This document shows positions 1-64,000 of a DNA stretch of 64,000 nucleotides, piece after piece. The notes under the pieces are model-generated. The model ran no database searches, was not told the origin of the DNA, and was given only the letters and a program-made list of their open reading frames with translations. Numbering within the stretch: position 1 is the first letter of the stretch; every line of letters starts with the position of its first letter. This DNA is from a virus (taxonomy: Duplodnaviria > Heunggongvirae > Uroviricota > Caudoviricetes). Where the stretch lies: the IMG/VR virus record IMGVR_UViG_2700989400_000004, positions 6,939-70,938 of that record; one strand, given 5' to 3'. Both the position numbers and the translations under genes were made by a program.

Positions 1-652
1 CATTGCGCGGCATCGCTTCGTAAATAATTTTTTGTGTCCCTTCCGGGATCATTTCAATGATCAGATACGCTTCCCTTCCGTCGTTACCAATACCTGCCGT
101 GCGCATCCGGTCACTCAGCCAGGTTTCTTTATAATTCATCTCCTCTGCCCTGGTGTTGGGGATTGGCTCGATATACCAGAGCGCCCCGTCTTTTTCGGTA
201 ATATGCGGTTTCATGGGGTCTGTTTTACCGGGTGATCCACCAGCTATTCCGATTCCTTCAGGAATGGTTTCCCCGCGCTCTGTCTGTTCGCGGATCCGTT
301 GCAGGTAGTCGCGCCAGTTCTCCGGCTCCCGGTCGGTGATGCCTTTGTATAATTTCGCATCCTGTACGCCAGCCAGCGCCAGCTTTTCAGCGATAGCATT
401 GATCTGGATTGGCTCTATCTCCCCCGCGATATAAACACGCGCAAAGCGGCGCTCATCGTCGATAATGCGGATATTAGCCAGATCTGCCAGTTGCGTTGGC
501 CCCAGGTAAACAGGTGGCACGTTATCGCCGTGTTTTCGTCCTTCGCTTTCAATCCAGTGTTGAGCATGGGCGTAAGCATCCGTCCCGGCAAAAATGATTA
601 CCTCGGTGAATTTATCCTTTGGCTGATATTTTAAATTCGGTGCGTTTTTCAC
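1..652 (-). CDS. hypothetical protein, N-terminal part only (gene continues past left edge); island replication-module candidate
   Basis: Stop-free minus frame from GTG at 652 to position 1 (absent from ORF track because its stop is outside the window); GTG overlaps stop of 649..939 (GTGA coupling); translation VKNAPNLKYQPKDKFTEVIIFAGTDAYAHAQHW... is protein-like. Confidence 0.35.
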   Translation of the reverse strand, partial: MKNAPNLKYQPKDKFTEVIIFAGTDAYAHAQHWIESEGRKHGDNVPPVYLGPTQLADLANIRIIDDERRFARVYIAGEIEPIQINAIAEKLALAGVQDAKLYKGITDREPENWRDYLQRIREQTERGETIPEGIGIAGGSPGKTDPMKPHITEKDGALWYIEPIPNTRAEEMNYKETWLSDRMRTAGIGNDGREAYLIIEMIPEGTQKIIYEAMPRN

Positions 653-939
653 TTCTTACCTCCCGCAACCAACATTGCCCGGATTTTTTTAATATTCGAG
701 GCTGCACGTCTTGCCACCGCCAATTGTTTGTTTTCCACCAGAATAAAATCACGCTCAAACTGACGGCGCGGCATTACGCAGTCATATTCGTAAGCCTCAC
801 GGCGGTAGGTGATATTGCCTGGCGTAACGTGACGAATAACCACTCGTCCCCCACGTCTGGTGTCGCGGTAAATATCGCCAGAGCGAATTGCAGACCGAGA
901 GAGGCCGCTGGCAGTAAAGCCAGAATTTTTCTTTTTCAT
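649..939 (-). CDS. hypothetical protein (island small gene, 96 aa)
   Basis: ORF with SD-like AGGAAA upstream of ATG at 939; tightly coupled to flanking genes. Confidence 0.4.
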   Translation of the reverse strand: MKKKNSGFTASGLSRSAIRSGDIYRDTRRGGRVVIRHVTPGNITYRREAYEYDCVMPRRQFERDFILVENKQLAVARRAASNIKKIRAMLVAGGKK

Positions 940-1136
940 GGTTTTATTTTCCTGTCAGCAGTTCCGGTTTTATTCCTGCACGAATACATAGTTCAGAAAA
1001 GCCTTCTACCGTACTTACAATTTCATTATTTCGCAGTCGGCATTGTGATTTCACTTTCCCTTTATCCAGGTAAACCAGTACGCGCCCGGTGAAATCATCT
1101 GGCACATTCAGGGTAATTGTCATTGTTGCTGGCTGA

Positions 1137-1502
1137 TTACCCATGACTTCCCCCCTGAATGATCCGGTAATCGCAACGGGTCAGCAGTTCGCTAAATTCC
1201 GGCAGTGTTCCGAAACAGCAATCATCACGCAGCCGTTCGCGGGATACCTCGACGCCGTTTTCGTAGTGACTCACCATGCGTCCGGTAAAATGCAGATCAT
1301 CATCGTGATGGTTCGTTAACGGCTTAATAAGTCGCGCACGTTCTGCCAGTTCCAGCAATGCTTCAACGCTTCCGGCAATTGCACCATCCGGCAGGTGATA
1401 ATTACTTACCACGCGTCCATTCTCCACGTTAACCAGTAGCTGCTCGGTGAATTTCTCACGAAACTGAATGCTGTTAAGGTCAGAAATTGACAGGTTATGC
1501 AT
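1137..1502 (-). CDS. hypothetical protein (121 aa)
   Basis: ATG at 1502 preceded by AGGAGG; start overlaps stop of upstream gene (ATGCATAA). Confidence 0.5.
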   Translation of the reverse strand: MHNLSISDLNSIQFREKFTEQLLVNVENGRVVSNYHLPDGAIAGSVEALLELAERARLIKPLTNHHDDDLHFTGRMVSHYENGVEVSRERLRDDCCFGTLPEFSELLTRCDYRIIQGGSHG

Positions 1503-1860
1503 GGTGCACCTCCTGGCGAATACGGGCAGCGAATACCATCACGCAGCCATCAGGAGATTGCTGACGCGCTTCCTGTTCGCTGGTGGCCTCGATGTGAATT
1601 ACGCGCGGTTGTGCTGTGCTCAGGGCGATAAAACGCCAGATAAAATTGTTCTCGCATTTCTGAATAAACAGCGTGTTTTCTTCGCGCCCTTTCCATGTTG
1701 CCGAGATATAGCCCATGTCATTGAGCATCTCGCAGGCATCAACCAGCGTATCAGCGGCTACGTGTACAGTGTTTTTACCGTCAGCTATGCAATCACGGTG
1801 CACCGCCAGGAAGGTGTATATAAATTTAGGGTGAGTTTGGGTATGCTGTGTTCCAGCCAT
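1495..1860 (-). CDS. hypothetical protein (121 aa), internal start of the long 1495..3081 frame
   Basis: ATG at 1860 with GAGGT 7 nt upstream; protein-like translation MAGTQHTQTHPKFIYTFLAVHRDC...; the frame upstream of 1860 is low-complexity. Confidence 0.45.
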   Translation of the reverse strand: MAGTQHTQTHPKFIYTFLAVHRDCIADGKNTVHVAADTLVDACEMLNDMGYISATWKGREENTLFIQKCENNFIWRFIALSTAQPRVIHIEATSEQEARQQSPDGCVMVFAARIRQEVHHA

Positions 1861-1925
1861 AATCGTTACCTCGTTTAACGGTTTGGTTAGACGCCCTGCA
1901 TGTGTGCCACCACTGCGGGGCGTTG

Positions 1926-1960
1926 CTGTATATACACCACAATCATTAGTGTATATACAG
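1926..1960. promoter_or_regulatory. operator-like palindrome in divergent promoter region
   Basis: Perfect 12-bp inverted repeat CTGTATATACAC (1926-1937) / GTGTATATACAG (1949-1960) with 11-bp spacer, between divergent genes ending 1860 and starting 2051; further ACACACC/GGTGT repeats at 2000-2030. Confidence 0.4.
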
Positions 1961-2050
1961 ATTAGATTTAAGTGTGCTACAGTGTCAAGTGTTTTATCAA
2001 CACACCTTTTGGTGTAATGTGTACACACCTCAAAATAACCGGACATTCTG

Positions 2051-2356
2051 ATGGCAACAGGAAACATCAACAGCAGATCGCAAATGAAAAATATCCGCTT
2101 CCCCCATGATGTAATCGAGGAAATGGAAAATTCGAAAACGGAAGGGGAAACAATAGCCGCTTTCGTGATTACAGCCGTTCGCGGTGAAATCGCCCGCCGC
2201 CAGGCAGAAGGAAGCGGAGAAAATCCCCTGGTTTCTTCGCTCGATGCACTGGCGCAGGTGGAAAAAATCGGTGTCAAAGCAGCCGAGGAGATCGGGCAAC
2301 TCGTCACCGTCGCGCGTGAAGAACTCCAGCGGCGCAAGGCCAAAGAACAGGAGTAA
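2051..2356 (+). CDS. small regulator-like protein (possible ribbon-helix-helix), 101 aa
   Basis: Protein-like ORF (…NIRFPHDVIEEMEN…EIGQLVTVAREELQRRKAKEQE); N-terminal beta-strand/helix pattern resembles RHH proteins; weak RBS. Confidence 0.4.
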   Translation: MATGNINSRSQMKNIRFPHDVIEEMENSKTEGETIAAFVITAVRGEIARRQAEGSGENPLVSSLDALAQVEKIGVKAAEEIGQLVTVAREELQRRKAKEQE

Positions 2357-3073
2357 CCATCACCAGCGCCGTGGTGTGAGGAACTACGGTGCATCGTTTT
2401 ACAGGGCAGCGCCATGACCAACAAAGAATCAACCAATACACCATCACCGGCACGGAAAAGACAGCGCAGAAAGATAGCGTACGAGCATGAGTCAGACAGA
2501 TTCGCGCCCTGTGCGTTTATCCTTGAGAAATTCCTTAAAGAGTACAGGCGCACAAAAATGGGGTCGCATACCTGGAAAACATCGCGGCATGGCGATGTTA
2601 AAGAGCAGGAATAGCCCACCAGCAAGCCAGCATATTCACCATAATGACCCTCAGTTAAACCTAGAGTCATTGGTGCAAAGCTGACACATTGCCCACCAGC
2701 CGCAAATGTGGCATTGTTGGTGATGCGTTCAAGTATGTAGCTTTTCCACTGGCGGCTCTCTGCGGTCGCCTTTGTTTTATCCAGAACGAAATCAGACATC
2801 AGATTGATCAGCACCTGGCGACCTGACAAAATCGCATCAGTCGCGCCACCAGCAGTATTTTTTGCTTTCCGGACAGCTTGGCCAACTGCATTTTGCAGCA
2901 AAATATTCTGCATTTCTGGCTTACTGTGATAACAGTGATCAGCGCCTTCACTCTGTACGACCACAACGCTATAATCTGCCTCGTAGACAGTAAGCAATAT
3001 GGCGCAGTAAGCGACTTGTTCACAAAGGCGCTCCGGCAACGGGGCGCTTTTTCTTTTTGTAACGGTCAGAGCA

Positions 3074-3874
3074 TTACACATGGCTGTTTTCCTCCATGCG
3101 ACGGGCTAACCAACGCTGCGAAAGACGAATTAATTCAGCTTTCCGCTGGTGGTAGTCCTGGCCTAACTCAATCAGCGTGATATTGCTCTGCTCAAGGTAA
3201 GAAAGATGCTCAAGCTGCAACGTGCTCATGTGGTCGCGTGGTTCGCCTGTGATGCCGTTCGCCTGCGCCCACTGTTTTGCAGTCATGCCACCCAGCACGA
3301 TACGCGCCAGCATATTGGCTTCCGTGGTGTAGTGGTGCTGTAGAGTGTTTTTACCCAGCTCAGCCCGGTACGCCTCCAGCGCGGCACACATTGGCTTAAA
3401 GTAGCTGGCAACTGTGATACGGGCTTTCAGTTCCCGGCGTAACACTGCGGAACGCACTGGCGCTACCTTGTGTAGCTCCTCCTCGCATTTGATAAAGTAC
3501 TGACGAACGGCGCGGCCCTGTTCGGTGCGTTCGACCATCGCCAGTTCTTTCGCCATGTTCACTGTGATGATGTACTCAAGAGCTGTTTGCTGGCGAGATT
3601 TTGCGCTCACCGGATCGGGTCGGCTCAAATATTCAACAACCTCATAATCCACGCCTTCCGTGAACCCGTATTCTTCAATGCGCCCCTTGATCCACGAACG
3701 GAAAACGCGCCCTACACCTAACGCCTTATGTAACGCTCTGGCGCTAACAATAGTGGTTTCACGCCCACCAATAACGCCGGAAATAACCGGAATAATTTCA
3801 GCGAAATTTTGCAGATTCTGTTTTTCAGGCCGAACGAAGCCCCGCCCCTGTACAGGCGTATATCCAGTATTCAT
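3074..3874 (-). CDS. phage antirepressor-like protein (Ant/KilAC-type)
   Basis: 266-aa ORF with N-terminal motif ALHKALGV…FRSWIK…YGFTEGVDY typical of phage antirepressor N-domains; sits downstream of alpA in the island. Confidence 0.5.
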   Translation of the reverse strand: MNTGYTPVQGRGFVRPEKQNLQNFAEIIPVISGVIGGRETTIVSARALHKALGVGRVFRSWIKGRIEEYGFTEGVDYEVVEYLSRPDPVSAKSRQQTALEYIITVNMAKELAMVERTEQGRAVRQYFIKCEEELHKVAPVRSAVLRRELKARITVASYFKPMCAALEAYRAELGKNTLQHHYTTEANMLARIVLGGMTAKQWAQANGITGEPRDHMSTLQLEHLSYLEQSNITLIELGQDYHQRKAELIRLSQRWLARRMEENSHV

Positions 3875-3926
3875 GGTTAAATCTCTGTATTAGTGGATGG
3901 GAGGCGGCTGTGTGCCGCCAGCCTGA

Positions 3927-4115
3927 TTAGTGAACTGCCTCGCGGCTGTCCTTCCATGCCAGAACTTCGGATAAAGACCAGCCAACGGAACGACCACCGA
4001 GTTTACGCCGTGATGGGAATTGTCCGGCTTTTTCCAGGCGGTAGCGGCATGAACGGCTCAGGCCTGTAAGTTGCTGACATTCTTTTTCACGTATAAAGCG
4101 ATCTGTGCTTAACAC
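3927..4115 (-). CDS. alpA: AlpA-family phage transcriptional regulator
   Basis: 62 aa, GTG start with AGGGGGA SD; motif LTGLSRSCRYRLEKAGQFPSRRKLGGRSVGWSLSEVLAW matches AlpA/Vis HTH family; immediately downstream of integrase. Confidence 0.7.
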   Translation of the reverse strand: MLSTDRFIREKECQQLTGLSRSCRYRLEKAGQFPSRRKLGGRSVGWSLSEVLAWKDSREAVH

Positions 4116-4478
4116 AATTCCCCCTTTGTTGTTTCTTAAAGAGTCATTGGGTGGATTATTGGGTTGGGTCGGATTGTGTCAGGGTGTTTATGGAATGGCA
4201 AACACTGGTGGCGGTCGTTTTACAGAAGTGGGGTAATGAGAATAAAAACTTTTTTAATTCATTGTGATGCAGTAGCGTAAAATTCTGTTTTTACGCCCTT
4301 TTTTACATGCTTTTAAGAGTGATTCGCCAATGTACAAAAAGCCAGTAAAACGACTGAAAATCAACTTTTTAGGGTGTCGGTCAGATGATAATCAAGTTTG
4401 TTCCAGATTGTTCGCCGTTGTTCGTCGTGGTGTCTCGTTGTTTCACGTTGTGTCCGTTCTGAAAAATCGCGAAAAAAA

Positions 4479-5729
4479 TTATATTTCTCTGGCTATTGGC
4501 AGTGTGGTTACGTTTTCGTGAGCACCTGCCAGTATCTCTAATCGCTCTGTCCACATATCCAGCGCGTTACGTTTCGCATCAATATAGCGGGAGTGGTTAT
4601 AGACTCGTTGCATCCCTGGCATCTGGTGGGCGGTAAGTTGCTCGACAATATGCGGATCCACGCCTAAATCGTTCAGCATCGTGGTAAACGTGCGCCGTAT
4701 ATCGTGCAGGGACCAGTGAGGATGGTTTAATTTTTTGTGCGTAAATCTGCCGTATTGTGACACGCTGGCTTCCTGTTTCAGTTCTCCGAGTAATAACCCT
4801 GTGTGCCTGTTCTGCTCCACCAGTTGCGTGACGAACGGCAAAATGCTTTCCGGTATTGGCCTGAATATGGCGACCTTCGTTTTGCTGTGTTCTTTCGGTA
4901 CCGTCCAGAGCATTTCCTTAAAATCCCACTCCCTGATCTCCGACAGCCTCAGTTCTCCAGTTCGGCAGCCAAACACAATCAGGAGGCGGATTAGCGCGCT
5001 GTAGTAGGGCGGGAATATTTTTTTATCCAGCGCCTGTAATAATTCGCCCAGTTCTTTGTTACTAAGCACGCGTTCGCTTATGCCTGGCTTTTTGCCAACG
5101 TCCACCACGTTGAGATCATCCAGAACGTTACTGACTGCGTAGCGACGTTTTCGGCAGAACTTAAGCGCCTGTTTACACGCCTGCATCATGTGACCAGACG
5201 TTACAGGGGATTTTTTGCGTATCCGGTCAAAACAGGCCAGCCAGTGACGTAACTCGCATTTATCCAGTGGCATATTGCCAATATGCTGTATGACGTGATT
5301 ATTCAGGCGGCTGTTCAGGGAGACGTAATCGACACGGTTTTCCTTTACGTGCATTTCCAGCCAGTAGCTGATCGCATCACCCACCGTTACCGGCTTTAGT
5401 GCTTCCTGTATGGAGTAATTAAGCTCATGGCGTGGATTTTTTCCTTCTGCCAGCCATGCGCGACACTGTGCCGCTTTTTCCCTGGCTGCTTTCAGGCTCA
5501 GATCAGGATAATTTCCCAGCTTCAGGCGTTCCGGTGATACCAGGCGTCCAGCTCCTGCCCTGTAGGTGAAATACCAGGTTAACAAGCCGCTGGTGGAATG
5601 CCTGACGCTCAGGTTTCCACCGTCATTAAGAAATGTGGTTTTTGGGGCTGGTGTGCCGTTGATTTTTCTTAGCTGTGTATCGCTCAGTTTGTTAAGTGCT
5701 CTGCTCATAATTTTGAATCCGGTCATCAC
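4479..5729 (-). CDS. int: P4-type tyrosine integrase (site-specific recombinase)
   Basis: 416-aa ORF; N-terminal arm-type domain (LSDTQLRKINGTPAPK…YPDLSLKAAREKAAQCRAWLAEGKNP) and C-terminal catalytic domain (…HDIRRTFTTML…); GTG at 5729 or ATG at 5726. Confidence 0.85.
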   Translation of the reverse strand: MMTGFKIMSRALNKLSDTQLRKINGTPAPKTTFLNDGGNLSVRHSTSGLLTWYFTYRAGAGRLVSPERLKLGNYPDLSLKAAREKAAQCRAWLAEGKNPRHELNYSIQEALKPVTVGDAISYWLEMHVKENRVDYVSLNSRLNNHVIQHIGNMPLDKCELRHWLACFDRIRKKSPVTSGHMMQACKQALKFCRKRRYAVSNVLDDLNVVDVGKKPGISERVLSNKELGELLQALDKKIFPPYYSALIRLLIVFGCRTGELRLSEIREWDFKEMLWTVPKEHSKTKVAIFRPIPESILPFVTQLVEQNRHTGLLLGELKQEASVSQYGRFTHKKLNHPHWSLHDIRRTFTTMLNDLGVDPHIVEQLTAHQMPGMQRVYNHSRYIDAKRNALDMWTERLEILAGAHENVTTLPIAREI

Positions 5730-5972
5730 AATTAACTACACCATTAACTACACCGATCATTGCACAAGGGGGTACAACGTGGAACAAATTGGAACAAGAA
5801 AAATTGCAATGAGTTTAAAAATCAAAAACATAATGAACAACGTGGCACATTATGAAACAGCAAAAAACACTAATTTATAAAATCACGATATTAATAATGT
5901 AACTTATATTTTCGTGAAATCTGTCACTGAAGAAAATTGGCAACTAAAGGTTAAAACCGTTATAACACAGTC

Positions 5973-6066
5973 ACCGGCGCAGAGGAGACAATGCCGGATT
6001 TAAGACGCGGATGCACTGCTGTGTGTACTGTAGAGTCTGGCGGATGTCGACAGACTCTATTTTTTT
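5973..6066 (+). ncRNA. mcaS: small regulatory RNA McaS (IsrA)
   Basis: ~94-nt unit convergent with abgR as in E. coli K-12; GGA-containing 5' region (AGAGGAGACAAUG); intrinsic terminator stem AGAGTCTG/CAGACTCT (6033-6058) plus T7 run; -10-like TATAAC at 5961-5966. Confidence 0.65.
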
Positions 6067-6074
6067 ATGCAGTT

Positions 6075-6983
6075 TTAACTTTGCAGATAGCCGCATTCTC
6101 GCCGGAATTGCGTGATTAATGACGCGGTCAGTGGTGTCTGGCGACTATCACGCCGCTGAATCAAATAATAGGCCGCTTTCGGTAAAATTTCGCTAACCGG
6201 CAACATCACCAGCCCCTGTCCGTGCAAGGGATCGCAGCCCATTTCTTCAGGCAGTATGCTGAGAAAATCGCTTTTTGCCACCAGACTGATACAGGCTGAG
6301 AACGTCTCGCAGACTACACCGACCTGTGGCGTTTGCGCCTGATCGTCAAGCAATTCACTCAACTGTTTGTAGTAGCTGCCGTGTGGCGTCGGCATTGTCC
6401 AGCTGTAATCCAGTAACTGTTTGATCGAACGGGCACCAATGGCGGGGTGTCCCGGGCGGCAAAAGATCGCGAATTGCTTTTCCAGTAATTTCTCAAAAGT
6501 AAATTCGTGGTCGTACGGTCCCTGATAATAGGTATTGATGGTGAAATCCAATTCTCCCTGACGCAATTCATTAATCATCGACACCAGTTGCCCTTCCATA
6601 ATGCGTACTTTTACCTGCGGATGCTGCTGATGAAAACGAGATATGACAGCTGGCATCAGACTGCGGGAAATACTGGCCCCCATGCCGATATTAATCTGCC
6701 CTGCCAGTTGCCCTTGTCGTTGGCGAATATCCTCTTGGGCTGCGCGCAGTTCTTCAAGAATAAGACTGGCGTGCTGATAAAAACTTTCACCGGCATCAGT
6801 TAACGTCACGCCTTTACTACGGCGAAAAAAGAGTTGCGCCGCTAATCCTTCTTCCAGCTCCTGAATAGATTTACTCAGTGCCGGTTGCGACATATTCAAC
6901 ATTCGGCTCGCTCCGCGAATGCTGCCCTGACGAGCCACTTCAACAAAAGCACGAATTTGATGAATTTTTACCTGAAAAGCCAT
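6075..6983 (-). CDS. abgR: LysR-family transcriptional regulator AbgR
   Basis: 302-aa ORF with N-terminal LysR HTH (…IRGASRMLNMSQPALSKSIQELE…) and substrate-binding domain; divergent from the abgA operon. Confidence 0.9.
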   Translation of the reverse strand: MAFQVKIHQIRAFVEVARQGSIRGASRMLNMSQPALSKSIQELEEGLAAQLFFRRSKGVTLTDAGESFYQHASLILEELRAAQEDIRQRQGQLAGQINIGMGASISRSLMPAVISRFHQQHPQVKVRIMEGQLVSMINELRQGELDFTINTYYQGPYDHEFTFEKLLEKQFAIFCRPGHPAIGARSIKQLLDYSWTMPTPHGSYYKQLSELLDDQAQTPQVGVVCETFSACISLVAKSDFLSILPEEMGCDPLHGQGLVMLPVSEILPKAAYYLIQRRDSRQTPLTASLITQFRRECGYLQS

Positions 6984-7158
6984 GACGCCACCGATAACCG
7001 TTATTTATCAGACCAAAGAAACTGGCATCTACTTTAATGCAGATGATTGTGTCAGGGTAATTTATGAACGGTTAAAACTGTGAAAAATCAGTTAGTGATA
7101 AGTAAAAACTATCGCTACGTGAACCGGGTCACACTTTTTACTGATGACGGGAAAGGTT

Positions 7159-8469
7159 ATGGAGTCTTTGAATCAATTTGTTAATTCGCTTGCCCCAAAA
7201 TTATCGCACTGGCGACGTGATTTTCATCACTATGCAGAGTCTGGCTGGGTGGAATTCCGCACTGCCACCCTTGTTGCGGAAGAATTGCAGCAGCTCGGCT
7301 ATTCACTGGCGCTGGGCCGCGAAGTAGTTAATGAAAGTAGCCGGATGGGACTACCTGATGAACTCACTCTACAACGCGAATTCGAGCGCGCTCGTCAACA
7401 GGGTGCGCTAGCACAATGGATTGCGGTTTTTGAAGGTGGTTTCACTGGTATCGTCGCCACCCTGGATACCGGTCGCCCCGGTCCGGTGATGGCTTTCCGT
7501 GTCGATATGGACGCGCTGGATCTCAGTGAAGAGCAGGATGTCAGCCATCGCCCCTACCGCGACGGTTTTGCGTCATGTAACGCCGGAATGATGCATGCCT
7601 GTGGTCATGATGGACATACCGCCATTGGGCTTGGGCTGGCGCATACCCTTAAACAATTCGAGTCCGGACTACATGGCGTCATCAAACTGATTTTTCAGCC
7701 TGCAGAGGAAGGTACGCGTGGCGCGCGGGCGATGGTCGATGCAGGTGTCGTAGATGATGTTGATTATTTTACTGCCGTGCACATTGGCACTGGCGTACCT
7801 GCGGGCACCGTGGTGTGCGGCAGTGATAATTTTATGGCAACCACCAAATTTGACGCGCACTTCACCGGTACCGCCGCTCACGCAGGCGCAAAACCAGAAG
7901 ACGGTCACAATGCCTTGTTGGCGGCAGCACAAGCCACTCTTGCACTGCATGCAATCGCCCCGCACAGCGAAGGAGCTTCCAGAGTAAACGTGGGCGTTAT
8001 GCAGGCAGGAAGCGGTCGTAACGTTGTTCCTGCCTCGGCGTTGCTGAAAGTGGAAACACGCGGGGCCAGCGACGTCATTAATCAATATGTTTTTGACCGT
8101 GCACAACAAGCGATTCAGGGCGCAGCAACCATGTATGGTGTCGGCGTTGAAACTCGTCTGATGGGTGCAGCTACCGCCAGTTCTCCTTCGCCGCAATGGG
8201 TCGCATGGTTGCAAAGTCAGGCGGCTCAGGTCGCGGGGGTCAATCAGGCCATTGAACGTGTTGAAGCGCCTGCGGGTTCCGAAGATGCCACATTAATGAT
8301 GGCCCGCGTGCAGCAACATCAAGGGCAAGCCTCCTACGTGGTGTTTGGCACACAGCTGGCGGCAGGTCATCACAACGAAAAATTCGATTTTGACGAGCAG
8401 GTTCTCGCTATTGCCGTCGAAACGCTGGCGCGCACCGCGCTCAATTTTCCCTGGACGCGAGGTATCTGA
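7159..8469 (+). CDS. abgA: p-aminobenzoyl-glutamate hydrolase subunit A (M20 peptidase family)
   Basis: Start at MESLNQFVNSLAPKL with GGGAAAGG SD; M20 metal-binding motifs (…MHACGHDGH…); stop overlaps abgB start. Confidence 0.9.
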   Translation: MESLNQFVNSLAPKLSHWRRDFHHYAESGWVEFRTATLVAEELQQLGYSLALGREVVNESSRMGLPDELTLQREFERARQQGALAQWIAVFEGGFTGIVATLDTGRPGPVMAFRVDMDALDLSEEQDVSHRPYRDGFASCNAGMMHACGHDGHTAIGLGLAHTLKQFESGLHGVIKLIFQPAEEGTRGARAMVDAGVVDDVDYFTAVHIGTGVPAGTVVCGSDNFMATTKFDAHFTGTAAHAGAKPEDGHNALLAAAQATLALHAIAPHSEGASRVNVGVMQAGSGRNVVPASALLKVETRGASDVINQYVFDRAQQAIQGAATMYGVGVETRLMGAATASSPSPQWVAWLQSQAAQVAGVNQAIERVEAPAGSEDATLMMARVQQHQGQASYVVFGTQLAAGHHNEKFDFDEQVLAIAVETLARTALNFPWTRGI

Positions 8470-9914
8470 TGCAGGAAATCTATCGTTTTATCGACGATGC
8501 GATTGAAGCCGATCGCCAACGTTATACCGATATTGCCGATCAAATCTGGGATCATCCAGAAACACGTTTTGAAGAGTTCTGGTCAGCGGAGCATCTGGCT
8601 TCGGCGCTGGAATCTGCAGGCTTCACCGTTACCCGCAACGTAGGCAATATCCCAAATGCCTTTATTGCTTCGTTTGGTCAAGGCAAACCGGTTATCGCCC
8701 TGCTGGGAGAATATGACGCCCTGGCAGGTTTAAGTCAGCAAGCAGGTTGCGCGCAACCTACATCCGTGACGCCCGGTGAAAATGGTCACGGTTGCGGACA
8801 CAATTTGCTGGGAACCGCCGCCTTTGCCGCTGCAATAGCCGTCAAGAAATGGCTGGAACAATATGGGCAAGGCGGCACAGTGCGCTTTTATGGTTGTCCT
8901 GGCGAAGAAGGCGGCTCGGGTAAAACGTTCATGGTCCGCGAGGGGGTATTTGATGATGTGGATGCGGCACTCACCTGGCACCCGGAAGCCTTTGCCGGTA
9001 TGTTCAATACACGCACGCTGGCAAACATTCAGGCATCATGGCGCTTTAAAGGGATCGCAGCACATGCCGCGAATTCCCCTCATTTGGGACGCAGCGCCCT
9101 TGATGCCGTAACGTTGATGACCACTGGCACCAACTTCCTCAACGAACATATTATTGAAAAAGCGCGCGTACACTATGCCATCACAGATAGCGGCGGGATC
9201 TCGCCCAACGTGGTCCAGGCGCAGGCAGAAGTGCTTTATCTTATCCGTGCCCCCGAAATGACCGACGTGCAGCATATTTATGATCGGGTCGCCAAAATCG
9301 CCGAATGTGCGGCATTGATGACCGAAACCACGGTTGAATGCCGCTTCGACAAAGCCTGTTCCAGTTATCTCCCGAATCGCACCTTAGAAAATGCCATGTA
9401 CCATGCCCTATCCCATTTTGGTACCCCGGAATGGAACTCCGAAGAACTGGCTTTTGCGAAACAAATTCAGGCTACGCTCACCCCCAACGATCGGCAAAAC
9501 AGTCTGAATAATATCGCCGCAACCGGTGGCGAAAACGGCAAGGTTTTTGCACTACGTCATCGTGAAACGGTACTGGCGAATGAGGTCGCTCCATATGCCG
9601 CCACCGATAACGTGCTTGCGGCATCGACTGATGTCGGCGACGTCAGTTGGAAACTGCCTGTTGCCCAGTGTTTCAGCCCCTGTTTTGCCGTCGGTACACC
9701 GCTACATACGTGGCAACTGGTTAGCCAGGGGCGAACATCTATTGCTCATAAAGGAATGCTGCTGGCGGCGAAAACTATGGCAGCAACCACAGTCAATCTC
9801 TTCATTGATTCAGGGCTATTGCAAGAATGCCAACAAGAGCATCAGCAAGTTACGGACACGCAACCGTATCACTGCCCTATCCCGAAAAACGTGACACCGT
9901 CACCTTTAAAATAA
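8469..9914 (+). CDS. abgB: p-aminobenzoyl-glutamate hydrolase subunit B (M20 peptidase family)
   Basis: 481-aa ORF with M20 signature (…GHGCGHNLLGT…), coupled to abgA. Confidence 0.9.
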   Translation: MQEIYRFIDDAIEADRQRYTDIADQIWDHPETRFEEFWSAEHLASALESAGFTVTRNVGNIPNAFIASFGQGKPVIALLGEYDALAGLSQQAGCAQPTSVTPGENGHGCGHNLLGTAAFAAAIAVKKWLEQYGQGGTVRFYGCPGEEGGSGKTFMVREGVFDDVDAALTWHPEAFAGMFNTRTLANIQASWRFKGIAAHAANSPHLGRSALDAVTLMTTGTNFLNEHIIEKARVHYAITDSGGISPNVVQAQAEVLYLIRAPEMTDVQHIYDRVAKIAECAALMTETTVECRFDKACSSYLPNRTLENAMYHALSHFGTPEWNSEELAFAKQIQATLTPNDRQNSLNNIAATGGENGKVFALRHRETVLANEVAPYAATDNVLAASTDVGDVSWKLPVAQCFSPCFAVGTPLHTWQLVSQGRTSIAHKGMLLAAKTMAATTVNLFIDSGLLQECQQEHQQVTDTQPYHCPIPKNVTPSPLK

Positions 9915-9950
9915 CAACAACAACGCAAACACAACAACCGAGGAATGCCC

Positions 9951-11396
9951 ATGAGTATGTCATCCATACCGTCGTCCTCCCAATCCGGGAAGCTCTATGG
10001 CTGGGTCGAAAGAATTGGTAACAAGGTTCCCCATCCTTTTTTGCTCTTTATCTATTTGATAATCGTACTCATGGTGACGACGGCAATTTTGTCAGCCTTT
10101 GGCGTCAGTGCGAAAAACCCGACCGATGGTACGCCGGTGGTGGTGAAAAACCTGCTCAGTGTGGAAGGATTACACTGGTTTTTACCCAATGTGATTAAAA
10201 ACTTTAGCGGTTTTGCTCCACTTGGAGCGATCCTGGCGCTGGTTTTAGGTGCCGGCCTAGCGGAGCGCGTCGGCTTACTGCCAGCGCTAATGGTTAAAAT
10301 GGCATCGCATGTTAATGCCCGCTACGCCAGTTATATGGTGCTGTTTATTGCTTTTTTCAGCCACATTTCTTCCGATGCGGCGTTAGTGATCATGCCACCG
10401 ATGGGTGCGCTGATTTTTCTGGCGGTGGGCAGGCATCCAGTTGCAGGTTTACTGGCTGCCATTGCAGGCGTAGGTTGCGGCTTTACGGCTAATTTACTGA
10501 TTGTCACAACCGACGTGTTGCTGTCGGGGATCAGCACGGAAGCGGCGGCTGCGTTCAATCCGCAAATGCACGTCAGTGTAATTGATAACTGGTATTTTAT
10601 GGCCAGCTCCGTAGTCGTACTGACGATTGTTGGCGGCCTGATAACCGACAAAATCATCGAGCCACGATTAGGTCAATGGCAGGGAAACAGCGATGAGAAA
10701 CTGCAGACATTGACCGAAAGTCAGCGTTTTGGTTTACGCATAGCAGGTGTCGTATCGCTACTTTTTATTGCTGCGATCGCGCTGATGGTGATCCCGGAAA
10801 ACGGGATATTGCGCGATCCGATTAATCACACCGTGATGCCATCACCCTTTATTAAAGGTATCGTGCCACTGATCATTCTTTTTTTCTTTGTTGTCTCGCT
10901 GGCTTATGGCATCGCTACCCGCACAATTCGACGTCAGGCGGATTTACCGCATTTAATGATTGAACCGATGAAAGAGATGGCGGGATTTATCGTGATGGTT
11001 TTTCCCCTCGCCCAATTTGTCGCCATGTTTAACTGGAGCAACATGGGGAAATTCATCGCCGTGGGGCTGACCGATATACTTGAAAGTTCAGGGCTTAGCG
11101 GCATCCCGGCGTTTGTCGGTCTGGCGTTGCTTTCCTCTTTCTTATGCATGTTTATTGCCAGCGGTTCCGCAATCTGGTCGATTCTGGCCCCCATTTTCGT
11201 ACCAATGTTTATGCTACTTGGCTTTCACCCGGCATTTGCGCAAATCCTCTTTCGTATTGCCGACTCATCCGTATTGCCTTTAGCGCCGGTATCTCCTTTT
11301 GTTCCACTGTTTCTTGGATTCCTGCAACGCTACAAACCAGACGCAAAACTGGGTACTTACTATTCGTTAGTCTTGCCCTATCCGCTTATCTTTTGA
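9951..11396 (+). CDS. abgT: p-aminobenzoyl-glutamate transporter AbgT
   Basis: Start MSMSSIPSS… with GAGGA SD; polytopic membrane protein; C-terminal end abuts the prophage boundary. Confidence 0.85.
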   Translation: MSMSSIPSSSQSGKLYGWVERIGNKVPHPFLLFIYLIIVLMVTTAILSAFGVSAKNPTDGTPVVVKNLLSVEGLHWFLPNVIKNFSGFAPLGAILALVLGAGLAERVGLLPALMVKMASHVNARYASYMVLFIAFFSHISSDAALVIMPPMGALIFLAVGRHPVAGLLAAIAGVGCGFTANLLIVTTDVLLSGISTEAAAAFNPQMHVSVIDNWYFMASSVVVLTIVGGLITDKIIEPRLGQWQGNSDEKLQTLTESQRFGLRIAGVVSLLFIAAIALMVIPENGILRDPINHTVMPSPFIKGIVPLIILFFFVVSLAYGIATRTIRRQADLPHLMIEPMKEMAGFIVMVFPLAQFVAMFNWSNMGKFIAVGLTDILESSGLSGIPAFVGLALLSSFLCMFIASGSAIWSILAPIFVPMFMLLGFHPAFAQILFRIADSSVLPLAPVSPFVPLFLGFLQRYKPDAKLGTYYSLVLPYPLIF

Positions 11397-11488
11397 ATGG
11401 GTAGTTTATTGTAAAATATATTTATATTCAATGCGTTATGTTTTATTTTTGATTTTGATTTATCAATTTGGTCACTATTTGGTACACA

Positions 11489-11516
11489 AAAAGAAACGAG
11501 GCGTTAGCCTCGTTTC
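11489..11516 (-). terminator. intrinsic terminator downstream of tail-fibre gene
   Basis: Stem GAAACGAGGC/GCCTCGTTTC with GTTA loop; T-run on minus strand (ttctttttgtg) just after the tail-fibre stop. Confidence 0.5.
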
Positions 11517-11545
11517 GCGCGGCGATGTTCTTCGCACATCACCTT

Positions 11546-13630
11546 TTACTCTTCGCTTCCGGTCAACTGCTTAACAAGCGCAACCAGTTCGCTTACCTGA
11601 TTTTCAAGCGCGGTAATGCGTGCATCTTGAGTAACTATGGCTATATCTTGATCCTTACATACTCTGACGAGATATCCAACGATGCCGGAGTAATTAACAC
11701 CCAAAACAATTTTTTCACCAGTAAGCACGGTGCCGTCACTTGTCGGTCCTGGCATCTCTTTTGTTATTGTTACTTCGCGAACTACTTGCGGCAATATCTT
11801 TTGCCATTCCTGTGCTATAACACCAGCGCACGCCCTATTATCACCAATAAAATTGAATGTATATCCGTTAACGTGCTGCAATAATTTTCTGGCCTCCTGT
11901 ATTTCCATAATATTTTCTTTTTCATTTATATCTGATGTTTGTGTTAATTCTGAGCAGGAGACTTTACCGGATGTGAAGATATCTGCGGTTGATGTTATTT
12001 TTTGTGAGAAGTTGGCTGTTGCTGTTACGTTCATTTTTCCAGCAAATACAGCGTTGGAGTCCGACTGAAGTTTTGTTTTTGCTCTTACTGTACCTGCGGT
12101 TATTGTTGTTGGCGATGATAACTGCTCCGCATAGGATTGCGCATTGGCTTCTGATTCTGCGGCTGCGGCTGCTGCTGCTGCTGCGTTTTCCGCTTCAGAT
12201 GTTGCGGTGGCGGCACGCTCTTCAGCCAGCACGCTGTAACCCTCTGCAGCGTCTCTCGCGGCTATGGCTTCATCCCGCGCGCTGGTCGCTGTGTTAGCGG
12301 CGCTGGTCGCGGCGGTCGCGGCACTGGTAATGGTAGCCGCCTGTTCAGTTGCAGTGGTTGCCTGCGCCACTGCTTCATCGCGGGCCGCTTCAGTGGCGGT
12401 CTGCGCGGTCTGTGCCGCTTCTGCGGCTTGGGTGGCGGCGGTTGCTTTTTGGGTTGCTGTATTTACGGCGGCTGATATCTTCGATTCGTCTATAGCAATA
12501 CTACTAGCGCTTGCTTCCGCTGCTTCTGCGGCGGTTTCTGCGTCGTTTTTATGCTCAAGCGCTGCGGCGGCGGCAGTGGTTGCCTCATTCGCTTTTTGGG
12601 TCGCTGTGTTAGCGGCGCTGGTCGCGGCGGTCGCGGCACTGGTAATGGTAGCCGCCTGTTCAGTTGCAGTGGTTGCCTGCGCCACTGCTTCATCGCGGGC
12701 CGCTTCAGTGGCGGTCTGCGCGGTCTGTGCCGCTTCTGCGGCTTGGGTGGCGGCGGTTGCTTTTGCTGCCAGTTCTTTTTCATCGATAGCGATATTAGCG
12801 GCGGTTGTTTCTGCTGCTGCGGCTGCGGCTTCGGATTTCTCCGCTTCTTCCTTCGCATACATGCGCAATTCATAAACAGCGGCACGATCTGCCGCTACGG
12901 CTTCGGCATCTGTATTGGCTGCTGCGGCGGCTTGGGTGGCGGCTGACGCCTGTTCAGTTGCTACTGTTGCTCGTTCAGTTGCGACGACTGCTCTCGCGGT
13001 AGCTTCGTCGCGTGCTGCTTCGGTAGCAGTCTGCGCGGTCTGTGCGGCGGTGGCGGCATTGGTGGCGGTAGTAGCTTGTTCGGTCGCTACGGTTGCCTGT
13101 GTGGCGGCGGTGGCGGCTTGTTCACCAGCCAGCACGCTGTAACCTTCTGCGGCATCTTTCGCGGCAATAGCTTCATGCCGCGCGGCGGCGGTTGTTTCAA
13201 CGTCTGCGGCGGTGGCGGCGGCGTTGGCGGTTGATTGCGCTGTTTCTGCCTGAATAGCGGTTAACAGTGCTTCTACCTGCGCGGCATCACCATAATTTTT
13301 CCAGTATTCAACGGCGGCATAGATCTCTGATTCCTGCCCGGTGAAATAGCGTAATGCTTCCGCTACGTCTTGCGCCAGCCCGTCAACTGAGATCGAATCG
13401 CACAGTAAAATACTGTAAGCAGTACCCGCCGGAATATCCGGTGATGCTGCCGGGGTTATAGATAATTCCGTTTCACTGACAATTTCAGTGATGGAAAAGA
13501 TCTGAATAGGGTCGCTTTTTACAATAACTGTGCACCCCACGCGGATCATGGATAAGGGTGCTTTAAAATTTGTACCCGTCCCGGTCAGCGTGTTACCGGA
13601 TACGGCAATACTTCCAATGGTGTAGATCAT
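11546..13630 (-). CDS. tail fibre protein with Ala/Thr-rich repeat rod
   Basis: 694-aa ORF; long A/T-rich internally duplicated segment; C-terminal globular domain (…GYTFNFIGDNRACAGVIAQEW…); last gene of tail module. Confidence 0.7.
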   Translation of the reverse strand: MIYTIGSIAVSGNTLTGTGTNFKAPLSMIRVGCTVIVKSDPIQIFSITEIVSETELSITPAASPDIPAGTAYSILLCDSISVDGLAQDVAEALRYFTGQESEIYAAVEYWKNYGDAAQVEALLTAIQAETAQSTANAAATAADVETTAAARHEAIAAKDAAEGYSVLAGEQAATAATQATVATEQATTATNAATAAQTAQTATEAARDEATARAVVATERATVATEQASAATQAAAAANTDAEAVAADRAAVYELRMYAKEEAEKSEAAAAAAETTAANIAIDEKELAAKATAATQAAEAAQTAQTATEAARDEAVAQATTATEQAATITSAATAATSAANTATQKANEATTAAAAALEHKNDAETAAEAAEASASSIAIDESKISAAVNTATQKATAATQAAEAAQTAQTATEAARDEAVAQATTATEQAATITSAATAATSAANTATSARDEAIAARDAAEGYSVLAEERAATATSEAENAAAAAAAAAESEANAQSYAEQLSSPTTITAGTVRAKTKLQSDSNAVFAGKMNVTATANFSQKITSTADIFTSGKVSCSELTQTSDINEKENIMEIQEARKLLQHVNGYTFNFIGDNRACAGVIAQEWQKILPQVVREVTITKEMPGPTSDGTVLTGEKIVLGVNYSGIVGYLVRVCKDQDIAIVTQDARITALENQVSELVALVKQLTGSEE
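12286..12449. repeat. direct repeat copy 1 inside tail-fibre gene (~164 bp)
   Basis: Near-identical to 12600-12763; encodes repeated …AAQTAQTATEAARDEAVAQATTATEQAATITSAATAATSAANTAT…. Confidence 0.6.
12600..12763. repeat. direct repeat copy 2 inside tail-fibre gene (~164 bp)
   Basis: Near-identical copy of 12286-12449, offset 314 bp in the same frame. Confidence 0.6.
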
Positions 13631-13663
13631 CGCAATGACTCCATTATGTTAATTAACGGAATA

Positions 13664-13678
13664 ATTCTACCATTTTGT
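13664..13678 (-). promoter_or_regulatory. conserved motif TTTTGTGATCTGYGT upstream of late gene (copy 1 of 3)
   Basis: Same 15-mer at 19964-19978 and (1 mismatch) 25932-25946, each under 50 nt upstream of a minus-strand start (tail fibre, L, tape measure). Confidence 0.35.
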
Positions 13679-13812
13679 GATCTGCGTTGCATTTTATGCT
13701 TGCACAAAATGTATTTATTGATTTATGCCAATACAATAAATCATTTACAGTGAATGTAACTTGCCACAATTTATGATGTAAATTATTGGCGTAAAAATAA
13801 AAACAATGCATA

Positions 13813-13836
13813 AAAACGGGGCTTATGCCCCGTTTT
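13813..13836. terminator. bidirectional intrinsic terminator after J
   Basis: Perfect hairpin CGGGGC-TTAT-GCCCCG flanked by T/A runs on both strands, immediately after the J stop. Confidence 0.5.
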
Positions 13837-13840
13837 ATTT

Positions 13841-16800
13841 TTATGCTGTAGTTGATGCGCTAAATGATCCTGTTCCTCTTGATACTAGCATTGTCGGAGA
13901 ATACAAAGCCATACAATATGAGTAGCCTTCTGATGCTGATGTTTGTGGGCAATATATTTCCCCGGTAATCCTTGATGTTGTTAAACCAGAAAAAGCGCAT
14001 TGCACTGTTAATGTGCATCCACCATAAGGTACGTAGTATTGAATTGTTTTACTTTGACCTCCGCAACTAAACGTTACGTTATAAGTTGATCTATATTCAC
14101 CAGATGTCAATGTAATCGTTGCCATAAGCATAACTGATTTCGTCAATGCACTGGTTGTGCTGTCGTTATATGTGATGGTTGCTTTATAACTTCCGTTATA
14201 CCCAAGTACTCGATCTGGACCAACACCCATGTTAGCAACGTCACCAACAAATGATGTGGCTTCAACTACTCCCTTAAATTTACCGTCAGTTGCGTTAATA
14301 GTACCATTAAACACCCCAGAATTAGCGTATACCGTGCCGCGTACTGTTACGTTATTAAATTCAGCGTTACCATTCTTATTAATCATCCACCCGGCGGAAC
14401 CGGAAACATAATTGGATGATTGGATTTGCTGCGCAATTTTTGCGGTAGTAATCGATGCGTCTTTAATAAACGCTTCGCGCACATACATTGCACCATTCGT
14501 AACATAGAAAGGTGTCGTATATGTGCCGTTTGCCGCCGTCATTAACACAAAGCGGTCAACAAGGAAAATGCACTGCGATTGTGTGCTTGTGCCGCTGCCA
14601 GTCAGGCCAAGCGAGATACCGGAAAAATATTTCATTCCGTTACTGTCTGCGGCGATCTTAACGCTCCACGTTGCCGACATGTCTGATTCAAGGCTGGTGA
14701 TAGCGGTTTTGTTTTCCTCAATTGATACTGATTGCCCCTCAATTGACGCCGTGATACTTTCGATCTGTGTGGCGGTCGATTCCTGGTAAGACGTAAACGC
14801 TTCGCTCCACTCCGTAATCGACGCCTCGTTTGCTTCCAGTGATGCGCTAATCTGCGCAAACTGTGTAGCGTTGGCTTGTTCATGTGTGGCTAATGCCTGA
14901 TCCACGCTGCTGATCGCTGATGAGATATCGCCGTCTACTTTCGCCTCAAGGTTATTGATGGATTCAGCCGTGGATGATTCCAGATCGGTGATTGTCTGGT
15001 TGATCTCCGTTAAGCTGGCCTGGATATCCTCGTTTACCTGGCTTTCCAGTTTTTCGATTGATTGGCTTGTTGAGCTTTCAAGCGTCGCGATGGTCTGCTG
15101 TAGTTCGGTTACGTTAGCGCTGATTTCGTCATTAACCTTGCTTTCAAGCGTGGTAAGCGCCTGCGCGGTCGCTTCCTTCTCTGTAGCAATAACTGAATCA
15201 ATGCGCTCGATTTCCGCCTTCGTTTCTGCTTTCTGGTTTTTATATTGCGCCGTTAACGTGGTGCGGGTGCTGGTGTTAGCCAATGAGTTATTCATAAGCG
15301 CAATGGCTGCGTTTTGCAGGCTGGCGCGGGTCTGCATTAGCTCGTTTTCTTGCTCCGTCAATTCTACGCTGATTTCGTTAATCTGGCTTTCATGCTCCCC
15401 GATCCCGTCCTCGTTGTTTTTTACACGTTCTTCCAGATCGGCGGTTGACTCCTTCAGGTCGGTAACAGCCTGGTCAATGTCTACCGTGGTTTGTTTCAGT
15501 TCTTCCACGTCACCCATTAAACCGCCTGTTACTTCGCCTATGGAGTCCTTGATCATGTTCTGGAATTGCTCGCCTTCCATAACTTCATTCAGCACGGCGT
15601 CTGTAATTTCCTCGAAGTTTTCGGAAGGTTTACCGCTGGCTTCGATAAAGTCAGATACACCGAAAGCGTTTTTTGTGCGCACGTAAACGTAATACGTATG
15701 GCCCGTTGCCATACCGCCGAAGGTCCATTGATACCCGCGCCCGGTGAATTGCGCTGATGTTGTTACCTGGCTGAAGTCAGTGATCTGGTTTTCTCCGGCA
15801 TAATAGAATTCGTAACTGGTATCGGTCGTTAGCGTGGTGCTGCTGATCGGGTAAACAGTCGCCTGGAAAACACCTGGCACCCAATTAACGCCGACCGGGG
15901 CCGCTGGCGCACCAATCACCAGATCTACAATACTTTCCGCCCCCTTCATGCCAGTGTCATTACGCCCGCGAATACCCAACGTGTAATTCCCTGCGTCGAG
16001 GCCATAAAATTCATAACGGTAATTCGTGGTTTCATAACTTGCCACCACGCGCCCGTCTGCGTTATATACGCGGATTTCGAAGGTCAGGGGATGCGTTGTT
16101 GTCTGCGTCTCCCAGGTGGCGCGGCATTGAACCGTTTCTGACCCAACGTTTACCACTTTCAAATTTTCGATGTTCGGGACACGGAAGTGATTTAGCGTGT
16201 CGCTACTGATTTCGAAGATTGCGCCTTCATCGACTACCGCCTGTTTGTTCGGGTCGTGCTGCGCGGCTTCGATGGTGTATACGCTGTTATTTTCGGTTTC
16301 GGCTACGCTGGTGATCCGGCATAAAACGGGTTTTGCTGCTTCAGTGGATACAGCGAAAACGGTCCCGTTACGAATCCACGCCGGGGCCGCCGCTAAGGTG
16401 ATCTCATTTCCATTCACCCCGGTGATCTGGTGTTTTTTAAATTTGCCATCACTATCGAGCAAGCTGATGGTGTCGCCTGCGGTGATGTATTCTGAATCAA
16501 CCTTATCGACCGTTATCACCTTGCCATTGTTCGCCACGATACGACCGCCTAAACGAGCGCCCGCGCGGTTATTGTCGAGGATCTCGATGATATCCCCTGG
16601 TGTAAAGTGAATCGCGTCACGGGCCATTTTAAACGTGAATTTTGACGGCTCGCGTTTTGCTGTTTCTATCAGCCACTTGCCCGCGCGGTACGCTTGCCCG
16701 CGTGATGTGCACCCGAACGCCTCTAACGTGGTTTCGTTGTAACCATCACGGGCGATCAGTTCATCGTCTGCTACATACTCTTTTGATTGCTCCCAGCCGT

Positions 16801-18022
16801 TCTTCGGGTCAGTCCAAGATACGATCACGGCGTTATAACATTCCGCACGGGCGATACTTGAACGAGTAAACGCGCCATCAACGACATTTGCATTTGTAAT
16901 AGTGGCGATCGGATCTTGTGGCGCATCGATCATCACCGTAAGGCGTTGTCCGTCCCATAGCGCCATACCTCTGAACATCCCGGCGATATTGTCCAGTAAG
17001 TCGCGGGCGCTCATCTGCTCTGTAATGTACGCATTAAGCGTAACGCGCGGCTCAAGGCCGCCGTAACCATCATTGACTAACTGGTCGCAGTATTGGGAAA
17101 GCGTATATAATGCGCCGTCATCAACATCAATATAGCCAGCATGACGGGCAAGGCCAAAACGCTCGTTTTTAACCAGATAACGGAAGATCCAAGCGGGGTT
17201 ATTAGTGTACGCCTGCTTGAAGCCGCCAAGCCATAATCCTGAGTAAGTGCGCGTTTCCGGGTTGTAGTTATCAGGGATATCAACAATCAGCCCGCGGAGG
17301 TGATAAGTGCGGGTAGGCGTGTCAGCGTACTGATCATGGTCGATCACTGCGCCAGCTATAGCCGTGTGAGGGTAAGATAGGTTATCGTCGATAATTTCAC
17401 TGTAACTATTCCATCGTGTATTGTTGTTCAATAAATCGCCAGTGCTATCGGGTGTAATACGACGAACCCGAATATCGAACGGGCTTTCACTAGGTGCGCA
17501 AATAATATGAGACTCAAGATATTCACCGCTAATTTTACCGGTAATAGAAACGGCTTTAACAGGCGTCCATATCGTTGATGATGATGGTTTTACGTCAATC
17601 ATCATCATAACGGTTGAATTGTATTGATTCCCTTCATCATCGCTTTCTACAAGAACATCCACCCCAACATTCAACCTGACTCGCGTCACGTTGGGATCGG
17701 ATACAGTGCGAACTAACGGGGTGTCGTGTGTTACCTCGGTGTTAACCATAACGGTCGATTCAATAGCATTAAAACCATTGATCGGCGATTGGTTAAGTGT
17801 ACCAGGACGCCAGGCGACACTAACGCCGGGGATACTGACATGACCCGCAGTATCCGTAATAGGTGTATCATTAAGCATCACGCAGTTCAACGGCGCGGCA
17901 GCATTAACCGGACCGTAGATCGGGCCTTCACTCAATATATCTAATACGCGATAAAACTGTTTATGATACAAATTGTCATTAAGTAAATCTGGTGTGCTAC
18001 CGCCACCACCACCACCGCCCAT
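13841..18022 (-). CDS. J: host-specificity / central tail fibre protein (lambda J homolog)
   Basis: 1393-aa ORF; conserved J-type stretches (…LSEGPIYGPV…, …AFGCTSRGQAYRAGKWLIET…). Confidence 0.85.
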   Translation of the reverse strand: MGGGGGGGSTPDLLNDNLYHKQFYRVLDILSEGPIYGPVNAAAPLNCVMLNDTPITDTAGHVSIPGVSVAWRPGTLNQSPINGFNAIESTVMVNTEVTHDTPLVRTVSDPNVTRVRLNVGVDVLVESDDEGNQYNSTVMMMIDVKPSSSTIWTPVKAVSITGKISGEYLESHIICAPSESPFDIRVRRITPDSTGDLLNNNTRWNSYSEIIDDNLSYPHTAIAGAVIDHDQYADTPTRTYHLRGLIVDIPDNYNPETRTYSGLWLGGFKQAYTNNPAWIFRYLVKNERFGLARHAGYIDVDDGALYTLSQYCDQLVNDGYGGLEPRVTLNAYITEQMSARDLLDNIAGMFRGMALWDGQRLTVMIDAPQDPIATITNANVVDGAFTRSSIARAECYNAVIVSWTDPKNGWEQSKEYVADDELIARDGYNETTLEAFGCTSRGQAYRAGKWLIETAKREPSKFTFKMARDAIHFTPGDIIEILDNNRAGARLGGRIVANNGKVITVDKVDSEYITAGDTISLLDSDGKFKKHQITGVNGNEITLAAAPAWIRNGTVFAVSTEAAKPVLCRITSVAETENNSVYTIEAAQHDPNKQAVVDEGAIFEISSDTLNHFRVPNIENLKVVNVGSETVQCRATWETQTTTHPLTFEIRVYNADGRVVASYETTNYRYEFYGLDAGNYTLGIRGRNDTGMKGAESIVDLVIGAPAAPVGVNWVPGVFQATVYPISSTTLTTDTSYEFYYAGENQITDFSQVTTSAQFTGRGYQWTFGGMATGHTYYVYVRTKNAFGVSDFIEASGKPSENFEEITDAVLNEVMEGEQFQNMIKDSIGEVTGGLMGDVEELKQTTVDIDQAVTDLKESTADLEERVKNNEDGIGEHESQINEISVELTEQENELMQTRASLQNAAIALMNNSLANTSTRTTLTAQYKNQKAETKAEIERIDSVIATEKEATAQALTTLESKVNDEISANVTELQQTIATLESSTSQSIEKLESQVNEDIQASLTEINQTITDLESSTAESINNLEAKVDGDISSAISSVDQALATHEQANATQFAQISASLEANEASITEWSEAFTSYQESTATQIESITASIEGQSVSIEENKTAITSLESDMSATWSVKIAADSNGMKYFSGISLGLTGSGTSTQSQCIFLVDRFVLMTAANGTYTTPFYVTNGAMYVREAFIKDASITTAKIAQQIQSSNYVSGSAGWMINKNGNAEFNNVTVRGTVYANSGVFNGTINATDGKFKGVVEATSFVGDVANMGVGPDRVLGYNGSYKATITYNDSTTSALTKSVMLMATITLTSGEYRSTYNVTFSCGGQSKTIQYYVPYGGCTLTVQCAFSGLTTSRITGEIYCPQTSASEGYSYCMALYSPTMLVSRGTGSFSASTTA

Positions 18023-18035
18023 AGTAACCCCCTTA

Positions 18036-18566
18036 TTAACTTACAACATCTAAGGCGTCTTTATTATTGGTTGTGTCAATACCCAGGGAACCAACATTTG
18101 ACCCTATTTTCATTTCACCCAATAAGATTGGAACGGGTCGCCCCTGGCCTACTCTGTTTTCTACACTGGTGTAAGTGTTATTAGTGATGCGCCCATCCTG
18201 CGCACTTTCTGCTGATGTTTGCGGCTTCATGTTGCGATACATATAAATAGAATAAGCGACGCTCGCCACCGTAAGGCCAACCAAAAGCCAACCAACAAGA
18301 CCAATCCCAGCTACCCCGCCCTCGATTAACGGCGCGATAATAATTGTCGTTCCGTCTGGATATTTGTTATTAACAGCCACTACGCAATTTTTTTCATCAC
18401 AATCCCTTCCTGCGATCCGCAATCGTAATGGCGTACCTAAAAATGCTCGCTTAAAATCCTGATTTTGTGCAACCAGCAAGCGAAGTCCCTGCGCTGGTGT
18501 TTCGACATTTAGACACATTTTGCTGTAATATCTTCGGAAATTGCCCGTAAATCTAAATCTGAGCAT
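18036..18566 (-). CDS. I: tail assembly protein (lambda I-like)
   Basis: Position between K and J; hydrophobic central segment; start uncertain (alternative ATG at 18518). Confidence 0.55.
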   Translation of the reverse strand: MLRFRFTGNFRRYYSKMCLNVETPAQGLRLLVAQNQDFKRAFLGTPLRLRIAGRDCDEKNCVVAVNNKYPDGTTIIIAPLIEGGVAGIGLVGWLLVGLTVASVAYSIYMYRNMKPQTSAESAQDGRITNNTYTSVENRVGQGRPVPILLGEMKIGSNVGSLGIDTTNNKDALDVVS

Positions 18567-19240
18567 TTGTTATACCTCCATACTGAATGCATTTGCTTGA
18601 TATACGCGGGGCGCATTTGCTCTCTACGACTTAACAAACCAGCGATATCGTGATGTAAAATAGTGTTATTGCCTAAATAAACCATTGCGTGGCACGGATC
18701 AGCGCCTTTAAACGGCTGCCTGATGATCACGTCCCCCGGCTGAATACTTTGCGCGTCAACCTGGAAAAACCCGTTTAACGGCAAGTTTTTTAAATACAGG
18801 TTTTCACCACGTAACCACCACCCATCAACGCTTTCGAAGTCAGGCAGATCCACACCGCAAAGGTGATAAGCATCCCGAAAAAGCGTGTAACAATCAGTTG
18901 TCCCGTATATGAATTTTCGGCCTAACAGGTGCGCCACCGGACGGAATTTTCTAATCTTCCCGCCGGAGTATAAGAACCACGGCAGCCCGGAAATAACTTG
19001 CCGTTGTCGATCTATTGCCGACAACACCGGAACATCATCAACGTGAGAGTGAAAAACGGCAGTTATAACTCCTAACTCGTCCGCCTTGATGTAATCGTCC
19101 GGCGAGATTTTGAAACTGTTGCGCGGCGTTTCTGACACGTTAGCGCACGGGTAAAAATACTCGTTATCTACTACTAATCCGCAGACTTCCTCAAACGGGT
19201 GAGCGGCGGCATAACGAGACATTAAATCTTCCATCACCAT
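18509..19240 (-). CDS. K: tail assembly protein (lambda K-like; NlpC/P60 + JAB-type)
   Basis: …AAAHPFEEVCGLVV… and …HSHVDD… motifs as in K-family proteins; start placed at internal ATG 19240 to avoid long overlap with L. Confidence 0.6.
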   Translation of the reverse strand: MVMEDLMSRYAAAHPFEEVCGLVVDNEYFYPCANVSETPRNSFKISPDDYIKADELGVITAVFHSHVDDVPVLSAIDRQRQVISGLPWFLYSGGKIRKFRPVAHLLGRKFIYGTTDCYTLFRDAYHLCGVDLPDFESVDGWWLRGENLYLKNLPLNGFFQVDAQSIQPGDVIIRQPFKGADPCHAMVYLGNNTILHHDIAGLLSRREQMRPAYIKQMHSVWRYNKCSDLDLRAISEDITAKCV

Positions 19241-19242
19241 AA

Positions 19243-19947
19243 TCACCCTACCTTGCTGGAACCAGGGAAACAGGCGATCGGTAGCGCTGCTGGACGCGGG
19301 AAACGTAAACGACAACCGCTTAGGCGGTGACTGCATCTATCTAAATTCAGATCATTGGTTGGTACATCCTTATCAGTAGCCACCGGACCGCCAGAATACA
19401 TACATCCATCGCCCCTATATTGCCATTGACAAACATCCGCCAGGATAGTCCGGCCTGGGATAATCGCTTTATCTGCGTCAATCGGCGTTGATAACTCATA
19501 CTGAACCTGATCTGCTGTTTCTTCTGCCATTGCTTCAATGACGTAAAAAGATACAGCCTCAATAGATGGATCTGCGTCTGGATTGCCGTTAGGGAAGTTA
19601 ACGGCGTCCAGGTATTTAACCTCCACCTGGCGGCGCGTAACCTTCATTCCTCTAAGGTCGTTGAAATCGTTATTCATCCCCGTAATGAGTCCGCCGATAT
19701 TGGCTACAGCCATTTGAGGACGTGAATAAACGCCCTCGTTTTTCATTTCGAAGCCAGTAGCCTCGATCGGGTAGCTGTTGTAAGTTAATCCCTTCCAGAT
19801 AACCGGGCCGTAATAGCCATTCGCGCCGGAATGGAAGCGGATAACCTCGCCACCCAGGGGCGACAAGTCCAGTTCGAACAAGTCAATCACCGCGCCCACA
19901 CCAGCGTCCACGGAATCAATAATCATCTCTGTAGGTATATTGCGCAT
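19243..19947 (-). CDS. L: minor tail protein (lambda L-like)
   Basis: C-terminal Cys motif (…CQWQYRGDGC…CSHRLSGC…) as in lambda L; ATG at 19947 with GAAGGTGAG SD. Confidence 0.7.
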   Translation of the reverse strand: MRNIPTEMIIDSVDAGVGAVIDLFELDLSPLGGEVIRFHSGANGYYGPVIWKGLTYNSYPIEATGFEMKNEGVYSRPQMAVANIGGLITGMNNDFNDLRGMKVTRRQVEVKYLDAVNFPNGNPDADPSIEAVSFYVIEAMAEETADQVQYELSTPIDADKAIIPGRTILADVCQWQYRGDGCMYSGGPVATDKDVPTNDLNLDRCSHRLSGCRLRFPRPAALPIACFPGSSKVG

Positions 19948-20076
19948 TTTCTCACCTTCTGATTTTGTGATCTGCGTCACGCTAAATCATACCAAAATGG
20001 ATTGATCGCGGTTTATACAATATGTATATTTTACTCAAACGGAAGCACAGTTAACAAAATGGCGCGGAGGTGTGAG

Positions 20077-20232
20077 ATGGCTGATAAGGTGTGGAGGTTG
20101 AAGGTATTCCTGTCAGGTGGCAGGGAAATGACTGTAGCTCTGTATAAAGACGAAGGCGAGGCACTGACTGACGCGCTATTACTCACTGAAGACGAACGCG
20201 TTTTGGGGTACAGAATCGAACCTGTCAAATGA
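20077..20232 (+). CDS. hypothetical protein (moron, 51 aa)
   Basis: Opposite strand to tail operon; GGAGGTG SD 6 nt before ATG. Confidence 0.4.
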   Translation: MADKVWRLKVFLSGGREMTVALYKDEGEALTDALLLTEDERVLGYRIEPVK

Positions 20233-20244
20233 GAGGTTAACGAA

Positions 20245-20592
20245 ATGCAAAAATATAGTCTTGATGTGTGGTTAAGTGGTTGCAAGGAGTGTTTCGGATT
20301 ATTTGATAGCGAAGAGGCAGCTTTGGAAGAAGGAAGGATTCTTGAATGTAGTTTAGGCCATCCAGTGAAATATGCCGCTAATCCGGTGCAGATAATTGAT
20401 GAGGTGGAAAACATGAACCCGAAAGATATTAACTTTAACGTCAATGTTGAATTTGCTGATTCTATGGATCAGTCTTGCCCTGGTGAAATACACGTAAAAG
20501 GTTTCCCGGCAGACGACATGAAAGCGAAACATGAATACGAAAAAGCGGCGAAAGATTTCTGCATCGACAATCTGAGCGCGTTTAATAAATAA
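20245..20592 (+). CDS. hypothetical protein (moron, 115 aa)
   Basis: GAGAGG SD; protein-like translation. Confidence 0.45.
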   Translation: MQKYSLDVWLSGCKECFGLFDSEEAALEEGRILECSLGHPVKYAANPVQIIDEVENMNPKDINFNVNVEFADSMDQSCPGEIHVKGFPADDMKAKHEYEKAAKDFCIDNLSAFNK

Positions 20593-20601
20593 GGCGGCAA
20601 T

Positions 20602-20850
20602 ATGGCGCGGCGTAATCACGGGGATTATGTGTACACGTTGAAACAAGCCGCCCGCCTTATTGGCTATCATGAGCATGAATTTATTGATTTGCTGATTGAG
20701 CGCGGGATTCTGTACCAGGTTTGTTTAACGTTGTACCCAAAAGCTAAATACCTACAGGAAAAATTATTCATCATCATGACGGATGAAAACCAAGTTAATC
20801 ATTCATTCGTCACTGACAGGGGCGTTAATTATCTGCGTGATAACTTATAG
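20602..20850 (+). CDS. hypothetical protein, possible HTH (moron, 82 aa)
   Basis: AAGG SD; helix-turn-helix-like stretch YTLKQAARLIGYHEHEFIDLLIERGIL. Confidence 0.45.
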   Translation: MARRNHGDYVYTLKQAARLIGYHEHEFIDLLIERGILYQVCLTLYPKAKYLQEKLFIIMTDENQVNHSFVTDRGVNYLRDNL

Positions 20851-20859
20851 GCGGTAATT

Positions 20860-20931
20860 ATGGATGAAGTAATCGAAAATGTTTTGGTAGTGGCTGGCGC
20901 GATTGCCATCGTTTATGCCTTTCTGAATTAA
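20860..20931 (+). CDS. micro-protein, single hydrophobic helix (23 aa)
   Basis: MDEVIENVLVVAGAIAIVYAFLN; AGGCGG SD. Confidence 0.3.
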   Translation: MDEVIENVLVVAGAIAIVYAFLN

Positions 20932-20942
20932 TGGGGTGAATC

Positions 20943-21080
20943 ATGAAAATTGAAGTTTTAGCACTAATAGCAATGGGCTTGATAGTATTTGGCGTGCACG
21001 CTGCGGATTGGGACTGGTGCGCAATAGCTGAGAACATGGCGCACGCTCACCCAATAGGCTTGATGCACATGAACTTCTAA
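20943..21080 (+). CDS. small exported or membrane-anchored His-rich peptide (45 aa)
   Basis: MKIEVLALIAMGLIVFGVHA / ADWDWCAIAENMAHAHPIGLMHMNF: signal-peptide-like N-terminus with VHA-A site; GGGGTGA SD. Confidence 0.4.
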   Translation: MKIEVLALIAMGLIVFGVHAADWDWCAIAENMAHAHPIGLMHMNF

Positions 21081-21084
21081 CACG

Positions 21085-21110
21085 AAAAACCCCGCTTCGG
21101 CGGGGTGTTA
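21085..21110. terminator. intrinsic terminator (UUCG tetraloop hairpin)
   Basis: CCCCGC-TTCG-GCGGGG; T-run on minus side, A-run on plus side. Confidence 0.45.
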
Positions 21111-21124
21111 TAGGTAGGTGAGAC

Positions 21125-21301
21125 ATGAAAGAAGGTGTGACTTATCAGCATGTGTATACATTTGAAATTTACCGCATATGTGATGGTTATGTTGAAGAGT
21201 ATAAAATCTTCCCCCGTGGATACTGGAAGAGAGTTAAGATTTCTGTAAGGTTATTAAAGAAAATGTTTAAAAGAGGATTAATTCAAGAAATTGATTTTTA
21301 G
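21125..21301 (+). CDS. hypothetical protein (moron, 58 aa)
   Basis: AGGTGAGA SD; basic C-terminal half. Confidence 0.4.
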   Translation: MKEGVTYQHVYTFEIYRICDGYVEEYKIFPRGYWKRVKISVRLLKKMFKRGLIQEIDF

Positions 21302-21308
21302 TAAACAA

Positions 21309-21337
21309 TAAGGGGGTTACCCCCCTTATTGTTTTAT
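21309..21337 (+). terminator. intrinsic terminator ending plus-strand moron island
   Basis: AGGGGG-TTA-CCCCC hairpin followed by ttattgttttatttg. Confidence 0.45.
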
Positions 21338-21617
21338 TTGTCGTGACGACTTTCTATTTCATAGATGATCGCCATTCCTACCGCGATAATAAATACCATT
21401 ACCAAGCCATCAACCAGCATATTAAACGCCCTCAATCAAGAATAAATATTCCTTCCCTTCGTAAGATCTGCATCCCACATACCCGTCGCCGTAGTCATGC
21501 AGATACCAGGTGTTCCCCTTATCACTCACCACTGTGAGATTATCGATCTGGTAGTCTTCGAATAGCGTAAATGATTCATCGCCAGTCTTAACGCACATCC
21601 CGTACATATTGCCCCCT

Positions 21618-21971
21618 TTAATTCATCACTTGCTCAAACATCGCGGTTAGCGTGAATACGGGGCCATCCTTCGTCATGTTCCATTTTCGGCAGACAAAAA
21701 GCCTTTGCACTCCATCCATCGACGGCGACCAGTAAAACGCCTCGACCGCGCCGCGCGCCCGTAAAAACGCCTCCGCCTGGATCGCTGGATTGCCAGCGTC
21801 ACCGCATCCGGCGCTCGACCCCTTAAAAACCACGCTGTAATCGTCGAGCAAGGGATTAATCCCTTTAACCTGGCGTTGCTCATAGCCATCACCCAGCTTG
21901 ACGACCGACACGTTCGGCTCCCTGGTTACGCTGTAGCTACGCTGCGGCGTCCAGGTAAACACTTCCGGCAT
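21618..21971 (-). CDS. M: minor tail protein (lambda M-like)
   Basis: 117 aa; conserved …LGDGYEQRQVKGIN… and C-terminal …FEQVMN as in M-family proteins. Confidence 0.7.
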   Translation of the reverse strand: MPEVFTWTPQRSYSVTREPNVSVVKLGDGYEQRQVKGINPLLDDYSVVFKGSSAGCGDAGNPAIQAEAFLRARGAVEAFYWSPSMDGVQRLFVCRKWNMTKDGPVFTLTAMFEQVMN

Positions 21972-22004
21972 AATTCCCCCTATAAATTACATTTTGTATA
22001 CATC

Positions 22005-22030
22005 TTTACGCGCTTCTACGCGAAAAATGA
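22005..22030 (-). promoter_or_regulatory. conserved ~26-nt element upstream of M (copy 1 of 2)
   Basis: TTTACGCGCTTCTACGCGAAAAATGA here vs TTTACGCGTTGCTACGCGGAAAATAG at 35175-35200 upstream of portal; both followed (minus orientation) by SATGTATWCA then the start codon. Confidence 0.35.
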
Positions 22031-22140
22031 GAACTTCATCACAAGAATTATAACCAGTTTACAAAATGGCTTCACACAGGACGCAACAAGATGTATACAG
22101 AAAGCAAGAAGAAAAGCAGTACCAACAAAGGAGGCCCAAG

Positions 22141-22308
22141 ATGAAACGCAACGATAAACACTACGCGGTCGTAATGCTTAATAACGCATTTGAACAAGTA
22201 GAAGTGGCGATCGTTAAAGGCTTTGATGATGCATTCAAAATGGGCCAGTTCTACATGAACGTGAAGGAAAACGAATACCGGGATTTCTACCTGAAAGCGG
22301 TCAACTAA
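22141..22308 (+). CDS. hypothetical protein (moron, 55 aa)
   Basis: Strong AGGAGG SD 8 nt before ATG at 22141. Confidence 0.4.
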   Translation: MKRNDKHYAVVMLNNAFEQVEVAIVKGFDDAFKMGQFYMNVKENEYRDFYLKAVN

Positions 22309-22325
22309 GGATGATGGGGTGAGCT

Positions 22326-22580
22326 ATGAAACTGGTAGCGATTGATAAAAATTTGAAGGTACAGAAAAACGCGCAGGACCGGATCATCAAAAAGGGTAAG
22401 GCTTTATTAAATGCTTTCCTGAAAAAAGAAGCTCACCCCAAAAAGTTACGCGATGGTTACGGTTATAAATTTGATATCAACCCCGATTGGCGGTTATTCA
22501 GCGATGATTTGAAGGTGTGGTTAATTATCGAGCATCATTATTATAATGTTAAATGTGGGGTTAAGGGGGCGCATAAATGA
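22326..22580 (+). CDS. hypothetical protein (moron, 84 aa)
   Basis: GGGGTGAG SD; lysine-rich protein-like ORF. Confidence 0.45.
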   Translation: MKLVAIDKNLKVQKNAQDRIIKKGKALLNAFLKKEAHPKKLRDGYGYKFDINPDWRLFSDDLKVWLIIEHHYYNVKCGVKGAHK

Positions 22581-22814
22581 GATGGCGTGAATTACATAGC
22601 TACGGCATCCGGTTTTCCCTGGTTGTCCTGAAAGATTGGTTTAATCGCCAGGTGGCAAACGATGCGTTAATCCCGTTTGCTGATAACAAGCCTTATAAGC
22701 GCGATGGGGTGAGATATGGAAGATGATAAATTTACATGGCGGGAGATCTGGAATATTTGGCAGGTAATTTTCGGAAGGGGATATATTGCGCGGAATGGTC
22801 GATTGTAGAGGTAA

Positions 22815-22997
22815 ATGATGATTATTCATGAAACGGAAGAATGTCGGCGGATTAATCTTAGTATTGAGTATGACGAAAGATTATGGCTTGAAAGCGACTG
22901 CGAAATAATCGTAATAGACAAAAAGCAAGCCGCCGAACTGATAAGCGCATTACAGCTTTATGTAAACAACGAATTTAAAAATGACGAAGTTGAATAA
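22815..22997 (+). CDS. hypothetical acidic protein (moron, 60 aa)
   Basis: GAGGT SD; followed by terminator. Confidence 0.4.
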   Translation: MMIIHETEECRRINLSIEYDERLWLESDCEIIVIDKKQAAELISALQLYVNNEFKNDEVE

Positions 22998-23003
22998 AGA
23001 AAA

Positions 23004-23040
23004 CCCCCAGCTTTCGCCGGGGGTATTATTTTATTTTTTG
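23004..23040. terminator. bidirectional terminator between moron island and tape-measure gene
   Basis: CCCCC…GGGGG hairpin followed by tattattttattttttg. Confidence 0.4.
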
Positions 23041-25916
23041 CGCGGTTGTAACATGCCACCGGGGCGTGTGCTTTGTTCCCTAACTACCCCCATAGCCACG
23101 CGTTTCATTGTGTCTTCAAGTCTGCGGCTATCCTCATCACTAAAACCGTTTGTCGTTTGAACGGTAATACTAACAGGCATGTTGATGCTGCCACCACCGC
23201 CCAAGTCGCGGTTAGGAGTAATACGCCCACCTTCACCGGGGATTATGTACTGTTTCCCGCCAGTAGTGGTAAACAGCTCCGGTTTACCGTGCTCACCAAC
23301 CCTATAAAGATTGCCGCCATTAACCGCACCGCCGTTGTAGCGTCCGCCACCGAAAATGGACGTCGCCAGCGACATGATTGCAGACAATGCCGCCGCACCA
23401 GCCGCCGCCCAGCTACCGCCAGTTGCCGCCGCCGTCGCCGCCGCCGCCGGGGCCGCCGCCGCTGCAATCTGACCTTGCGCCGCTACCGCGCCCGCCGTGG
23501 TGCTGGCTTGCGTTGCCTTGCTCTGACTTTCCATCATGATTTGGTCGGCTATCCAGTTTGCTGCAATCTGAGATAAGCGGTTGCCTACCGTGCCGAGAAT
23601 GTTGCTACCCAGGTTAGCAAACATCTCGCTTAGGGATTGTGTGCCGTTGAGCAATCCGGTAATGGCGTTACCCATGCCGCTTGTTAAGCCGTTGACGCAA
23701 TCGCCGATAAGCGCGTTAGTGTCGCTTTGCGCTTGCCATTGCTCCCACTTAAGCGCGGTTAGCTGTTGTTCATAGGCTAACTCTTCCATTTTCAATTGGG
23801 CCTGTGTAGCGCCTAAATCAGTGAGCATTTGCTTTCTGATAGTCCATTCATTTTGCAACTGCTGAATAGGGTCTACCTGGCCTTTTTTCTTGTCTTCATC
23901 AGAAACAAGGCTATCCCATTTGGCTTGTTGTTCTTCCTCGCGTAGCTGTTTCAGCGTGTCAGACAACGCCTTGCTTGCGCCCTCCTTCGCGGCTGTATAT
24001 TCCAGATAAGTGATCTTACCTTGCTTGTACGCTGCATCCAGGGCTTTTTGTTCTTCGCCAAGTTTACGCATAGCGGCGGCGTCTTTGTTGTACTGGTCGG
24101 AAATATTTAAGCCTTCATCGCCTAACTTATCCCAATCGGATTTTTTCGACTTCTTGCCCTTCCCGTCCTTGCCGCCACTGCCACCGCTGCCGCTTCCCGT
24201 TCCGGTTGGTTTCGGCGGAACATATGTACCATTAATACGGGCTTGTGCTTCGTCGGCTTTCTCGTTGGCTTTTTCAAGGTTTTTATTAGCCGTGTCTAAC
24301 TTACCTTCTAAGGTCTTCTGAGTATCCCCGGCGACACCTAGCGCCGCTTTTGCAGGTCCGGCAATTTCTGGATCATCACTCTGCGCTAATTTTTCCAGGA
24401 TGGCGCGGTTTTTCACCATGCGATCCAGTTCGGCTTTTGCCTTCCGGGCGTTTTCCTCAATGTCTTTGAGTTGTTTGTTTATCTCAATCAAAGCCGCTTC
24501 CAGTTCATTTTTGCTCATATCGTCGAACGACATAGCCAATTCGTCGATTTTGGCTTTTGCGTTGGCGGCTTTCTCTTCAGTGCTTTCCATGTTAAGGATA
24601 AGCGTACCCAGGCAGATCGCAGCGGTCATGATTGCGCCAGCGGGGCCACCAAGTAACCCTAACGCGCCATTGAAGATCCGCATCCCGATGCTGGCGGCTT
24701 TTGCTGCTGTACCGGACGCAACGATTGCCGCGTTAGCCGTGGTGGCAGCGGTGCGCATAGTCGTGTAAGCGGCGGCGGTTTGCGCTTGCGCTACACGGAG
24801 GCGAGCAAGCGCGGCGGTGTGGGCGTTTGTACCCTGCGCGGCCTGGTAGTGGGCGCGGGCCTCCCCTTCTGCCTGCAATGCTGCTTTAAGTCCGGCGGCG
24901 GCTGTGTGTAGCTGCTGGCGTGCCAGGTTGGCTTCTGCTGCTGCCTGCTGCGCGGCGGCCTGTGCTGCTTTCTGGTTGGCGGCTGCCAGCCGGATGTTTT
25001 CCGCCGTTGCCTGGATGATGCCACCTAACGCCCGTCCACCCATTACAGCACCAAGTGCAATGGCGGAGGCGGTTACAACGTCCAGGTTTTCAGATAGGGT
25101 GATCAGCGTGCTGTTAAACGCGTTAATCCCGCTACGGATCACAGAGTTTTCACCAAAATACTTAGTCGCGTTGTTGGTGGCAACTGTGAAGGCATCCGAC
25201 ATAGTGATCGCCATATTGTCGAACTCTTTATCTACTTCGGACTTCATCGCCCGGACCGCTGCGATAATTATATCTTTCGTGATCTTGCCGTCCTTCGCCA
25301 TTTCACGCAATGCGGTACTGGATACGCCCATTGATTTTGCGATACCTTCCGCCAGGCGTGGCGCGTTCTCCATTACGCTATTGAATTCATCGCCGCGCAA
25401 TTCACCAGATCCCAAGGCCTGGGCCAATTGTCTGATCCCGCCTTCCATTTCGCTTGCGGATGCGCCGGACACCTGAAAGGATTTGTTAATCGTTTCCACG
25501 ATGCTTGCCAGGTCACGCCCGCTTAGTCCGCTGTCACGCGTTGCGCGTTCCAATTTGGAGTAAAGCGCGGCGGTCGCATCCAGTGGTGACATTGATTTCT
25601 GTGCGGCCTTAAAAACCCGGTTTGTAACTTCTTCCAGTGATTCATTTGACCGGACGGAGTTAACCAGCTTGTTGTTTACTTCTTGCCAGGCGTTGGCGTA
25701 CTCAATGATCTTTCTTGTCACCAATGCCGCACCAACCGCGCGGGCAACCGTGGATAGGCTCGCCAGGGATTTACTTGCCTTATCAGCGGCGGTGTCTACC
25801 CGTTGCAGGTCTTTTTCCATCGCTCCGGTTGCCTTGTCTACTTCTTTCTGTGCAACCAGTAGCGATCCGGTTTTGGCGTCGATCGTGTATTCAATCGCGC
25901 CTACATTTTTAGCCAT
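23031..25916 (-). CDS. tail tape measure protein
   Basis: ~960-aa coiled-coil Ala/Gln-rich ORF with Gly-rich segment; ATG at 25916 (MAKNVGAIEY…) with CGGAGA SD. Confidence 0.8.
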   Translation of the reverse strand: MAKNVGAIEYTIDAKTGSLLVAQKEVDKATGAMEKDLQRVDTAADKASKSLASLSTVARAVGAALVTRKIIEYANAWQEVNNKLVNSVRSNESLEEVTNRVFKAAQKSMSPLDATAALYSKLERATRDSGLSGRDLASIVETINKSFQVSGASASEMEGGIRQLAQALGSGELRGDEFNSVMENAPRLAEGIAKSMGVSSTALREMAKDGKITKDIIIAAVRAMKSEVDKEFDNMAITMSDAFTVATNNATKYFGENSVIRSGINAFNSTLITLSENLDVVTASAIALGAVMGGRALGGIIQATAENIRLAAANQKAAQAAAQQAAAEANLARQQLHTAAAGLKAALQAEGEARAHYQAAQGTNAHTAALARLRVAQAQTAAAYTTMRTAATTANAAIVASGTAAKAASIGMRIFNGALGLLGGPAGAIMTAAICLGTLILNMESTEEKAANAKAKIDELAMSFDDMSKNELEAALIEINKQLKDIEENARKAKAELDRMVKNRAILEKLAQSDDPEIAGPAKAALGVAGDTQKTLEGKLDTANKNLEKANEKADEAQARINGTYVPPKPTGTGSGSGGSGGKDGKGKKSKKSDWDKLGDEGLNISDQYNKDAAAMRKLGEEQKALDAAYKQGKITYLEYTAAKEGASKALSDTLKQLREEEQQAKWDSLVSDEDKKKGQVDPIQQLQNEWTIRKQMLTDLGATQAQLKMEELAYEQQLTALKWEQWQAQSDTNALIGDCVNGLTSGMGNAITGLLNGTQSLSEMFANLGSNILGTVGNRLSQIAANWIADQIMMESQSKATQASTTAGAVAAQGQIAAAAAPAAAATAAATGGSWAAAGAAALSAIMSLATSIFGGGRYNGGAVNGGNLYRVGEHGKPELFTTTGGKQYIIPGEGGRITPNRDLGGGGSINMPVSITVQTTNGFSDEDSRRLEDTMKRVAMGVVREQSTRPGGMLQPRKK

Positions 25917-26046
25917 AGCGTTGATCTCCGTTTTTGTGATCTGTGTAACTATTTTATACAAAATGGCTTTGCTTTAACGACTCCATTTTGTATAAAGAAG
26001 CCATAGGGAATAGGTAGTTAAACAAACAAGTTAAGTGGGGTGGGTT

Positions 26047-26229
26047 ATGAACGTATACGAAGCCATCAGAAATATTAGAAATATCGAGAAAAATGTAGGT
26101 AACGAGGCGGCGCAAGAAGAATGCAAAATGTACATGAAGAAGCTACCACGCCGTGAACAATTTGTTTTGGGTGGCCCTAGCCTAGCGATGGAATTCGCAA
26201 GATTAAGAAAAGAAATGCTCAATAACTAA
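26047..26229 (+). CDS. hypothetical protein (moron, 60 aa)
   Basis: GTGGGGTGG SD; charged helical peptide upstream of lipoprotein gene. Confidence 0.4.
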   Translation: MNVYEAIRNIRNIEKNVGNEAAQEECKMYMKKLPRREQFVLGGPSLAMEFARLRKEMLNN

Positions 26230-26247
26230 TATTTAACTGGGTGAAAC

Positions 26248-26985
26248 ATGAAAAACGTAATTAAAGCGGCTCTTATTGGTGTTATGGCTTTCGGTCTTGT
26301 AGGTTGCGCACCTTCATATTCAGAGCAAGTAAAAGCAATAGAAAAAGGCGTGCTAATGCTGGATAAAACGGGGGTTAACAAGGATGCATGGAAAGTAAAA
26401 GCAGATGATTATGTCGCCGATTGCAACAACCTTAAGAGATACAAAGGAAAAACAGGTGAAACCGCCGTACTATTATGCGAACTAATCATCAAAGAAGATG
26501 AACTAACAGAAAGCGGACTATATACAAGCGCGGCTAACCTCGGCGTCGATATAGCGGGCCTTTATGATGTACTAAGTAATAAAAATTCAGCCGCTGCATT
26601 ATCAGCCGAACGTGTAGCAAAACTTGTGATAAGTGCTAATAAGTCAGCATTTCGCAATAGACAACAAGTTATAGAAAATGAATGCCGCGGCTTTATGGAT
26701 AAAAACTTTAAAGGCTGGAGTGAGTTAAACCCTATAGATGACGAAATTTATAATAATTGCCGGAATGCCGCAATGTTCTCTGATGAAAGCAAAAACAGAA
26801 TGGGGAGCATAATTTCTACAACGCTCGCATATAGAGTAAGACACCTCGATCAAAAAACAAAAACAAATGTATTAACTAACGCATTCATAGCAGTTCAGGC
26901 AGGCTGGAGTATAGGGAATGGATATCACGCCGTAAAACCGACTCCGGCAGAACTACAAGCGATTGCGCTACGCGATGCAAAGTGA
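26248..26985 (+). CDS. lipoprotein (moron, 245 aa)
   Basis: Signal peptide plus lipobox MKNVIKAALIGVMAFGLVGC; GGGTGA SD; opposite strand to tail operon; followed by strong terminator. Confidence 0.6.
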   Translation: MKNVIKAALIGVMAFGLVGCAPSYSEQVKAIEKGVLMLDKTGVNKDAWKVKADDYVADCNNLKRYKGKTGETAVLLCELIIKEDELTESGLYTSAANLGVDIAGLYDVLSNKNSAAALSAERVAKLVISANKSAFRNRQQVIENECRGFMDKNFKGWSELNPIDDEIYNNCRNAAMFSDESKNRMGSIISTTLAYRVRHLDQKTKTNVLTNAFIAVQAGWSIGNGYHAVKPTPAELQAIALRDAK

Positions 26986-26992
26986 CACAAAC

Positions 26993-27017
26993 GCCCGGTT
27001 AATTCCGGGCTTTTTTC
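26993..27017 (+). terminator. intrinsic terminator after lipoprotein gene
   Basis: Perfect GCCCGG-TTAATT-CCGGGC stem-loop followed by T6. Confidence 0.55.
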
Positions 27018-27691
27018 TGTTTTAATTTTTTCATTCTTTCCAGTGCCTTTCTTGCGGCCTGCATCCCATCGTCATAAGCCTTTTTATCTATGGCGGCATC
27101 TGGTCGTCTTTTCTCGTTTTTCGCTTCTGGCGGCGTTTTAGCGCGTACAGCGGCCCTATATCCGGTCATGGTCATGGCCCATGCTTCTGATTCAGATAAT
27201 CCCAGGTGAGCAACGGCGGAATAAACGTAATCAAGAACATCGAACGTTGATTTATATTCCCCTTCCTGCTTATCAGTTTGTTGTTTGCTGCCGGGAATAT
27301 CACCGATTAAACCGTGGTACATGCAATGCTGCGCCAGCGTGATGACGTCCTGAGTTGGCAGCAAGCCAGGGCGTAAACGTAATTTACCCGCCGGAGTAAA
27401 TCTACATTCGCCCACCAGCGGCCCTATTTCGCTTTCTGCGCATGATTTCAGGATGTGTATAGACGTTTGCACCAGTTCACCATAACACCGCGCCAAAACC
27501 CGTTTACGAAGCTCTGGATCGGTAGGGAAGATCTTCGGATACCTTCCACCATGAACAATGGCAAAGTAGCGCACCAGTTCGGAATCATCACCGATCCGCG
27601 CCATAGCTGCGAAGGATGGATTAAATATATATGCGCGACCATCAACCTTAATTTCAAATTGTCCAGTTCGAACATGAATCATAATCATCAC
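26999..27691 (-). CDS. putative tail assembly chaperone
   Basis: 230-aa ORF immediately upstream (in transcription order) of tape measure; basic C-terminal tail. Confidence 0.4.
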   Translation of the reverse strand: MMIMIHVRTGQFEIKVDGRAYIFNPSFAAMARIGDDSELVRYFAIVHGGRYPKIFPTDPELRKRVLARCYGELVQTSIHILKSCAESEIGPLVGECRFTPAGKLRLRPGLLPTQDVITLAQHCMYHGLIGDIPGSKQQTDKQEGEYKSTFDVLDYVYSAVAHLGLSESEAWAMTMTGYRAAVRAKTPPEAKNEKRRPDAAIDKKAYDDGMQAARKALERMKKLKQKKARN

Positions 27692-27727
27692 CCTAAAAGA
27701 AAGGGGCCGTTTGGCCCCGTTGCGTTG

Positions 27728-28240
27728 TTATTCGACTGGTGTCTCTTGTTCAGTTCCGGCGTCTTCCTCTGCCGGGAGATCATCGACGGTTACTTGTCCG
27801 GCGCTGGAACATTCGATCGACCAGGTGCAAGCGTCATCATGCGGATCGTCTTCCTCAAAGTTGGTGCAAAGGAATGGACCCTCGGTCACGTCCACCGGGG
27901 AAACCATTTTCAACCACACATAAGGCTGTCCACCAGTGGCTTCGCCTGGATTAATGGTATGACGTTTCAATGCCTTCTGGTTGTAGATCTCTTCGGTACG
28001 GGATACGCCATCACCGGAGAAAGAAACAGATTTGTAAGTTACCAATGATTCCTTAGTGTAATCAGCGGATTTGTCAGCGGTGGCATCTGCGACTTCCCAT
28101 TCGACGGAAAGCGTTTTACCGCGCATCATGCCAAGCTCTAAATAATCTTCATCCGCTGGCTTCGCGTTAGGGCAAGCAATAGCGAAAAACACCGCGACGT
28201 CGCGCCCTGTGAATGCGCCTTTCTGGCAAGTTGTAGACAT
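27728..28240 (-). CDS. putative major tail (tube) protein
   Basis: 170-aa ORF in major-tail position; acidic C-terminus. Confidence 0.45.
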   Translation of the reverse strand: MSTTCQKGAFTGRDVAVFFAIACPNAKPADEDYLELGMMRGKTLSVEWEVADATADKSADYTKESLVTYKSVSFSGDGVSRTEEIYNQKALKRHTINPGEATGGQPYVWLKMVSPVDVTEGPFLCTNFEEDDPHDDACTWSIECSSAGQVTVDDLPAEEDAGTEQETPVE

Positions 28241-30102
28241 ATTCTTTTACCTCTTATCTAGATATTATGGTTTGGAAAGCTACTGTGAATATATAGCGCC
28301 CTTCCTTCGTCATGATCGCCGGAATAGCACCAGTTGGTTTCATGTGAATAATTTTATCAGTTTTAAATTCAGTTAACATACTTTGCCGGATAGCATCGGC
28401 AAGGTCTTCCACTTCACTGATATTTTCATCATTGCGCGCGGAAATAACCAAGATGCGGAAATAATCGCGGGTGATGGCTTCTTCCCCCGCCGCGCCGCCG
28501 TTTTGCTGGATAACGATATAACGGGCGTTATTTGTATCCGGGCGCTCATTCCAGAAACGGGCCTGCAAAATATAACCTTCATCATAGCCGTGGGACTGAA
28601 TCCAACCCCTTATATTGTCGTAGACTTCGCTGCGTTTCATATTTGATAACCTCGCTCAATCTCTCGCGTAATTTCTCCTAAGTTTTCGTCAATGCCTTTG
28701 CGCAAGAATTCCGGCTCCGCGTTTGGATCCCAATATTCACCATTCCCCGTGCCGCCGCCGAACTCCACCCCGTCACTAGTGCGCCCGAAGTTTTCGCGCG
28801 GCTGGCCTTTTAATTTACCCGGCATATCGTGCACCCATTCCGCATAGCGGGCCGTATATCCTAAGCGCAATTGCATTCCGGCGGGCGTGTTATCAATTTC
28901 CTGATATTGGCTATTGATTAAAAAACTGGTATCCACTGGCGTTAATAATGCCGCATATCCGCCGCCAATCATGCCTACACGCCATAAAACTTCGGCGGTT
29001 TTCTTATCGGCTATCTCTTTTAATTCTTGCTTTATACGCTCGCGTACACGCTTAACACCCTTAATAGGCATAGAAAACCCCTTTAATATTTACTTTGCAC
29101 GCTGTTACCTGTAATGATTTTATAATCCGGCGTGTCGTTAAACATGCTCATATCCCATTCAACCACGCCTGAGATCTCATTCGCGCCAGCCTCAAGCGGA
29201 TCAGAAAAAGCCGTGGTGTCACCTGGTGCAATCATCCACCCTTTCCGGGGCCGCTCCACTGGTTGCAGGTTGTAAAGCAGTTCGGTAAATATGACGTAAC
29301 TGACATCGGTTTCACTCCCGCGCTCGTCTTCGTCTTTCCCTTCCGTCGCTGTCCAGGCGCAATCAATCAGGTAAGGTTGCCCGTATACCTTCGAATTATT
29401 CCAATCGTCATAGGTTACGGGGTAAATGGTGGCTAACGCCTTATAACTAAATCGCGCGATCTTACTCATAACCGTAACTCCATTTAATGACCTTCGGATG
29501 TGTTTTCGCCACGCGCGGGCAAAGAATTACCCATTGACCAGCATCATTGAGATAGGCGGCAACCTGTCGCCCGGTGTCAGTCTTCACCCACACGCGGGTA
29601 AATAGCTTCGGTAATACAGGGTCCGGTAACGTTAGGTCGTTCCACATAGTCACATCCTCCCGCTCTTACCAATCCAGATCCCGGCGTGCGCGGTGGCTTC
29701 AGGATCTGCCGGAATCAGTTCGGCTGTGCAATGGTACTTGTCAACGGAATAAAGCAACGTCCGCGCCGCTTTCAGTTTCTTGTTGAAATCGACATAGCGG
29801 TAGGACTGGCTTGCACCGTTCGGCCCTGTCTGTGAGGAAATATATTTATTCGCCTGCGTGAGTCCTAACAGGCCGATCAGATAAAGTTGTATTAGCGTTG
29901 CAGTGGAGGCTGGATAGTTGGCATCAAGACATTCATTAACGCTATTTGCCTGCTCCACCAGCAAAGATAAGATAATGTCCGGCAGGTCAATACCCTAGCT
30001 TTCAAGATATCCCCGCGCCTGTTCTGTCGTAACCATTTTGTTTGCTCCACATACAAAAAAAATCCCCGGCATCGCGCCGGGGAGTTACAGGAAACATTCA
30101 GA

Positions 30103-31152
30103 TTAATTGTGACCGTAAACGACACCGGAACGGCCCAGCATGTCGGAAGTGATTTGTAAACCTTCAGCCGACATAATGCGGAAGTTGTAGTTATCGGTCG
30201 GCATAAAGCGCGGCAGCGGTACTACACCAGTAGTCATACCGATCAGCGGGGTGACTACATCCTTGCGGCGCTGATAACCCAGGATCTCATTACCTTTCAG
30301 TGCGAAGGTCTGAGTAATTTCACCGACCGGGGCGAAAGGTTTGATAACATCCAGGACGCTACCAACGATTGCACCGTTAACGATGTGCGGACGTGCCAGG
30401 TTAGCCATAATTTCAGGCGATACCCACAGACGATCATACTTAGCAACGAAGTTATTACGTGCCAGTACGCCGAACTCGCCAATGGTGAAGAAGTCGATCA
30501 GGTCTTCAAAGCCTGCGGTAGTCAGATCAATAGTCAGAGTAAGCTGTTGGGTGTTTTTGTGGTTTTTCATGCCCATTGCTTTATGACCATCGACAACGAT
30601 ACGCTCGTTACCGTTCAGGTAGAAGTCAACGCGTGCTTTGTTGAATTTTTTCAGTTTCAGGCGCTGGCTGTCCAGTGCAAGGTCAATCCCTACGGTATTC
30701 AGACCAGCGGCATGACGCCAGTTAACACCGTAACCCGCTGCGAACATCGGGATCGGGTCGCCATCGCTGCCGTATTCGGTGTGGTCGAAACCGTGTGGTA
30801 CTTGACCGTCCATAGACATTACGACTTCATCGTTAATGTCGCCTGCTACGCTGTACATTTTCAGCGTTTTACCGATAGGTAGCACGGTTTGTACAGCCAT
30901 CAAGTCATTCACGATTTCAATACCGATCTCTTCGGTATTCAGTTCGATGATCTGGTTATCAATTTCTTTCCAGAATTCCTTCTCGAAGCCGCCAACGGCG
31001 TTACAAGCCAGCATTTCAGCGGTCATGTTTGCTTTGTTAGCTGCAATCATGGCGTTATGCTGATCGTTGAAGATGTTACGTTGCGCCCACAGTTCAGCCC
31101 AATGTGCCTGAAGGCGGCTATTAGCGGCTAAATTTTCTTTAGTAAAGTACAT
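30103..31152 (-). CDS. major capsid protein
   Basis: 349-aa ORF downstream of scaffold/decoration-like genes; size and position typical. Confidence 0.6.
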   Translation of the reverse strand: MYFTKENLAANSRLQAHWAELWAQRNIFNDQHNAMIAANKANMTAEMLACNAVGGFEKEFWKEIDNQIIELNTEEIGIEIVNDLMAVQTVLPIGKTLKMYSVAGDINDEVVMSMDGQVPHGFDHTEYGSDGDPIPMFAAGYGVNWRHAAGLNTVGIDLALDSQRLKLKKFNKARVDFYLNGNERIVVDGHKAMGMKNHKNTQQLTLTIDLTTAGFEDLIDFFTIGEFGVLARNNFVAKYDRLWVSPEIMANLARPHIVNGAIVGSVLDVIKPFAPVGEITQTFALKGNEILGYQRRKDVVTPLIGMTTGVVPLPRFMPTDNYNFRIMSAEGLQITSDMLGRSGVVYGHN

Positions 31153-31558
31153 GTTTTTCCCCTTCTAAAATTAAGCGACGCGGACGCGGACAAAATCAAC
31201 GTCTTCTAAGGTGACGTTTTCCTGGCAGAAAGCTACGGTTACTTCGCCCAGCTTGATAGCCTGGTCTTTCACGTATTCACCAGCATCAAGGCGCATTGCG
31301 AACTCGCGACCTTCTTCCACGTAGTCAGCTACAACGGTTTCACCTGCTGCGATAGCATCGCCAATACCCTTACCTTCATGATATGCAGGGTTAACGATAT
31401 ACAGGCGGCCTGTTGCGTCGGTAGCGTTCATAAATACGCCATCAACCAGGGAAACCAGTTTACCCGGTAAAACTTCCTCGCCTGCTGCGTAGGTTTCGGT
31501 AATGGATTTACCGTCAATATTTACACGACGAAAACGAAACATTGCGATCCCCTCTTAA

Positions 31559-32893
31559 TTAGAAATAGGTGTTAAAGTCTGGTACTTCGCCTTTTTTGCC
31601 TTCTTCAGCGGCATTGGTTGCCAGCGGCGCGGCTTTGCCCAGGTTTTTAAACATTTCTTCTAACGCTTCACCACTCAAAGCATTAGCAACAATTTCGCCG
31701 TGAACTTTCATTACTGCGGCGCGTTTTTCTGCTTCTTTTTTATTTGCGTTTGCTGCGATCTCTTCTTTGATCGCTTTCTGGTTGGTCTGCAATTCTTCTA
31801 CGCTTGCCTGTACTGGTTTTAATGCTTCCGCTACTGCATTAGCGATATTAGCGGCTAAGCCTTCGTTAATTTCTTTTACCAGATCGGCGCGTTCTTCAGG
31901 TGTTAAAGGCATATCGATTTCCTCTTTTTTATTAGCCTGGATTTTTTCTTTCAGGATAAACAAATCGGATAGGTGTTCGGCGAATTGAGTAAACCAGGAT
32001 TTCGAATCCTCGTTAGTTTGCAGTTCGCCATCATTGAGAATTATTTTACCAGTCTGTTTTTTGTATGTGCAAACTTGAGCAATTTCACGTTGTTTTGCTT
32101 CATGATATACACCATCAACCAGGATGCCACCATCATAAGCACAATAAACATAGCTTACTTGTTCGTCATTGAAGTCATGAATATAAACATAGTCGGCGTC
32201 TTTATGTTTTTCTTGGAGCGCTGCGTAAAGCATTTTCTCTGTGGCACGATAGCTACCCTCCATCATCGCTTTTTGTGTCAGCGGTCTGGCGGTTGCGGTA
32301 TTAACCATCAGGCCAACCCCTTGTTCCGGGGATGCAGCGGGCGGCTCATGCAGTAAAATAGCGTCATGGTCGATCGACATAATTTTAACAACGCTGTCAG
32401 CACCCTGGGCTTTCATCTCTTCAGTAGCTGGCATACGTTGACGATATACGGCGACGGATGACCAGATCGGCTCTTTGCTTTCGCCTTTCTCCAGTGCTTC
32501 CAGTCGGCTTAATAATTCGCGACCTTGTTCTGAATGGCTGGCGGTTTCCACGTCTACCCATTTTTCCACATAAACACGATTGCCGCGTAATTCAACGTTT
32601 CTGTTCCACGCTCCACAAAAACCCGTATTCAATCCTTCCGGGCTAAATGCGGATACAAATTTACCGTCCACGGTAGGATGACCCAGCGGGGCAAGCGTTC
32701 CCTCCAGCGACTGGTAATTAGCGATAATTTCAGCTTCCGGGTAATATTCACGATTCATAACGATGTTAAAGGGTAACGTGTAGGAAGGGACGACAATATG
32801 CTCTCTCCCGTTATACGTTTCCCGGCGGATTGTATTAGCGGTTAATTTGGTATTAACCTGAATCAATTCTTTAGTCACGGTTTCTACTCCCAA
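31559..32893 (-). CDS. putative prohead protease/scaffold protein
   Basis: 444-aa ORF between head-morphogenesis and capsid genes; C-terminal Ala/Glu/Lys-rich coiled-coil. Confidence 0.45.
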   Translation of the reverse strand: MGVETVTKELIQVNTKLTANTIRRETYNGREHIVVPSYTLPFNIVMNREYYPEAEIIANYQSLEGTLAPLGHPTVDGKFVSAFSPEGLNTGFCGAWNRNVELRGNRVYVEKWVDVETASHSEQGRELLSRLEALEKGESKEPIWSSVAVYRQRMPATEEMKAQGADSVVKIMSIDHDAILLHEPPAASPEQGVGLMVNTATARPLTQKAMMEGSYRATEKMLYAALQEKHKDADYVYIHDFNDEQVSYVYCAYDGGILVDGVYHEAKQREIAQVCTYKKQTGKIILNDGELQTNEDSKSWFTQFAEHLSDLFILKEKIQANKKEEIDMPLTPEERADLVKEINEGLAANIANAVAEALKPVQASVEELQTNQKAIKEEIAANANKKEAEKRAAVMKVHGEIVANALSGEALEEMFKNLGKAAPLATNAAEEGKKGEVPDFNTYF

Positions 32894-33834
32894 TCTTCGC
32901 CATATTTAGCGTGCGCAACCTTATAGTTTTCTTGCGCCCGTTGTTTGATTCGGTTGTTTAATATATTACCGTCTTCATCCACCAATACGGTAATTGTGGT
33001 ACATTTACAGTTAATGGAATTGGGGGAAATACTCCACCATTCGCGCTGTTGTTCGATGGTATAAGTTTTCCCGTGTCGCTGTGCGTGAGTTAGGCGCGTC
33101 GTCGGTGATAATGCCGAAATATGCATTTGCATAGTGCGCAGATTAAATTCTTCTATTGCCGCTTCAGCTTCATCCATACGCGCTGTGCGTAACGCTGTGC
33201 ATATTTCCGTTCGGGCAATACGTTTGCACCTGTATAGCGGCAATTGCGTTTCCTGCTGCAATGTGCGCGCTATTTCCAGTGGATTTAAACCACGGGCCAT
33301 CCCTTCGGTTAATCGCCGGGCCATATCCTTCTTGATCTGTGCTGTTAGCCCGCGCATTTCCTCAAATACACGGGTACGAACAAGGATCAGGCGCGTGCGG
33401 TAGGCTGTGCTGCTTAATACGTCCGCCACTTCAGGATAAGCCCTGGCATATGTGACCGACTGGTTAGCCAGGTTAGCATGTTCTTGTGACGTCCCGCGCT
33501 GATAAGCGACCTTCACATAGTTTTGCCAAAACCAAAATGAGTCAGGATCAGATAGTTCGAATATTTCATCAATCATCCCACCAGCATCATCAAGCAATGT
33601 TTGCAGTTCGTCCATGTATATTTGGAAGGTGTATTTCTTATTCAGTGACTTTTGCGCGGGTATCTTGTCCAGGATGTCGATATAAGGTTGCGCCACTTTC
33701 TTTAAGCACGCCTTAAACCGCTTATCAGCCCCCGACCGTAACTTACCTGTCATGGTCGGGTCTTCGGTATTACTTGGCATTATTGCGGACGGCGGAATCT
33801 TTTTGATTATTTTCTTTATCTTCATCTTCATCAT
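32884..33834 (-). CDS. putative head morphogenesis protein
   Basis: 316-aa ORF directly downstream of portal; start uncertain (internal ATGs at 33780/33753). Confidence 0.45.
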   Translation of the reverse strand: MMKMKIKKIIKKIPPSAIMPSNTEDPTMTGKLRSGADKRFKACLKKVAQPYIDILDKIPAQKSLNKKYTFQIYMDELQTLLDDAGGMIDEIFELSDPDSFWFWQNYVKVAYQRGTSQEHANLANQSVTYARAYPEVADVLSSTAYRTRLILVRTRVFEEMRGLTAQIKKDMARRLTEGMARGLNPLEIARTLQQETQLPLYRCKRIARTEICTALRTARMDEAEAAIEEFNLRTMQMHISALSPTTRLTHAQRHGKTYTIEQQREWWSISPNSINCKCTTITVLVDEDGNILNNRIKQRAQENYKVAHAKYGEDWE

Positions 33835-35152
33835 CCCCGTCTTTCTCTTCTTCCAGTTCTACTTCCTGCGTTGGCCCTTCATATCCGGCAGCTTCGCGGA
33901 TCTCTTCACCGTCGAATATTTGCTCCCCGGTGGCTAAGCACGCCTGATTGATTTGCGCCATCTTATGGGCCGCTTCCAGCATTTCAGCCTTAGTCATGGC
34001 GTTTAGGTCGTCCCATATCACTGATATGTCGGCAGGCATTGCAATCAAGCGAAGGTCAGCCAGCTTGCGGAATAGATCCTCAAGCTCCCCGCCGATTTCC
34101 TCGCGTCGGGTCATACAGCGATTGTTGAAATAGCGTAGATCTTCGGTTGATGCGCGTTCACCCTGCTGATTGCCAACCAGGATACGCGTCGGGATGTCGA
34201 TACCAGCGGCTGCGGTTTGCAGGTTGACGTCATAGGTTGCAGTCGGATCAGGAACGGTTGTTACCAGTGGATTGACGGTAGCGCCTTGTAACGCCATCAT
34301 CACATCATTACCCTTATTGATTTCAGCGGTGGCCTCATTGAACTTCTCGCGTAGCTCTGTGACGTCGCAATCATAGGTTGCAGCCAGGGACCGGAAATCA
34401 ATCTCTTTATCGAACGAGATAGCCAGTTGACGCGCTGCGTTTTTCAGGAATGACTCACCGCTACCACCTTCCACTTTCTCCAGTGAAACAAAGGCGTTGT
34501 AGGACGGCTCAAGAAAGGCTATGGCGTCTTCAGAATAGTCCCCGAAGATAAAAACCCGGTCTGCGTGAATCTTCCTGTTTACGGTCTTCCCGTTAATGCG
34601 TTCTTTGTACTCCCACCAGGTAGGCAGGCCATAGTTCGGCTCATCTGGATCTGCTTCGAAGTCTTTCGGTGTTAATGCACCAGCCCACACAGGCGTAAAC
34701 TTCTCGATCGCTGTTCCCTTAGTTACGGGCTTATCCCACGGTTGGTTATCTTTGACGTGGATTAATAGTCCGGCATAACGACCGATGAGGCGGCGACGGT
34801 CGCATTCTGAGATAGTGCGCCAAAAACGATTATCAAATTGCTTTTTAATCGCCTTTTCCCAGGGTGTTTCTTTTTCGGCGCGTTCATCTTCCGTCCCCTC
34901 GATGATAACCGGGGATGTGCGCCAGCAAGTGGTAATTATCTTTTCGATGGCCCCGTGAGCGATGCCACCGCGACGGTACAGCTTATATAAATCGGTGTAG
35001 GTGATTTCTTCTTTGAATCCGTATTCACTCCATGCTGCGTTACGTTTCGCATCAATACCCATTGAGAATGGATGCGCGGCAGCATAGCGGGTCATGGCTG
35101 CATGACGTTGTGATAATGCAGCATTGACCGCCAATTCAAGGTTTGAAGGCAT
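33770..35152 (-). CDS. portal protein
   Basis: ~460-aa ORF directly after terminase large subunit; acidic C-terminus; ATG at 35152 with AGGAG SD. Confidence 0.6.
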   Translation of the reverse strand: MPSNLELAVNAALSQRHAAMTRYAAAHPFSMGIDAKRNAAWSEYGFKEEITYTDLYKLYRRGGIAHGAIEKIITTCWRTSPVIIEGTEDERAEKETPWEKAIKKQFDNRFWRTISECDRRRLIGRYAGLLIHVKDNQPWDKPVTKGTAIEKFTPVWAGALTPKDFEADPDEPNYGLPTWWEYKERINGKTVNRKIHADRVFIFGDYSEDAIAFLEPSYNAFVSLEKVEGGSGESFLKNAARQLAISFDKEIDFRSLAATYDCDVTELREKFNEATAEINKGNDVMMALQGATVNPLVTTVPDPTATYDVNLQTAAAGIDIPTRILVGNQQGERASTEDLRYFNNRCMTRREEIGGELEDLFRKLADLRLIAMPADISVIWDDLNAMTKAEMLEAAHKMAQINQACLATGEQIFDGEEIREAAGYEGPTQEVELEEEKDGDDEDEDKENNQKDSAVRNNAK

Positions 35153-35174
35153 AATGTTTACTCCTGAATACATG

Positions 35175-35200
35175 TTTACGCGTTGCTACGCGGAAAATAG
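35175..35200 (-). promoter_or_regulatory. conserved ~26-nt element upstream of portal (copy 2 of 2)
   Basis: See 22005-22030; lies in the TerL-portal intergenic gap. Confidence 0.35.
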
Positions 35201-35229
35201 AAAAATTCGTGAGGATTGTGAGGCAGATT

Positions 35230-36714
35230 TTAAAATCCGCGTAGGCGCTTGGGTAACATAAGGCCCATCGCCTGGGGTTGGCTCAATTCAGTGATACCCC
35301 ACACCATCGCGTCGAGTCGGTCCGGGGATTTTTTAGCGGTAGCTGGCACGTATTCCATCATTTGATTTTCCAGCATGTACAGGCTGCCTGTGTGGGCCAC
35401 CCTTCCTTGTGCATACAGTGCTGATATTGGCTCGGCGCGGGCGAATTTACCCTTGCTTGCGTGCACCTTAACAATGCGGCCCTTGAATCCGGCGTTACGT
35501 AGCGTGGCCTCTGCCATTTCGCCGCCCTGGTTGGTTTCGATAACTATCGCGTCAGCTTCATGGATGTTGTAAGCGTTCATTGAGGCTTGCGCCCATTCGT
35601 TAGGAGACATGCGGCCTGAGTAGTCACCGTCTACAGAATACTGAGCGTGCTTACCGCCACCATAAGCGGAACACGCCACGATCCCGGTTTCGTCAGACTC
35701 ATCAGATGATGTTGTTGCCGGGTCGATTGCTATCACCGTGCGGATCTTGTCCTGCGTTATCTGCATCCGGTGCGCGGCGGTTATCATCACTTCCGACCAC
35801 AATGCGCCCTCTTGATCGAACTTGCGCGGACGCTGCATATATTGAGCTTCGAATGTTCGGCGATGTGATTTAAGAGTTGATTCATCTTTATCACTATGCT
35901 TATGCAACCATAGCCAGCCGTCCGGCAGGTTGTGAGGAACAGGAATAGCGAATTCGTTTTCCGGGTATAGATCCCAATAGTCAAGACTGTTGTCGATCTT
36001 CACTGGCAGGCAAAGGTGATGCCATTTCTCACCACTACCGCCACGTAACAGGTAGCCGGACAAATCATCGTAGTGGATGCGCTGCATAATGACGATAACT
36101 GGCGTTGTTTGCACAGCCAGACGTGAAGCAAGCGTATCGTTGTAGTTGGTGTTAACTTTATTCCGCATCACATCAGAGTAAGCGTCAGCGGGCTTTAATG
36201 GGTCGTCGATAATCATCGCGCCGTTAAAGCCTGGCTCCATGTAACCAGCACGAAAACCCGTAATCTGACCGTGTGACGATGCGGCATATACCCCGCCGCC
36301 ATATTCCGTCCACCACATTGATTTGGAATTGGCGTCATTACGGATCCTCATGGGCCATAATTTCTGGTACTCCTGCGAACAAATCATGTTTCTGACTGTC
36401 GAGGAATTGAGTAACGCAAGATTGTCAGAATAGGAAACGTGAAGAAATCGTGTGCGGGGACTTATTGCGAGGGACCGCGCCATCATGTTGATTGTTGCGA
36501 TCGCGGTTTTACCATACCCTGGGGGAATGTTAATGATGAGGCGGGTAATTTCACCATTAATAACACGTTGTAGCGCATCATGGATGGCTATTTGATGGCC
36601 TGATATTAACATCTTCGCGCCGTTTGCCTGCTTGTAGAAATAACGGTTGAAGAACAGGCCATCGTTTTCGCATTTTGACTGAATAACCTCTTCTTTGATG
36701 GTCAACATAATCAC
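35230..36714 (-). CDS. terminase large subunit
   Basis: 494 aa; Walker A-like …NIPPGYGKTAIAT…; C-terminal nuclease-type region; coupled to small subunit. Confidence 0.85.
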   Translation of the reverse strand: MIMLTIKEEVIQSKCENDGLFFNRYFYKQANGAKMLISGHQIAIHDALQRVINGEITRLIINIPPGYGKTAIATINMMARSLAISPRTRFLHVSYSDNLALLNSSTVRNMICSQEYQKLWPMRIRNDANSKSMWWTEYGGGVYAASSHGQITGFRAGYMEPGFNGAMIIDDPLKPADAYSDVMRNKVNTNYNDTLASRLAVQTTPVIVIMQRIHYDDLSGYLLRGGSGEKWHHLCLPVKIDNSLDYWDLYPENEFAIPVPHNLPDGWLWLHKHSDKDESTLKSHRRTFEAQYMQRPRKFDQEGALWSEVMITAAHRMQITQDKIRTVIAIDPATTSSDESDETGIVACSAYGGGKHAQYSVDGDYSGRMSPNEWAQASMNAYNIHEADAIVIETNQGGEMAEATLRNAGFKGRIVKVHASKGKFARAEPISALYAQGRVAHTGSLYMLENQMMEYVPATAKKSPDRLDAMVWGITELSQPQAMGLMLPKRLRGF

Positions 36715-37196
36715 ACCTCATTTTCTACTTCCTGGACGATGCGGGCGATCTCTTCTTTCGTGATTTCAATCTGGACGGGCGCTTCTTCCTTGTTGCCGAC
36801 GATCTCCTGTGTGACGCGTTCGCCGTATTTGCGCGACTGAAGTTTTGCCAGTAGCCACTTGCGCGTTTCAATCATTAGTTGGTGGCGTCGCAACTGATCT
36901 TTATCTGCGTTCTCTGCTGCATCAGCCAGATCGATGATTTCATCAGCCAATACCTCGAAGCCGATCTCCTTCGCGCGCGCGTACATGATCGAGAATTCCG
37001 GTACATCCCTAAACCATTTCAGGATTGTTGAACGGGTAGGCATACCAGGCATTTTCGAAATTTTATTAATACTCTGACCATCCGCCACCAGTTCACATAT
37101 TTCTAACGCTTTTTCTTCTGTATAACCATGCGGACGGCCCACCCTTTTTGCGGCTGGCCTTTTATCGTCAGCTTTTGCCTTTTTAGTGCGGACCAT
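36711..37196 (-). CDS. terminase small subunit
   Basis: 161 aa; basic N-terminus and HTH-like segment; GAGGTG SD; overlaps TerL start. Confidence 0.7.
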   Translation of the reverse strand: MVRTKKAKADDKRPAAKRVGRPHGYTEEKALEICELVADGQSINKISKMPGMPTRSTILKWFRDVPEFSIMYARAKEIGFEVLADEIIDLADAAENADKDQLRRHQLMIETRKWLLAKLQSRKYGERVTQEIVGNKEEAPVQIEITKEEIARIVQEVENEV

Positions 37197-37206
37197 AATT
37201 CACCTC

Positions 37207-37290
37207 TCAATATCTAATGATGATATATACGCAACCCACACAACTTGCGCAGTATGTTAAAACTTCCAACCAGTCGAATAGCTCTTTCAT
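37207..37290 (-). CDS. micro-ORF 10 of array (27 aa, single hydrophobic helix)
   Basis: MKELFDWLEVLTYCASCVGCVYIIIRY; AAGGGT SD; start overlaps stop of micro-ORF 9 (ATGA). Confidence 0.35.
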   Translation of the reverse strand: MKELFDWLEVLTYCASCVGCVYIIIRY

Positions 37291-37430
37291 TGTTTACCCT
37301 TGAATCTCTGTTTTGCTTCTTTGTAAATAAGCCCGGTAATCATTACGATCACGTATACGCATAACAGTAACGCGGCAATAAGCACGCATGAGCAAACTAA
37401 GAACATTAACAGATCGATGAATTCAAACAT
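37287..37430 (-). CDS. micro-ORF 9 of array (47 aa, single TM helix, basic tail)
   Basis: MFEFIDLLMFLVCSCVLIAALLLCVYVIVMITGLIYKEAKQRFKGKQ; AAGGGA SD. Confidence 0.35.
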   Translation of the reverse strand: MFEFIDLLMFLVCSCVLIAALLLCVYVIVMITGLIYKEAKQRFKGKQ

Positions 37431-37440
37431 AATTATCCCT

Positions 37441-37512
37441 TTACGTAATCGAAAACGCCCAGATAATAATGACGATAGCCAAAACCATATAGATAAAATC
37501 TGACTCTCTCAT
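37441..37512 (-). CDS. micro-ORF 8 of array (23 aa)
   Basis: MRESDFIYMVLAIVIIIWAFSIT; GAGGG SD; ATGA overlap with micro-ORF 7 stop. Confidence 0.35.
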   Translation of the reverse strand: MRESDFIYMVLAIVIIIWAFSIT

Positions 37513-37589
37513 CTTTTTAACCCTCGATAAAAATCAACGGCAATAACTACAACTACAGCCACCAGCAATAGCATTTCATATGCGTTCAT
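37509..37589 (-). CDS. micro-ORF 7 of array (26 aa)
   Basis: MNAYEMLLLVAVVVVIAVDFYRGLKR; overlaps 3' end of micro-ORF 6 in another frame. Confidence 0.3.
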   Translation of the reverse strand: MNAYEMLLLVAVVVVIAVDFYRGLKR

Positions 37590-37683
37590 TGACACTACCT
37601 ATAACCAGACCAATGATTATGATTATGGCGACAATGCCTAACATCATTCCGCACATAATCGCCAGTAATTCGAATATATCCAT
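37576..37683 (-). CDS. micro-ORF 6 of array (35 aa)
   Basis: MDIFELLAIMCGMMLGIVAIIIIIGLVIGSVNERI; AGGTGA SD 5 nt upstream. Confidence 0.35.
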   Translation of the reverse strand: MDIFELLAIMCGMMLGIVAIIIIIGLVIGSVNERI

Positions 37684-37691
37684 ACTGTCAC

Positions 37692-37781
37692 CTATGGGCG
37701 ATCTCTGAACATCGCATAGAAAAACCATATAACAATCGCCAGAATAACCAGCGGTATTAACTCATAGAATGGGCCGTACAT
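37692..37781 (-). CDS. micro-ORF 5 of array (29 aa)
   Basis: MYGPFYELIPLVILAIVIWFFYAMFRDRP; AGGTGA SD; the ORF-track entry 37692..37886 is this peptide with an implausible upstream extension. Confidence 0.35.
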   Translation of the reverse strand: MYGPFYELIPLVILAIVIWFFYAMFRDRP

Positions 37782-37789
37782 AAATTCAC

Positions 37790-37864
37790 CTATACAACAT
37801 TCTTCCACCAGAAATAGATAATGACGGCGACCAACGACCACCAGATGAGATCGTAAATATTCAT
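37790..37864 (-). CDS. micro-ORF 4 of array (24 aa)
   Basis: MNIYDLIWWSLVAVIIYFWWKNVV. Confidence 0.3.
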   Translation of the reverse strand: MNIYDLIWWSLVAVIIYFWWKNVV

Positions 37865-37875
37865 GGTGAATACCT

Positions 37876-37962
37876 TTAGCTTTCAATGAATATCATGATC
37901 GCCAGCCATACAGCGACGCAGGCAGAAAGGATAATGAGCTGGTCAATCATATTGTCACCCAT
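37876..37962 (-). CDS. micro-ORF 3 of array (28 aa)
   Basis: MGDNMIDQLIILSACVAVWLAIMIFIES; second ATG has GGGTGA SD. Confidence 0.35.
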   Translation of the reverse strand: MGDNMIDQLIILSACVAVWLAIMIFIES

Positions 37963-38058
37963 CTAATATTTGCTCTTTACGGTTATCAGTACGGCGATAA
38001 CAAAGCCAACCAGAAATATAGATATACCTATTAATCCGGCGATGGTGCTATCGTCCAT
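37963..38058 (-). CDS. micro-ORF 2 of array (31 aa)
   Basis: MDDSTIAGLIGISIFLVGFVIAVLITVKSKY; AGGT SD. Confidence 0.35.
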   Translation of the reverse strand: MDDSTIAGLIGISIFLVGFVIAVLITVKSKY

Positions 38059-38060
38059 AA

Positions 38061-38144
38061 TCAACCTACGGGCCATTTTGGGGAAAACATTACAATCGCA
38101 GTTGCAGCCGCGCCGATAAATACACCTAGCAGGAAAGTAAACAT
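38061..38144 (-). CDS. micro-ORF 1 of array (27 aa)
   Basis: MFTFLLGVFIGAAATAIVMFSPKWPVG; GGGGGTGA SD; starts 3 nt after stop of the HExxH gene. Confidence 0.35.
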   Translation of the reverse strand: MFTFLLGVFIGAAATAIVMFSPKWPVG

Positions 38145-38146
38145 AA

Positions 38147-38689
38147 TCACCCCCGTTTAAAGCTCATAACGCGCGGCACAAGCGCTTCTTTTGCTTTCGG
38201 CTTACGTTTGCCTTTCTTCGCGGTTTTTTCTTCTTCCTTCGGCTGTTCTGCCTGTTCTAATGCCTGCTCAACGACTTCAGCCGCCTGCATTGCTGCAACC
38301 TGTGCTTCGTTTGATTCTGCCAGGATAGGGAAAAATGCATCAAAGATGCGGCCTACCATGTAAGCGTAAGTCTCATTCGCCGGATGAGATGGATCAGTGG
38401 TAGCCACGACGCCTACATCGCTTAAAACGTGAAATGTCGTGTGCGCCGCTTCATGTACCAGCGTTCCTAACTCATTGTCGAATACTGCGATCACGTAGAA
38501 GTTACCGCCTTTCTCACCAGTGCAAGTAAGCGTCAATCCTCCTGCCAGTTCGAAATCAGGCTCAATTGGAATTCCTGCCTTTTCGCAAAATTCATAAAAC
38601 ATCTCGCGGGTCGGGCAAAAGAAAACGGTTGTATGCTCAAAGAGCGGTACTTTGAATTGAGGCAATTTAATGCCTTTAGCCTTAGCCAT
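38147..38689 (-). CDS. zincin-like protein with HExxH motif and Lys-rich C-terminal tail
   Basis: 180 aa; …LGTLVHEAAHTTFHVLSD… (HEXXH) then …KEEEKTAKKGKRKPKAK…; AGGAG SD; directly precedes the micro-ORF array. Confidence 0.5.
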   Translation of the reverse strand: MAKAKGIKLPQFKVPLFEHTTVFFCPTREMFYEFCEKAGIPIEPDFELAGGLTLTCTGEKGGNFYVIAVFDNELGTLVHEAAHTTFHVLSDVGVVATTDPSHPANETYAYMVGRIFDAFFPILAESNEAQVAAMQAAEVVEQALEQAEQPKEEEKTAKKGKRKPKAKEALVPRVMSFKRG

Positions 38690-38974
38690 CAGAATAATCT
38701 CCTATTCTGAAAAATATAACCCCCGCAAAACTCGACACCGCAGGGAGTGAAAACAGCTATAAAACACTGAAAACGGCGCTTCATCAGTACCGTTTCCAGA
38801 ATTTTATAAAATTGGTGAATGGCGCTTTCTTCTACCCAGGTAGCGCCGACCTGTCAATGGGATGGATGATCCGGTATTACGTGTTTTCGACTATTCCGCC
38901 GTCGCTCGCGGGAAGGATTGGCCCGGTTATGGCTGGCTGGCAGAAACGGCGACACGTCCACGCACTGCCTGTAT

Positions 38975-39277
38975 TTACTCCGCGATCTTACCGATCTTGC
39001 TCATCTTCCACTCGTTCCCATGATGGCAATTACATGGCTTGTGTATTGACCGGACTGTTTCGAATTTCTCATTAATGATGTATGCCTCCGCATGTTCAGG
39101 AATATCCACCGTCGCCCAGCCGCCGTGCTCGTCCAGTACGCCCTTAACCTTCATTTGATATTTGCCAAAAACGTTTTCTTTTATTACGGAAAATGAAGGT
39201 GATAACTCAAAGTAATCCTCACTTTCTTTTAAAATTGTGTCGGTATGTTCTTTAACAATTAATTTCAGGAATAGCAT
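38975..39277 (-). CDS. hypothetical protein (100 aa) downstream of lysis cassette
   Basis: Protein-like ORF with CNCHHG motif; no recognisable family. Confidence 0.4.
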   Translation of the reverse strand: MLFLKLIVKEHTDTILKESEDYFELSPSFSVIKENVFGKYQMKVKGVLDEHGGWATVDIPEHAEAYIINEKFETVRSIHKPCNCHHGNEWKMSKIGKIAE

Positions 39278-39286
39278 AATCTACCT

Positions 39287-39769
39287 CTATTTCTGTCTTG
39301 TGCATTGTGTTCGTATGTAGTTTTGTAGTTCAGTTATTTTTGCATCTTTCTGTGCTAACCCTTCTCTGAGGGATAGATAATTTGATTGAGCGCTGGCAGT
39401 AGGTCTACAGGTGGCTCCATCAATGCGGCCGGTGGTTCCGGCGGGATCGGACACTCGCACAGGTATTGCGTTGACGTGCAACCGGATAGCACCGCTATCA
39501 ATACCAGCACGCAGATCAGCAATGTCGGACCTGATAGCTTTAATTTCATCGTGATACCTCTTATCAAGTTTTGACAGTTCGGCGTTTCGCTCCTTCATTT
39601 GCTGTATGGTGTTACTCGCTGTTTTTAATGCGCCTTGCGTCGTCGTTAGTTCTTCCTGTAAGCGCGTTACAGCTCCCTGTGTCTGACATAGTGCAGCGGT
39701 AAGCCCGACGATAATGCAAACAACCACGGCGATGATTAACGCCTTTATCTTGTCCACGTTTCCCCCCAT
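39287..39769 (-). CDS. Rz: i-spanin Rz
   Basis: 160 aa; N-terminal TM anchor then coiled-coil; last gene of lysis cassette with Rz1 embedded in +1 frame. Confidence 0.7.
39355..39549 (-). CDS. Rz1: o-spanin Rz1 (lipoprotein embedded within Rz)
   Basis: [24 protein letters not shown] lipobox then Pro-rich mature part (…[19 protein letters not shown]…); entirely inside Rz in another frame. Confidence 0.6.
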   Translation of the reverse strand: MKLKLSGPTLLICVLVLIAVLSGCTSTQYLCECPIPPEPPAALMEPPVDLLPALNQIIYPSEKG

Positions 39770-40236
39770 TCACAAACGGCATATTCAACATCACGGCGGT
39801 TAATTAACCCTTGCCATTTCTGACCACCAGCATAAATCCAGCGTTTAAGCTGTGCGCACGCTTCTGATTTCTTGCCGTCATTGAGTAGTTTTAATAAGGT
39901 TGATGTTTTGAAGTTGGTAGCGCCTACGTTATAGGCGAACGAGTAAAGCGCGGCGCGGGTAAAGTCGGAGATTTCTACCTTGATATAAGGGTCAATAGCT
40001 TTCGCCACCTTGTGAAGATCTTTATTAAGCAATGCCTCACATTCTGCCGGGGTGTAAGTCTTGCCTAGCATAATGTCTTTTCCGGTGTGACCTGCGCATA
40101 CGGTCCAGACACCAATAACATCACGGTATGGCTTGTATTCCACGCCCTCCAGCGGTTTAATCATCACGGCAGCAATTGCTATTGCCCCACCCGCCGCAGC
40201 CGCCAGAATCTGGCGTTTTAGCGTTTTGCTAATCAT
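39745..40236 (-). CDS. SAR endolysin (phage lysozyme, signal-anchor-release type)
   Basis: N-terminal weakly hydrophobic Ala/Gly-rich SAR segment (…[15 protein letters not shown]…) followed by lysozyme core …[33 protein letters not shown]… closely resembling phage 21-type endolysins. Confidence 0.85.
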
Positions 40237-40445
40237 AACTTATTCATCTCCAGGTTGTGCCTTTCCTGTTCGCGCTTGTTCTCCTGTCGCTTGTAGTACC
40301 AATTAACCGCGAATGTGCCTATCGTGCACCCGATACCAACTATCACGGCTATGTCATTCAGGGATAAACCGCCAATTATGGTTGTCAGAATACCAGCTAC
40401 ATAGCTTGCGGCCTCCCTTGTTCGCGTGATTAACGTGGCGATCAT
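40233..40445 (-). CDS. class II holin (pinholin-like)
   Basis: 71 aa, two predicted TM segments and charged C-terminus; GGGGGT SD; overlaps endolysin start. Confidence 0.65.
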
Positions 40446-43400
40446 TAATACCCCCAACAAAACAAAAACCCGGCGCGGGGCCGGGTGGATACAATTTCGC
40501 ATTGTTAGGAAATATTTTAATCCGTTTGTTTAATCCATACAAATATGGCTTACATCTTCCTTTCTATAAGGTCGTTATCCAGTAATAAACGCATGTTATC
40601 GCGACGCATACTACTTACTTTCCAATACTGGTCACTTAGTGTCTTTATGAAAATTTTGTCACCTTTTACCATATATGCAATCGAGTGATATTTATGGATA
40701 TATACACCATCTTCGATCTCATTCATAAATCACCAACCTTAATCCAGAATCCGCGCTTAATCGCCCTGATGATAACTTTTGTTGTCCCACGGAAAGGCGG
40801 TTCAATCCACGGCTCAAACTTATAAAGTCGCGTCAAAACGTGTTCACCCTCAAGGCGATAATAAGCGCGTGTAATCAACGATTGATATACGCCGTCATAT
40901 TTATGGTCGCTATTTCTCATTTTTGCGTTCCTTAATGGCTCTTTTGATCTGCGTGCGCGTGGCATCGACGAGAGCGATAAACACCGCTATAGGCCAAAAA
41001 GGGATGAGCCCTCCACGGTCGAGATCGTTACTTGTGATGAAACAAGCCATCAGGATAGCGCCAGCGATATAAAGGAGAACTACCGCCAGGATAAGCAATT
41101 CAATCATTCTCACCCCCTAAGCGTTGATATATTTCCTCTGCATCCTCCCCGCGCTCAAAGCAAAAGTTTTCAAATAGCCGCCAGTATTCAGCAAACGCTG
41201 ATAAATTAGTCATTGTTTATTCTCCTTCGTAAAAAGTCGTCACCAGTTCGGCATCAATTAAGGTGTTATGTTCTACCCAAACCCCGTGGCGCATTGCGAA
41301 AGCTATCTCACCAGCTATTTTTCGCCACATAGGAATAGATTCATCAAAATATGTTTTTTCCAATTCCTCATTGTATGTCAATTCGCAAAACCGACCACGA
41401 TTAACATCTTCAATCACGCGGGAGTACTCGCCATCAAACCTACTAACTCCGCGCCATAGTTTGATCACAACCATAATTAAACTCCGTTTGATGGGGCCAT
41501 CCGGCCCCGTGGTAAATTTATATTCGTTACAAGTTGTGCGGCAAAACATCCGGTCAAAATAGCTTTCCATCAGAAAACCCCTTTATAATCGACCGTGTAT
41601 TTCGCTATCAGGTTCCAATCGCAATAATTAAGCATGTCGCGCGGTTGCCAGCCTTTCATGCCAACCGCCCGCCGCGCAGCGTGGCGGCGATAATCGTCAT
41701 TAAGATCCGCAATGCACCACGGCTGGAGTACAAACATATAATTGGCCTCATTAATCAGGATAGCTACCCGTTTCCCTGTTGCCTTATCTTTTGCCCTGAA
41801 ATAATTCACTTTCACTTTCATTTTAATACCTCGTCGATCAGCATTTCTTCTTCCAGGTTAGCCGGACGTTTACGGAATATCCCGGCGAAGACAAGATCTT
41901 CCAGTAGGTCTTTGCGCTTAAATAACCATTCCTTCATTATTACCCCGTCATCGCTGCGATATACGACGCCGTTTTTCAGAAAATAAAAAGTATGGGTATT
42001 CGTCTGAAGGTATAAGTCTTCGTAAACGTCCATGATATTAACCCTCGACTACTTGCAGCCCACGCCCCTTGTCGCCCACGAAGTCGCCCAAGCTGAACGT
42101 GTACGACCACGCCGGATTGATATAATTTTCATCAGCACCGTGAGCAATAAGGTCTTTACCCAAAATGACGCAGGTCACATCATCAGAGTGAATAACGTCT
42201 ACCGTTTCACCGACTACGCGTTTTAATGACGGGTATCCGTGATCGTGCAAAAACTTAACCTTCATTATCCACCCCGTCTTTTTTGATTATTTTTCGAATC
42301 CCTTCAAAAATTTCCACGCTTGAGCTATCTATAATCATTTTTACATGTGGGTTATAGCGTTCCGATAGGTATTTTTGTATGTTTTCAATAGATTTAATAA
42401 ACATCCGATCTTCATCTTTAGTAAAATTACTGTTCATAATTCAATCTCCTAGCGGTCAATGCTTATTAAAAAATTCAATGATGGGTAGCCGTGATCGTGC
42501 AAGAATTTAACTTTCATATTTCTTTCTCTTGTAAGACCAACAATACCGCCAGCATTTCCCCGTCATGTAATGGGTCTGGAATAGCAAAAAATATGTCGCT
42601 GTTTCTGTCCGGCACTACAACGCGCATATTTCCTTGTTTGTCTTCATGAACAAACCACGGCTTTTCGTGTGGCTCAAACATACCAAAAAGCAATTTAAGA
42701 TCTATTTCTTCGCCCTTCGTGAATAACGATACATCCGTTGTGGCGATAACTAACGCTTTCTTGTCTGCCATTTTCTTCGCTCTCATTACTCTGTATCCCA
42801 TCGTTCAATACTGATTAAAAAGTCCCGGATAGCGTGGCGCTCGTCTCGCGTAGGTTTGCGCTTCCGGTAAATTTTAAAATCAAACCATTCTTTTTCTTGT
42901 TCGAAATCCAGATCGTAAGCAAGCGCCTCAATATATCCGCATTCGTGATACTGGTACGCTACGCCAGCACGAACAAAAAAGCGGGTTTTATCCCGCTTAT
43001 GCTCATAGATACGCATATTTCCCCCGCTATGCAGTCGTGTAGCTGTCTACTAACTTCTCATCCTTCATTCTGGCAAGCTGGCTAATATTCATCGTGTAGC
43101 CGCCATCAGAGAAAAGCCACTCCGCCGCCTTGCGACGAAAAGTAGTATCATCATGGTTGCGCGTCCATGTGGCGATCACCACGCGCTTTCCGTCAGTGGC
43201 AAACATAGATAATTCATTATCAACTACGTCGATAGCCTGCCAGATTTTTAGCTCCATGATTTATCCCCGTAAATTTTGAATAATTCCTGTGCTTCCTGAT
43301 CTTCGAATAACTTCATATGCAGATCATGCAGGCGTCGCATTGTGCGGAAGCGTGGTCTGAATTCTTGACTTCGTTTAATGCATTTACCACCTATTGAGTA

Positions 43401-44582
43401 AATATGTCCGTATGAATACCATCTGTTACCTACCCAAATTTGATATTCTTCACCATCATAGTTAATTTTGATTGTAAACTCGTCAACCTCCATTATTAAT
43501 CCTTTATCGAGGATATCATTTAACATATCATCCCATTCTTTGAGAAATGGCTGTTGATAGAAACCGAAAAGTGTATTTGCAGCGTGGCAAAGGTAATCAA
43601 GGATTATTTGCATATTATCACCACATCATATAGTAAACGTTATCATCAGCTAATGCGTCGGCGTCTTCCTGCGTCATGTGCCGCGCTTCCAGAAAGAAAT
43701 CATCATCATGCCATTCACTAACAAGCATACGCGCCCATTTACGGCGGCGTCGCTTATTGCGTCGCAGATCATCAAAAGCCATTAATGCTTTGTCGTATGC
43801 CCTTACAAGGCGCTTACGGTTACTTTTCATTTTCACCTCTCAACATCCAATTTCTGTCACATTTAATTGCGAATACCTTAACAGGATCAGGGCCGAATAA
43901 TGGATGAGTGATAGTTTTTACTTCGTACCCAAAATAAGGAAGGTTAATAATCCTGTGTTTTTCGTGGTTGGCAGGGTATCCCCATTTAATAATCAGGCGT
44001 TCATATTCCCGCCCTTCAAGACGTTTACGCCAATAGTCATTATAAAGCCGGTATTCCTCCACCTTCTTTCCAGTCCATATGGCGTGAAAGTATTCACCTT
44101 TCAGATTCAAATGTAGGTCTTTACTTGCCATCGCTATGATCCTGTAAACAGTCGTTATAGCCTTCTATATATCCGGTTAATCCGGTGTTACTCACTGACC
44201 ATTCAGCCGTCCGGCGCTTGATGGCCTCGTCCATCGTGATTTCACCTTTGCGATGACATCCGGCATCAATATAGCGGTTAACAACCGAAGATAGCCGCCC
44301 GCGTAGCTGTTGTGTTCCGGCGTAATATCGGGCCGTATCCGCAAGCTCGTTAATCAACTGGCGGTAAATATGTTCTTTTAATTTAGGCTTCATTATCGTC
44401 ACCCCGCTTGTAAATTTTGACAGGCTTAATAGGGATGGCGGGCAATTCGCCTTCATTTAATGCGCTTGCCATACCCAATATTAAACGCGCTTCCGCACCA
44501 GTGACTTTCTTACACCATGCGCCGCCTTTTTTATCTTGAAATAAGATAACAGCAAACTGATCGTTTATTTCCAGCTTATCCA

Positions 44583-45311
44583 TTATTCACCCCGTGTAAC
44601 TCGTTTAATTTCGCTTTCAGCGCGGGCCTCTTCTTTGAATAGCTCAGCTATGGCGTCTTCATAGAAAACCCGGTATTTCTTCCACCATGTTGATCGGCTT
44701 ACCGGAAAAACAAGCTGATTAACCGCCTGCCGGACGAGATCTACAGGGAAACGCGAGTACCCGCGCCCGCCGCAATGCTGGCACGTTTTGAATACTGGCA
44801 TTTCCGCCGCTTCGCTGGCTGTTTTATCCGGTACTTCGCCGCGCCCCTTGCACCGCTGGCAATGGTTTTTAACGTAGCCTTTGCCGCCGCACCGTGCGCA
44901 AATTGTTGATGTGTATTCGCATTCATGGTGAGGTAAAAGCCCGTTACCGCCGCACTTAGGGCAAACTTTTTCGGTCGCCGCACTCTGGCAATAATCCCGA
45001 AACGCGAAAACGGCAACAAGAATAATAAGTCCATTGCGCTGATCCTCGTTTAACTCCATCACGTATTCGTAATCTTTTGCCATCGATTTTAAGCGGTCTA
45101 TAAGCAACGACACGGCTTTATTTTTTTCAGCTTGCGATAGCTCCATCTTTCCCAAAAAAGCGCTATAACCCAGTGTTACGCGCGATTGCGCCATACCCGC
45201 AGCGGTTAGCGCATCCGTTGTATTAAGCGCATCCGGGGACGTGCCCCGGCTTTCATCTGATAATCGCGGTGATTTGGGAAAGTGGAATTTCAGAATGGAT
45301 TCTAAATTCAT
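44583..45311 (-). CDS. zinc-finger protein with four CxxCxGxG repeats (DnaJ-type); possible Q-like late antiterminator
   Basis: CPKCGGNG / CARCGGKG / CQRCKGRG / CQHCGGRG; lies just downstream of rusA/ninG-type genes as Q does in lambdoid phages. Confidence 0.4.
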   Translation of the reverse strand: MNLESILKFHFPKSPRLSDESRGTSPDALNTTDALTAAGMAQSRVTLGYSAFLGKMELSQAEKNKAVSLLIDRLKSMAKDYEYVMELNEDQRNGLIILVAVFAFRDYCQSAATEKVCPKCGGNGLLPHHECEYTSTICARCGGKGYVKNHCQRCKGRGEVPDKTASEAAEMPVFKTCQHCGGRGYSRFPVDLVRQAVNQLVFPVSRSTWWKKYRVFYEDAIAELFKEEARAESEIKRVTRGE

Positions 45312-45476
45312 TATTTGCCCCCGTAACGCGCTGCCAGTCGTTTACGATCAGAAATAGACTGGACTAACTTTCTCTCAAGCTCTTTCAGTGCTAGCAATTC
45401 GCGCATGTGAAAAGCCTGGATTTGTCGGACCGTCTCTAAATCATGCTCGTCGCGCTGAATACCTATTTGCAGATCT

Positions 45477-45896
45477 TTAATTTCGTTTTTCATTGTCACC
45501 CCACATATTAGTCGCGTATTCGTCAATATCCGGTAGTAGGTCGCCGCGTTCGCGGATCTTAATAAACAAGCGCCCGCCTTTTACCTTCCGGCAGCGGACA
45601 ATTTTTATTGAGTCGATTTGCCCGTCATCCTTCCAGAATCCGGCATAAGTAAGGCTGTCAAAAAGGCATTTAGGGATATTGTCCAGATCTCTGATCCGGT
45701 TATCCGGCGGCGCGGCATAAATGGCGATTGCCAGTCGGCAAGATAGGTTAATGTTTAAATTTAATAGCTCGATGATGTCTCTTACTTGTTCCCTGTATTC
45801 CTTCCCCACTTTGCTGATATAGTGAAAACCGCGCGAATGTCGGTAATAGCGGTTATTCGACGGCGGGTAAGGCAGGCTAAAAGAATATTCATTCAT
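45477..45896 (-). CDS. rusA: Holliday-junction resolvase RusA
   Basis: N-terminal …SLPYPPSNNRYYRH… and …DLDNIPKCLFDSLTYAGFWKDD… match the RusA family. Confidence 0.8.
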   Translation of the reverse strand: MNEYSFSLPYPPSNNRYYRHSRGFHYISKVGKEYREQVRDIIELLNLNINLSCRLAIAIYAAPPDNRIRDLDNIPKCLFDSLTYAGFWKDDGQIDSIKIVRCRKVKGGRLFIKIRERGDLLPDIDEYATNMWGDNEKRN

Positions 45897-46498
45897 GCTG
45901 CCTTTCTCCTTAAGGCGTCCAATTTAGCCTGATAGATGTTTATTAGCTCCTTACATTCTGCGATCGTCCATTTATGCGTATCATTGTTGTTTTCCAGTGC
46001 TACCACCCTTGCGAGGCCAATTTTTCGAATCAGTGCCGGGCGATACCCTCCTATGTTTCCGTCTAATGTCTGGTTGCAGTGCCTGCATTGTTTATGGCAA
46101 TTATCCTCGTTAAAGCGAAGGTGTCCTGCGGCGGCAACCGTCCTGTAATGGCCCGCATCCCACCCGCATTGCTCACCGTAGTAAGTCCCGCAGGATATAC
46201 ACGGCAAGCGCGCGTCACGTTCGCGGATATAGGCGTTGAATACGTTTTGAACTTGCTTGATCCAGTAGCTGCGCGGATTTAACTGTTTCCGCTTCCGGTT
46301 GCGTTCTTCCCGCTGGCTATCGCGGCGTTTCTTCCGTTCCATCGCCTTCATAGCCTTTTCACGGTCGCGGCATAGCTGATCAAACTTCAGTTCTTCCAGA
46401 CATTCATCGCTGCACCACGTCTGATTGTGATATTTAGGCTCAAAAAAAACGCCGCAGCACTTGCAACGGCGTCTTATGGGTTTTTTAGGGTTTTGCAT
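45893..46498 (-). CDS. ninG: NinG (Rap) recombination protein
   Basis: Cys-rich N-terminus (…RRRCKCCGVFFEP…) and …CGWDAGHY…CHKQCRHCN… as in lambda NinG; ATG at 46498 with GGGGTGGA SD. Confidence 0.75.
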   Translation of the reverse strand: MQNPKKPIRRRCKCCGVFFEPKYHNQTWCSDECLEELKFDQLCRDREKAMKAMERKKRRDSQREERNRKRKQLNPRSYWIKQVQNVFNAYIRERDARLPCISCGTYYGEQCGWDAGHYRTVAAAGHLRFNEDNCHKQCRHCNQTLDGNIGGYRPALIRKIGLARVVALENNNDTHKWTIAECKELINIYQAKLDALRRKAA

Positions 46499-46512
46499 AA
46501 AATCCACCCCAA

Positions 46513-46689
46513 TTATTTTCGATTTTCGATTTCGTTCGGCTTTGCGGCGGCTCCGGCCCTTAGCCAATGATCTACGCATTTGTTGCACTCGTTACAGTCT
46601 CCTTTGTTTGGGTTACACAAATTGCACATTGCCCGCATTACGCATTCGCGCTCGTAGTCGTCATGCCACGCATACCTGTCATCGTTCAT
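46513..46689 (-). CDS. small Cys-rich (zinc-ribbon-like) protein, 58 aa
   Basis: Not in ORF track (<60 aa); MNDDRYAWHDDYERECVMRAMCNLCNPNKGDCNECNKCVDHW…; strong AGAAGGAG SD. Confidence 0.4.
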   Translation of the reverse strand: MNDDRYAWHDDYERECVMRAMCNLCNPNKGDCNECNKCVDHWLRAGAAAKPNEIENRK

Positions 46690-46852
46690 AATTTGATCTC
46701 CTTCTGTTAGGCGATGTGTTTCCGCATTTCAGCGGGGCCGGATTTTTAAAGAGCATTTCGTTTGATTGCAGTATACAAAATGGATGCACCTGGACAAAGT
46801 AAAAAGCGCCATTATGTGACGCTAATCACACAATGACGCCATTTTGTAAACT

Positions 46853-47617
46853 TTAGTCCGGTAAAACGCGGTTAAGCGTCGTCCGCGTGATGGCCCGGTC
46901 GTTAGCCAGGAATACAGCACGGGCGAAGCCGCGCGGCGTTAGTGAGCGGATCATCTTAGTGCGCTTCGACTTTCCGCCTAACTTCGCGTGCTGCTTACTG
47001 TCTTCCCATTCATCCGGCATTGGTACAGGCCGGAATAGCGGCTGCTTAAATCCATTCCCACACCAAATACATGTTTTCTTCGTGTAGGCGTCGCGGGCGG
47101 CGATGTATTCCGGGAAAGCGGGATGTTTATCATCTTCCGGCAGGTAGCCACCATAAGCGCACGGATTGAAGATAAAATCCGGTTTACGCCATAACGTTGA
47201 TAGTGCGCCTACCGGATTTTCTACCATCCACGGCACGTTATACATATTCGCCAGTTTTTCTACCAGTTTTGCGTTATGCGCCGCCTTCACCTGGAAGTCA
47301 GGGTCTTTTTTCCGTTTATCAGCGAACCAGCGAGCGCCTGAAACGGCGAGATTGTCGCATGGAGGAAAGCCCAGGATAATGTCAGGATCTGGATATACAG
47401 ACAATTCAGGGGAGAACATTACCAGGAAATGGCTATCAATCCAGACATTGACATATTCAATATTGGGATGAATTATTTTTACCCCGTCATAATCCCCGTG
47501 ATTAGCGCCGTCATAGTTGAAGCAATAACATTTATAACCAGCGTCCGCCCAATCTTTAACGGCGTACCCGCTGCCGTCATATAGCGACCACACCACCCAA
47601 TTTCTAAGCCCGCTCAT
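46853..47617 (-). CDS. putative DNA methyltransferase-like protein (C5-cytosine MTase-like motifs, atypical)
   Basis: Motif I-like SLYDGSGYA, motif IV-like GFPPCDNLAVSG (PC-D not PC-Q), motif VI-like MVENPVG; short (254 aa). Confidence 0.4.
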   Translation of the reverse strand: MSGLRNWVVWSLYDGSGYAVKDWADAGYKCYCFNYDGANHGDYDGVKIIHPNIEYVNVWIDSHFLVMFSPELSVYPDPDIILGFPPCDNLAVSGARWFADKRKKDPDFQVKAAHNAKLVEKLANMYNVPWMVENPVGALSTLWRKPDFIFNPCAYGGYLPEDDKHPAFPEYIAARDAYTKKTCIWCGNGFKQPLFRPVPMPDEWEDSKQHAKLGGKSKRTKMIRSLTPRGFARAVFLANDRAITRTTLNRVLPD

Positions 47618-48159
47618 TTTCTACCCTCAAACGTGAAATAGCGGCGCATGATGATAGTAATCACCGTTACCGCTGCCATTTTTGAGATAAATTGCATAGC
47701 TGATATTTCCGGCATAAATGCCATAAACGATAGCGTTGGGAAAATTAACGCATCACCTATGGCGGACGCTATATTTGCAGGCCATCGTTTTGAATCAAAG
47801 TCACCAGGCAAAACCCGGTAAACGCCGCCAGAAATAAGCGCACCGGAAACAACCGCGACAAATGACGCGATCGCCACCATTCCGGCATCGTAATTTATCA
47901 GCACAGTGATTGCGCCAGCGGCGGCGCATGTTGTAGCCGACCATTTCAGGCCGCCGTCATATAACAGGAAGTCACGGATCATCATATTGACACACACAGC
48001 GGCTACCGTGGTGATCGGAATTACCCACGGGCCGCAATGGTTAACAATAAGATTGATGATCACGAAAACGGCGACATAAACGCAGGCTAATAACCTGTCA
48101 ATTGTCACCCTTTCCATTTTTATGATACCCCGCCGCGCGTAATAGTGATTCGTTGTCAA
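47614..48159 (-). CDS. polytopic inner-membrane protein
   Basis: 181 aa with about five hydrophobic segments; possible transporter; coupled to the methyltransferase-like gene. Confidence 0.45.
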   Translation of the reverse strand: MTTNHYYARRGIIKMERVTIDRLLACVYVAVFVIINLIVNHCGPWVIPITTVAAVCVNMMIRDFLLYDGGLKWSATTCAAAGAITVLINYDAGMVAIASFVAVVSGALISGGVYRVLPGDFDSKRWPANIASAIGDALIFPTLSFMAFMPEISAMQFISKMAAVTVITIIMRRYFTFEGRK

Positions 48160-48602
48160 ACTTCACATCAAGCCGATTAATAATCTCACCACCGTTAAAC
48201 ATCACAGTTGGGATTGTCCCTGGTGCAATAGATGGCTCTGGTCCAGCAAGATCAGCAAAAGTTTTCTTCAATCCACCGATAGGGAGATCAAAAACGCCCT
48301 GTTTTTTCTTTTGTTCTTCCTCCCGCTCCGTTAATATTTGCTCCGCTTTTAGCGCGTTGTAGCTAATCAAATCAATTAGCGTGTCTGTCGGATCGCTATT
48401 ATTGCTCAAAATAGCTTCTAATCGCGCCTCCTTGAGACAAATTAGTAGATCCCATACATCAAGCGGGGTTAAATTTGCCCCCTTCTTAGCGTTGTAAATA
48501 GCGGCTATTTTTGGCGCTGATTTTTCCTCTTTTTTGTCGTATCCGTTTTGCTTACCTCTTTGCTCTATGGTTTCCGCCGCAAGTCTCAATAAATCTGTTG
48601 CC

Positions 48603-49091
48603 TTAGTCATTATTTGCACCTCTTGCGTATAGCTCTTTACGTGTTATCTGCGTGAAAATACATTCATGTTTGCACCGTGGATGCCAGATCAAGAACAAGC
48701 TCCCTTTATTGTTTCCGCTTGCTGGCTTACCCGTCGCAGCATTAATAAACGCCAGCCGCCCGCGCGTGATTAAGCGACATTCGCTTGCCGTCTCCAGGCC
48801 GTTCATAAACCAGTTAACAGAGATATCAGCGGGCAACAACATTACACAGCCAATATGATTTCGGTGATGTTCCATCGCTGCCTTATCTACGAATGGCCCC
48901 GGATTCGAATATGGCGGATTAAGCCAGACATATTCACCAGGCATTGCTACCGCTCCCCACGGATAATGGAGTGTGTCCATCTCTTCGGTTATATATCGCG
49001 GAACTAATGCGTTTGCCTTGTTTGCCGCCACATCCGCGACGAATTCGAATTCACGGTCCATTCCTCTAAAACGGGTTTTGGCGTTTGCCAT
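48603..49091 (-). CDS. phage-type DNA N6-adenine methyltransferase (Dam-like)
   Basis: …EYVWLNPPYS… catalytic NPPY motif in a ~160-aa phage Dam-type protein. Confidence 0.6.
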   Translation of the reverse strand: MANAKTRFRGMDREFEFVADVAANKANALVPRYITEEMDTLHYPWGAVAMPGEYVWLNPPYSNPGPFVDKAAMEHHRNHIGCVMLLPADISVNWFMNGLETASECRLITRGRLAFINAATGKPASGNNKGSLFLIWHPRCKHECIFTQITRKELYARGANND

Positions 49092-50120
49092 AAGTCCTTT
49101 ATTTCTTTTGGCGTATGGCTTCCGCCGTAATCATTTTTCATTACGCCCCCTTAGAAATAATCCTGATCTGCTCCCCAGCGGTTATTCAGATATCCCACCA
49201 ACCACACAAAACGCTCAATACTGATTAGCGGGGCGACCTTGCGATAATGCTTATCTAATATCAGCCGCGTGGCTTTATCGCTATATCCGTTTCTTTCTAC
49301 CTCTGCTTTGCAGGCAGAAAGCGCCGCGCGTGCGGCAGTTTTTACGGCGTTGAATTGCGGCTCTGACAGGTTGAATAAAGCCATATAATCACCACGGATC
49401 ATCTCAATAAGTCGAGGCCACCCAGAAAAAACCCACGAAAACACTAAAAGCGAATAGCACGCGTATACCCAAAAGCAATTCCGCCCACGACTGAACATCA
49501 GGAAGCGACCATGTGATAAACATTGCGCCGACGATCAGGACGGCAATAACAACGGCGCACGCCAGGAAAAATAAAAGCGCGGCTGAAAGCCACGCCCCAA
49601 AAAAGTGAAACACTTCTCTTAACATTTAAACGTCCTCAATTACCCCGCCTTTCACGCGTTCTTTAATATCCCATACGTGAGGCTTACACATTTCTTGATA
49701 ATAGTGATCCGGCCTGCTGCCGAAATACCATTTGCCATCCATATAAAAATAAACGCCCGAAAAATTACCAGGTGCGGCCTTTGTTGCTGCTTCTGGAATT
49801 TTCCATTCTCTGTAGTGTTTAAACTTCATACATTAACACCGCCTTTTTAAGTTCGCTTAATTCAAAGTGCATCAAGCGAAAATGCTGTACACCGCCAACA
49901 ATACTGACCTGATAAATATCACCAACGCAGTTATAGTAATAACAACCCAATTGACCGATTCCGGCTAATTTAGCGTTATCCGGTATCATGTATTCGCCAA
50001 CCTTTTTCATATTCAGCCTCACAAATATTTTTCAATCACCCAGCGGAGAAACAAACCAACCGCCACGATCCCCCAGCAACAAACCATGAAGTAAAACTCG
50101 GCCTCATTCGCACTCATTCC

Positions 50121-50658
50121 TTACCTCCCGTGGTTTTCATGATACCCGTACTCGATTTCAGCTTTACGCCTCGCTTCGATCGCTTCATCTATGCTATCTG
50201 AGTAGCATAGATATTTTTTCTTTCCGTCAACGGTAATATAAGATCTCCATTTCTGAGTTAATTTATCCCAATAAACACCCGTGCATCCAGAAGTGTTATT
50301 TTTCTGCTTAGCTCTATTCTTTGCGTTTTCCTGTCTCGTCACTATTCGAAGGTTATCAAGCCTATTATTAAGGCGATTATGTCTATATGGTCTATTTGAT
50401 AGCCTTCCGGGATTGGGCCGTTGTGCATCTCCCATATTATCCTGTGAACGCAATACCTTTTCCCGCAAAACATAAACCCCTGTACCCACCCTCATACAGA
50501 GTACTCCCTGCTACGTCTCCGGCTTTAACCCTGAAACCAGTAGGTTTCTTCCAAATTAGATTGACTCCGTCGTAATAAAACCACTCTCGCCAGTCAATAG
50601 CGTCCATTGTGTTTTCCCTCTTCCCAAGCGAAATACCCGACAAAACCAACCAGAACAA
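50121..50658 (-). pseudogene. HNH-AP2 homing-endonuclease-like gene split by a frameshift
   Basis: 50121..50495 carries HNH (…YRHNRLNNRLDNLRIVTRQEN…) and AP2-like (…GVYWDKLTQKWRSYITVDGKKKYLCYSD…) motifs; the N-terminal-like part is in another frame (50437..50658). Confidence 0.4.
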
Positions 50659-52617
50659 TCAACCAGCAAGCCAGGATTAAATCAATCAGCCACATGATTA
50701 AGCCTCCATAACCGCGTAATCGAAGCGCCCTAAATACATCTCGATGCCGATCATCTCGACGCCCTGGACGTCCGCGCCCCATACAGTTACGTGATAAGCG
50801 TCCTCCCGCCATTGTTCATGGCTTAGCACTTCGTTTGCTGGATATTTCCGCCCCGCGACGTAAGCGCCCGGACCTACGCCACCTTCTACGCAATACAGCA
50901 TGATCTGGTTTTCCATATCGCACCTCGTTAATAGCAAACTGCGTACATACAGATCCCGTTGTTAAAGGCTTTGATGATCATGTCGATGACCATGTAAACG
51001 AGCATTACAGCCGCCGCTGGGACAAGGATCGCGAATAGTCCGCCTAACGTGCGCTCAATAATGAAATGCGGGTTTACTTTGCTTTTGTGGTTACGTTCAA
51101 AGTTTGTCATCTTCCCGCCCTCCGTGCTGTATACCTTTCGACTTCAGTTTACAAAACGGATACAGCGGGACAATACAAAATGTATATTTATGTGATCGGT
51201 ATCACGCGATTAATGCAGTACACGTTTTTCCGGGTGAGGCATTGGCTGTGCACGTTTCCGCGCTTCATTCAGCACTGACGCCACCGCCCGGACGCCAAAA
51301 TCATTAGCCCGCATATCATTGCCGACCATCTCGCCATAAATAAGCGGCATAAATTGCCTTGCGTTATCCTCGATGTGTCCATTTTCAACCGCTTTCTGAA
51401 GTACGCCAGCCTCAAGGATATCGCGCATCAGTTCACGGATTGTATATAATGAAGCACTACCCATCGCCCCTTCGCCCAGCGGGACAATCACCGCGCTACC
51501 ATATGCAAGCGGATCCAGTTCTTCCGGTACTGGTACACGTCCAAAATCTTCTTCCATGCGTTTTACGAAAGTAAGGCAGAAGACGTAACGCGCTACCGAT
51601 GTTTTCTCTTCCGCATTCAAAGATACGTAATCGCGCATTGACGCATCCATTACAAGATCAGCAATTTGTAGCGCCAGGTTTAAATCCCCGTCATACACGC
51701 CCGCGTCCATATCTTTAATGACTTCGTGGTAGTTCTTTGTTTCCACTTCATGAAAACATGCGTCCTCTGTGTAGCGAGTGATTAACATGCCTTCGCTGCC
51801 AAGTGAATAAGCTGTTTTGATGTCGTTCATGATATTTATCCTTATAACGGGTGATGCCATCGCATTTCAGTTTCTGAATTAAACGGGATACCTTCGCTTG
51901 AAAGGAATAAATCACGCTCCCGTTTCAGTTCTTCCGGGCTTATTTCTATTTCATCAATCTGACCGAACGATCCCGGCATCATTCTTTTTAAATCAGATAG
52001 CGGACGCATAAGGCCGCAACCGCGTAACAGCATATCGACCGCGAATTGTCTACGTCCGGCGGCGTCATTAAAGCGCCGTGCCCAGGGCACAACCACGATC
52101 CGGCGTTCGAATTCGATAAATAGTGATAGCTTGTTTGTTTCGCTATCATATGCTTTATGGAATTTAATTTTCATTTAACACCTCGACGTATTGCTCAAGA
52201 TGCCATTTACCCACCTCGTCGTCTTCTTCATCAAATAATGTTACTTGACCCCCTGGCCCGAAAGAAAAGGCAGCGACAATAAATTTATAGCCATACCACG
52301 TGCGGATCTTTTCGCCGCCTTTCAGGTCTTTAACTTTCACTAATTTTATAGCCATACGCCAAACATCCCATTCAATCCGGCGAACAACTGCCGCCAGTGG
52401 TCTTCAACATAAGCCCGGAAAGGCTTAACGCGAACATTGCGGGCCTTCAGCGTGATACTGTCAAAATAACGCGGCTCGATCAGCGTACCATCAAGGTATT
52501 GAACGAGGATCGGGCGCTCAAAGTCGCTACATGTTTTATTCAGCACGACCAGACCGGGGTCACTACGATATGCGGGCAAAACAACGAGATCACCCGCCTT
52601 TGCATCCCATAACATCA

Positions 52618-52737
52618 TCACATCACCCCTTTACCAATAAGGCCAATCACCGCCGCCAGTGCGCCACAAAAGACAACCGTAAACAGGAAGCAAATAACGC
52701 AAAACGCGACCGTTACAATATCCTTACTGACTTTCAT
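52618..52737 (-). CDS. micro-protein, single TM helix (39 aa)
   Basis: MKVSKDIVTVAFCVICFLFTVVFCGALAAVIGLIGKGVM; GAGG SD; stop overlaps next start. Confidence 0.3.
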   Translation of the reverse strand: MKVSKDIVTVAFCVICFLFTVVFCGALAAVIGLIGKGVM

Positions 52738-52745
52738 AATTAGCC

Positions 52746-52859
52746 TCACATATTAGTAATCAGTTTGATGATCGCCACCGTAATATAAAGCGATACGCTG
52801 AGATACAGCACCGCCACCGCTACCGCCGCCAGCAATGCGGCAATTTTTGCGAGATTCAT
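52746..52859 (-). CDS. micro-protein, single TM helix (37 aa)
   Basis: MNLAKIAALLAAVAVAVLYLSVSLYITVAIIKLITNM; strong GGAGGG SD; ATGA overlap with upstream stop. Confidence 0.3.
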   Translation of the reverse strand: MNLAKIAALLAAVAVAVLYLSVSLYITVAIIKLITNM

Positions 52860-53388
52860 TTGCCACCCTCCGCTATGAATTTATCAAGCCATTTATTATT
52901 CGCCAGGCGTTCGGCATCTTCGCCAAATGATTTACGGTCGCTTAATTCCTGGCGCGTTGGAAAATTCCAGTGGTCATGCCAACCCGCAGACGTTTCGAAT
53001 TCATATAAGCCGCCGCTAAAAGTAACAAGCTCGTCAGCACCGTCGGGTATTTCTTTATCGACTTCTTTATCTTCGATCATGATTGACACCTCATTAATCG
53101 TTAATAACCTGGCCCATACGCCCGCGATATTTGCGCATACGTGGATCGACATATTCAGGCCAATGCATATCCTGTTTTCTTTGCAGTGGGTAAAAACTTG
53201 CCTGCCAGTTGTCGAACCATATTTGCTTTGCGTACAGGTCACTAAATCTTTTCGCCATCCGTTCAGCCGAACTACCAGCAATAAAAAACCCGCGATCGAT
53301 TTGATCACGGGCTTCTTTCAATACTTGCTCTTTTGTTCGTGGTGGCGGCGGCGGTTTTAAATAATCGCCCATCACTAACCTATCGATT

Positions 53389-53802
53389 CTAAAACGGGAT
53401 ATCTGGATCGAAATCATCCGGCGGCGGATAGTTTCCATTATTGTTTTGCGGTTGCGCTTTCTGCTGCTGGCCTTGCTGCTGGCCCTGTTGGTTAACGTTC
53501 ATGAATTCAAACTCACTAACCACCACTTCTACCGCAGTCCCCTTCGTGCCGTCATTCCGGTCATATTGCCGAACATCCAGGCGACCGCTTACAACAATTT
53601 TTCCACCCTTGCGGATATGTGGCGCTAATTTTTCCGCACGCTCACCAAATACCAGACAAGTGATCCACATTACCCGCTTATTATCACCGTAGCCATTCGT
53701 TACAGCTAACGGGAAGTTACCGATCGCTTTACCGTTTTGCGTGTAGCGGACTTCCATGTCATTTCCGATATTCCCGCCCAGCGTAATTGAATTTAAACTC
53801 AT
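53389..53802 (-). CDS. ssb: single-stranded DNA-binding protein
   Basis: OB-fold N-terminus, Gln/Gly-rich linker and acidic C-terminal tail …DDFDPDIPF. Confidence 0.85.
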   Translation of the reverse strand: MSLNSITLGGNIGNDMEVRYTQNGKAIGNFPLAVTNGYGDNKRVMWITCLVFGERAEKLAPHIRKGGKIVVSGRLDVRQYDRNDGTKGTAVEVVVSEFEFMNVNQQGQQQGQQQKAQPQNNNGNYPPPDDFDPDIPF

Positions 53803-54443
53803 TAACCCATCTCCCCGTTAAGCTCTGATTTTCTGATCTGGTATACGTCGCTTGCTTTCTGTCGTTGCTCTGAATTTTCAGGTAATAACTTCCAGCATTT
53901 AGCAAAAATATCTTTAAGCGCTTTTTCGTCCGGCGCTTTCGATGCTGCATCACAGAAACGCGCTAATACTTCATCAGGATTTGGCGGCGCTTTCGGCTGC
54001 TGTGGTTGTTGTTTTGGCGGGTTTTTCTGCTGTCGCGGCTGTTGTCCTGTCTGCTTAGCGTAAGCATCAGTATCTAAATCTTTCGCGTCATCAATACAGA
54101 ACAAGCCGTTTAAAGCATATTTTCGCGCGTAACTTGATGTCGCCCCTGTTAACTGGCCCGCCGTCATGCCCTTTTGCTCTTTTTCCTCCCTGGCGAACGC
54201 AGTAGCTGAGATTGAATCTTCACCGTCGCTTAGTGTCGCCGTAGCTTTCACATAATAGCGATCACCAATCAGGACAATTTCATCACTAACCATTAATGTG
54301 ACGTTTTGAAGCAGTGGCTTGACAGCCTCTAAAATATCCTCAGCCGACCTATAGCTATAGCCACCGAATTTATTGTATTGCCCTTTTGGCGCGTTCAGTG
54401 TTTGCTGAATCGTCCACAGTTTTTTGTGTAACTCTGTTTTCAC
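53802..54443 (-). CDS. erf: ERF-family single-strand annealing recombinase
   Basis: …FGGYSYRSAEDILEAVKPLL…SDEIVLIGDRYYVKATATLSDGEDS…GATSSYARKYALNGLF… matches P22 Erf-type proteins; GTG start with AAGGAG SD. Confidence 0.75.
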   Translation of the reverse strand: MKTELHKKLWTIQQTLNAPKGQYNKFGGYSYRSAEDILEAVKPLLQNVTLMVSDEIVLIGDRYYVKATATLSDGEDSISATAFAREEKEQKGMTAGQLTGATSSYARKYALNGLFCIDDAKDLDTDAYAKQTGQQPRQQKNPPKQQPQQPKAPPNPDEVLARFCDAASKAPDEKALKDIFAKCWKLLPENSEQRQKASDVYQIRKSELNGEMG

Positions 54444-54592
54444 TATTTGATCTCCTTCGCTGTTAACACTACGTATAAGGCTTTATTCGCGGCGCTCCAC
54501 ATTTCGGCATCGTGAAGCATTTCCGCTACTGCCAGTTTGAATTGAAGCGCCTGAATAACCATAATGTCACCTCCGATTGTATACATTTTGTA

Positions 54593-54883
54593 TTAATGGT
54601 ATCGAACTTTATCTAACGGGATCTCCCAAAGCTGGCGCGGCTGCGTTGCGTGGAAGTAGTTGCCGCTTTCATTTTCCTGATACCATTTTGTCGCGCCCTT
54701 GCGACGTTCTTTAACGCTATTTGATTTGCATCTTTCCTCATTTGCAAAGCGAATAGCTTTTTCCACTTTATCAATCTTCTGTATGTGCGGGCCTTCGTCT
54801 TGTTCGGCTGCCCGCTTCATCCGGCGGCGCTTCCGTGCATTTAATTTGCTCTCACAGTTACCGTAAATGATCTTCGCATTCAT
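54593..54883 (-). CDS. putative N-like antitermination protein (arginine-rich motif)
   Basis: First gene of the leftward operon after the repressor; ARM-like RKRRRMKRAAEQ; AAGGAG SD. Confidence 0.35.
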   Translation of the reverse strand: MNAKIIYGNCESKLNARKRRRMKRAAEQDEGPHIQKIDKVEKAIRFANEERCKSNSVKERRKGATKWYQENESGNYFHATQPRQLWEIPLDKVRYH

Positions 54884-55321
54884 AATCTTTTCTCCTTAGT
54901 TAAAATCATGTTTGCTACATTTCAGTAGCGACCAGATTGTTAAAGAGAATGGCTTAACATCGTTCAACTAATCCCGCAATCATCGCCGTTTCCGGTGTGA
55001 CACCACTCAATCCAAGTGATCTGACTCGTCGCCTTGCGTGCGGTTTCGTGGGGGATGTAACGCTTTAAACACCCCATGCGCCTTGTTATCAGTGCCGCTT
55101 TCGGTCCCACATCGGGGAGTTACTCCACGGTTGACAAGGTGTTAAGCCTGATTTTTAAAGTGCCTGGAAGGTGTTTTTGTTTCCTGTCTCCTTCCTTTGA
55201 CTCGCAATATACGCCCTGTGATATGTCGAGTCAATCCATTTTGTATACTTTTTTAAAATATTTTCTATCTCATTGATATTTAAATGATAAAACCCGTTCT
55301 CGGTTTACATTTTGGTGCTTT

Positions 55322-55348
55322 CTGGGCAAAGAAAAGCCGCCATCCGGC
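55322..55348 (-). terminator. intrinsic terminator after repressor gene
   Basis: GCCGCC-ATCC-GGCGGC hairpin with T-run on minus strand, 10 nt after repressor stop. Confidence 0.45.
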
Positions 55349-55357
55349 GGCTAATGT

Positions 55358-56005
55358 TTATGGCAGATTTACGATCTTCGCGTCCACCACCACGCCAATA
55401 ATTTTTGATTCAGGATTTAGCGGGATTGGTGGATACAACGGATTAAGCGAACGTAAAAGCCTTTGACCTCCATCAATAATCAACTGTTTAAACGTCGGCG
55501 TTTGCCCTTCCTCCAATTGGGCTATAACCAGTTTGCCGTCAATAGCTGGCGCGTGTGGATCAACAAGTATCATCGTTCCCGCCGGGATGCTCAATCCTTG
55601 CGGCGCGTTCATCGATTCACCTTTTGCAACCAGCCAATAACTATCATCCGAACAAATCACGCTAGTGTTAACGTGCGGTAATGATGCGCGTTTTGCTTCT
55701 TCCATGTAGTTTCCTGCGTCTTTCCAGTCAATCACCGGATAACGCCCTACGTCGAGCGGTGGCGCTCCCGGCAGTGTATTAGAAAGTGAATCATCAATAA
55801 CCATCCCATCATGTGTGACCGTAAACTGCCGACGACCAAGCGCCCGCATGATCCGCGCAATATCTTCCAGGTTAGGCTCACGACGACCATTTAGCCAGTG
55901 TGATAAGCCGCCCTTTGTGATCCCCATGAGATCCGCCAATGAATCCTGGCTCATACCTTGCGCCCGCATGAGTTGTTTAGCTAAGTCATACCATTTTGTT
56001 TTCAT
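55358..56005 (-). CDS. cI-like repressor (HTH + LexA-type S24 peptidase domain)
   Basis: N-terminal HTH (…QDSLADLMGITKGGLSHWLNGRREP…) and C-terminal autocleavage domain (…VAKGESMNAP…AGTMILVD…); divergent from replication operon. Confidence 0.8.
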   Translation of the reverse strand: MKTKWYDLAKQLMRAQGMSQDSLADLMGITKGGLSHWLNGRREPNLEDIARIMRALGRRQFTVTHDGMVIDDSLSNTLPGAPPLDVGRYPVIDWKDAGNYMEEAKRASLPHVNTSVICSDDSYWLVAKGESMNAPQGLSIPAGTMILVDPHAPAIDGKLVIAQLEEGQTPTFKQLIIDGGQRLLRSLNPLYPPIPLNPESKIIGVVVDAKIVNLP

Positions 56006-56313
56006 GTCGCTACCCTATCGCCCTAAAAAGTTTGATGCAAGTCACAAAATGTATTTTTCAAGTCTTGACCTAAAAACGCCATTCTGTAAACTTGCAGACA
56101 AGGTAAAGCCAGACTTGCAAGGATGCAAGAAAAAAGATAAGGGAATAGCACAAAAAGGCGCATACCTTAAAAGCTCTTTAAAAACCCGGTGTCGCTGCGA
56201 AGCGAAAAACAAATATCACGCAACGGCGGGATCTGTTGAGCGGTCAATCACTGCTATCTAATGCTAATGGGATACCCGCCCGCGCGTTCATTTTAACCAT
56301 AGGAGAAAAATCA
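56006..56313. promoter_or_regulatory. divergent immunity promoter/operator region
   Basis: 308-bp gap between divergent repressor and rightward operon; repeated CTTGCAAG-type palindromic half-sites (56036-56130); no cro-sized ORF found. Confidence 0.5.
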
Positions 56314-56568
56314 ATGAGTATGCACATGATGACTGAAGCCTGGAAAGTGGAACTTAACAGCCCGATTCAAAAACTTGTCTTAATGGCTTTGGCTGAAAAG
56401 GCGGATAACCGCCGCCACGCCAGGGTGTCACACCAAGAAATCGCAAAAATGTGTGAACTTCCTGTAAATACGGTAATGGTTGCTATCGACGGATTAACGC
56501 ACAAAGGATTTATTTGTAACCCTTACCCGGTAAATGACGTTTACCTGGTAATGCTGCCGGAGGAATGA
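56314..56568 (+). CDS. HTH DNA-binding protein, first gene of rightward operon (Cro/CII position)
   Basis: 85 aa from MSMHMMTEAW…; AGGAG SD; HTH-like …HQEIAKMCELPVNTVMVAIDGL…. Confidence 0.5.
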   Translation: MSMHMMTEAWKVELNSPIQKLVLMALAEKADNRRHARVSHQEIAKMCELPVNTVMVAIDGLTHKGFICNPYPVNDVYLVMLPEE

Positions 56569-56571
56569 TCC

Positions 56572-57639
56572 ATGAAGTGGTTTAAGCATGATAGCGATGC
56601 GAACCGCGATGAAAAACTTCAAAACGTTTTGCTCGATTATGGTCTGGAAGGATACGGTCTTTATTGGTACTGCCTCGAACTAATCACTTATGACGTAGAT
56701 CAGCATAATCTCACTTTCGACCTTCGACATGACGCGAGAATCATCGCGCGAAATGTCGGTTCGACTGAAAAACGTGTAGAAGAAATGATGAAATACTTCA
56801 TCGAAATTGGTTTATTTGAATGTTCTCAAGGCCATATAACATGCTTAAAGTTATTGAAAAGGCTGGACCAATCAATGACTTCTAAGAGTGGTTACAGAGC
56901 TGCTATAAATGCAGCAAAAGAACAATTCAAATTAGAAAAGTTAATCAACCCAACGCCAAAAGGTCATGATAGGGTCATGACCGGGTCATGGCAGGGTCAT
57001 GAATTAGAATTAGAAGAAGAATTAGAAGAAGAAATAGAAAAAGATATATACACTTCGTGTATTAGCGAAAATGAACAAAAAACGGTCAATCAGGGGGGTG
57101 ACTTTCAGATAAGCGAAGCCGCCTTGCGTTGTCTGGCTTTCTACAACGAAAAAGCAGGATGCAAATGTCGTGACGCTAAACCATTCATCGAACTACTGAC
57201 AGAAACAAAAACACGTAAGGCATATACGGAGGAAGAGATCACATTAGTAATTGAGTGGGCTTTAACACAATGGCATAGCCGGAGTGGAGTACCTAAGCCT
57301 ATCAACATTTGCCGGGTAACTAAGTTTGATGGGTATCTGGCTGATGCTGAACAATGGCGAAGAGTTACAGCTACTGTTAACGCTGCTGTCGTGGTATCAG
57401 CATTTAACCAGACATTTGACGGCCTGTTACCGCCTGCCGAACTGGATCGGGATTTGGAACGTAAGATCTATGCGTTCACTGACTACCTGAAAGACAAAAG
57501 CATCACTGGCTTTATCGCTTACTTTGAAGCGTTCAAAAACACGGCTTCAGATTTTTACTTCGGCAATGGCTTTACCGCGACACTTGATTTCCTACTTAAA
57601 CCAAAAACGCTACGTGACACGCGCGCGGGCGTTCTTTGA
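56572..57639 (+). CDS. replication initiator / replisome organizer (O-like)
   Basis: N-terminal MKWFKHDSDANRDEKL… typical of phage replisome-organizer N-domains; conserved phage replication C-terminal region; contains iterons. Confidence 0.75.
   Translation: MKWFKHDSDANRDEKLQNVLLDYGLEGYGLYWYCLELITYDVDQHNLTFDLRHDARIIARNVGSTEKRVEEMMKYFIEIGLFECSQGHITCLKLLKRLDQSMTSKSGYRAAINAAKEQFKLEKLINPTPKGHDRVMTGSWQGHELELEEELEEEIEKDIYTSCISENEQKTVNQGGDFQISEAALRCLAFYNEKAGCKCRDAKPFIELLTETKTRKAYTEEEITLVIEWALTQWHSRSGVPKPINICRVTKFDGYLADAEQWRRVTATVNAAVVVSAFNQTFDGLLPPAELDRDLERKIYAFTDYLKDKSITGFIAYFEAFKNTASDFYFGNGFTATLDFLLKPKTLRDTRAGVL
56961..57050 (+). repeat. putative replication origin: four iterons plus AT-rich tract inside O-like gene
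   Basis: GGGTCATG repeated four times at 11-bp spacing (56962-57001), then aattagaattagaagaagaattagaagaagaaatagaaaaag. Confidence 0.6.
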
Positions 57640-57772
57640 CTATCCATTATTACCAAAAAACCAAAATTACCCACAAAACAAGCTCACCAGCGAGCTAAAT
57701 CGCATGGGGTGCTACACTTGCTTACCTTTTTGCGATTAGCTCGTTAGAAAGCGATTGAGGGAGGATTTAGCT

Positions 57773-57874
57773 ATGAACGGTAAACGCATGTTCGCCCTGG
57801 CTTTCGCGATCGCGATGGCTATCGCTGTTAACGTGATGCTGTTCGGCGGGTTGTACCTGCTTGCGCATCCATAA
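57773..57874 (+). CDS. small hydrophobic membrane peptide (33 aa)
   Basis: MNGKRMFALAFAIAMAIAVNVMLFGGLYLLAHP; GAGGGAGG SD; preceded by long imperfect inverted repeat (57691-57743). Confidence 0.4.
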   Translation: MNGKRMFALAFAIAMAIAVNVMLFGGLYLLAHP

Positions 57875-58025
57875 CTACCCAGCCTGATTAAATTCGATTT
57901 TAAGCCACTTTTTAGCGCCACTGACGCAATAAGACACTGCAACATGTGCAAACGTGTTACGCGGTGGGATTTTGCGTTGTAGCGCGTCTGAGGCGTTATA
58001 TAGAAAATTAAGAAAGGAGGTATAT

Positions 58026-59081
58026 ATGATTGCTACTTATCATATGAAACTCAATTGTAAGGACACGCAATTACTGTCTGTTAATAATCTGGTTTCTGAA
58101 CTTAAGATTGATAGACTTAAATCATTTGTTAAATATTCTGATCTTTACGGATTTGAGGAATACAAGGATTTTATTATTGATGGTGATGATGTGTATATCA
58201 CACCTATAACGTTTATTAGATTCGTTACACCTGGTAAATATAGACATTATGAATATAATGAAAATTGGGTTAAGCCAGTTATTGAATCTTGTGGATTAGT
58301 TGACTTGCAAGATGTCTTTAATAAATATTCAAATAATACCAAAAAAGATAGTCCTTACGCTTATAATTATATTTTATGGTGTAACAACTATGTTGAAACG
58401 AGTGATACTCCTGGTCGATGTTCTGTGTATGTGTCAAAAGAAGATGCTGAAAAGTATAAAAAATGGTTGTTCGTTACTCGCGGAGTATCAATAGAAAAAC
58501 TATGGGTAAGGTTGTTCCATTCAAGCGATATTGCAGATCCAGATACGTTTTTAGCTGAACACCTCAATAATGATGAGTTTACCATTGATTTAAATATTGA
58601 ATATTTTATAGTTAAAACAAATTATGGATATGAAAGGTATATTAGCGATAAGATAGCAGAAAAGTATCATATATGGGGTGAAAGTAAAGGGCTTAGTAAT
58701 AATTTTGAGTGCGGGAATTATAACGACATAGAAAACTTTATTAAATTAAAAAGCGACAAGGATGTAATTGAGGAAATAAAAAAGGAATGCGACGCGAAAT
58801 TATCAGAAATGAGCGGTCATTGTAAAAATATGATTAGAAAGCGTTATGAACACGCTGGTTTAACTATGTATGAAAAACTAAAGGGTGTTAAATTAATAAG
58901 GCAATATCCTGTTAATGTTGCTGGCAATAAGTATTTTATCGATGGCTACGATCCTGTGAATAATGTTGCTGTAGAAATTGATGAATCACATCACAAACGG
59001 CAAGTAAAAAGCGATGCGATAAGACAAAAATGCATTGAAGATTATTTGGGGTGCAAGTTTTTTCGTTGTGCTATATCCTGA
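58026..59081 (+). CDS. AT-rich gene: protein with C-terminal restriction-endonuclease-like domain (candidate defence/abortive-infection protein)
   Basis: 351 aa from MIATYH…; perfect AGGAGG SD; visibly AT-rich versus flanks; C-terminus …YFIDGYDPVNNVAVEIDESHHKRQVKSDAIRQKCIEDYLGCKFFR… resembles DUF559/Vsr-type endonuclease fold. Confidence 0.6.
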   Translation: MIATYHMKLNCKDTQLLSVNNLVSELKIDRLKSFVKYSDLYGFEEYKDFIIDGDDVYITPITFIRFVTPGKYRHYEYNENWVKPVIESCGLVDLQDVFNKYSNNTKKDSPYAYNYILWCNNYVETSDTPGRCSVYVSKEDAEKYKKWLFVTRGVSIEKLWVRLFHSSDIADPDTFLAEHLNNDEFTIDLNIEYFIVKTNYGYERYISDKIAEKYHIWGESKGLSNNFECGNYNDIENFIKLKSDKDVIEEIKKECDAKLSEMSGHCKNMIRKRYEHAGLTMYEKLKGVKLIRQYPVNVAGNKYFIDGYDPVNNVAVEIDESHHKRQVKSDAIRQKCIEDYLGCKFFRCAIS

Positions 59082-59115
59082 TGTATACAAAATGTAAACC
59101 GGAGGAAATAACGTT

Positions 59116-60234
59116 ATGTCACAAAGAAAGATCAGCGATGAACAACTGATCGCTGAGTACGAGAAGGGGAAAACTTACAAGCAAATAGCCGAAGAATATG
59201 GAATGGCAAAACGCAACGTCGAACGGCTGGGCGCACGGCTGGCGAAGCGCGGTTTAATATCCACACGCCGCGCGCCTGGTTTTGGTGTCAATGGTGAATC
59301 ATTGCTCGTTGATAAGGATGGCAATGTGATTATGCGCTGGATTAAAACAGCACGTGATCGCGATGAAATGGAAAGGCTAATGCAAGCGGCTTGCGATGCA
59401 TTCACTGAAGAGATACCCCGCGCGGAGGCCGTGCCAGTGCCTGAGATTGATTTCCAAAAAAGCCTGGCCCTTTATCCGGTGTTCGATCTTCATATCGGTG
59501 CACTTGCGCACAAGGCGGAATGCGGCGAGAGCTACGACACCGGGATCGCTGAACGCGTACTAAATGATTTCTTCGACTACGCGGTAGGCACTGCGCCAAT
59601 GTCTGAAAAGGCTGTTTTGCTGTTGGGTGGGGATCTACTTCATTCTGATGGGATGATCCCGGTTACACCAACAAGCGGTCATATTCTTGATCAGGATAGT
59701 CGCTACGCAAAACTTGTTTACGTGGCGATCCGGTCGGTCCGGCGGGCGGTCGGGAAGATGTTACTAAATCATAAGGACGTCGAGATCCAGGTGCTTAGCG
59801 GAAATCATGATCAATCGGGGATGATTTGGCTACGTGCGGCGCTGGCGGCTTTTTACGAAGATGAACCACGCGTGACGGTTGATGTGTCCCCTGCTATCGT
59901 CCACCACACGCAGTACGGCAAAACATTCCTTGCCTATCATCACGGGCACACTATCAAAAAACCCGAAAATTTGTTGGCGGCCTGCATCTCTGACTGGCGG
60001 GAGGATTTCGGCAAGTCGGCGGCGGTTTACGCCCACTGCGGGCACTGGCACCACCAACGGCTAATTGAATCATCGTTAGGCGTTGTTGAGTATCACGGCA
60101 CGTTAGCGGGTAAAGACGCTTATTCAACGAATGGCGGCTGGCGGTCGCGGCGGCTGGCGGCGGTAATAATTTACAGCCCGGATTATGGGGAAATCGGGCG
60201 CTTTGTTTATTACCCTGAATATCCCATTTTGTAA
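59116..60234 (+). CDS. HTH domain fused to calcineurin-like metallophosphoesterase
   Basis: N-terminal HTH (…KTYKQIAEEYGMAKRNVERL…); phosphoesterase motifs DLHIG, GGDLLH, GNHD, GHWHH; CCGGAGG SD. Confidence 0.6.
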   Translation: MSQRKISDEQLIAEYEKGKTYKQIAEEYGMAKRNVERLGARLAKRGLISTRRAPGFGVNGESLLVDKDGNVIMRWIKTARDRDEMERLMQAACDAFTEEIPRAEAVPVPEIDFQKSLALYPVFDLHIGALAHKAECGESYDTGIAERVLNDFFDYAVGTAPMSEKAVLLLGGDLLHSDGMIPVTPTSGHILDQDSRYAKLVYVAIRSVRRAVGKMLLNHKDVEIQVLSGNHDQSGMIWLRAALAAFYEDEPRVTVDVSPAIVHHTQYGKTFLAYHHGHTIKKPENLLAACISDWREDFGKSAAVYAHCGHWHHQRLIESSLGVVEYHGTLAGKDAYSTNGGWRSRRLAAVIIYSPDYGEIGRFVYYPEYPIL

Positions 60235-60252
60235 ACCGGAGGCAATACCATA

Positions 60253-61674
60253 ATGGTGACTGAGCAAATAAACTCATTACGCCAGGAACGGGAAGCGGCT
60301 GTGATAGGCGGCCTCCTGTTGGGCGGGCTTACCCCTAACGCGCAAGATGTTCTTGCCACGCTCGATCCTGAAGTCTTCACCATTCCACTATATAAACGAG
60401 CGTTTGAGATCATCCGGGCGCAAGCCAGAAACAGAAACCTTATTGACGCGCTGATAGTCGGTGATGAAATCGGTAGCGAAAATTTCATCCCGTTAATGCA
60501 AACGGCGCGGTCGTGTCCATCTGCTGCCAACCTGAAGGGGTACGCCACGCTATTGCAGGAGGAATACCAGCGGCGGCAAATGTTGGAACTGATGGAGGAT
60601 ATCCGCTACAAACTGGAAACCGGGACGCTAGAAGTTGTCAGAGAGACGATGAAATATTTTGATTCCCGGTATTCAAAATTAAAAACAACGAAAGACAAGA
60701 TTATTCCGGTGCTGTTGCGCGACGCGGTACAGGAATATACGGAAGTCTTAAGTAAACGTATGGAATGTGGTGTCAATTCTGACAACATCAAAACAGGGAT
60801 CGAACCACTCGACGAAATGTTAGGCGGTATTAACGCTACTGATCTGGTGCTTATCGCCGGACGCCCTGGGTCTGGTAAATCGGCGTTGGCGTTGGCAATT
60901 GCCCGCGCGGCGGCTGAACGTCCATACCCTGGCGGAGAAGGCCAACGGGTCGGCGTTTTGCTGTTCACGCTTGAAATGTCGCTCGATCAGATGACTGAAC
61001 GCGCGATCGCTGGCGCTGGGAACTTATCAACGGATTGCCTACGTAATCCGGTAAAACTGGACGACGAAGGATGGGCGCACGTTGCGCAGGGAATGAGCGC
61101 ACTTGCCGATCTCGACGTGTGGATTGTTGACGCATCGCAGTTAACGGTCGAGGAAATACGCGCCACCGTCGAACGGATGAAACAGGACCATCCTAACCTG
61201 GGAATGGTAATGATTGACTACATCGGGTTAATGAAGCTGGCTAAGGCCGAACGTCATGATCTCGCGGTAGGGCAATTGTCGTGGTCATTGAAAATGATGG
61301 CGAAAGAGTTGCGCGTGCCAGTGGCGGCGCTGGCGCAATTATCCCGCCGCGTTGAAGAACGACCGAACAAGCGCCCGAACAATTCCGATCTGCGTGATTC
61401 CGGTAATCTGGAACAAGACGCGGACCGGATCATCATGGTCTACCGAGACGGCTACTACAACGAACAATCAGTTGCCCGCGAATACATGGAGATCATCGTT
61501 TCAAAAAACCGTCACGGGAAAACGGGGACTGTTTACCAGCGGTTTGACGATAACGGCAATATCATTCCATGCGACCAGGCCCGCGCCGCGTCCGCTTGCA
61601 TCCAGTCAATGCAACAACGTCCGGCGACAAGCCGATTCTCCCCACGAAATAACCAGAATAACGCATCTTTTTAA
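60253..61674 (+). CDS. DnaB-family replicative helicase
   Basis: Walker A …LIAGRPGSGKSALALAIA…, …DSGNLEQDAD…, …KNRHGKTG…; CCGGAGG SD. Confidence 0.85.
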   Translation: MVTEQINSLRQEREAAVIGGLLLGGLTPNAQDVLATLDPEVFTIPLYKRAFEIIRAQARNRNLIDALIVGDEIGSENFIPLMQTARSCPSAANLKGYATLLQEEYQRRQMLELMEDIRYKLETGTLEVVRETMKYFDSRYSKLKTTKDKIIPVLLRDAVQEYTEVLSKRMECGVNSDNIKTGIEPLDEMLGGINATDLVLIAGRPGSGKSALALAIARAAAERPYPGGEGQRVGVLLFTLEMSLDQMTERAIAGAGNLSTDCLRNPVKLDDEGWAHVAQGMSALADLDVWIVDASQLTVEEIRATVERMKQDHPNLGMVMIDYIGLMKLAKAERHDLAVGQLSWSLKMMAKELRVPVAALAQLSRRVEERPNKRPNNSDLRDSGNLEQDADRIIMVYRDGYYNEQSVAREYMEIIVSKNRHGKTGTVYQRFDDNGNIIPCDQARAASACIQSMQQRPATSRFSPRNNQNNASF

Positions 61675-61753
61675 TTAACTTGAGTAAACGGCTTACCGGA
61701 AAGTTGACCGCTTTCTGGTGGCTGTTTTCGCGCTTAAAACGAGGCGAAAAACA

Positions 61754-62311
61754 ATGAGCATTGAACTTGAAACAAAAGTTATCAATATCCTTGAACTGGA
61801 CGGCATCGCAACAATGCACCAGCTACGCCAGAAAACCGGATTATCAGCGGAATATGACGAGGCCGGATGCTTACCGGAAACAGTTAAACACCTGATCGAT
61901 ATTAACCTGGTCGAACGGGTGTACACATATTTCGGCCCGCGCCGCCGCTTGCTGGGCTATCGAATTAAATATTTATACGAACAACGACGCGAGCGTGTAG
62001 CCGCGTTATTTACTGACTACAACGTTAGAAAGCGAATGAGAGATATTAGCGCGGAAACTGGCATCCCGTGGAATTACCTTTCGCGCACGCTGCGTTTAAT
62101 GGTGCTGGATGAAACACTTTGTATTGATGTCAATAAGCACGGTCTTAACTTTTATTCACTGTTTAAACCTGGGCGCTTCGGTCACGCTAATGATCTCGCG
62201 TTTGATTTTGACAGTCGCCTGAACGAATACCGGAAAAATAACGGCCTGCTACCGGATAAACCAGTATTTGAGATCGAAAAACTTAACGGGGAAACGGGGT
62301 TGGAATTATGA
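61754..62311 (+). CDS. hypothetical protein (185 aa)
   Basis: ATG at 61754 with GAGG SD; protein-like. Confidence 0.45.
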   Translation: MSIELETKVINILELDGIATMHQLRQKTGLSAEYDEAGCLPETVKHLIDINLVERVYTYFGPRRRLLGYRIKYLYEQRRERVAALFTDYNVRKRMRDISAETGIPWNYLSRTLRLMVLDETLCIDVNKHGLNFYSLFKPGRFGHANDLAFDFDSRLNEYRKNNGLLPDKPVFEIEKLNGETGLEL

Positions 62312-62529
62312 GGCGAGTAATCTTTTATTCAGTTGAAACATTCATTGATGAATCACATTTTCGTTTTCCGTGCGATTCTCGCGGCGCGATGGTTTATACA
62401 CCTCCACTAATGCGGAAATATAAATACGTAAAATTTAAACGGGTTTTTGTTCCAATTCGTGAAGCGTTGCAGGCGCTGCGCGGGGAATTAAGAAACACAA
62501 TGCGGATTGTGTAAAAAAAGGGGGGGATT

Positions 62530-62757
62530 ATGAACAAGGATTTAGATTTGACCGTGGAGGATTTAAGCACTATTGCGGAATACAAGCGCGGCGATGATCC
62601 TGATAAACCTGTTACGGTTGACCTGAAATATTTAAAAGGCGCTTTTATGACTTCTTCAAGATTAATAAGCCTTGATGCGATTATAAAGGCACGCTGGGAA
62701 AGCTGGCAGGAATACAAAGCGAAAAATAAGGCGAAAAGAAATAATGCGGCAAATTAG
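62530..62757 (+). CDS. hypothetical protein (75 aa)
   Basis: Strong GGGGGG/AGGGGG SD; overlaps ninB start. Confidence 0.45.
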   Translation: MNKDLDLTVEDLSTIAEYKRGDDPDKPVTVDLKYLKGAFMTSSRLISLDAIIKARWESWQEYKAKNKAKRNNAAN

Positions 62758-63175
62758 ATTTGAGATAGTCAACGACGCCGTGAAAGAAAATGCTATCAGG
62801 CAGATAAGAGAGATCCAGCCTGATAGCAAAAGCCCGCTGATAATTACCATCCAGGAGAAAACCCGCTCGCTGAGTCAAAATAGCCTTTTGTGGGCGCTGT
62901 TAACCGACATTAGCGATCAGGTTAATTGGTACGGCAAGAAGCTGTCGCCGGAAGACTGGAAAGCGGTATTTACTGCCGGGCTTAAGAAATATGGCGTCGT
63001 CCCTAACCTGGATAAATCCGGCTTCGTTGTATTGGGAACGTCTACAAGCCGGATGAGTAAATCGGAATTCAGTGAACTAATCGAATTAATTTACTCGTTC
63101 GGTGCTGAACATAATGTCCAATGGTCTGGTGATACGAAATTAAATGAGGAATTCATAAAACGCTGGGGGCAATAA
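62744..63175 (+). CDS. ninB: NinB (Orf) recombination protein
   Basis: …LIITIQEKTRSLSQNSLLWALLTDISDQVNWYGKKLSPEDWKAVFTAGLKK… closely parallels lambda NinB. Confidence 0.8.
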   Translation: MRQIRFEIVNDAVKENAIRQIREIQPDSKSPLIITIQEKTRSLSQNSLLWALLTDISDQVNWYGKKLSPEDWKAVFTAGLKKYGVVPNLDKSGFVVLGTSTSRMSKSEFSELIELIYSFGAEHNVQWSGDTKLNEEFIKRWGQ

Positions 63176-63352
63176 TGGCGCGTTATTACATGGCTAAACC
63201 TACAGGAATTTTGTATAAGGTTGATGGCGAATATGTTTATTACTTCCACAACCAGGCGCGGGAGTGGCGATTGTGTCACGCGCACTTCAAGCACGAAATA
63301 GAAAATCACCCTGAATACTTTATCAAAGTTGACAATGTAACGGTGGCGTAAT

Positions 63353-64000
63353 ATGGCAAATAAAACACCTCGTGCAATAGGCACAATGCTTCACAGGTTC
63401 CGCGTTGATATTCCGCCTTTCGAAGTGACAACGTTTTCGAGCTATTACGATTTTGGTACGGAGTATTACGCAGGATCTAAGGTTGGCGGCGAATCTTATA
63501 CGTTGATGGCTAATACGTGGCGCTTTGTGCGTTACCCTGAAAAGGATGATGACGGCATGAATAAAGAAAGTGAAATCATTGATGAATTAATCAAAGATGA
63601 GCGGCATGATTGCGATGCGCCGGAAGTTACTGAATGGAAGCCAGGAGAAAAGCCTCCGTGCGGCGTGTGGCTTGATTGTTATTATCCTGATGGCTATCAC
63701 ATTGGGATTTTAATGTTTAAATTTATAGGTGATAAATACGGGGTATACACAGAAAAAGGCAGTATACAGAAAGAAAATGCTATTGAATGGGGCTTTTATA
63801 ATTATTATTTATACGTTGATCCGAAAGAAAAAGCGCTGGCGCAAATTGCGTTTGCGCTGGCTACGAAGGTTATTGGTGAGGATGCGGCGAAAGAGATTGA
63901 CTTTAACCGTGATAATGATTATTCGCGTGATTATCGCAATATGGCGCAAGCTATTATTGATGGATGTATCGGGCACGTTGAATACACCGGGGGCAAATAA
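63353..64000 (+). CDS. hypothetical protein (215 aa), ends at window edge
   Basis: Complete ORF with stop at 63998-64000; no recognisable family. Confidence 0.45.
   Translation: MANKTPRAIGTMLHRFRVDIPPFEVTTFSSYYDFGTEYYAGSKVGGESYTLMANTWRFVRYPEKDDDGMNKESEIIDELIKDERHDCDAPEVTEWKPGEKPPCGVWLDCYYPDGYHIGILMFKFIGDKYGVYTEKGSIQKENAIEWGFYNYYLYVDPKEKALAQIAFALATKVIGEDAAKEIDFNRDNDYSRDYRNMAQAIIDGCIGHVEYTGGK

Follow-up and report, generated by a model that had tools for sequence, protein, structure and literature searches.

Temperate phages, P2-like phages among them, carry hotspots for accessory and defence genes, and in phage lambda the tail genes H and M are adjacent. We use the term moron in the sense of Juhala and Hendrix, as reviewed in PMC3594210, where gp15 of HK97 is presented as a moron located in the tail operon. 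Among prophage-borne ParE toxins, paaA2-parE2 is a toxin-antitoxin pair whose antitoxin has no DNA-binding domain and for which a role in limiting rearrangements has been proposed (PMC8630535). The mEp021/mEpimmI phages, the group concerned here, are Nus-dependent temperate siphophages according to the main text of PMC11893012, in which term searches returned no discussion of the locus described below.

The DNA analysed, called the window throughout, is a 64-kb stretch of an E. coli chromosome segment that carries a prophage of this group. Its host flank, abgABT (window 7100-11400), is 100% identical to many E. coli strains, and the phage is 90.6% identical to a prophage of E. coli RM9245. Phages mEp010, mEp013, mEp021, mEp044, mEp515 and mEp554 share 78-81% DNA identity with the window region, together with its synteny in the order L-island-M-island-tape measure. 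The tail genes that frame our locus are on the minus strand:

23031-25961, minus strand: tail tape-measure protein, a 976-aa ORF with homologues annotated as tape measure; stop codon at 23031-23033; right-hand neighbour of the island
21618-21971, minus strand: M, a 117-aa minor tail protein that bounds the island on the left and shares 80-95% identity with its counterparts in mEp021-group phages; Pfam PF05939 (Phage_min_tail), E 2.9e-28
19243-19980, minus strand: L, followed by K, I and J

The tape-measure stop (23031) and the M start (21971) are separated by an insert of 1,059 bp with low GC, which we refer to as the island. Its GC content is 0.41, that of the tail genes on either side 0.50-0.54, and its GC skew is inverted. 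The island thus shows extra DNA relative to related phages, deviant composition and a terminator of its own, and with its opposite orientation and coding genes it displays most of the hallmarks of a moron (PMC3594210), so the initial annotation, which had read the stretch as a moron island, is supported. An independent accessory operon at a hotspot is very probable. Taken as a whole, the locus is best explained as a self-contained accessory operon (moron island) at the junction of tape measure and M that includes an inferred toxin-partner module, a combined reading that we consider rather probable.

Genes and control elements of the island

Five closely spaced genes make up the island, of 55, 84, 49, 30 and 60 aa, all on the plus strand and antiparallel to the tail operon:

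22141-22308, plus strand: A55, 55 aa, pI 6.5, with AAGGAGG 7 nt upstream; PHROG 29810 (E 3e-30), function unknown
22326-22580, plus strand: ParE84, 84 aa, pI 9.8; Pfam PF24732; core gene of the island
22577-22726, plus strand: o49, 49 aa, basic, pI 10.3; ATGA overlap with the ParE84 stop; optional cassette
22716-22808, plus strand: o30, a 30-aa Trp-rich microprotein; 11-nt overlap with o49; frequent cassette
22815-22997, plus strand: o60, 60 aa, acidic, pI 4.4; PHROG 13627 (E 6e-9), function unknown; frequent cassette

Three of the five have PHROG matches, o30 is listed as a CDS in the annotations of several mEp phages, and relatives of o60 with ~41% identity are found in phages Sf11 and BS5. 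Searches of Pfam, NCBIfam, PHROG and PADLOC gave no match for o49 or o30; across all five proteins, NCBIfam returned nothing and PADLOC returned no defence-system model below E 0.01.

The related loci that we compared were retrieved with ParE84 as the seed (n = 38: seven sequenced phages, the 90.6%-identical E. coli prophage and 31 IMG/VR contigs), and pN/pS was computed by pooled Nei-Gojobori counts over all pairs of distinct sequences, with 5-31 distinct sequences per gene and pS of 0.4-0.7. The pooled ratios are 0.27 for A55, 0.15 for ParE84, 0.14 for o49, 0.11 for o30 (pS 0.72) and 0.51 for o60, the last being inflated by the ungapped comparison of divergent members, while a 31-aa frame that overlaps these genes (22736-22831) reaches 1.01. 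Because of this difference, the substitution patterns indicate that all five small ORFs are real genes under purifying selection. The initial annotation had counted three small plus-strand genes and two overlapping frames of under 60 aa, and had raised the possibility that the ORFs were spurious; the ORFs lie where it placed them and are genes by pN/pS, and the count rises to five. Three further frames were rejected: the 31-aa frame by its pN/pS of 1.0, and, because indels of 1-2 nt break them in relatives, both an N-terminally extended 80-aa version of A55 starting at 22066 and a hydrophobic 30-aa antisense ORF (22059-22151) in the leader.

The genes are bracketed by the following candidate control elements:

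21972-22140, no strand assigned: leader, a conserved non-coding control region of about 170 bp between M and A55
22071-22099, plus strand: weak candidate rightward promoter, TTCACA (22071-22076), 17 nt, TATACA (22094-22099)
22047-22075, minus strand: candidate leftward promoter pointing towards M, with TATAAT as -10 (complement of 22047-22052) and GTGAAG as -35 (complement of 22070-22075)
23003-23024, both strands: hairpin of a bidirectional intrinsic terminator, flanked by T-tracts on either side and closing the island on the right

In an alignment of 33 distinct relatives, the leader contains long invariant blocks, is more conserved than the synonymous sites of the island genes, and carries 1-2-nt indels that exclude coding on either strand. 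Rfam lists no family in 19900-23200. The hexamers of the rightward candidate are conserved in these relatives, with a 17-nt spacer that is fixed in length and variable in sequence; its PWM score of 7.5 is weak, and a consensus sigma-70 scan of the leader picked up no plus-strand site, missing TTCACA-N17-TATACA as well. For the leftward candidate, ATTATA is invariant in 33/33 distinct relatives and the PWM score is 11.1, a value to be read against the 67 sites in the window that score at least 10. A conserved operator pair, proposed from a 20-nt inverted repeat around two TGTATACA palindromes, was rejected, the upstream copy being non-palindromic in relatives.

At the opposite end, the hairpin at 23003-23024 stands 6 nt from the tape-measure stop codon. 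On the plus strand it has a predicted energy of -14.6 kcal/mol and is followed by UAUUAUUUUAUUUUUU, and on the minus strand -19.0 kcal/mol, followed by UUUUCUUUAUU; these U-tracts in both orientations agree with the bidirectional terminator abutting the tape-measure stop that had been proposed earlier, and terminators are annotated at the equivalent position in mEp021, mEp554, mEp515 and mEp010. The five translationally coupled genes begin past the leader abutting M and end at this terminator.

Translation signals within the operon include a short repeat and a possible complement to it:

22313-22323, plus strand: GATGGGGTGAG copy 1, Shine-Dalgarno (SD) context of ParE84
22703-22713, plus strand: GATGGGGTGAG copy 2, SD context of o30, within the 3' end of o49
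22430-22440, plus strand: AGCTCACCCCA, a possible anti-SD inside ParE84 codons 35-39, perfectly complementary to the SD region of the gene itself (22315-22325)

The 64-kb window holds exactly two copies of GATGGGGTGAG, 390 nt apart, each ending 2 nt ahead of an ATG, that of ParE84 or that of o30. With one mismatch allowed, the chance expectation is 0.73 and 17/100 shuffles contain at least two matches; both real copies are exact. The repeated ribosome-binding contexts of the initial annotation are thereby recovered, and we assign them as SD contexts because relatives, too, have this G-rich stretch ahead of the 84-aa gene. The Pro38 codon of ParE84 is the rare CCC in 30/30 distinct relatives, and no other fourfold-degenerate codon of the gene is invariant; pairing of GGGG with CCCC is predicted by RNAalifold in 14-16 of 16 sequences, and the minimum-energy fold of the window sequence includes the SD/anti-SD helix (-35.2 kcal/mol, z -2.2). 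Since the helix core is invariant, covariation lends it no support. Such a helix may fit the translational throttling of a toxin-like gene, and the CCC bases could alternatively serve a weak minus-strand hairpin, which ARNold-based annotations in mEp phages call a terminator.

Core genes and cassettes at the insertion hotspot

Because the set of 38 loci was seeded with ParE84, the presence of that gene in 38/38 is circular, and loci were therefore retrieved again via M. This yielded 80 further loci, 30 with M at least 80% identical and 50 sister-group contigs with M 70-73% identical. Among the 30 closer loci, ParE84 occurs in 30/30 and A55 in 28/30. The pair with nothing else makes up the island in 11 of the 38 ParE84-seeded loci, in which about 16 gene-content architectures are found; the cassettes are o30 (20 loci), o60 (16), a 58-aa gene (15), o49 (5) and a 95-aa hydrophobic protein (5), and other cargo at the junction includes an HNH endonuclease and zinc-finger/T5orf172 proteins. 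The arrangement of the window recurs in only one other contig (L008). By this distribution, A55 and ParE84 are the fixed core of the phage group and o49, o30 and o60 are exchangeable cassettes.

The sister group supplies the empty site. In 19/50 of its contigs the tape-measure stop overlaps the M start, and the remaining contigs carry different, unrelated single small genes on either strand. The junction of tape measure and M is an insertion hotspot because sister phages show either this overlap or other small inserts; the synteny comparison called for earlier thus finds an insert that is conserved in the mEp021 group and closed in 19/50 sister contigs.

Two readings would deny that the island is an accessory operon at all. 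One takes the plus-strand ORFs as chance frames in a non-coding spacer or antisense to tail genes, in keeping with their very short length (30-84 aa) and with the lack of a Pfam family for four of the five proteins. It is contradicted by the pN/pS values of 0.11-0.51 (at pS 0.4-0.7) set against 1.0 for the overlapping frame, by SD sequences and coupled starts that are conserved, by the PHROG matches of three genes and by the lack of any long minus-strand ORF across the island, and we give it next to no credence. The other assigns the island to tail assembly or accessory virion functions, that is, to morphogenesis. Its location inside the tail gene cluster and the near-universal presence of A55 and ParE84 in the M-seeded loci would suit such a role, which is nevertheless very improbable: the genes lie on the opposite strand with a different GC content and their own terminator, the distal ones are freely present or absent, sister phages with M 70-73% identical have no insert whatsoever, and passages on mEp021 virion mass spectrometry in PMC11893012 do not mention island genes.

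ParE84, A55 and the toxin-antitoxin question

ParE84 matches the Pfam family PF24732, 'ParE-like toxin domain', over residues 19-75 (E 8.3e-12; 45.4 bits, gathering cut-off 24.4), RefSeq names its homologues 'ParE family toxin-like protein', and five remote relatives (P0092, P0094-P0097) also exceed the PF24732 threshold. In an alignment of the divergent family, K40, L41, G46, R56 and H70 are invariant and Y/F73-N74 nearly so. Two motifs, KL.G...[YW]R[LV] and H..[YM][ND], look like the strand-and-tail pattern of ParE/RelE proteins, and the invariant residues resemble the 'LH..M[DN]' tail of ParE; these residues do not discriminate gyrase poisoning from RNase activity. The AF2 model of ParE84 is poor (pLDDT 66) and gave no Foldseek match, the ParE84 alignment, run as a profile against all PDB sequences, retrieved neither ParE nor RelE, PADLOC and NCBIfam gave no match for the protein, and hhalign against E. 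coli RelE was not significant (E 0.12). The ParE assignment, which rests on one HMM (PF24732), is accordingly a sequence-based prediction.

The family is very small. A word-indexed search of 5.8 billion clusters found 42 ParE84 clusters and 49 A55 clusters, nearly all from contigs of ~53-55 kb or from E. coli, and an exhaustive HMM search of 1.84 billion representative proteins with the ParE84 profile found 9 proteins at E<1e-3. All relatives whose genomic context was examined sit in phage records, viral contigs or phage-like gene arrays. Distant members occur in unidirectional small-gene arrays of virulent phages (Sortsne, Alcyoneusvirus phiKp_21, and contigs of 101 kb and 140 kb, beside a T7 gp0.4-like gene); in the arrays examined, neither an A55 homologue nor a known antitoxin domain lies beside these genes. 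One relative (L040) has its own near-consensus promoter, TTGACA-N17-GATAAT. P0094 gave one partial match (L039) against the genome contigs. We found no mention of PF24732 in the literature.

The partner gene is equally sparse in recognisable features. The AF2 model of A55 is one long helix (pLDDT 85, pTM 0.43), the protein has no match in Pfam, NCBIfam, PADLOC or a PDB-sequence profile search, and neither these searches (Pfam, NCBIfam, PDB) nor the single-helix model points to a DNA-binding domain of the RHH, Phd or HTH type. It precedes ParE84 by 17 nt with a conserved SD between them, and the order of a neutral protein (pI 6.5) ahead of a basic one (pI 9.8) fits the charge pattern of a toxin-partner pair. 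In two loci (L016, L021), A55 is cleanly absent and the leader runs straight into ParE84, which is intact and retains all of the conserved residues. Mantel correlations are 0.68 for A55 with M, 0.26 for A55 with ParE84 and 0.24 for ParE84 with M; because A55 distances track M and not ParE84, the two genes recombine apart.

Two readings of the pair have to be weighed. According to one, A55 and ParE84 form a true toxin-antitoxin-like pair, for which the antitoxin-first layout, the near-universal co-occurrence, the occurrence of the pair alone as a minimal island and the prophage precedent of paaA2-parE2 can be cited. According to the other, ParE84 acts on its own as a phage effector, serving host takeover or anti-defence with no need of an antitoxin; A55 and the remaining genes would merely be co-transcribed, and expression may be mainly lytic. 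The stand-alone effector draws on the relatives in early-type small-gene arrays of virulent phages that have neither A55 nor known antitoxin domains, on the promoter of the L040 relative, on the two temperate relatives that keep ParE84 after losing A55, on the weak co-evolution of the two genes, and on the tiny family (9 proteins) whose examined contexts are phage or phage-like. Against it stand the adjacency and coupling of A55 and ParE84 in 28/30 loci of the unbiased set and the 11 loci in which they are the whole island, the usual type II layout of a basic protein beside a small neutral partner with the antitoxin first, and the opposite strand and separate terminator within a late operon, which are typical of morons expressed in the lysogen (PMC3594210). 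Having weighed the evidence for and against, we regard the toxin-antitoxin-like pair as plausible, and hold it tentatively, and the stand-alone effector as possible but doubtful.

Under the toxin-partner reading, A55 and ParE84 would most likely be a module expressed from the prophage. ParE84, a small basic protein resembling the ParE/RelE superfamily, would be a growth-inhibiting effector, with gyrase as its target by analogy with ParE or, possibly, an RNase-type activity; A55, neutral, probably helical and 51-55 aa long, would hold it in check, and the SD/anti-SD helix may additionally throttle its translation. The benefit could be stabilisation of the prophage or of the hotspot, or abortive defence against other phages, and the cassette genes o49, o30 and o60 may add further lysogen-benefit or anti-phage functions. 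A bolder proposal, which we think improbable, would extend this to the entire family: PF24732 would comprise ParE-like effectors, so far almost only from phages or phage-like elements and usually without a cognate antitoxin, which in mEpimmI prophages would be silenced by A55, a new helical partner of 51-55 aa, and by the SD/anti-SD helix in their own coding sequence (the invariant rare CCC), while the leader would be a back-to-back promoter pair that restarts transcription of M after the island terminator behind the tape measure.

Comparison with known systems

In this work, we have followed one tail-operon joint through about 70 related loci, and together with its empty-site comparators it offers a comparatively rich and clean example of colonisation by accessory genes, in which even frames of 30 and 49 aa at the junction are, by their substitution patterns, real genes. 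PF24732 emerges as a very small ParE-like family with members both with and without a partner gene, and hence as a convenient system in which to ask whether toxin-like phage domains act as addiction modules or as stand-alone effectors. The island overturns no current view, and published mEp phages and RefSeq prophages already carry annotations of its genes, labelled hypothetical or 'ParE family toxin-like'; newly recognised relative to the initial annotation are the ParE-like (PF24732) identity of the 84-aa gene and the division into a fixed pair and three swappable last genes. We place the island beside four kinds of described system:

(i) Like HK97 gene 15, the island is extra DNA in a lambda-like tail operon beside the tape measure, and it shares with that gene and with other morons a deviant GC content, its own terminator, absence from related phages and small genes of a host-benefit type. 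HK97 gene 15 is a single gene, whereas the island has five, antiparallel to the tail operon and without homology to HK97 gp15/YebO. Unlike in other morons, the promoter of the island is a weak candidate only, and two of its genes, A55 and ParE84, are no longer 'extra' within the phage group because they are fixed throughout it.

(ii) paaR2-paaA2-parE2, from the cryptic lambdoid prophage CP-933P of E. coli O157:H7, also places a ParE-type protein after a small partner lacking a DNA-binding domain, and it has been proposed to limit rearrangements in a variable part of the prophage, a role similar to the benefit that we propose for the island (PMC8630535). That system has a third, regulator gene and lies in the immunity region, whereas the island pair has no such gene and lies in the tail operon; in addition, A55 is missing in 2/30 relatives. 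No sequence similarity between the two pairs was detected by profile search against the full set of PDB chains, which we expect to include structures of ParE2 and PaaA2.

(iii) With parDE and relBE, the island shares the antitoxin-first order, the close spacing and a basic protein of ~85-100 aa. Antitoxins of these systems carry an RHH, Phd or HTH domain and A55 carries none; the fold of ParE84 is predicted from one HMM, its partner is not obligatory, and PF24732 relatives occur in virulent phages, where addiction would be senseless.

(iv) As in the hotspots of temperate phages and in integron-like cassette arrays, the island has a fixed address between two conserved genes, short similar junction sequences and a wide range of alternative cargo, among it HNH and T5orf172 nucleases as well as zinc-finger and small membrane proteins. 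It differs from defence hotspots in that no cargo matches a known defence system in PADLOC, and from integrons in having no integrase or attC-type recombination machinery; its cassettes are presumably exchanged by homologous or illegitimate recombination. Seen beside these systems, the island does not amount to a new kind; it is an ordinary but well-defined hotspot of accessory genes ("morons").

Exchange at the tape measure–M junction

In two related loci, L016 (IMGVR_UViG_3300045988_046788) and L021 (2561511241_000005), the gene for A55, the 55-aa protein preceding ParE84 in the second island, is replaced within region ~2330-2500 of the locus by a short alternative leader, which carries its own SD (AAGGGGGAT) and is joined directly to an intact ParE-like gene, with the cassette gene o30 downstream in both. 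Across the 50 sister-group contigs (L081-L130; M 70-73% identical), the gap between tape measure and M is either closed, with stop and start overlapping, or holds one unrelated small gene:

Tape measure–M gap, same strand: 70-73-aa protein (MEYQIEDITAYDN…)
Tape measure–M gap, opposite strand: 79-aa protein (MAAPSNELLNGLAVK…)
Tape measure–M gap, opposite strand: 132-aa membrane-type protein

Among the distant ParE-like relatives, the one on the 140-kb viral contig L040 (1930-2000) has its own near-consensus promoter, and in phiKp_21 and two similar contigs (L044/L048/L042) the relative is always preceded on its 5' side by a conserved 116-118-aa protein that is unrelated to A55.

Promoter-like sites and the first island

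Another plus-strand island, the first, occupies the L–M junction, and at the promoter end of each island a decent minus-strand sigma-70-like site points at the next tail gene. A further promoter-like site is found inside o30. The features are as follows:

20002-21334, plus: first island, with ORFs of ~55-76, 115, 82, 45 and 58 aa
21303-21334, bidirectional: strong first-island terminator (-21 and -23 kcal/mol)
20028-20057, minus: candidate promoter toward L (TTGTTA-18-TAAAAT; PWM ~11.1)
22047-22075, minus: candidate promoter toward M (GTGAAG-17-TATAAT; PWM ~11.1)
21422-21607, minus: 61-aa gene immediately downstream of M
22757-22787, plus: promoter-like site within o30 (TTGGCA-19-TATATT; PWM 11.2)

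The first island contains the second-best promoter-like site in the whole window (TTGATC-17-TATATT, 20002-20030), and its 82-aa ORF contains a KilAC/ANT domain (E 4e-6). The M- and L-facing sites could restart tail-gene transcription past the bidirectional terminators of the islands, or they could be by-products of AT-rich DNA; the -10 of the M-facing site (TATAAT) is identical across 33 relatives. The site within o30, whose 19-nt spacer is poor, lies just 5' of o60 and could permit independent expression of this last cassette. Every mEp phage has a conserved, annotated copy of the 61-aa gene 3' of M (e.g., mEp021_70); it has no Pfam match and no known lambda counterpart.

The tape-measure gene and the third block

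High-GC stretches in the tape measure (23200-23600 and 24600-25200; GC 0.60-0.65) encode Ala/Gly-rich runs and give rise to long plus-strand ORFs that are spurious (e.g., 23073-23576 and 24904-25476). A third plus-strand block, low in GC, is flanked by the tape measure and a DUF6246 gene:

26035-26985, plus: 64-aa ORF and 245-aa protein

The N-terminus of the 245-aa protein (…GLVGC) resembles a lipoprotein signal, and its RM9245 homologue is named "type VI secretion system-associated protein TagO" in RefSeq; the protein has no match in Pfam. The block occupies the same position as the gp15 moron of HK97.

What the first reader, a model, noticed from the sequence alone, without database searches (positions are those of the whole stretch)
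26030..27020. Lipoprotein moron with upstream partner gene between tail chaperone and tape measure
A 245-aa lipoprotein (lipobox LVGC) and a preceding 60-aa gene are transcribed against the tail operon and end at a perfect terminator. Prophage lipoproteins at such positions often act in superinfection exclusion by masking receptors or blocking DNA entry; this one has no family I recognise.
Basis: partly seen in the sequence, partly recalled or inferred. Interest (0 to 1): 0.6.

Follow-up and report, generated by a model that had tools for sequence, protein, structure and literature searches.

The report
Orphan lipoprotein moron in prophage tail operon
An E. coli prophage carries, wedged backwards between two tail genes, a self-contained swappable gene cassette encoding a rare outer-membrane lipoprotein of unknown family. 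It most likely helps the lysogen keep other phages out, which makes it a new example of a familiar kind of prophage add-on and not a new kind of system.

Summary
Window 26047-26229 (60 aa) and 26248-26985 (245 aa, signal peptide ending in lipobox LVGC) lie on the + strand. They sit between the tape-measure gene and the DUF6246 gene at the chaperone position, both on the - strand, and end at a strong terminator.

Both genes are under purifying selection (dN/dS 0.08 and 0.19). GC is 40% against 47-54% in the flanks.

The prophage belongs to the mEp021-like "mEpimmI" coliphage group. In all 40 related loci surveyed this slot holds reverse-strand cargo. The promoter-like palindrome upstream is strongly conserved throughout, and a similar terminator hairpin closes the cassette in the loci read. 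The cargo itself is interchangeable and mostly exported. A sister prophage at the same chromosomal site differs only by replacement of 26019-26986.

The lipoprotein family is tiny: four clusters among 5.8 billion proteins, no Pfam, PHROG, NCBIfam, PADLOC or PDB match, and no confident fold.

The 60-aa gene is not a dedicated partner. It precedes three different cargos, and the lipoprotein occurs without it.

Superinfection exclusion is the best-supported function by analogy: HK97 gp15 sits in the same slot, and mEpimmI Lpp lipoproteins have been tested. It remains untested for this protein. Verdict: a new member of a known kind, of moderate-to-low interest.

The parts
25935..25950 (+). CRP-like site TGTGATCTGTGTAACT. 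The left half TGTGA(T) is invariant in all related loci; the right half is degenerate.
   Evidence: Alignment of 33 distinct upstream regions. A near-consensus paralogue, TGTGATCTGCGTCACG, lies at 19965-19980 before another reverse-strand island (D10). The same spacing to CATTTTGTATA follows a perfect CRP consensus near 46770. A role for CRP is inference only.
25953..25996 (.). Perfect 14-bp inverted repeat TTTATACAAAATGG-N16-CCATTTTGTATAAA. The right arm carries a -10-like TATAAA (25991-25996) facing the cassette, and the left arm carries the mirror copy facing the tape-measure gene.
   Evidence: I11. The arms are almost invariant while the loop varies across 33 distinct upstream regions from the 40 surveyed loci plus L048 and L049, although the neighbouring TMP N-termini are only ~30% identical. 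The motif is over-represented in the window: 11 hits against 3.5 expected, with 0 of 100 shuffles reaching 11.
26019..26986 (+). The exchangeable cassette, comprising the 5' UTR, leader gene and lipoprotein gene.
   Evidence: The RM9245 prophage is ~95% identical up to 26018 and again from 26987. The stretch between is replaced there by a VasI-like lipoprotein gene.
26047..26229 (+). 60-aa cytoplasmic leader gene with no signal peptide. It is an independent module, not a dedicated partner.
   Evidence: dN/dS 0.08. Homologues of 60 aa occur in the same slot ahead of other cargos. No family match.
26248..26985 (+). 245-aa prolipoprotein. Signal peptide is residues 1-19, lipobox LVGC, Cys20 at 26305-26307. 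The mature part is predicted all-helical and has four further conserved Cys (C59, C77, C146, C171).
   Evidence: conservation; dN/dS 0.19; helical, low-confidence models.
26993..27016 (+). Intrinsic terminator of the cassette. On the other strand, its A-run, first arm and loop encode the last codons (KKARN-stop) of the DUF6246 gene.
   Evidence: A similar hairpin is present in L003 and L008, and terminators are annotated at this position in mEp010, mEp013 and mEp021.
23031..25916 (-). Tape measure protein gene (flank). The likely start is the ATG at 25916, with GGAG upstream.
   Evidence: PF20155 and phrog_1107; sequence read.
26999..27691 (-). DUF6246 / phrog_791 gene at the tail-assembly-chaperone position (flank).
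   Evidence: PF19759, E 4e-53. In mEp021 the orthologue gp62 is not labelled a virion structural protein, while several nearby genes (gp56-58, gp60) are.

Best explanation
This is a moron: an independent, horizontally exchanged transcription unit set antisense into the tail operon of an mEp021-like (mEpimmI) E. coli prophage, between the DUF6246 chaperone-position gene and the tape-measure gene.

Shown by sequence: a conserved promoter-like palindrome; a shared 5' UTR; a 60-aa leader gene; a 245-aa prolipoprotein gene; and a terminator that overlaps the stop region of the DUF6246 gene. The unit 26019-26986 is one of at least nine alternative cargos found in this slot in related phages.

Inferred: the unit is transcribed from the repressed prophage. 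The precursor is exported by Sec, lipidated at Cys20 and cleaved by signal peptidase II. Because residue +2 is Ala and not Asp, the Lol system sorts it to the inner leaflet of the outer membrane. There it folds as a ~25-kDa helical periplasmic domain, probably with two disulfides.

Most likely function, by analogy only: it alters the envelope so that incoming phages cannot complete entry (superinfection exclusion). It could do this by binding an outer-membrane receptor from the periplasmic side, as Cor, Llp and the mEpimmI Lpp proteins are thought to do, or by interfering with the periplasmic stage of tail-tip or DNA passage.
For: Anatomy and reality of the genes.

Cassette replacement between sister prophages at the same abg-adjacent chromosomal site.

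Slot survey: all 40 loci with DUF6246 and TMP carry 0.65-1.3 kb of reverse-strand cargo. Most cargo families are exported. They include a VasI-like lipoprotein (PF11319, 62 bits) in 20 loci, a 124-aa lipoprotein in 10, three Sec-secreted families, and a membrane pair. This points to an envelope-directed role for the slot as a whole.

The signal-peptide coding segment 26239-26310 is shared at 83-85% nucleotide identity with an unrelated lipoprotein gene in the same slot.

Precedents: HK97 gp15, the first moron described, lies between the chaperone and tape-measure genes and blocks DNA entry (PMC3594210). In the mEpimmI group itself, Lpp021 and Lpp010 exclude OmpA- and LamB-dependent phages (PMC11893012).

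This prophage has no lipoprotein ORF in the J/fibre gap, where mEp021 and mEp010 carry those genes. Apart from the Rz1-like spanin, the 245-aa protein is its only lipoprotein.
Against: There is no functional data for this protein or for any cargo of this slot in this phage group.

The mature protein is three to four times larger than every characterised enterobacterial exclusion lipoprotein and shares nothing with them beyond the signal peptide.

Its carriers have very different tape-measure N-termini (100%, 34% and 28% identity to the window's), and the same TMP type carries a different cargo in RM9245. The cargo therefore does not co-vary with the TMP, which argues against a TMP-specific mechanism.

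Promoter activity in the lysogen is not shown. The consensus scan found no canonical sigma-70 site on the + strand.

The structure models are unreliable (pLDDT 39-45).
Confidence: 0.45

Rival explanations
1. The lipoprotein is a host-fitness factor directed at threats other than phages. It would protect the envelope against colicins, type VI effectors, lysozyme or serum, in the way Bor, Iss and TraT confer serum resistance or periplasmic lipoprotein immunity proteins neutralise effectors.
For: The commonest alternative cargo of the same slot is a lipoprotein of the VasI family, a type VI secretion accessory family (PF11319). The protein is periplasm-facing and disulfide-bearing, as many immunity proteins are. 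Cargo type is uncoupled from the phage's own TMP. The Bor, TraT and Iss parallels rest on general knowledge.
Against: No similarity to any known immunity, TraT or Bor family. No toxin or effector gene is adjacent. The only tested lipoproteins of this phage group act against phages (PMC11893012).
Confidence: 0.25
2. The protein serves the phage's own lytic cycle. For example, it could mask receptors on lysing cells and debris so that progeny are not wasted, as proposed for T5 Llp, or it could modulate lysis or the envelope late in infection.
For: The gene lies inside the late structural region. Receptor masking at lysis is an accepted role for T5 Llp (general knowledge).
Against: The unit is antisense to the late operon, so late transcription cannot express it. 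It has its own promoter-like element and terminator. It is replaced by unrelated cargo in sister phages that are presumably viable, so it is not needed for growth.
Confidence: 0.1
3. The cassette is a decaying or neutral passenger with no current function, or the ORFs are chance reading frames.
For: The family is extremely rare: four clusters in 5.8 billion proteins, absent from 5,426 complete E. coli genomes and 50,697 phage records. Near-identical copies give uninformative dN/dS values of 0.7-1.7 on a handful of changes.
Against: dN/dS is 0.19 at dS 0.65 for the lipoprotein and 0.08 at dS 1.3 for the leader gene. Homologues at 27-32% identity keep the length, the lipobox, four Cys and the C-terminal motif IGNGYxxVKPT..LQ..LR.
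Confidence: 0.05
4. It is a structural or assembly component of the tail.
For: Only its position between tail genes.
Against: Opposite strand, a lipoprotein export signal, foreign GC content, and replacement by unrelated genes in sister phages. No tail family match.
Confidence: 0.02

Closest known systems
HK97 gp15 moron (YebO-like inner-membrane superinfection-exclusion protein)
   Same: It occupies the same slot, between the tail-assembly-chaperone gene(s) and the tape-measure gene. It has its own terminator, is envelope-located and is prophage-expressed (PMC3594210).
   Different: gp15 is 62 aa, an inner-membrane protein and not a lipoprotein, and is encoded on the same strand as the tail genes. 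BLASTP finds no alignment with either window protein.
mEpimmI exclusion lipoproteins Lpp021 (mEp021 gp81) and Lpp010 (mEp010 gp116)
   Same: Same phage group. Both are reverse-strand genes inside the tail gene cluster, have a lipobox signal peptide of similar style (MKNVFKVVLFAAAVALTGC against MKNVIKAALIGVMAFGLVGC), and lack Asp at +2. Exclusion was shown experimentally (PMC11893012).
   Different: They are 72 and 82 aa against 245 aa, and are encoded immediately after gene J, not between chaperone and TMP. The mature parts are unrelated. The window prophage has no gene at that J-adjacent position.
Cor (phi80, N15, mEp167) and Llp (T5) FhuA-blocking lipoproteins
   Same: Phage-encoded outer-membrane lipoproteins that inactivate a receptor (general knowledge; Cor is cited in PMC3594210).
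   Different: They are small (about 60-80 aa) and unrelated in sequence. No Pfam or PHROG family was shared. Their receptor is known; here no target is known.
VasI/TagO-like lipoprotein cargo of sister prophages (PF11319; phrog_1848)
   Same: Same slot, and similar upstream palindrome, 5' UTR, signal-peptide style and terminator hairpin. In RM9245 it sits at the same chromosomal site with ~95% identical flanks.
   Different: The mature domain is unrelated; BLASTP and profile comparison align only residues 1-21. Its function is also unknown.
TraT and Bor/Iss (mobile-element outer-membrane lipoproteins)
   Same: Lipoproteins carried by mobile elements that change the cell surface for exclusion or serum resistance. 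The TraT precursor is of similar size (general knowledge).
   Different: No Pfam, NCBIfam or PDB sequence hit to these families at E <= 1.

Membership tests
Bacterial lipoprotein (Lgt/LspA substrate) | N-terminal signal peptide with a positively charged n-region, a hydrophobic h-region and a lipobox [LVI][ASTVI][GAS]C | tested here: met
   MKNVIK-AALIGVMAFG-LVGC. The lipobox Cys is invariant in all five family clusters.
Bacterial lipoprotein (Lgt/LspA substrate) | Actual diacylglyceryl modification and signal peptidase II cleavage | not testable with these tools
   Needs palmitate labelling, globomycin treatment and a C20A mutant.
Bacterial lipoprotein (Lgt/LspA substrate) | Outer-membrane sorting (no Asp at +2 in E. 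coli) | tested here: met
   Residue +2 is Ala in the window protein, and Val or Ala in homologues. Localisation itself is inferred.
Moron (Juhala/Hendrix sense) | Extra gene(s) present in one phage and absent or replaced in close relatives | tested here: met
   26019-26986 is replaced in the RM9245 prophage, whose flanks are ~95% identical. At least nine alternative cargos were found in 40 loci.
Moron (Juhala/Hendrix sense) | Own terminator | tested here: met
Moron (Juhala/Hendrix sense) | Own promoter, active in the lysogen | tested here: inconclusive
   A conserved -10-like TATAAA lies within an invariant palindrome, but the sigma-70 scan found no canonical site on the + strand. Expression cannot be tested here.
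Moron (Juhala/Hendrix sense) | Base composition different from the neighbours | tested here: met
   40.5% GC against 47-54%.
Known phage exclusion lipoproteins (mEpimmI Lpp021/Lpp010; Cor/Llp type) | Sequence homology of the mature protein | tested here: not met
   Only the signal peptide aligns with Lpp021 and Lpp010. No family hit.
Known phage exclusion lipoproteins (mEpimmI Lpp021/Lpp010; Cor/Llp type) | Exclusion phenotype on plating | not testable with these tools
   Needs an experiment.
HK97 gp15 / YebO family | Sequence homology | tested here: not met
   No BLASTP alignment at E <= 100 for either window protein.
HK97 gp15 / YebO family | Position between the chaperone and tape-measure genes | tested here: met
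   Here the unit is on the opposite strand.
VasI/TagO (PF11319, TIGR03360) | Match to the family profile | tested here: not met
   No hit for the window protein. The cargo in sister prophages does match PF11319.
Known anti-phage defence proteins (PADLOC-DB) | Match to any defence-system profile | tested here: not met
   No hit at E <= 1 for either window protein or for P0005.

The most novel reading that the evidence does not exclude
The DUF6246/tape-measure junction of mEpimmI phages may be a dedicated 'envelope-effector bay'. In it, a fixed expression chassis is reloaded by recombination with unrelated exported proteins. The chassis would consist of the palindromic promoter with a CRP-like site, a common 5' UTR, a shared signal-peptide segment, and a terminator built into the end of the chaperone-position gene.

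On this reading the 245-aa protein founds a new family of large outer-membrane lipoproteins. It would block phage entry, or another envelope attack, by a mechanism different from the small Cor/Llp/Lpp receptor blockers, for example by acting on the periplasmic stage of tail-tip or DNA passage.
Probability: 0.2. Interest if true: 0.6.

Novelty: new member of a known kind. Interest (0 to 1): 0.35.

Why it matters
If the lipoprotein excludes phages, it adds an unrelated, much larger protein family to the short list of envelope-level exclusion factors in E. coli. It would also fill the gap in a prophage that lacks the J-adjacent exclusion lipoprotein of its relatives.

The slot itself is more generally useful. 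It offers a conserved promoter and terminator framing at least nine interchangeable, mostly exported cargos, including VasI-like lipoproteins. That is a ready-made list of candidate envelope-acting prophage genes in a phage group reported to be as common in human gut isolates as lambdoid phages (PMC11893012). None of the slot's cargos has been tested.

Tried and rejected
- **Structure prediction.** Alignments of 3 and 5 sequences gave pLDDT 39.5 and 44.5.
- **Exhaustive HMMER search.** It gave one real distant relative (P0003). It also gave a 1,355-aa ankyrin-repeat protein whose score is inflated by its repeats, which I rejected.
- **GTDB species-representative scan.** It found no relative. 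The tblastn searches of phage and plasmid collections with the window protein and with P0005 found none either.
- **Internal duplication.** Profile comparison of the N-half against the C-half was negative.
- **Remote homology between the slot cargos.** An apparent 99.9% hit to the 124-aa lipoprotein was an artefact: my blast-based grouping had pulled the 245-aa proteins into that alignment through the shared signal peptide. After correction only residues 1-25 align.
- **Rfam scan of 19-29 kb.** Only sub-threshold noise, none of it in the cassette.
- **The palindrome as an RNA hairpin.** It folds, but z is only -0.65 on the + strand and -1.8 on the - strand. The arms are invariant without covariation, which fits a DNA site better than an RNA structure.
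- **Co-variation of cargo with TMP type.** None was seen. Co-variation with the J receptor-binding domain could not be tested, because the fetched loci do not reach the J C-terminus.
Full report
**1. The observation.** Window 26248..26985 encodes 245 aa beginning MKNVIKAALIGVMAFGLVGC|APSY. It has two lysines, a 12-residue hydrophobic core and the lipobox L-V-G-C, with Cys20 at 26305-26307. Window 26047..26229 encodes 60 aa from an ATG preceded by GGGGTGGG. A GTG at 26035 is possible, but all homologues start at MNVYEA.

On the - strand the neighbours are:
- the tape measure protein, 23031..~25916 (PF20155, E 1e-59; phrog_1107);
- a DUF6246 / phrog_791 protein, 26999..27691;
- the tail tube protein, 27728..28240.

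DUF6246 is the 'chaperone' only by position and by a sub-threshold Phage_TAC_6 hit. In the mEp021 record its orthologue gp62 is not labelled a virion structural protein, while several nearby genes are.

The terminator GCCCGG-TTAATT-CCGGGC-T6 (26993-27016) folds at -14.4 kcal/mol, z -3.6. On the opposite strand its A-run, first arm and loop are the last codons (KKARN-stop) of the DUF6246 gene.

**2. The genes are real and foreign.** Against an 80%-identical homologue (L003) the lipoprotein gene has dN 0.126, dS 0.650 and dN/dS 0.19. Against an 83%-identical homologue (L047) the 60-aa gene has dN/dS 0.08. The unit has 40.5% GC, against 54% (TMP), 47% (DUF6246) and 51% (tube). It is one of three low-GC, skew-inverted islands in the tail region, at about 20.0-21.4 kb, 22.0-23.0 kb and 26.0-27.0 kb.

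**3. Host and phage.** The left flank carries abgA, abgB and abgT and is 100% identical to E. coli RM9245 and other E. coli. The DUF6246 protein is 67-73% identical to those of phages mEp021, mEp010, mEp013, mEp044, mEp515 and mEp554. These define the Nus-dependent, non-lambdoid 'mEpimmI' group, and the RM9245 prophage is listed in that paper's supplement (PMC11893012).

RM9245 has a prophage at the same site. Its DNA is ~95% identical to the window up to 26018 and again from 26987. Between those points it carries a 203-aa lipoprotein of the VasI family in place of the window's two genes. The exchanged unit is therefore 26019-26986, which is essentially the stretch between the promoter-like region and the terminator.

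**4. The slot is a cargo bay.** I fetched 38 IMG/VR loci with the DUF6246 protein and added the loci already in hand. In each I located the TMP start and called ORFs in the gap. All 40 loci with both landmarks have 0.65-1.3 kb of reverse-strand cargo.

| Cargo cluster | Loci | Targeting |
|---|---|---|
| VasI-like lipoprotein (PF11319, 62 bits) | 20 | lipoprotein |
| 124-aa lipoprotein (sub-threshold BamE-like motif) | 10 | lipoprotein |
| 137-aa protein | 8 | Sec signal peptide |
| 106-aa protein | 8 | no signal peptide |
| 116-aa protein | 5 | Sec signal peptide |
| 35-aa + 100-aa pair | 5 | membrane |
| 245-aa lipoprotein | 3 (plus L049) | lipoprotein |
| 165-aa protein | 1 | Sec signal peptide |
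| Small leader genes of 74 and 60 aa | 2 and 1 | cytoplasmic |

Sources. Most cargo is thus envelope-directed.

Profile comparisons show the mature domains are unrelated to each other. Only the signal peptides align. The segment 26239-26310 (RBS plus signal peptide) is 83-85% identical at nucleotide level to the start of the unrelated 124-aa lipoprotein gene in 14 complete E. coli genomes. This suggests recombination within the signal-peptide coding region.

**5. The lipoprotein family.** It is very small. Two clusters were found with the single sequence (98% and 80% identity). Two more were found with a profile (P0003 and P0005, 27-32% identity), out of 5.8 billion proteins. The exhaustive HMMER scan of 1.84 billion representatives added nothing real.

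The gene is absent from 5,426 complete E. coli genomes, 50,697 phage records, PLSDB plasmids and GTDB species representatives. The exact protein exists in a handful of draft E. coli assemblies as 'hypothetical protein'.

All members keep the lipobox, four further cysteines (C59, C77, C146, C171), a GLY..A..GVD.AG motif and the C-terminal IGNGYxxVKPT..LQ..LR.

The distant subfamily lies in the other junction of the same gene, between the major tail protein and DUF6246. It is again antisense, in phages whose DUF6246 is only ~30% identical. It has a different promoter region, a tandem TGTTGACGTAGATT repeat, but a similar 5' UTR, and it is followed by a 47-aa phrog_17424 gene.

Structure prediction failed (pLDDT 39.5 and 44.5, all-helical) and fold searches were uninformative.

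**6. The 'partner'.** The evidence that the 60-aa gene is not a dedicated partner is as follows:
- it precedes the 245-aa gene in the window;
- it precedes a 35+100-aa membrane pair in L047;
- it precedes a different secreted protein in L048;
- it is truncated to 35 aa before an intact 245-aa gene in L049;
- L004 has the lipoprotein with no leader gene;
- L003 has an unrelated 74-aa gene in that place.

It is a conserved, independently assorting leader module of unknown function.

**7. The control region.** Across 33 distinct upstream sequences the block TGTGATC-N8-CTATTTTATACAAAATGG-N16-CCATTTTGTATAAAG (window 25935-25997) is almost invariant, although the adjacent TMP N-termini are only ~30% identical between subgroups. 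It contains a perfect 14-bp inverted repeat (I11). The arms are conserved without covariation and the loop varies. Predicted RNA folding is unremarkable. I therefore read it as a DNA element: two mirror copies of a -10-like TTTTGTATAAA, one facing the cassette and one facing the TMP gene.

The motif is over-represented in the window, with 11 hits against 3.5 expected. It recurs at other intergenic places, including 21990 before the second reverse-strand island. At 46770 it sits 32 nt downstream of a perfect CRP consensus, TGTGATTAGCGTCACA. The spacing from TGTGATCTGTGTAACT in the lipoprotein moron is 33 nt. A near-consensus TGTGATCTGCGTCACG also precedes the first island (D10). That geometry would put a CRP dimer near -60, as in class I promoters. 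This is inference from consensus matches, and the sigma-70 scan found no canonical + strand promoter here.

**8. What it most likely does.**

*Shown:* a foreign, selectively maintained, independently terminated unit that encodes a protein with a conserved lipoprotein signal, in a slot that collects exported proteins.

*Inferred from established rules:* Sec export, lipidation at Cys20, signal peptidase II cleavage, and Lol sorting to the outer membrane because +2 is Ala.

*Inferred by analogy:* superinfection exclusion. Two precedents bear on it. HK97 gp15, the first moron described, sits between the chaperone and tape-measure genes and blocks DNA entry from the inner membrane (PMC3594210). In the mEpimmI group itself, Lpp021 and Lpp010, expressed from a plasmid, excluded the OmpA- and LamB-dependent phages respectively (PMC11893012).

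Those two genes lie just after J on the reverse strand. The window prophage has only 210 nt and no lipoprotein ORF at that position. The 245-aa protein is therefore its only lipoprotein apart from the Rz1-like spanin at 39355-39549.

Against a simple transfer of function: the protein is 3-4 times larger than the tested ones and unrelated to them, and its occurrence does not track TMP type. I put about 0.45 on exclusion and 0.25 on a non-phage envelope-protection role. The VasI-like sister cargo keeps that second option open. Small weights go to a lytic-cycle role, a neutral passenger or a tail component.

**9. Verdict.** The moron and lipoprotein readings are supported. The 'partner gene' reading is not. 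The exclusion function is plausible but untested.

In kind this is a familiar object, a prophage moron encoding an envelope lipoprotein. The protein family is undescribed and very rare. The most interesting by-product is the slot: a conserved expression chassis with interchangeable exported cargos in a common gut coliphage group.

Noticed in passing
window 19962-21301: A first reverse-strand, low-GC island lies between the minor tail genes L (19243-19980) and M (21618-21971). It starts after a near-consensus CRP site, TGTGATCTGCGTCACG (19965-19980), and includes an 82-aa KilAC-type antirepressor-like ORF (20602-20850, PF03374).
   Followed up: partly
window 21990-22997: A second reverse-strand island lies between M and the tape-measure gene. 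CATTTTGTATACA at 21990 is followed by an 80-aa ORF, an 84-aa ParE-like toxin ORF (22326-22580, PF24732) and two small ORFs. This is a possible toxin-antitoxin pair inside the tail operon. The same arrangement is annotated in RM9245 and M1/5.
   Followed up: partly
window 13631-13840: The gap between gene J and the side tail fibre gene has no lipoprotein ORF. mEp021 and mEp010 carry their experimentally tested exclusion lipoproteins (72 and 82 aa) at this position.
   Followed up: yes
window 46725-46782 (- strand): A perfect CRP consensus, TGTGATTAGCGTCACA, lies 32 nt upstream of CATTTTGTATACT. This is the same layout as in front of the lipoprotein cassette. Similar motifs occur at 54584, 55237 (near the CI-like repressor gene 55358-56005), 59082 and 63207.
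   Followed up: partly
L001 6145-6756; L002 5108-5767; L008 2840-3499: The commonest cargo of the slot in relatives is a lipoprotein matching the type VI secretion accessory family VasI (PF11319), which RefSeq names 'TagO'. A phage-borne VasI-like lipoprotein has no obvious explanation.
   Followed up: partly
L004 2531-2637: This contig carries a second copy of the conserved promoter element on the other side of the DUF6246 gene, ahead of an 81-aa + strand ORF. The element is therefore portable between the two junctions of that gene.
   Followed up: no
L005 1100-1150; L007 480-520: The distant subfamily of the lipoprotein is preceded by a tandem direct repeat TGTTGACGTAGATT(T/C)A, not by the palindrome. 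It still shares the GCCATAGGGAA...GGTGGGTTATG 5' UTR seen in the window.
   Followed up: no
window 1495-5729: To the left of abgR there are an integrase gene (4479-5729), an AntA-domain protein (3074-3874) and a 528-aa ORF with no family. This seems to be a separate integrated element, not part of the prophage studied here.
   Followed up: no
window 26993-27010 (- strand): The cassette terminator hairpin also forms in the late (- strand) transcript, between the DUF6246 and tape-measure genes, followed by GTTTGTGT. Terminators on both strands are annotated at this position in mEp010. It might attenuate late transcription unless it is antiterminated.
   Followed up: no

Follow-up and report, generated by a model that had tools for sequence, protein, structure and literature searches.

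Genes and features of the locus

The window, by which we mean the whole 64,000-nucleotide stretch of DNA that was analyzed, belongs to an mEp021-like (mEpimmI) prophage, with 82-90% DNA identity to members of that group over Q and its neighboring genes; megablast against 50,697 phage records matched only mEp010, 013, 021, 044, 515, 554 and MagusPhagus (82-90% identity). All genes of the region lie on the minus strand (Table 1), and their order is that of the mEp021 annotation: NinG, RusA, Q, small genes, t5 and holin. A 71-aa ORF is also found upstream of Q together with RusA and NinG. An earlier sequence-only reading had described a protein with four CxxCxGxG repeats adjoining rusA/ninG, separated from the lysis cassette by ~4 kb of small genes, and both observations were borne out: the protein has 242 aa and the intervening segment measures 4.07 kb, all on the same strand. 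Small ORFs do fill that segment, but the count of about 20 ORFs of 58-121 aa was too high, as there are 17 (16 of 58-121 aa and one of 37 aa).

The Q stop codon overlaps the start codon of the next ORF (ATAATG), and the small ORFs that follow are tightly packed, with stop and start codons often overlapping. A PHROG match was obtained for 14 of the 17, in every case to a family of unknown function, which suggests that most are real phage genes; a Pfam search of the 17 returned nothing significant. In 44 relatives the block extends over 1.9-6.7 kb and holds roughly 7-27 ORFs of mosaic content. Judged from the Q stop/start overlap, the packing on one strand and the nut-like boxA/boxB upstream of ninG, the block is probably the distal end of the early operon. 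This nutR2-like site, whose boxA and boxB assignments are our own, lies just downstream of a strong t4-like terminator (46805-46840, terminator scan); in mEp021, nutR2 and t4 are located downstream of the methyltransferase gene (PMC11893012).

Beyond the small ORFs lie the lysis genes, with endolysin and Rz matching phrog_7 and phrog_13. The position 40502 given earlier as the left boundary proved to be just the mechanical start of the holin ORF, and the ATG at 40445, which follows a GGGGG Shine-Dalgarno sequence (40451-40455) and yields a 70-aa protein, is almost certainly the real start; the RefSeq annotation of the closest E. coli relative has the same 213-nt holin gene with the same start. 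The Shine-Dalgarno sequence itself falls within a conserved noncoding island described below.

Table 1. Features of the Q-to-lysis region (window coordinates)
Feature	Position	Strand	Evidence or remark
nutR2-like site: boxA-like TGCTCTTTAAAAA, boxB-like CCGC-TGAAAT-GCGG	46722..46755	-	Sequence; own boxA/boxB reading
NinG	45893-46588	-	PF05766; upstream of Q
RusA	45477-45896	-	PF05866; upstream of Q
Q antiterminator gene, 242 aa, Q-lambda family	44583..45311	-	PF03589, phrog_127, phmmer, Foldseek
17 small co-oriented ORFs, hypervariable accessory block	40550..44583	-	ORF list and sequence
Small ORFs nearest Q	44383-44583, 44121-44393, 43820-44131, 43618-43830, 43248-43613, 43027-43257	-	
Small ORFs, middle	42786-43016, 42514-42801, 42255-42437, 42038-42265, 41818-42033, 41570-41821	-	
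Small ORFs nearest holin	41217-41570, 41100-41213 (37 aa), 40910-41107, 40723-40965, 40550-40726	-	
Conserved noncoding island, proposed pR'-qut-tR' of the late operon	40449..40551	-	blastn, alignment
Weak -35-like TTGTAT, 17 bp upstream of -10	40537..40542	-	Sequence, alignment
Spacer AAACAAACGGAT, candidate Q-binding element	40520..40531	-	Alignment; lambda/phi80 analogy
-10 hexamer TAAAAT	40514..40519	-	Sequence and alignment
-10-like AACAAT, 7 nt past -10; proposed sigma-dependent pause element and start	40501..40506	-	Lambda geometry
Intrinsic terminator ACCCGGC-CCCGC-GCCGGGT then TTTTGTTTTG; proposed tR' = mEp021 t5	40458..40486	-	Terminator scan
Holin, 70 aa, HP1 family, proposed first late-operon gene	40233..40445	-	PF16080, E 1.2e-18
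Endolysin	39745-40236	-	PF00959; PHROG match
Rz	39287-39769	-	PF03245; PHROG match
Rz1-like ORF embedded in Rz	39355-39567	-	ORF list; lipobox LSGC read from translation

Family membership and predicted fold of the Q protein

In a Pfam profile search the 242-aa protein scored 107.5 bits against PF03589 (cut-off 26.7; E = 3.7e-31), which is the Q-lambda family (PMC9388147), and it matched phrog_127 over residues 1-240 of 242 (E = 5.4e-78), so that the HMM comparison with Q families suggested earlier as a check gave full-length matches to both. With phmmer it aligned to lambda Q (PDB 7UBM, chain 7ubm_Q) at E = 2.9e-37, the alignment being split in two by an insertion. An AlphaFold model (pLDDT 84) searched with Foldseek (E <= 0.001) against the PDB retrieved Q-lambda chains only, the best being 7ubn_Q (TM 0.73, normalized to the target), the Q chain of the engaged loading complex. 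By family and by predicted fold, the protein is a genuine lambda-family Q, and the idea that it might not be Q is not supported. The gene was full length (240-242 aa) in 46 of 46 sequences examined.

The four CxxCxGxG motifs read from the translation (CPKCGGNG, CARCGGKG, CQRCKGRG and CQHCGGRG), together with a weak PF00684 match, could alternatively mean that the protein is no antiterminator but a zinc-finger chaperone of the DnaJ kind or some other zinc protein, a reading to which we give virtually no credence. The PF00684 score (29.9 bits) falls under the 32.7 cut-off and the Pfam search found neither a J domain nor any other DnaJ domain, and a DnaJ/Hsp40 identity was dropped; the protein also scored far under the cut-offs of the NCBIfam DnaJ models. 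Furthermore, it can be aligned with Q proteins along its whole length, and lambda Q itself has two such motifs, which form its zinc ribbon (PMC9388147). The chaperone reading was thus already refuted by the Q family and fold matches. Four CxxC pairs are present in 43 of 49 Q homologues and likewise in phi80 Q; the four DnaJ-type repeats are therefore a common long-arm variant of the Q-lambda family and not the sign of a different protein.

The protein resembles lambda Q (PF03589; 4MO1, 7UBJ-7UBN) in family, predicted fold, nozzle segment and four zinc cysteines, with C151, C154, C177 and C180 aligning pairwise to lambda C118, C121, C144 and C147. It differs from lambda Q in its arm: residues 117-149 form a 33-residue insertion that holds the second Cys4 set and gives the zinc ribbon two further CxxCxGxG motifs. 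Phi80 Q (gp17) shares the long arm and four Cys pairs, although its identity to the window protein is only ~32%. The N-terminal 44 residues are the most conserved part of the protein, with 25 of 44 (57%) identical to lambda; in lambda, residues 1-44 refold into the RNA-exit nozzle, as described together with the roles of other Q residues (PMC9388147). Relative to lambda Q, G39, L58, T206, the four zinc cysteines and the arm-tip E134 are kept, and V6 is replaced by I. The body segments are 29-32% identical to lambda Q, and since the body, the DNA-binding part, is only ~30% identical, a different binding sequence is to be expected.

Search for the late promoter

The suspicion that Q ought to precede the holin immediately was too strict, because the element normally found after Q is pR'; the holin may come kilobases further along, as in Stx phages. 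In the canonical cassette pR' directly follows the Q gene (PMC9388147, Fig. 1 legend), a layout from which the window departs, with its candidate pR' 4.07 kb from Q. When relatives were compared, neither a promoter nor a pause site nor a terminator proved to be conserved beside Q. Past the Q stop codon the sequence is coding and varies at synonymous sites, and in mEp021 and one further relative (L016) unrelated genes stand in its place.

These observations bear directly on the possibility that the late promoter and qut do lie right after Q (TAAGCT-7-AACGAT, 44578-44560), with the small ORFs as late genes ahead of the holin. Such a position would be canonical, and a -10-like hexamer and the exact lambda pause hexamer AACGAT are indeed present 5-24 nt past the Q stop. 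The motif pair nevertheless falls within a conserved ORF (phrog_35000), the -10-like hexamer is destroyed by synonymous changes in several relatives (GATAAGCTG to GACAAGTTA), and the entire segment is swapped for other genes in mEp021 and L016. In addition, it has no convincing -35 and no terminator within 90 nt, and there would be no obvious reason for t5 to lie 4 kb within the late operon. We consider this arrangement very unlikely.

The suggestion that the late promoter is located elsewhere was, by contrast, supported by both sequence and comparison, which place a lambda-pR'-like cassette right upstream of the holin. The island that contains it was detected by blastn in 7 of 7 mEp-type phages and 35 E. 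coli genomes (83-100 bp, 84-100% identity) and was present in 43 of 45 fetched loci, the remaining two of which end early. In every one of the 44 relatives whose sequence extends to this point it sits right before the holin, 1.9-6.7 kb from Q, and it is kept despite differences between loci in the gene on its upstream side and in the type of holin. All 44 of these loci have a single, mismatch-free copy of the 14-mer CTAACAATGCGAAA, always shortly before the holin. Invariant columns make up 74% of the island core versus 28% of Q third-codon positions. TAAAAT is invariant across all relatives, as are AAACAA and GAT within the spacer AAACAAACGGAT and the stem of t5, in which five of the six loop columns vary. 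A Q lineage that is 70% identical has TAAAAT-6-AACAAT and the same terminator 6.5 kb from Q.

In the window the cassette reads TTGTAT-17-TAAAAT-7-AACAAT-GCG, and nowhere else in the 64 kb does a -10-like hexamer have both an AACRNT at 5-8 nt and a terminator within 90 nt. The lambda late promoter reads TTGACT-17-TAAATT-6-AACGAT-GGG and the annotated phi80 pR' reads TTGCAT-17-TAGATT-7-AACGCT-GGG and has a terminator about 45 nt further along; the conventional lambdoid relatives L052 and L053 have AACGATGGG shortly after Q, followed in L052 by a terminator ~35 nt on. The candidate thus repeats the lambda order of -10, 6-7 nt, AACxAT hexamer, intrinsic terminator and holin. The Q-binding element of lambda lies in the promoter spacer (PMC9388147) and the phi80 annotation (NC_021190) places a Q binding site in the pR' spacer, by analogy with which AAACAAACGGAT is a candidate Q-binding element. 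The island terminator corresponds to TERM_5 of the mEp021 annotation, and t5 is given as experimentally demonstrated in that phage (PMC11893012, Fig. 7 legend). By sequence analogy we infer that the island acts as a promoter, with a start site, a pause and a site for Q binding; transcription is predicted to start at about 40506 and, following lambda, to pause at +16/+17, near 40491/40490. The hairpin begins at about +21 from the predicted start, which would give a leader RNA of ~45 nt.

Weight of the promoter reading and its alternatives

The main weakness of the promoter reading is that the -35 hexamer is not conserved, relatives having TTGTAG, TTGTGG or TCGCGC in its place; one island type combines TCGCGC with the lack of an extended -10, which leaves an autonomous sigma70 promoter weakly supported in those phages. 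A consensus promoter scan did not call the island (8 of 12 matches, under its threshold), and the TTGACT-like -35 element that lambda has beside the pause hexamer, on its upstream side (the sigma region 4 dock), is not evident in the window. The t5 hairpin starts ~4 nt past the predicted pause, closer than the terminators of lambda (+194, 6S RNA) or phi80 (about +46). The publication on the mEpimmI group describes no late promoter or qut site (PMC11893012).

It is possible that the register is different, with a -10 of the form C(A/G)TA(T/A)T ~25 nt further upstream and TAAAAT and/or AACAAT serving as pause elements. Because the -35 is not conserved and is essentially absent in one island type, the island may lack autonomous promoter activity in some of these phages. 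In that case Q might load on early-operon polymerase at a promoter-distal sigma70-dependent pause (TAAAAT and/or AACAAT) before t5, a variant that we regard as quite unlikely; if it held, the early and late operons would form one continuous unit, Q-gated at t5.

The same nonconserved -35 is also compatible with the island being simply the early-operon terminator t5 plus the holin ribosome-binding site; late genes would then be switched on by polymerase that the N-like Gp17 has modified at nutR2 and that reads through t5, with Q working elsewhere or being dispensable. The report of t5 as a demonstrated terminator in the work on Gp17 early antitermination (PMC11893012) fits this, as does the nutR2-like site upstream on the same strand. 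A terminator, however, has no need of conservation ~45 nt upstream of its hairpin or of an invariant TAAAAT and CTAACAATGCGAAA, and the TAAAAT/AACAAT spacing copies that of the lambda and phi80 pR'. Dispensability of Q, in turn, accords poorly with a gene that is full length in every sequence examined and strongly conserved in its RNAP-nozzle segment, and according to the authors of the group paper both N-like and Q-like proteins are required for development (PMC11893012). On balance we judge this account unlikely.

A further account would make the island an extra Gp17 nut site for passing t5, since TAACAA resembles the 3' half of boxA and ACAAU-GCGAA-AUUGU could pair as a boxB-like hairpin of 5 bp with a GNRNA-type loop. 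In 8 of 19 distinct sequences one of these base pairs is lost, with no compensatory changes, the minimum-energy fold lacks the hairpin, and the hairpin is unlike the boxB of the nutR2-like site. Moreover, the published nutL, nutR1 and nutR2 are located elsewhere (PMC11893012), and a nut site 4 nt ahead of its terminator would leave little room for complex assembly. The chance that this account is correct appears slight indeed.

Proposed action of Q and comparison with known systems

We consider it likely, by analogy with lambda, that the protein is the Q of an mEp021-like phage and acts as lambda Q does on a target cassette 4.07 kb downstream, before the holin; the best reading of the sequence is that pR'/qut/tR' are separated from Q by hypervariable small accessory genes. 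Q would bind a DNA element in the late promoter, with sigma70-RNA polymerase paused just after initiation at the -10-like sequence, and together with NusA the N-terminal segment of Q would form a nozzle on the RNA exit channel, so that the modified polymerase could pass terminators. When Q is absent, polymerase starting at the island would make the ~45-nt leader and then stop; when Q is present, transcription would run on through holin, endolysin, Rz/Rz1, terminase and structural genes. The small genes would probably be co-transcribed with Q through antitermination by the N-like Gp17 from the nutR2-like site (46755-46722), and, being on the early operon, they would be expressed before the late genes and not with them.

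The Q locus is thus expected to be a layout variant of a known system with a known mechanism: a pR'-like site 4 kb from Q and before the lysis genes makes the layout unusual, while the mechanism looks ordinary. In lambda the target lies about 45 bp from Q, compared with 4 kb here (1.9-6.7 kb in relatives), and the leader is ~194 nt, compared with a predicted ~45 nt. In phi80 (NC_021190) pR' lies ~40 bp after Q and the holin within 0.5 kb, and since its terminator is ~45 nt downstream of pR', a short-leader layout is already known in the long-arm Q subfamily. The window shares with mEp021 (MH706966; PMC11893012) its group membership, gene order and island, but in mEp021 only ~8 small genes, spanning 1.9 kb, separate Q from t5, and the window holin is of a different type (HP1 family). 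Stx-converting lambdoid phages (e.g. 933W) also carry several kb of accessory genes between Q and holin. In those phages, however, pR' adjoins Q and the accessory genes (stx etc.) lie downstream of pR' as Q-dependent late genes, whereas those of the window precede the proposed pR' and would belong to the early genes. The Stx-phage pR' is described as constitutive and as giving a short terminated RNA in lysogens (PMC7547250). In a milder reading, the ~45-nt constitutive leader of the window would be a prophage small RNA like that Stx-phage leader, and the hypervariable early block could then be a reservoir of host-takeover or anti-defense genes.

If the island is the target of Q, the textbook Q-promoter-pause-terminator cassette can be split by 1.9-6.7 kb of accessory genes, in a widespread group of E. 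coli gut phages (the mEp021-like phages) in which these intervening genes exchange rapidly. Lambda Q reportedly works best in cis (Echols and colleagues, 1976), and such a split would bear on that preference. It would also move about 10-25 small genes of unknown function per phage from the late to the early phase, and annotators should then seek -10/AACxAT/terminator signatures beside the holin, not beside Q. For the mEp021 system, ~100 bp and one protein would make up a compact late switch. The mEp021 publication characterizes the N-like Gp17, nut sites and terminators and mentions the Q-like protein (PMC11893012); early N-like antitermination in this phage has thus already been studied.

Identity of the 242-aa protein

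The candidate scored 107.5 bits against Pfam PF03589 (cut-off 26.7), the Q-lambda family (PMC9388147), covered the full length of phrog_127 ("anti-termination protein Q-like") and matched lambda Q in PDB 7UBM with an E value of 2.9e-37. Its AlphaFold model (43 homologues; pLDDT 84) matched Q-lambda chains only in the PDB, the best match being Q in the NusA-containing engaged loading complex 7UBN (TM 0.73 normalised to target). These results rule out the possibility, raised in the sequence-only reading, that the protein is not Q; judged by its sequence and modelled fold it is a full-length Q-lambda family member, and public records already annotate proteins of its kind as "antitermination protein Q". 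In pairwise alignment, residues 1-44 were 57% identical to lambda Q and the DNA-binding body ~30% identical; the first 44 residues of lambda Q refold into a nozzle on the RNA exit channel (PMC9388147). The four CxxCxGxG motifs reported earlier were borne out: motifs 3 and 4 align with the four lambda zinc cysteines, and motifs 1 and 2 fall within a 33-residue insertion at the base of the zinc-ribbon "arm". Four CxxC pairs were present in 43 of 49 database homologues, among them clusters that number thousands of E. coli members, and phi80 Q resembles the candidate in having four; the long-arm form of Q is thus common. The likeness to DnaJ is confined to the repeat motif, as PF00684 stayed below threshold and Pfam detected no J domain.

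Gene order between Q and the lysis genes

According to the window ORF list, all genes of the Q-lysis region lie on the minus strand.

Features of the Q-lysis region and other window features discussed in the text
Feature	Coordinates	Strand	Position or remark
Integrase	4479-5729	-	adjoins LysR-type host gene
Holin, endolysin, Rz/Rz1	39287-40445	-	downstream of small-ORF run
Rz1-type o-spanin ORF	39355-39567	-	nested within Rz
180-aa protein, then terminase small and large subunits		-	downstream of Rz/Rz1
Non-coding island	40551-40449	-	directly upstream of holin
Small-ORF run		-	4.07 kb between Q and holin
Small ORF, intact copy	42038-42265	-	
60-aa ORF	42255-42437		flanked by truncated duplicate
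Truncated duplicate	42450-42517	-	
Small ORF with internal hairpin	42786-43016		
Terminator-like hairpin	42979-42998	-	
TAAGCT-7-AACGAT motif	44578-44560	-	5 nt past Q stop
Q candidate, 242 aa	44583-45311	-	downstream of 71-aa ORF
RusA	45477-45896	-	after NinG, then 71-aa ORF
NinG	45893-46588	-	upstream of Q
boxA/boxB-like nut site	46755-46722	-	just past t4-like terminator
boxA-like TGCTCTTTAAAAA	46755-46743	-	
boxB-like hairpin CCGC-TGAAAT-GCGG	46735-46722	-	
Promoter-like TTGTCC-16-TATACT	46797-46770	-	after t4-like terminator
t4-like terminator	46840-46805	-	strong, 16 pairs
CI-like repressor (HTH_3 + Peptidase_S24)	55358-56005	-	same strand as ERF/Q/lysis operon
Replication genes	56572-64000	+	diverge from repressor
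Replication-initiator-like gene	56572-57639		
375-aa ORF	57954-59081	+	
DnaB-type helicase gene	60253-61674		

The run of small genes described earlier between the candidate and the holin is present, with a count of 17 ORFs (one of 37 aa, the other 16 of 58-121 aa) as against "about 20", and the holin almost certainly begins at its ATG at 40445, not at the left limit of 40502 proposed before. The ORFs are tightly packed with frequent stop/start overlaps, and most are real phage genes, since 14 of the 17 matched PHROG families, all of unknown function. No function was assigned to any of them by Pfam, NCBIfam or PHROGs; one is labelled "RNA-binding/ASCH" by RefSeq in relatives, a label for which Pfam gave no confirmation in the window.

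Across related loci (L002-L045, L048 and L050) this accessory block has mosaic content, its small genes coming from a restricted set of families (~33 by rough clustering), only two of which are present in all 44 loci. Larger genes occur occasionally (PAPS-reductase-like, ~250-275 aa, in L048 and three other loci), and in a distant relative, L050, Q is immediately followed by a restriction-alleviation gene of the Lar type. In the window, the 5' end of one small ORF is duplicated in truncated form ~250 nt upstream of the intact copy, and this duplicate codes for MKVKFLHDHGYPSL followed by a stop; the 60-aa ORF that it flanks was found only in the window among 45 loci, and the duplicate resembles a scar left when a cassette inserted via recombination at the gene start. 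A terminator-like hairpin (AAGCGGGATAAAACCCGCTT, then TTTTTGTT) located 18 nt inside another small ORF could be an attenuator of transcription within the block or could be due to chance. The Rz1-type ORF, nested in another frame, has a signal sequence and lipobox LSGC and was given a TTG start in the mechanical ORF list.

Sequence following Q

In lambda, phi80, P22-like phages and two conventional lambdoid relatives (L052 and L053), pR' or the holin lies within a few hundred bases of Q. A late promoter adjoining Q is nevertheless very improbable here. The Q stop codon overlaps the start codon of the next ORF, the sequence beyond varies among relatives at synonymous positions in a coding-like manner, and in mEp021 and one further locus (L016) unrelated genes follow from the first base after Q. 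The TAAGCT-7-AACGAT motif was rejected as the late promoter: it falls within coding sequence, and no terminator comes after it; moreover, synonymous substitutions have eroded it in several relatives, and mEp021 and L016 lack it. No other suitable site adjoining Q was found in the relatives compared.

Conserved island upstream of the holin

On the minus strand the island consists of TTGTAT, 17 nt including AAACAAACGGAT, TAAAAT, 7 nt and AACAAT GCGAAATTGTATCC, after which come a hairpin (ACCCGGC-CCCGC-GCCGGGT), a T tract (TTTTGTTTTG, 40467-40458), the holin Shine-Dalgarno sequence and the ATG. We compared it with 44 related loci from IMG/VR, retrieved via the Q protein, and with mEp021. The island was found in every locus reaching far enough, and the 14-mer CTAACAATGCGAAA occurred exactly once per locus, always just before the holin and 1.9-6.7 kb after the Q stop, even though the upstream gene and the downstream holin type vary. 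Invariant columns made up 74% of the island core; in the Q gene the corresponding figure was 28% for third-codon positions and 79% for the first two. A distant lineage (Q 70% identical), with 26 small genes across 6.5 kb, kept TAAAAT-6-AACAAT and the same terminator before the holin. The island was the sole place in the 64-kb window to combine a -10-like hexamer with AACRNT 5-8 nt from it and a terminator no more than 90 nt on. With no suitable site after Q and this conserved pR'-like island before the holin, the sequence comparison largely favours the earlier suggestion that the late promoter is elsewhere.

The -35 hexamer was not conserved, one island type having TCGCGC and no extended -10, and the proposed promoter was not among the calls of a consensus promoter scan. 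At about -25, inside the promoter spacer, the conserved late module reaches its left limit. By inspection, the two island subtypes, which differ in the -35 region, showed no apparent covariation with the Q subtypes of 240 and 242 aa, so that the variable upstream part is probably not a specificity determinant. The terminator stem was constant save for one A-to-G change that keeps pairing and the loop was variable; support for the terminator therefore comes from this pattern and not from covariation. Over the whole leader, folding was no better than for shuffled sequence (z -0.56), no compensatory changes occurred and the small 5' hairpin was not conserved. Neither Rfam families (E<=1, 36000-50000) nor tRNAs (ARAGORN, whole window) were found, which indicates that neither a tRNA block like that of Stx phages nor any known RNA element is present.

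Because the island has the same anatomy as other late promoters of the Q-lambda family, we read it as a putative pR'-qut-tR' cassette.

Late promoters of Q-lambda-family phages and the window island
Source	Elements	Terminator
Lambda	TTGACT-17-TAAATT-6-AACGAT-GGG	further downstream
phi80 (annotated pR', Q-binding site in spacer)	TTGCAT-17-TAGATT-7-AACGCT-GGG	~45 nt on
L052 (long-arm Q, 40% identical)	AACGATGGG shortly after Q	~35 nt on
L053 (long-arm Q, 40% identical)	AACGATGGG shortly after Q	~85 nt on (read from sequence)
Window	TTGTAT-17-TAAAAT-7-AACAAT-GCG	hairpin from ~ +21

The lambda pause hexamer AACGAT occupies +1 to +6, and AACAAT of the island keeps the A at position 2 and the T at position 6, the positions mattering most for sigma region 2. 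In contrast to lambda, the island has no TTGACT-like element beside the putative pause hexamer, and its hairpin starts only ~4 nt past the predicted pause. In Stx phages accessory genes follow pR', whereas here they precede the proposed pR'. In lambda, Q binds between -35 and -10 and a sigma-dependent pause element is present (PMC9388147); another register is possible for the island, with the -10 ~25 nt further upstream and TAAAAT/AACAAT acting as pause elements. That the island is an extra nut site is a weak alternative, because 8 of the 19 distinct sequences have lost a base pair of the putative boxB.

Phage group and proposed late control

The Q-to-holin stretch was compared with 50,697 phage records and matched only mEp010, mEp013, mEp021, mEp044, mEp515, mEp554 and MagusPhagus (82-90% identity), and it was also present in prophages of 35 of 5,426 complete E. 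coli genomes. The matching phages are the mEpimmI phages, Nus-dependent non-lambdoid coliphages for which an N-like antiterminator (Gp17), three nut sites and five terminators have been characterised, t1, t2 and t5 being said to be experimentally demonstrated; a Q-like protein is named in that work and a late promoter is absent from it (PMC11893012). The mEp021 record places TERM_5 right before the holin, and the island might be merely the early-operon terminator, late expression arising via Gp17 read-through; we consider this unlikely, the promoter-like hexamers having been kept along with the terminator.

Under the pR'-qut-tR' reading, sigma70 polymerase would start at ~40506 and pause at about +16/+17, and without Q would terminate at t5 after ~45 nt. 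Spacer-bound Q, with the invariant AAACAA...GAT as its candidate binding element, would together with NusA engage the paused complex, and the Q-modified polymerase would pass t5 into the lysis and morphogenesis genes. Since the small genes lie upstream of the proposed promoter, they would most simply be the distal part of the early operon. The boxA/boxB-like site occupies the same place as nutR2 in mEp021 (PMC11893012) and probably serves the N-like Gp17 system as its nutR2; once modified at this site, polymerase would transcribe ninG, rusA, Q and the small genes up to t5. The nearby promoter-like site might feed the ninG-Q segment independently.

The protein is of a known kind and the phage group is already published, and the arrangement amounts to a known system in a variant layout, with a mechanism expected, by analogy, to be that of lambda. 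Separation of the Q gene from its presumptive target by a hypervariable 2-7 kb small-gene block was not described in the literature examined.

The integrase next to a host gene and the repressor/replication layout indicate that a prophage appears to begin at ~4.4 kb and to continue at least as far as the right end, filling most of the window. GC content falls sharply to 0.31 at 58001-59000 (background ~0.45-0.50), over the 375-aa ORF, whose sole match was a weak DUF559 endonuclease-like C-terminus; this ORF lies between the replication-initiator-like and helicase genes and may be a recent acquisition within the replication module.

Follow-up and report, generated by a model that had tools for sequence, protein, structure and literature searches.

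Split reading frames and probable recent inactivation of an HNH-AP2 homing endonuclease gene in a lambdoid Escherichia coli prophage

I-HmuI, from the Bacillus phage SPO1, is an HNH nicking endonuclease encoded by a group I intron. Its C-terminal DNA-binding region differs from that of the genes considered here, and is not an AP2-like module. Programmed -1 frameshift sites, on the other hand, are known from the λ G/GT genes, at G_GGA_AAG, and from E. coli dnaX.

The endonucleases of the HNH-AP2 family (PHROG 99), found in phages, cyanobacteria and protists, share an N-terminal segment, an HNH_3 domain and a C-terminal AP2-like module. Among the ‘IPA-HNH’ homing endonuclease genes (HEGs) of Vibrio phage ICP1, gp115 and gp116 have been described as an HNH gene parted from its AP2 portion by a frameshift (PMC10448857). 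A graded series of degenerating HNN/HNH-AP2 genes has been described in the Xanthomonas phages Xp10, OP1 and Xop411 (PMC2248197).

Here, we describe a broken gene of this family, carried by the 64,000-nucleotide stretch of DNA that was analysed (the window). It has the habits of the family, whose members are free-standing between phage genes, patchily distributed among close relatives, and frequently frameshifted or degenerate. It differs from the other HNH-AP2 cases by residing in a temperate lambdoid E. coli prophage, by having two frameshifts, and by an AP2 module that scores below the Pfam threshold. Compared with the intron-encoded I-HmuI, it is free-standing and inactive. It is nothing new in kind, being another case of the known decay of HEGs.

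Reading frames and family of the gene

Translation of all three minus-strand frames revealed that the endonuclease coding sequence is spread over the three of them (Table 1), for a total of 487 nt, versus 489 nt for an intact allele presented below. A profile HMM built from 34 intact homologs was run against the whole 64-kb window. It matched three segments that tile the profile, and had no match in the window beyond these. The original prediction had announced an HNH-AP2 gene interrupted by a single frameshift and distributed over two frames. The disruption was confirmed, but it involves two frameshifts and three frames. In the alignment to intact homologs, which it had proposed as a check, the 34 homologs are single ORFs, and the tiling of all the pieces by the HMM exceeds by far what chance would give.

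Table 1. Features of the broken gene and its surroundings. Positions are those of the window, except in the last line.
Feature	Position	Strand	Description
HNH-AP2 homing-endonuclease pseudogene, whole	50121..50607	-	ATG 50607-50605; stop TAA 50123-50121
Frame A: N-terminal DNA-binding-like segment, MDAIDWREWFYYDGVNLIWKKPTGFRVKAGDVAGSTLYEGGYRG...	50437..50607	-	family HMM positions 2-47 (E = 1e-8)
Frame B: first HNH half including catalytic residues, ..FCGKRYCVHRIIWEMHNGPIPEGYQIDHID	50342..50473	-	HNH_3 positions 2-25 (47 bits); family HMM positions 44-74 (E = 7e-16)
Frame C: second HNH half, HNRLNNRLDNLRIVTRQENAKN, and AP2-like C-terminal module, SGCTGVYWDKLTQKWRSYITVDGKKKYLCYSDSIDEAIEARRKAE	~50380-50121	-	HNH_3 positions 26-45 (24.4 bits); family HMM positions 73-159 (E = 3e-38)
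G_GGT_TTA heptamer, frame A	50473..50479	-	directly 5' of lesion 1; form of a -1 slippery site
Lesion 1	50467..50472	-	intact GGTTTA-TTTTTTT-GC (T7), window GGTTTA-TGTTTT-GC
Lesion 2	50381..50382	-	intact ATAGATCATAAT, window ATAGA-CATAAT
Left insertion junction, ATGGACGCT	50599..50607	-	RM9245 identity (99.3%) ends at 50599
33-aa hydrophobic ORF, MWLIDLILACWLIVLVGFVGYFAWEEGKHNGRY, upstream of the HNH gene	50594..50695	-	in RM9245 and GCA_031702445.1, not in mEp013
32-aa membrane-peptide gene, downstream of the HNH gene	50019..50117	-	homologous to mEp013_35 and to the MDAEMIF... ORF in RM9245
Prophage dam, frameshifted	49004-49141 and 48603-49091	-	lesion at 49068-49071
HNH genes of the E21845/O/A prophage	10283-10750, 17648-18175, 19847-20335, 33630-34121, 43747-44229		positions in its own locus

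The frame A piece ends at a premature TAA, giving a 56-aa product (P0121), and corresponds to the N-terminal part of I-HmuI by profile-PDB matching. The frame B piece reads ..FMFCGKRYCVHRIIWEMHNGPIPEGYQIDHID.. and continues with out-of-frame residues up to a stop at 50342. In RefSeq, it is recorded as the 43-aa WP_077825984.1, ‘HNH endonuclease signature motif containing protein’. The frame C piece reads ..HNRLNNRLDNLRIVTRQENAKNRAKQKNNTSGCTGVYWDKLTQKWRSYITVDGKKKYLCYSDSIDEAIEARRKAEIEYGYHENHGR, with its stop at 50121. Two ORFs had been reported at the outset, 50121..50495 and 50437..50658, and an ORF check found both. The first was said to unite the HNH and AP2 motifs. It does contain HNH_3 positions 26-45 and the AP2-like module, but positions 2-25 are in a third-frame ORF, 50342..50473. 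The second was said to hold an N-terminal segment, which the family HMM bears out; its upstream TTG start, however, was mechanical, and the true start is the ATG at 50607.

The Pfam HNH_3 profile (PF13392) is divided between the ORFs of frames B and C, the score of the latter falling just under the gathering cut-off of 24.8 bits. A reconstruction joining the three frames, like the intact allele, has a contiguous HNH_3 match of 84.8 bits, over profile positions 2-45 of 46. No ORF of the window holds a complete HNH (beta-beta-alpha-metal) motif: H55, D73 and H74 are in frame B, N86 and N98 in frame C (residues are numbered after the first sequence of the homolog alignment). The window gene is thus a member of the HNH endonucleases by descent, and not a functional one. 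Only short fragments could now be translated from it, one of 56 aa and perhaps others of 43 and 104-124 aa, and no nuclease activity is expected from this allele. The locus should be annotated as one pseudogene with two frameshifts, rather than by the 43-aa entry, although the importance of this case beyond annotation is small.

Membership in the family was examined with the intact allele, the reconstruction and the family profile. The intact allele matched PHROG 99 ‘HNH endonuclease’ (phrog_99) with E=2.3e-71. By tblastn, the reconstruction covered 98-100% of intact ~160-aa genes annotated as HNH or ‘homing endonuclease’; these come from over 1,200 phage records and are 50-55% identical to it. 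It also aligned with about 220 database protein clusters at identities up to 59%. Residues H55, D73-H74, N86, R88 and N98 are kept across the family alignment, as is a C-terminal module of the form SG.TGV.W.K...KW.A.I.V.GK...LG.F....DA..ARK. The family profile matched residues 1-112 of I-HmuI (PDB 1u3e), which comprise the N-terminal DNA-binding region and the HNH motif (E=5e-9), and its positions 102-151 matched the AP2 domains of the plant proteins WRI1 (7wq5) and TEM1 (7et4), with E ~1e-3. Pfam AP2 was matched by 24 of the 34 homologs at E<=0.01 (best value 1.3e-6), while the reconstructed protein alone scored 16.7 bits, for a cut-off of 33.3. Given the matches of the family to both AP2 and HNH, the name ‘HNH-AP2’ is, as judged from sequence comparison, probably right for the family as a whole.

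The intact allele and the origin of the two frameshifts

The intact allele, WP_311021365.1 (P0122), encodes 162 aa and was found in the E. coli assembly GCA_031702445.1 (contig JASNGT010000012.1). It occupies the equivalent position in a related prophage, with the small hydrophobic ORF on one side and the gene-35 variant of the window on the other. The 56-aa product of frame A clusters with it at >=90% identity, and 158 of its 162 residues are identical in the reconstruction, the remaining 4 being different. A base-level alignment of the window with this allele showed 6 substitutions and 2 one-base deletions, all within the first ~270 nt, whereas the final 260 nt of the gene are 100% identical. 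Such a small number of differences, together with the identical last 260 nt, indicates that the decay is young.

Lesion 1 combines the loss of one T with an adjacent T-to-G change, and displaces the frame by -1, from A to B (GGTTTATTTTTTTGC in the intact allele, GGTTTATGTTTTGC in the window). It is preceded within 20 nt by four further substitutions. No second copy of this substitution patch is present within the window, so that there is no evidence for intragenomic gene conversion. Lesion 2 is the loss of a single T outside any homopolymer. It also causes a -1 change, from B to C, and falls between HNH_3 profile positions 25 and 26; in longer context, the window reads ATAGACATAAT. The WP_311021365.1 allele is open throughout, with T7 and GATCAT at the places that read TGTTTT and GACAT in the window.

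These observations lead us to consider it very probable that a free-standing HNH-AP2 HEG, situated in the early region of an E. coli prophage, was recently inactivated by two real, independent single-T deletions. The gene would be non-essential and unselected in the window lineage. For this reason, a T7 run prone to slippage, along with another random deletion, could have killed it. Among the three explanations initially put forward, a decaying homing-endonuclease gene is the one that agrees with the intact allele at the locus, the empty sites in relatives and the two independent 1-nt deletions.

It could be, instead, that the real genome has an intact gene, from which base-calling artefacts of sequencing or assembly removed the two T's. 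Lesion 1 indeed sits where the intact allele has a T7 homopolymer. A third single-T loss is found 1.3 kb away, in a T5 run of the prophage dam gene, and all three affect the same base on the same strand. By our own estimate, the probability of finding three single-T deletions (two in the HNH gene and one in dam) in 1.5 kb is ~0.002 if three events fall at random over a 52-kb prophage, and this clustering could point to a region of locally poor assembly. In addition, the broken allele is recorded from one assembly only, and the viral, metagenome, GTDB and complete E. coli collections gave no other copy, so its two deletions have no independent confirmation. The HNH gene was absent from 5,426 complete E. 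coli genomes, among which megablast of the locus matched the upstream 152 nt alone. DNA patterns across lesion 2, exact or flexible, and from the conserved 3' half had no match in IMG/VR, JGI metagenomes or GTDB genomes.

However, several internal controls speak against an artefact. Over the 11.4 kb flank (window 1-11394), identity to strain 442/2 is 99.73%, with 26 mismatches and zero 1-nt indels, the sole indel being a 5-nt repeat-unit difference in an intergenic region. When the 86 annotated proteins of the E21845 prophage were compared with the window by tblastn, the HNH gene and dam were the only frame-split loci. None of the other ~70 prophage genes with E21845 homologs was split, and the terminase, portal, head, capsid, tail, lysis, helicase, NinG, RusA and Q genes are all full length in a single frame. 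Lesion 2 took away a T that stands alone (A-T-C context), unlike a homopolymer error, and lesion 1 is not a plain T7 to T6 contraction, as it reads TGTTTT and has four substitutions nearby.

The dam lesion could be compared with independent sequences. In its intact form, this gene (N-6-adenine methyltransferase, PF05869) reads CCCGTTTTTAGAGG (T5) and encodes 179 aa, as in GCA_031702445.1, RM9245 and mEp013. The window reads CCCGTTTTAGAGG (T4), and its ORF of 162 aa, starting with MANAKTRF..., is without the N-terminal WQTP segment. The same 162-aa product was found in Logan and in another, independent E. coli assembly, where other substitutions follow downstream (P0128); 16 contigs carry a related 162-aa form. 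This recurrence indicates that the dam deletion is genuine; it is a widespread, recurrent allele. The clustering of T deletions would then be explained by purifying selection elsewhere, in a phage that is still viable, and by relaxed selection on a dead, non-essential gene. With these internal controls of flank indels and prophage gene frames, the sequencing error that had been envisaged from the start appears unlikely.

A third explanation was programmed ribosomal frameshifting, in which two -1 recoding events would yield the full-length endonuclease, perhaps to limit the level of a toxic nuclease. Both frame changes are in the -1 direction, and lesion 1 lies immediately 3' of a heptamer of canonical X_XXY_YYZ form, G_GGT_TTA, placed in the incoming frame, in which respects the locus is similar to the known programmed -1 sites. 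A -1 slip at this heptamer would produce ...GYRGLMFCGKRY..., one residue off the ...GYRGLFFCGKRY... of the intact protein. However, the intact allele has the same heptamer, which there simply codes for R-G-L. The fold downstream of it is weak (z=-1.9, equalled in 6 of 200 shuffles), with a spacer of ~2 nt. At lesion 2 (GAC-ATA-ATC), there is neither a slippery motif nor a homopolymer that would permit transcriptional slippage. The frameshift is not conserved, since the sister allele and each of the 34 aligned homologs consist of a single ORF, of ~155-170 aa, and the yield of two serial recoding events would be negligible. Contrary to known programmed sites, the window has no homolog-conserved shift, no convincing stimulatory structure and no second-site signal. 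Programmed frameshifting, which we regard as next to impossible, was rejected on these grounds: no signal at the second site, a heptamer shared with the intact allele, an unremarkable fold and unshifted homologs. The gene is an ordinary, recently dead mobile gene, and not a recoding signal, and its kind of decay is well documented.

A putative product of frame C

Another possibility is that the decayed gene has been exapted, and now expresses an AP2-only DNA-binding protein, dead as a nuclease, from the 124-aa ORF of frame C (50495-50121). Such a product might serve in regulation, for example, or block related endonucleases. The start codon of this ORF, the ATG at 50495, was created by a GG to TA substitution specific to the window and missing from the intact allele; a GGGAG lies 8 nt upstream, and the ORF keeps the entire AP2-like module. 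Moreover, co-option of HEG DNA-binding domains has been reported in the literature, for CapR and plant AP2 (PMC10448857). If the same were true here, the locus would show, at an early stage, the kind of domestication by which plant AP2 factors and ICP1/PLE CapR are proposed to have arisen. However, the ATG at 50495 is located inside the translated ORF of frame A, and an open out-of-frame stretch of 37 codons would not be improbable by chance. The exact 124-aa product had no record in the databases, and dN/dS is uninformative, because only two alleles are available and their 3' 260 nt are identical. We therefore hold exaptation to be very improbable, and retain the simple decay of the gene.

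Lesion 2 also destroys a GATC (Dam) site of the intact allele, and the dam gene of the window prophage is altered as well; this is probably a coincidence. A functional connection between the loss of the phage Dam methylase and that of the GATC in the HNH gene would be still more speculative than exaptation.

Insertion site and prophage setting

The site of the HNH gene is empty in the prophages of E. coli RM9245 and E21845 and in phage mEp013, and filled in the window and in GCA_031702445.1. This is a presence/absence polymorphism at one locus among close genomes, of the kind expected of free-standing HEGs. In RM9245, identity to the window is 99.3% from 51300 down to 50599, then jumps to 50091, where it is 88%. 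The nine bases of the left junction begin the HNH ORF in the window, and in RM9245 they begin the gene of a 30-aa membrane peptide, the gene-35 homolog (MDAEMIFMACCCGIVAVGLFLRWVIEKYL). The window counterpart of this gene, which follows the HNH gene and encodes 32 aa, differs from that of RM9245 by its N-terminus, MSANEAEFYF, and its ribosome-binding site, GGGAGG, is within the 3' end of the HNH gene. On the other side, the 33-aa hydrophobic ORF is part of the backbone rather than of the insert, and its stop overlaps the HNH start.

Family membership and polymorphism of the site suggest that the intact allele is an active endonuclease capable of homing. In a cell that also contains a related phage without the HEG, the intact enzyme would nick or cut the allele of that phage close to the insertion site, and recombinational repair would then copy the HEG into it. 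In such an enzyme, DNA recognition would be ensured by the N-terminal and AP2-like modules, and catalysis by the HNH motif. We looked for a higher conservation of the HNH gene than of its flanks between the window and GCA_031702445.1, as a signature of recent homing, and it was not found. Identity between the two is a mosaic throughout, mostly at 96-100%, with a ~70% patch in the gene-36 homolog, and such a profile gives no specific evidence of recent homing. The gene-36 patch, at window 49800-49999 (minus strand), is ~100-300 nt downstream of the HNH gene, and its flanks are at 97-100%. It could be a recombination boundary, as reported beside phage nuclease genes.

The GCA_031702445.1 prophage carries a second HNH gene directly upstream, which is not present in the window. 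This gene, of 165 aa (P0018; 5429-5926 of the GCA_031702445.1 locus, equivalent to window ~50696-50700), is of an unrelated lineage, with ~50% identity. It has been inserted after the gene-34 homolog and before the small hydrophobic ORF, with its stop overlapping the start of this ORF. This prophage thus has two tandem HEGs, ~75 nt apart.

Five HNH genes of the same family as the HNH-AP2 pseudogene were found in the E21845/O/A prophage, all at other positions. One precedes erf, another follows the DUF6378 gene region, a third lies between ninG and rusA, a fourth separates the head morphogenesis gene from the next head gene, and the fifth adjoins a ParE-like toxin gene. None of them is present in the window, where the pseudogene is the sole copy of the family. 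The mEp021 phage group is therefore rich in HEGs, and the intergenic spot studied here is known in empty, singly occupied (by an intact or a dead gene) and doubly occupied states. Together, the empty, intact, broken and doubly occupied versions form a natural example of the cycle of HEG gain and decay in temperate coliphages, and they could serve as a starting set from which to map the target of the intact allele.

The window segment 53473-47342 is 100% identical to a locus of the E. coli draft genome GCA_001420135.1 (contig LIVK01000004.1). Positions 1 to ~11394 of the window are chromosomal, with a P4-like integrative element followed by abgR-abgA-abgB-abgT. From ~11.4 kb to the window end extends a prophage of the mEp021 group of lambdoid phages, with 84-87% nucleotide identity to mEp010, mEp013, mEp044 and MagusPhagus. 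Genes at 48-53 kb of the window are carried by the minus strand. The prophage continues past window position 64000, which places its integrase end beyond the window. It occupies the same chromosomal site as the sister prophage of strain E21845/O/A. The prophage junction, at window ~11394-11571, is at the 3' end of abgT, adjoining the position of ogt in strain 442/2. The P4-like element itself is small (window 1-5700), adjoins abgR and is 99.7% identical to its counterpart in E. coli 442/2; it encodes a tyrosine integrase, a DUF927 primase-like protein, an Icd-like protein and an AntA/AntB antirepressor.
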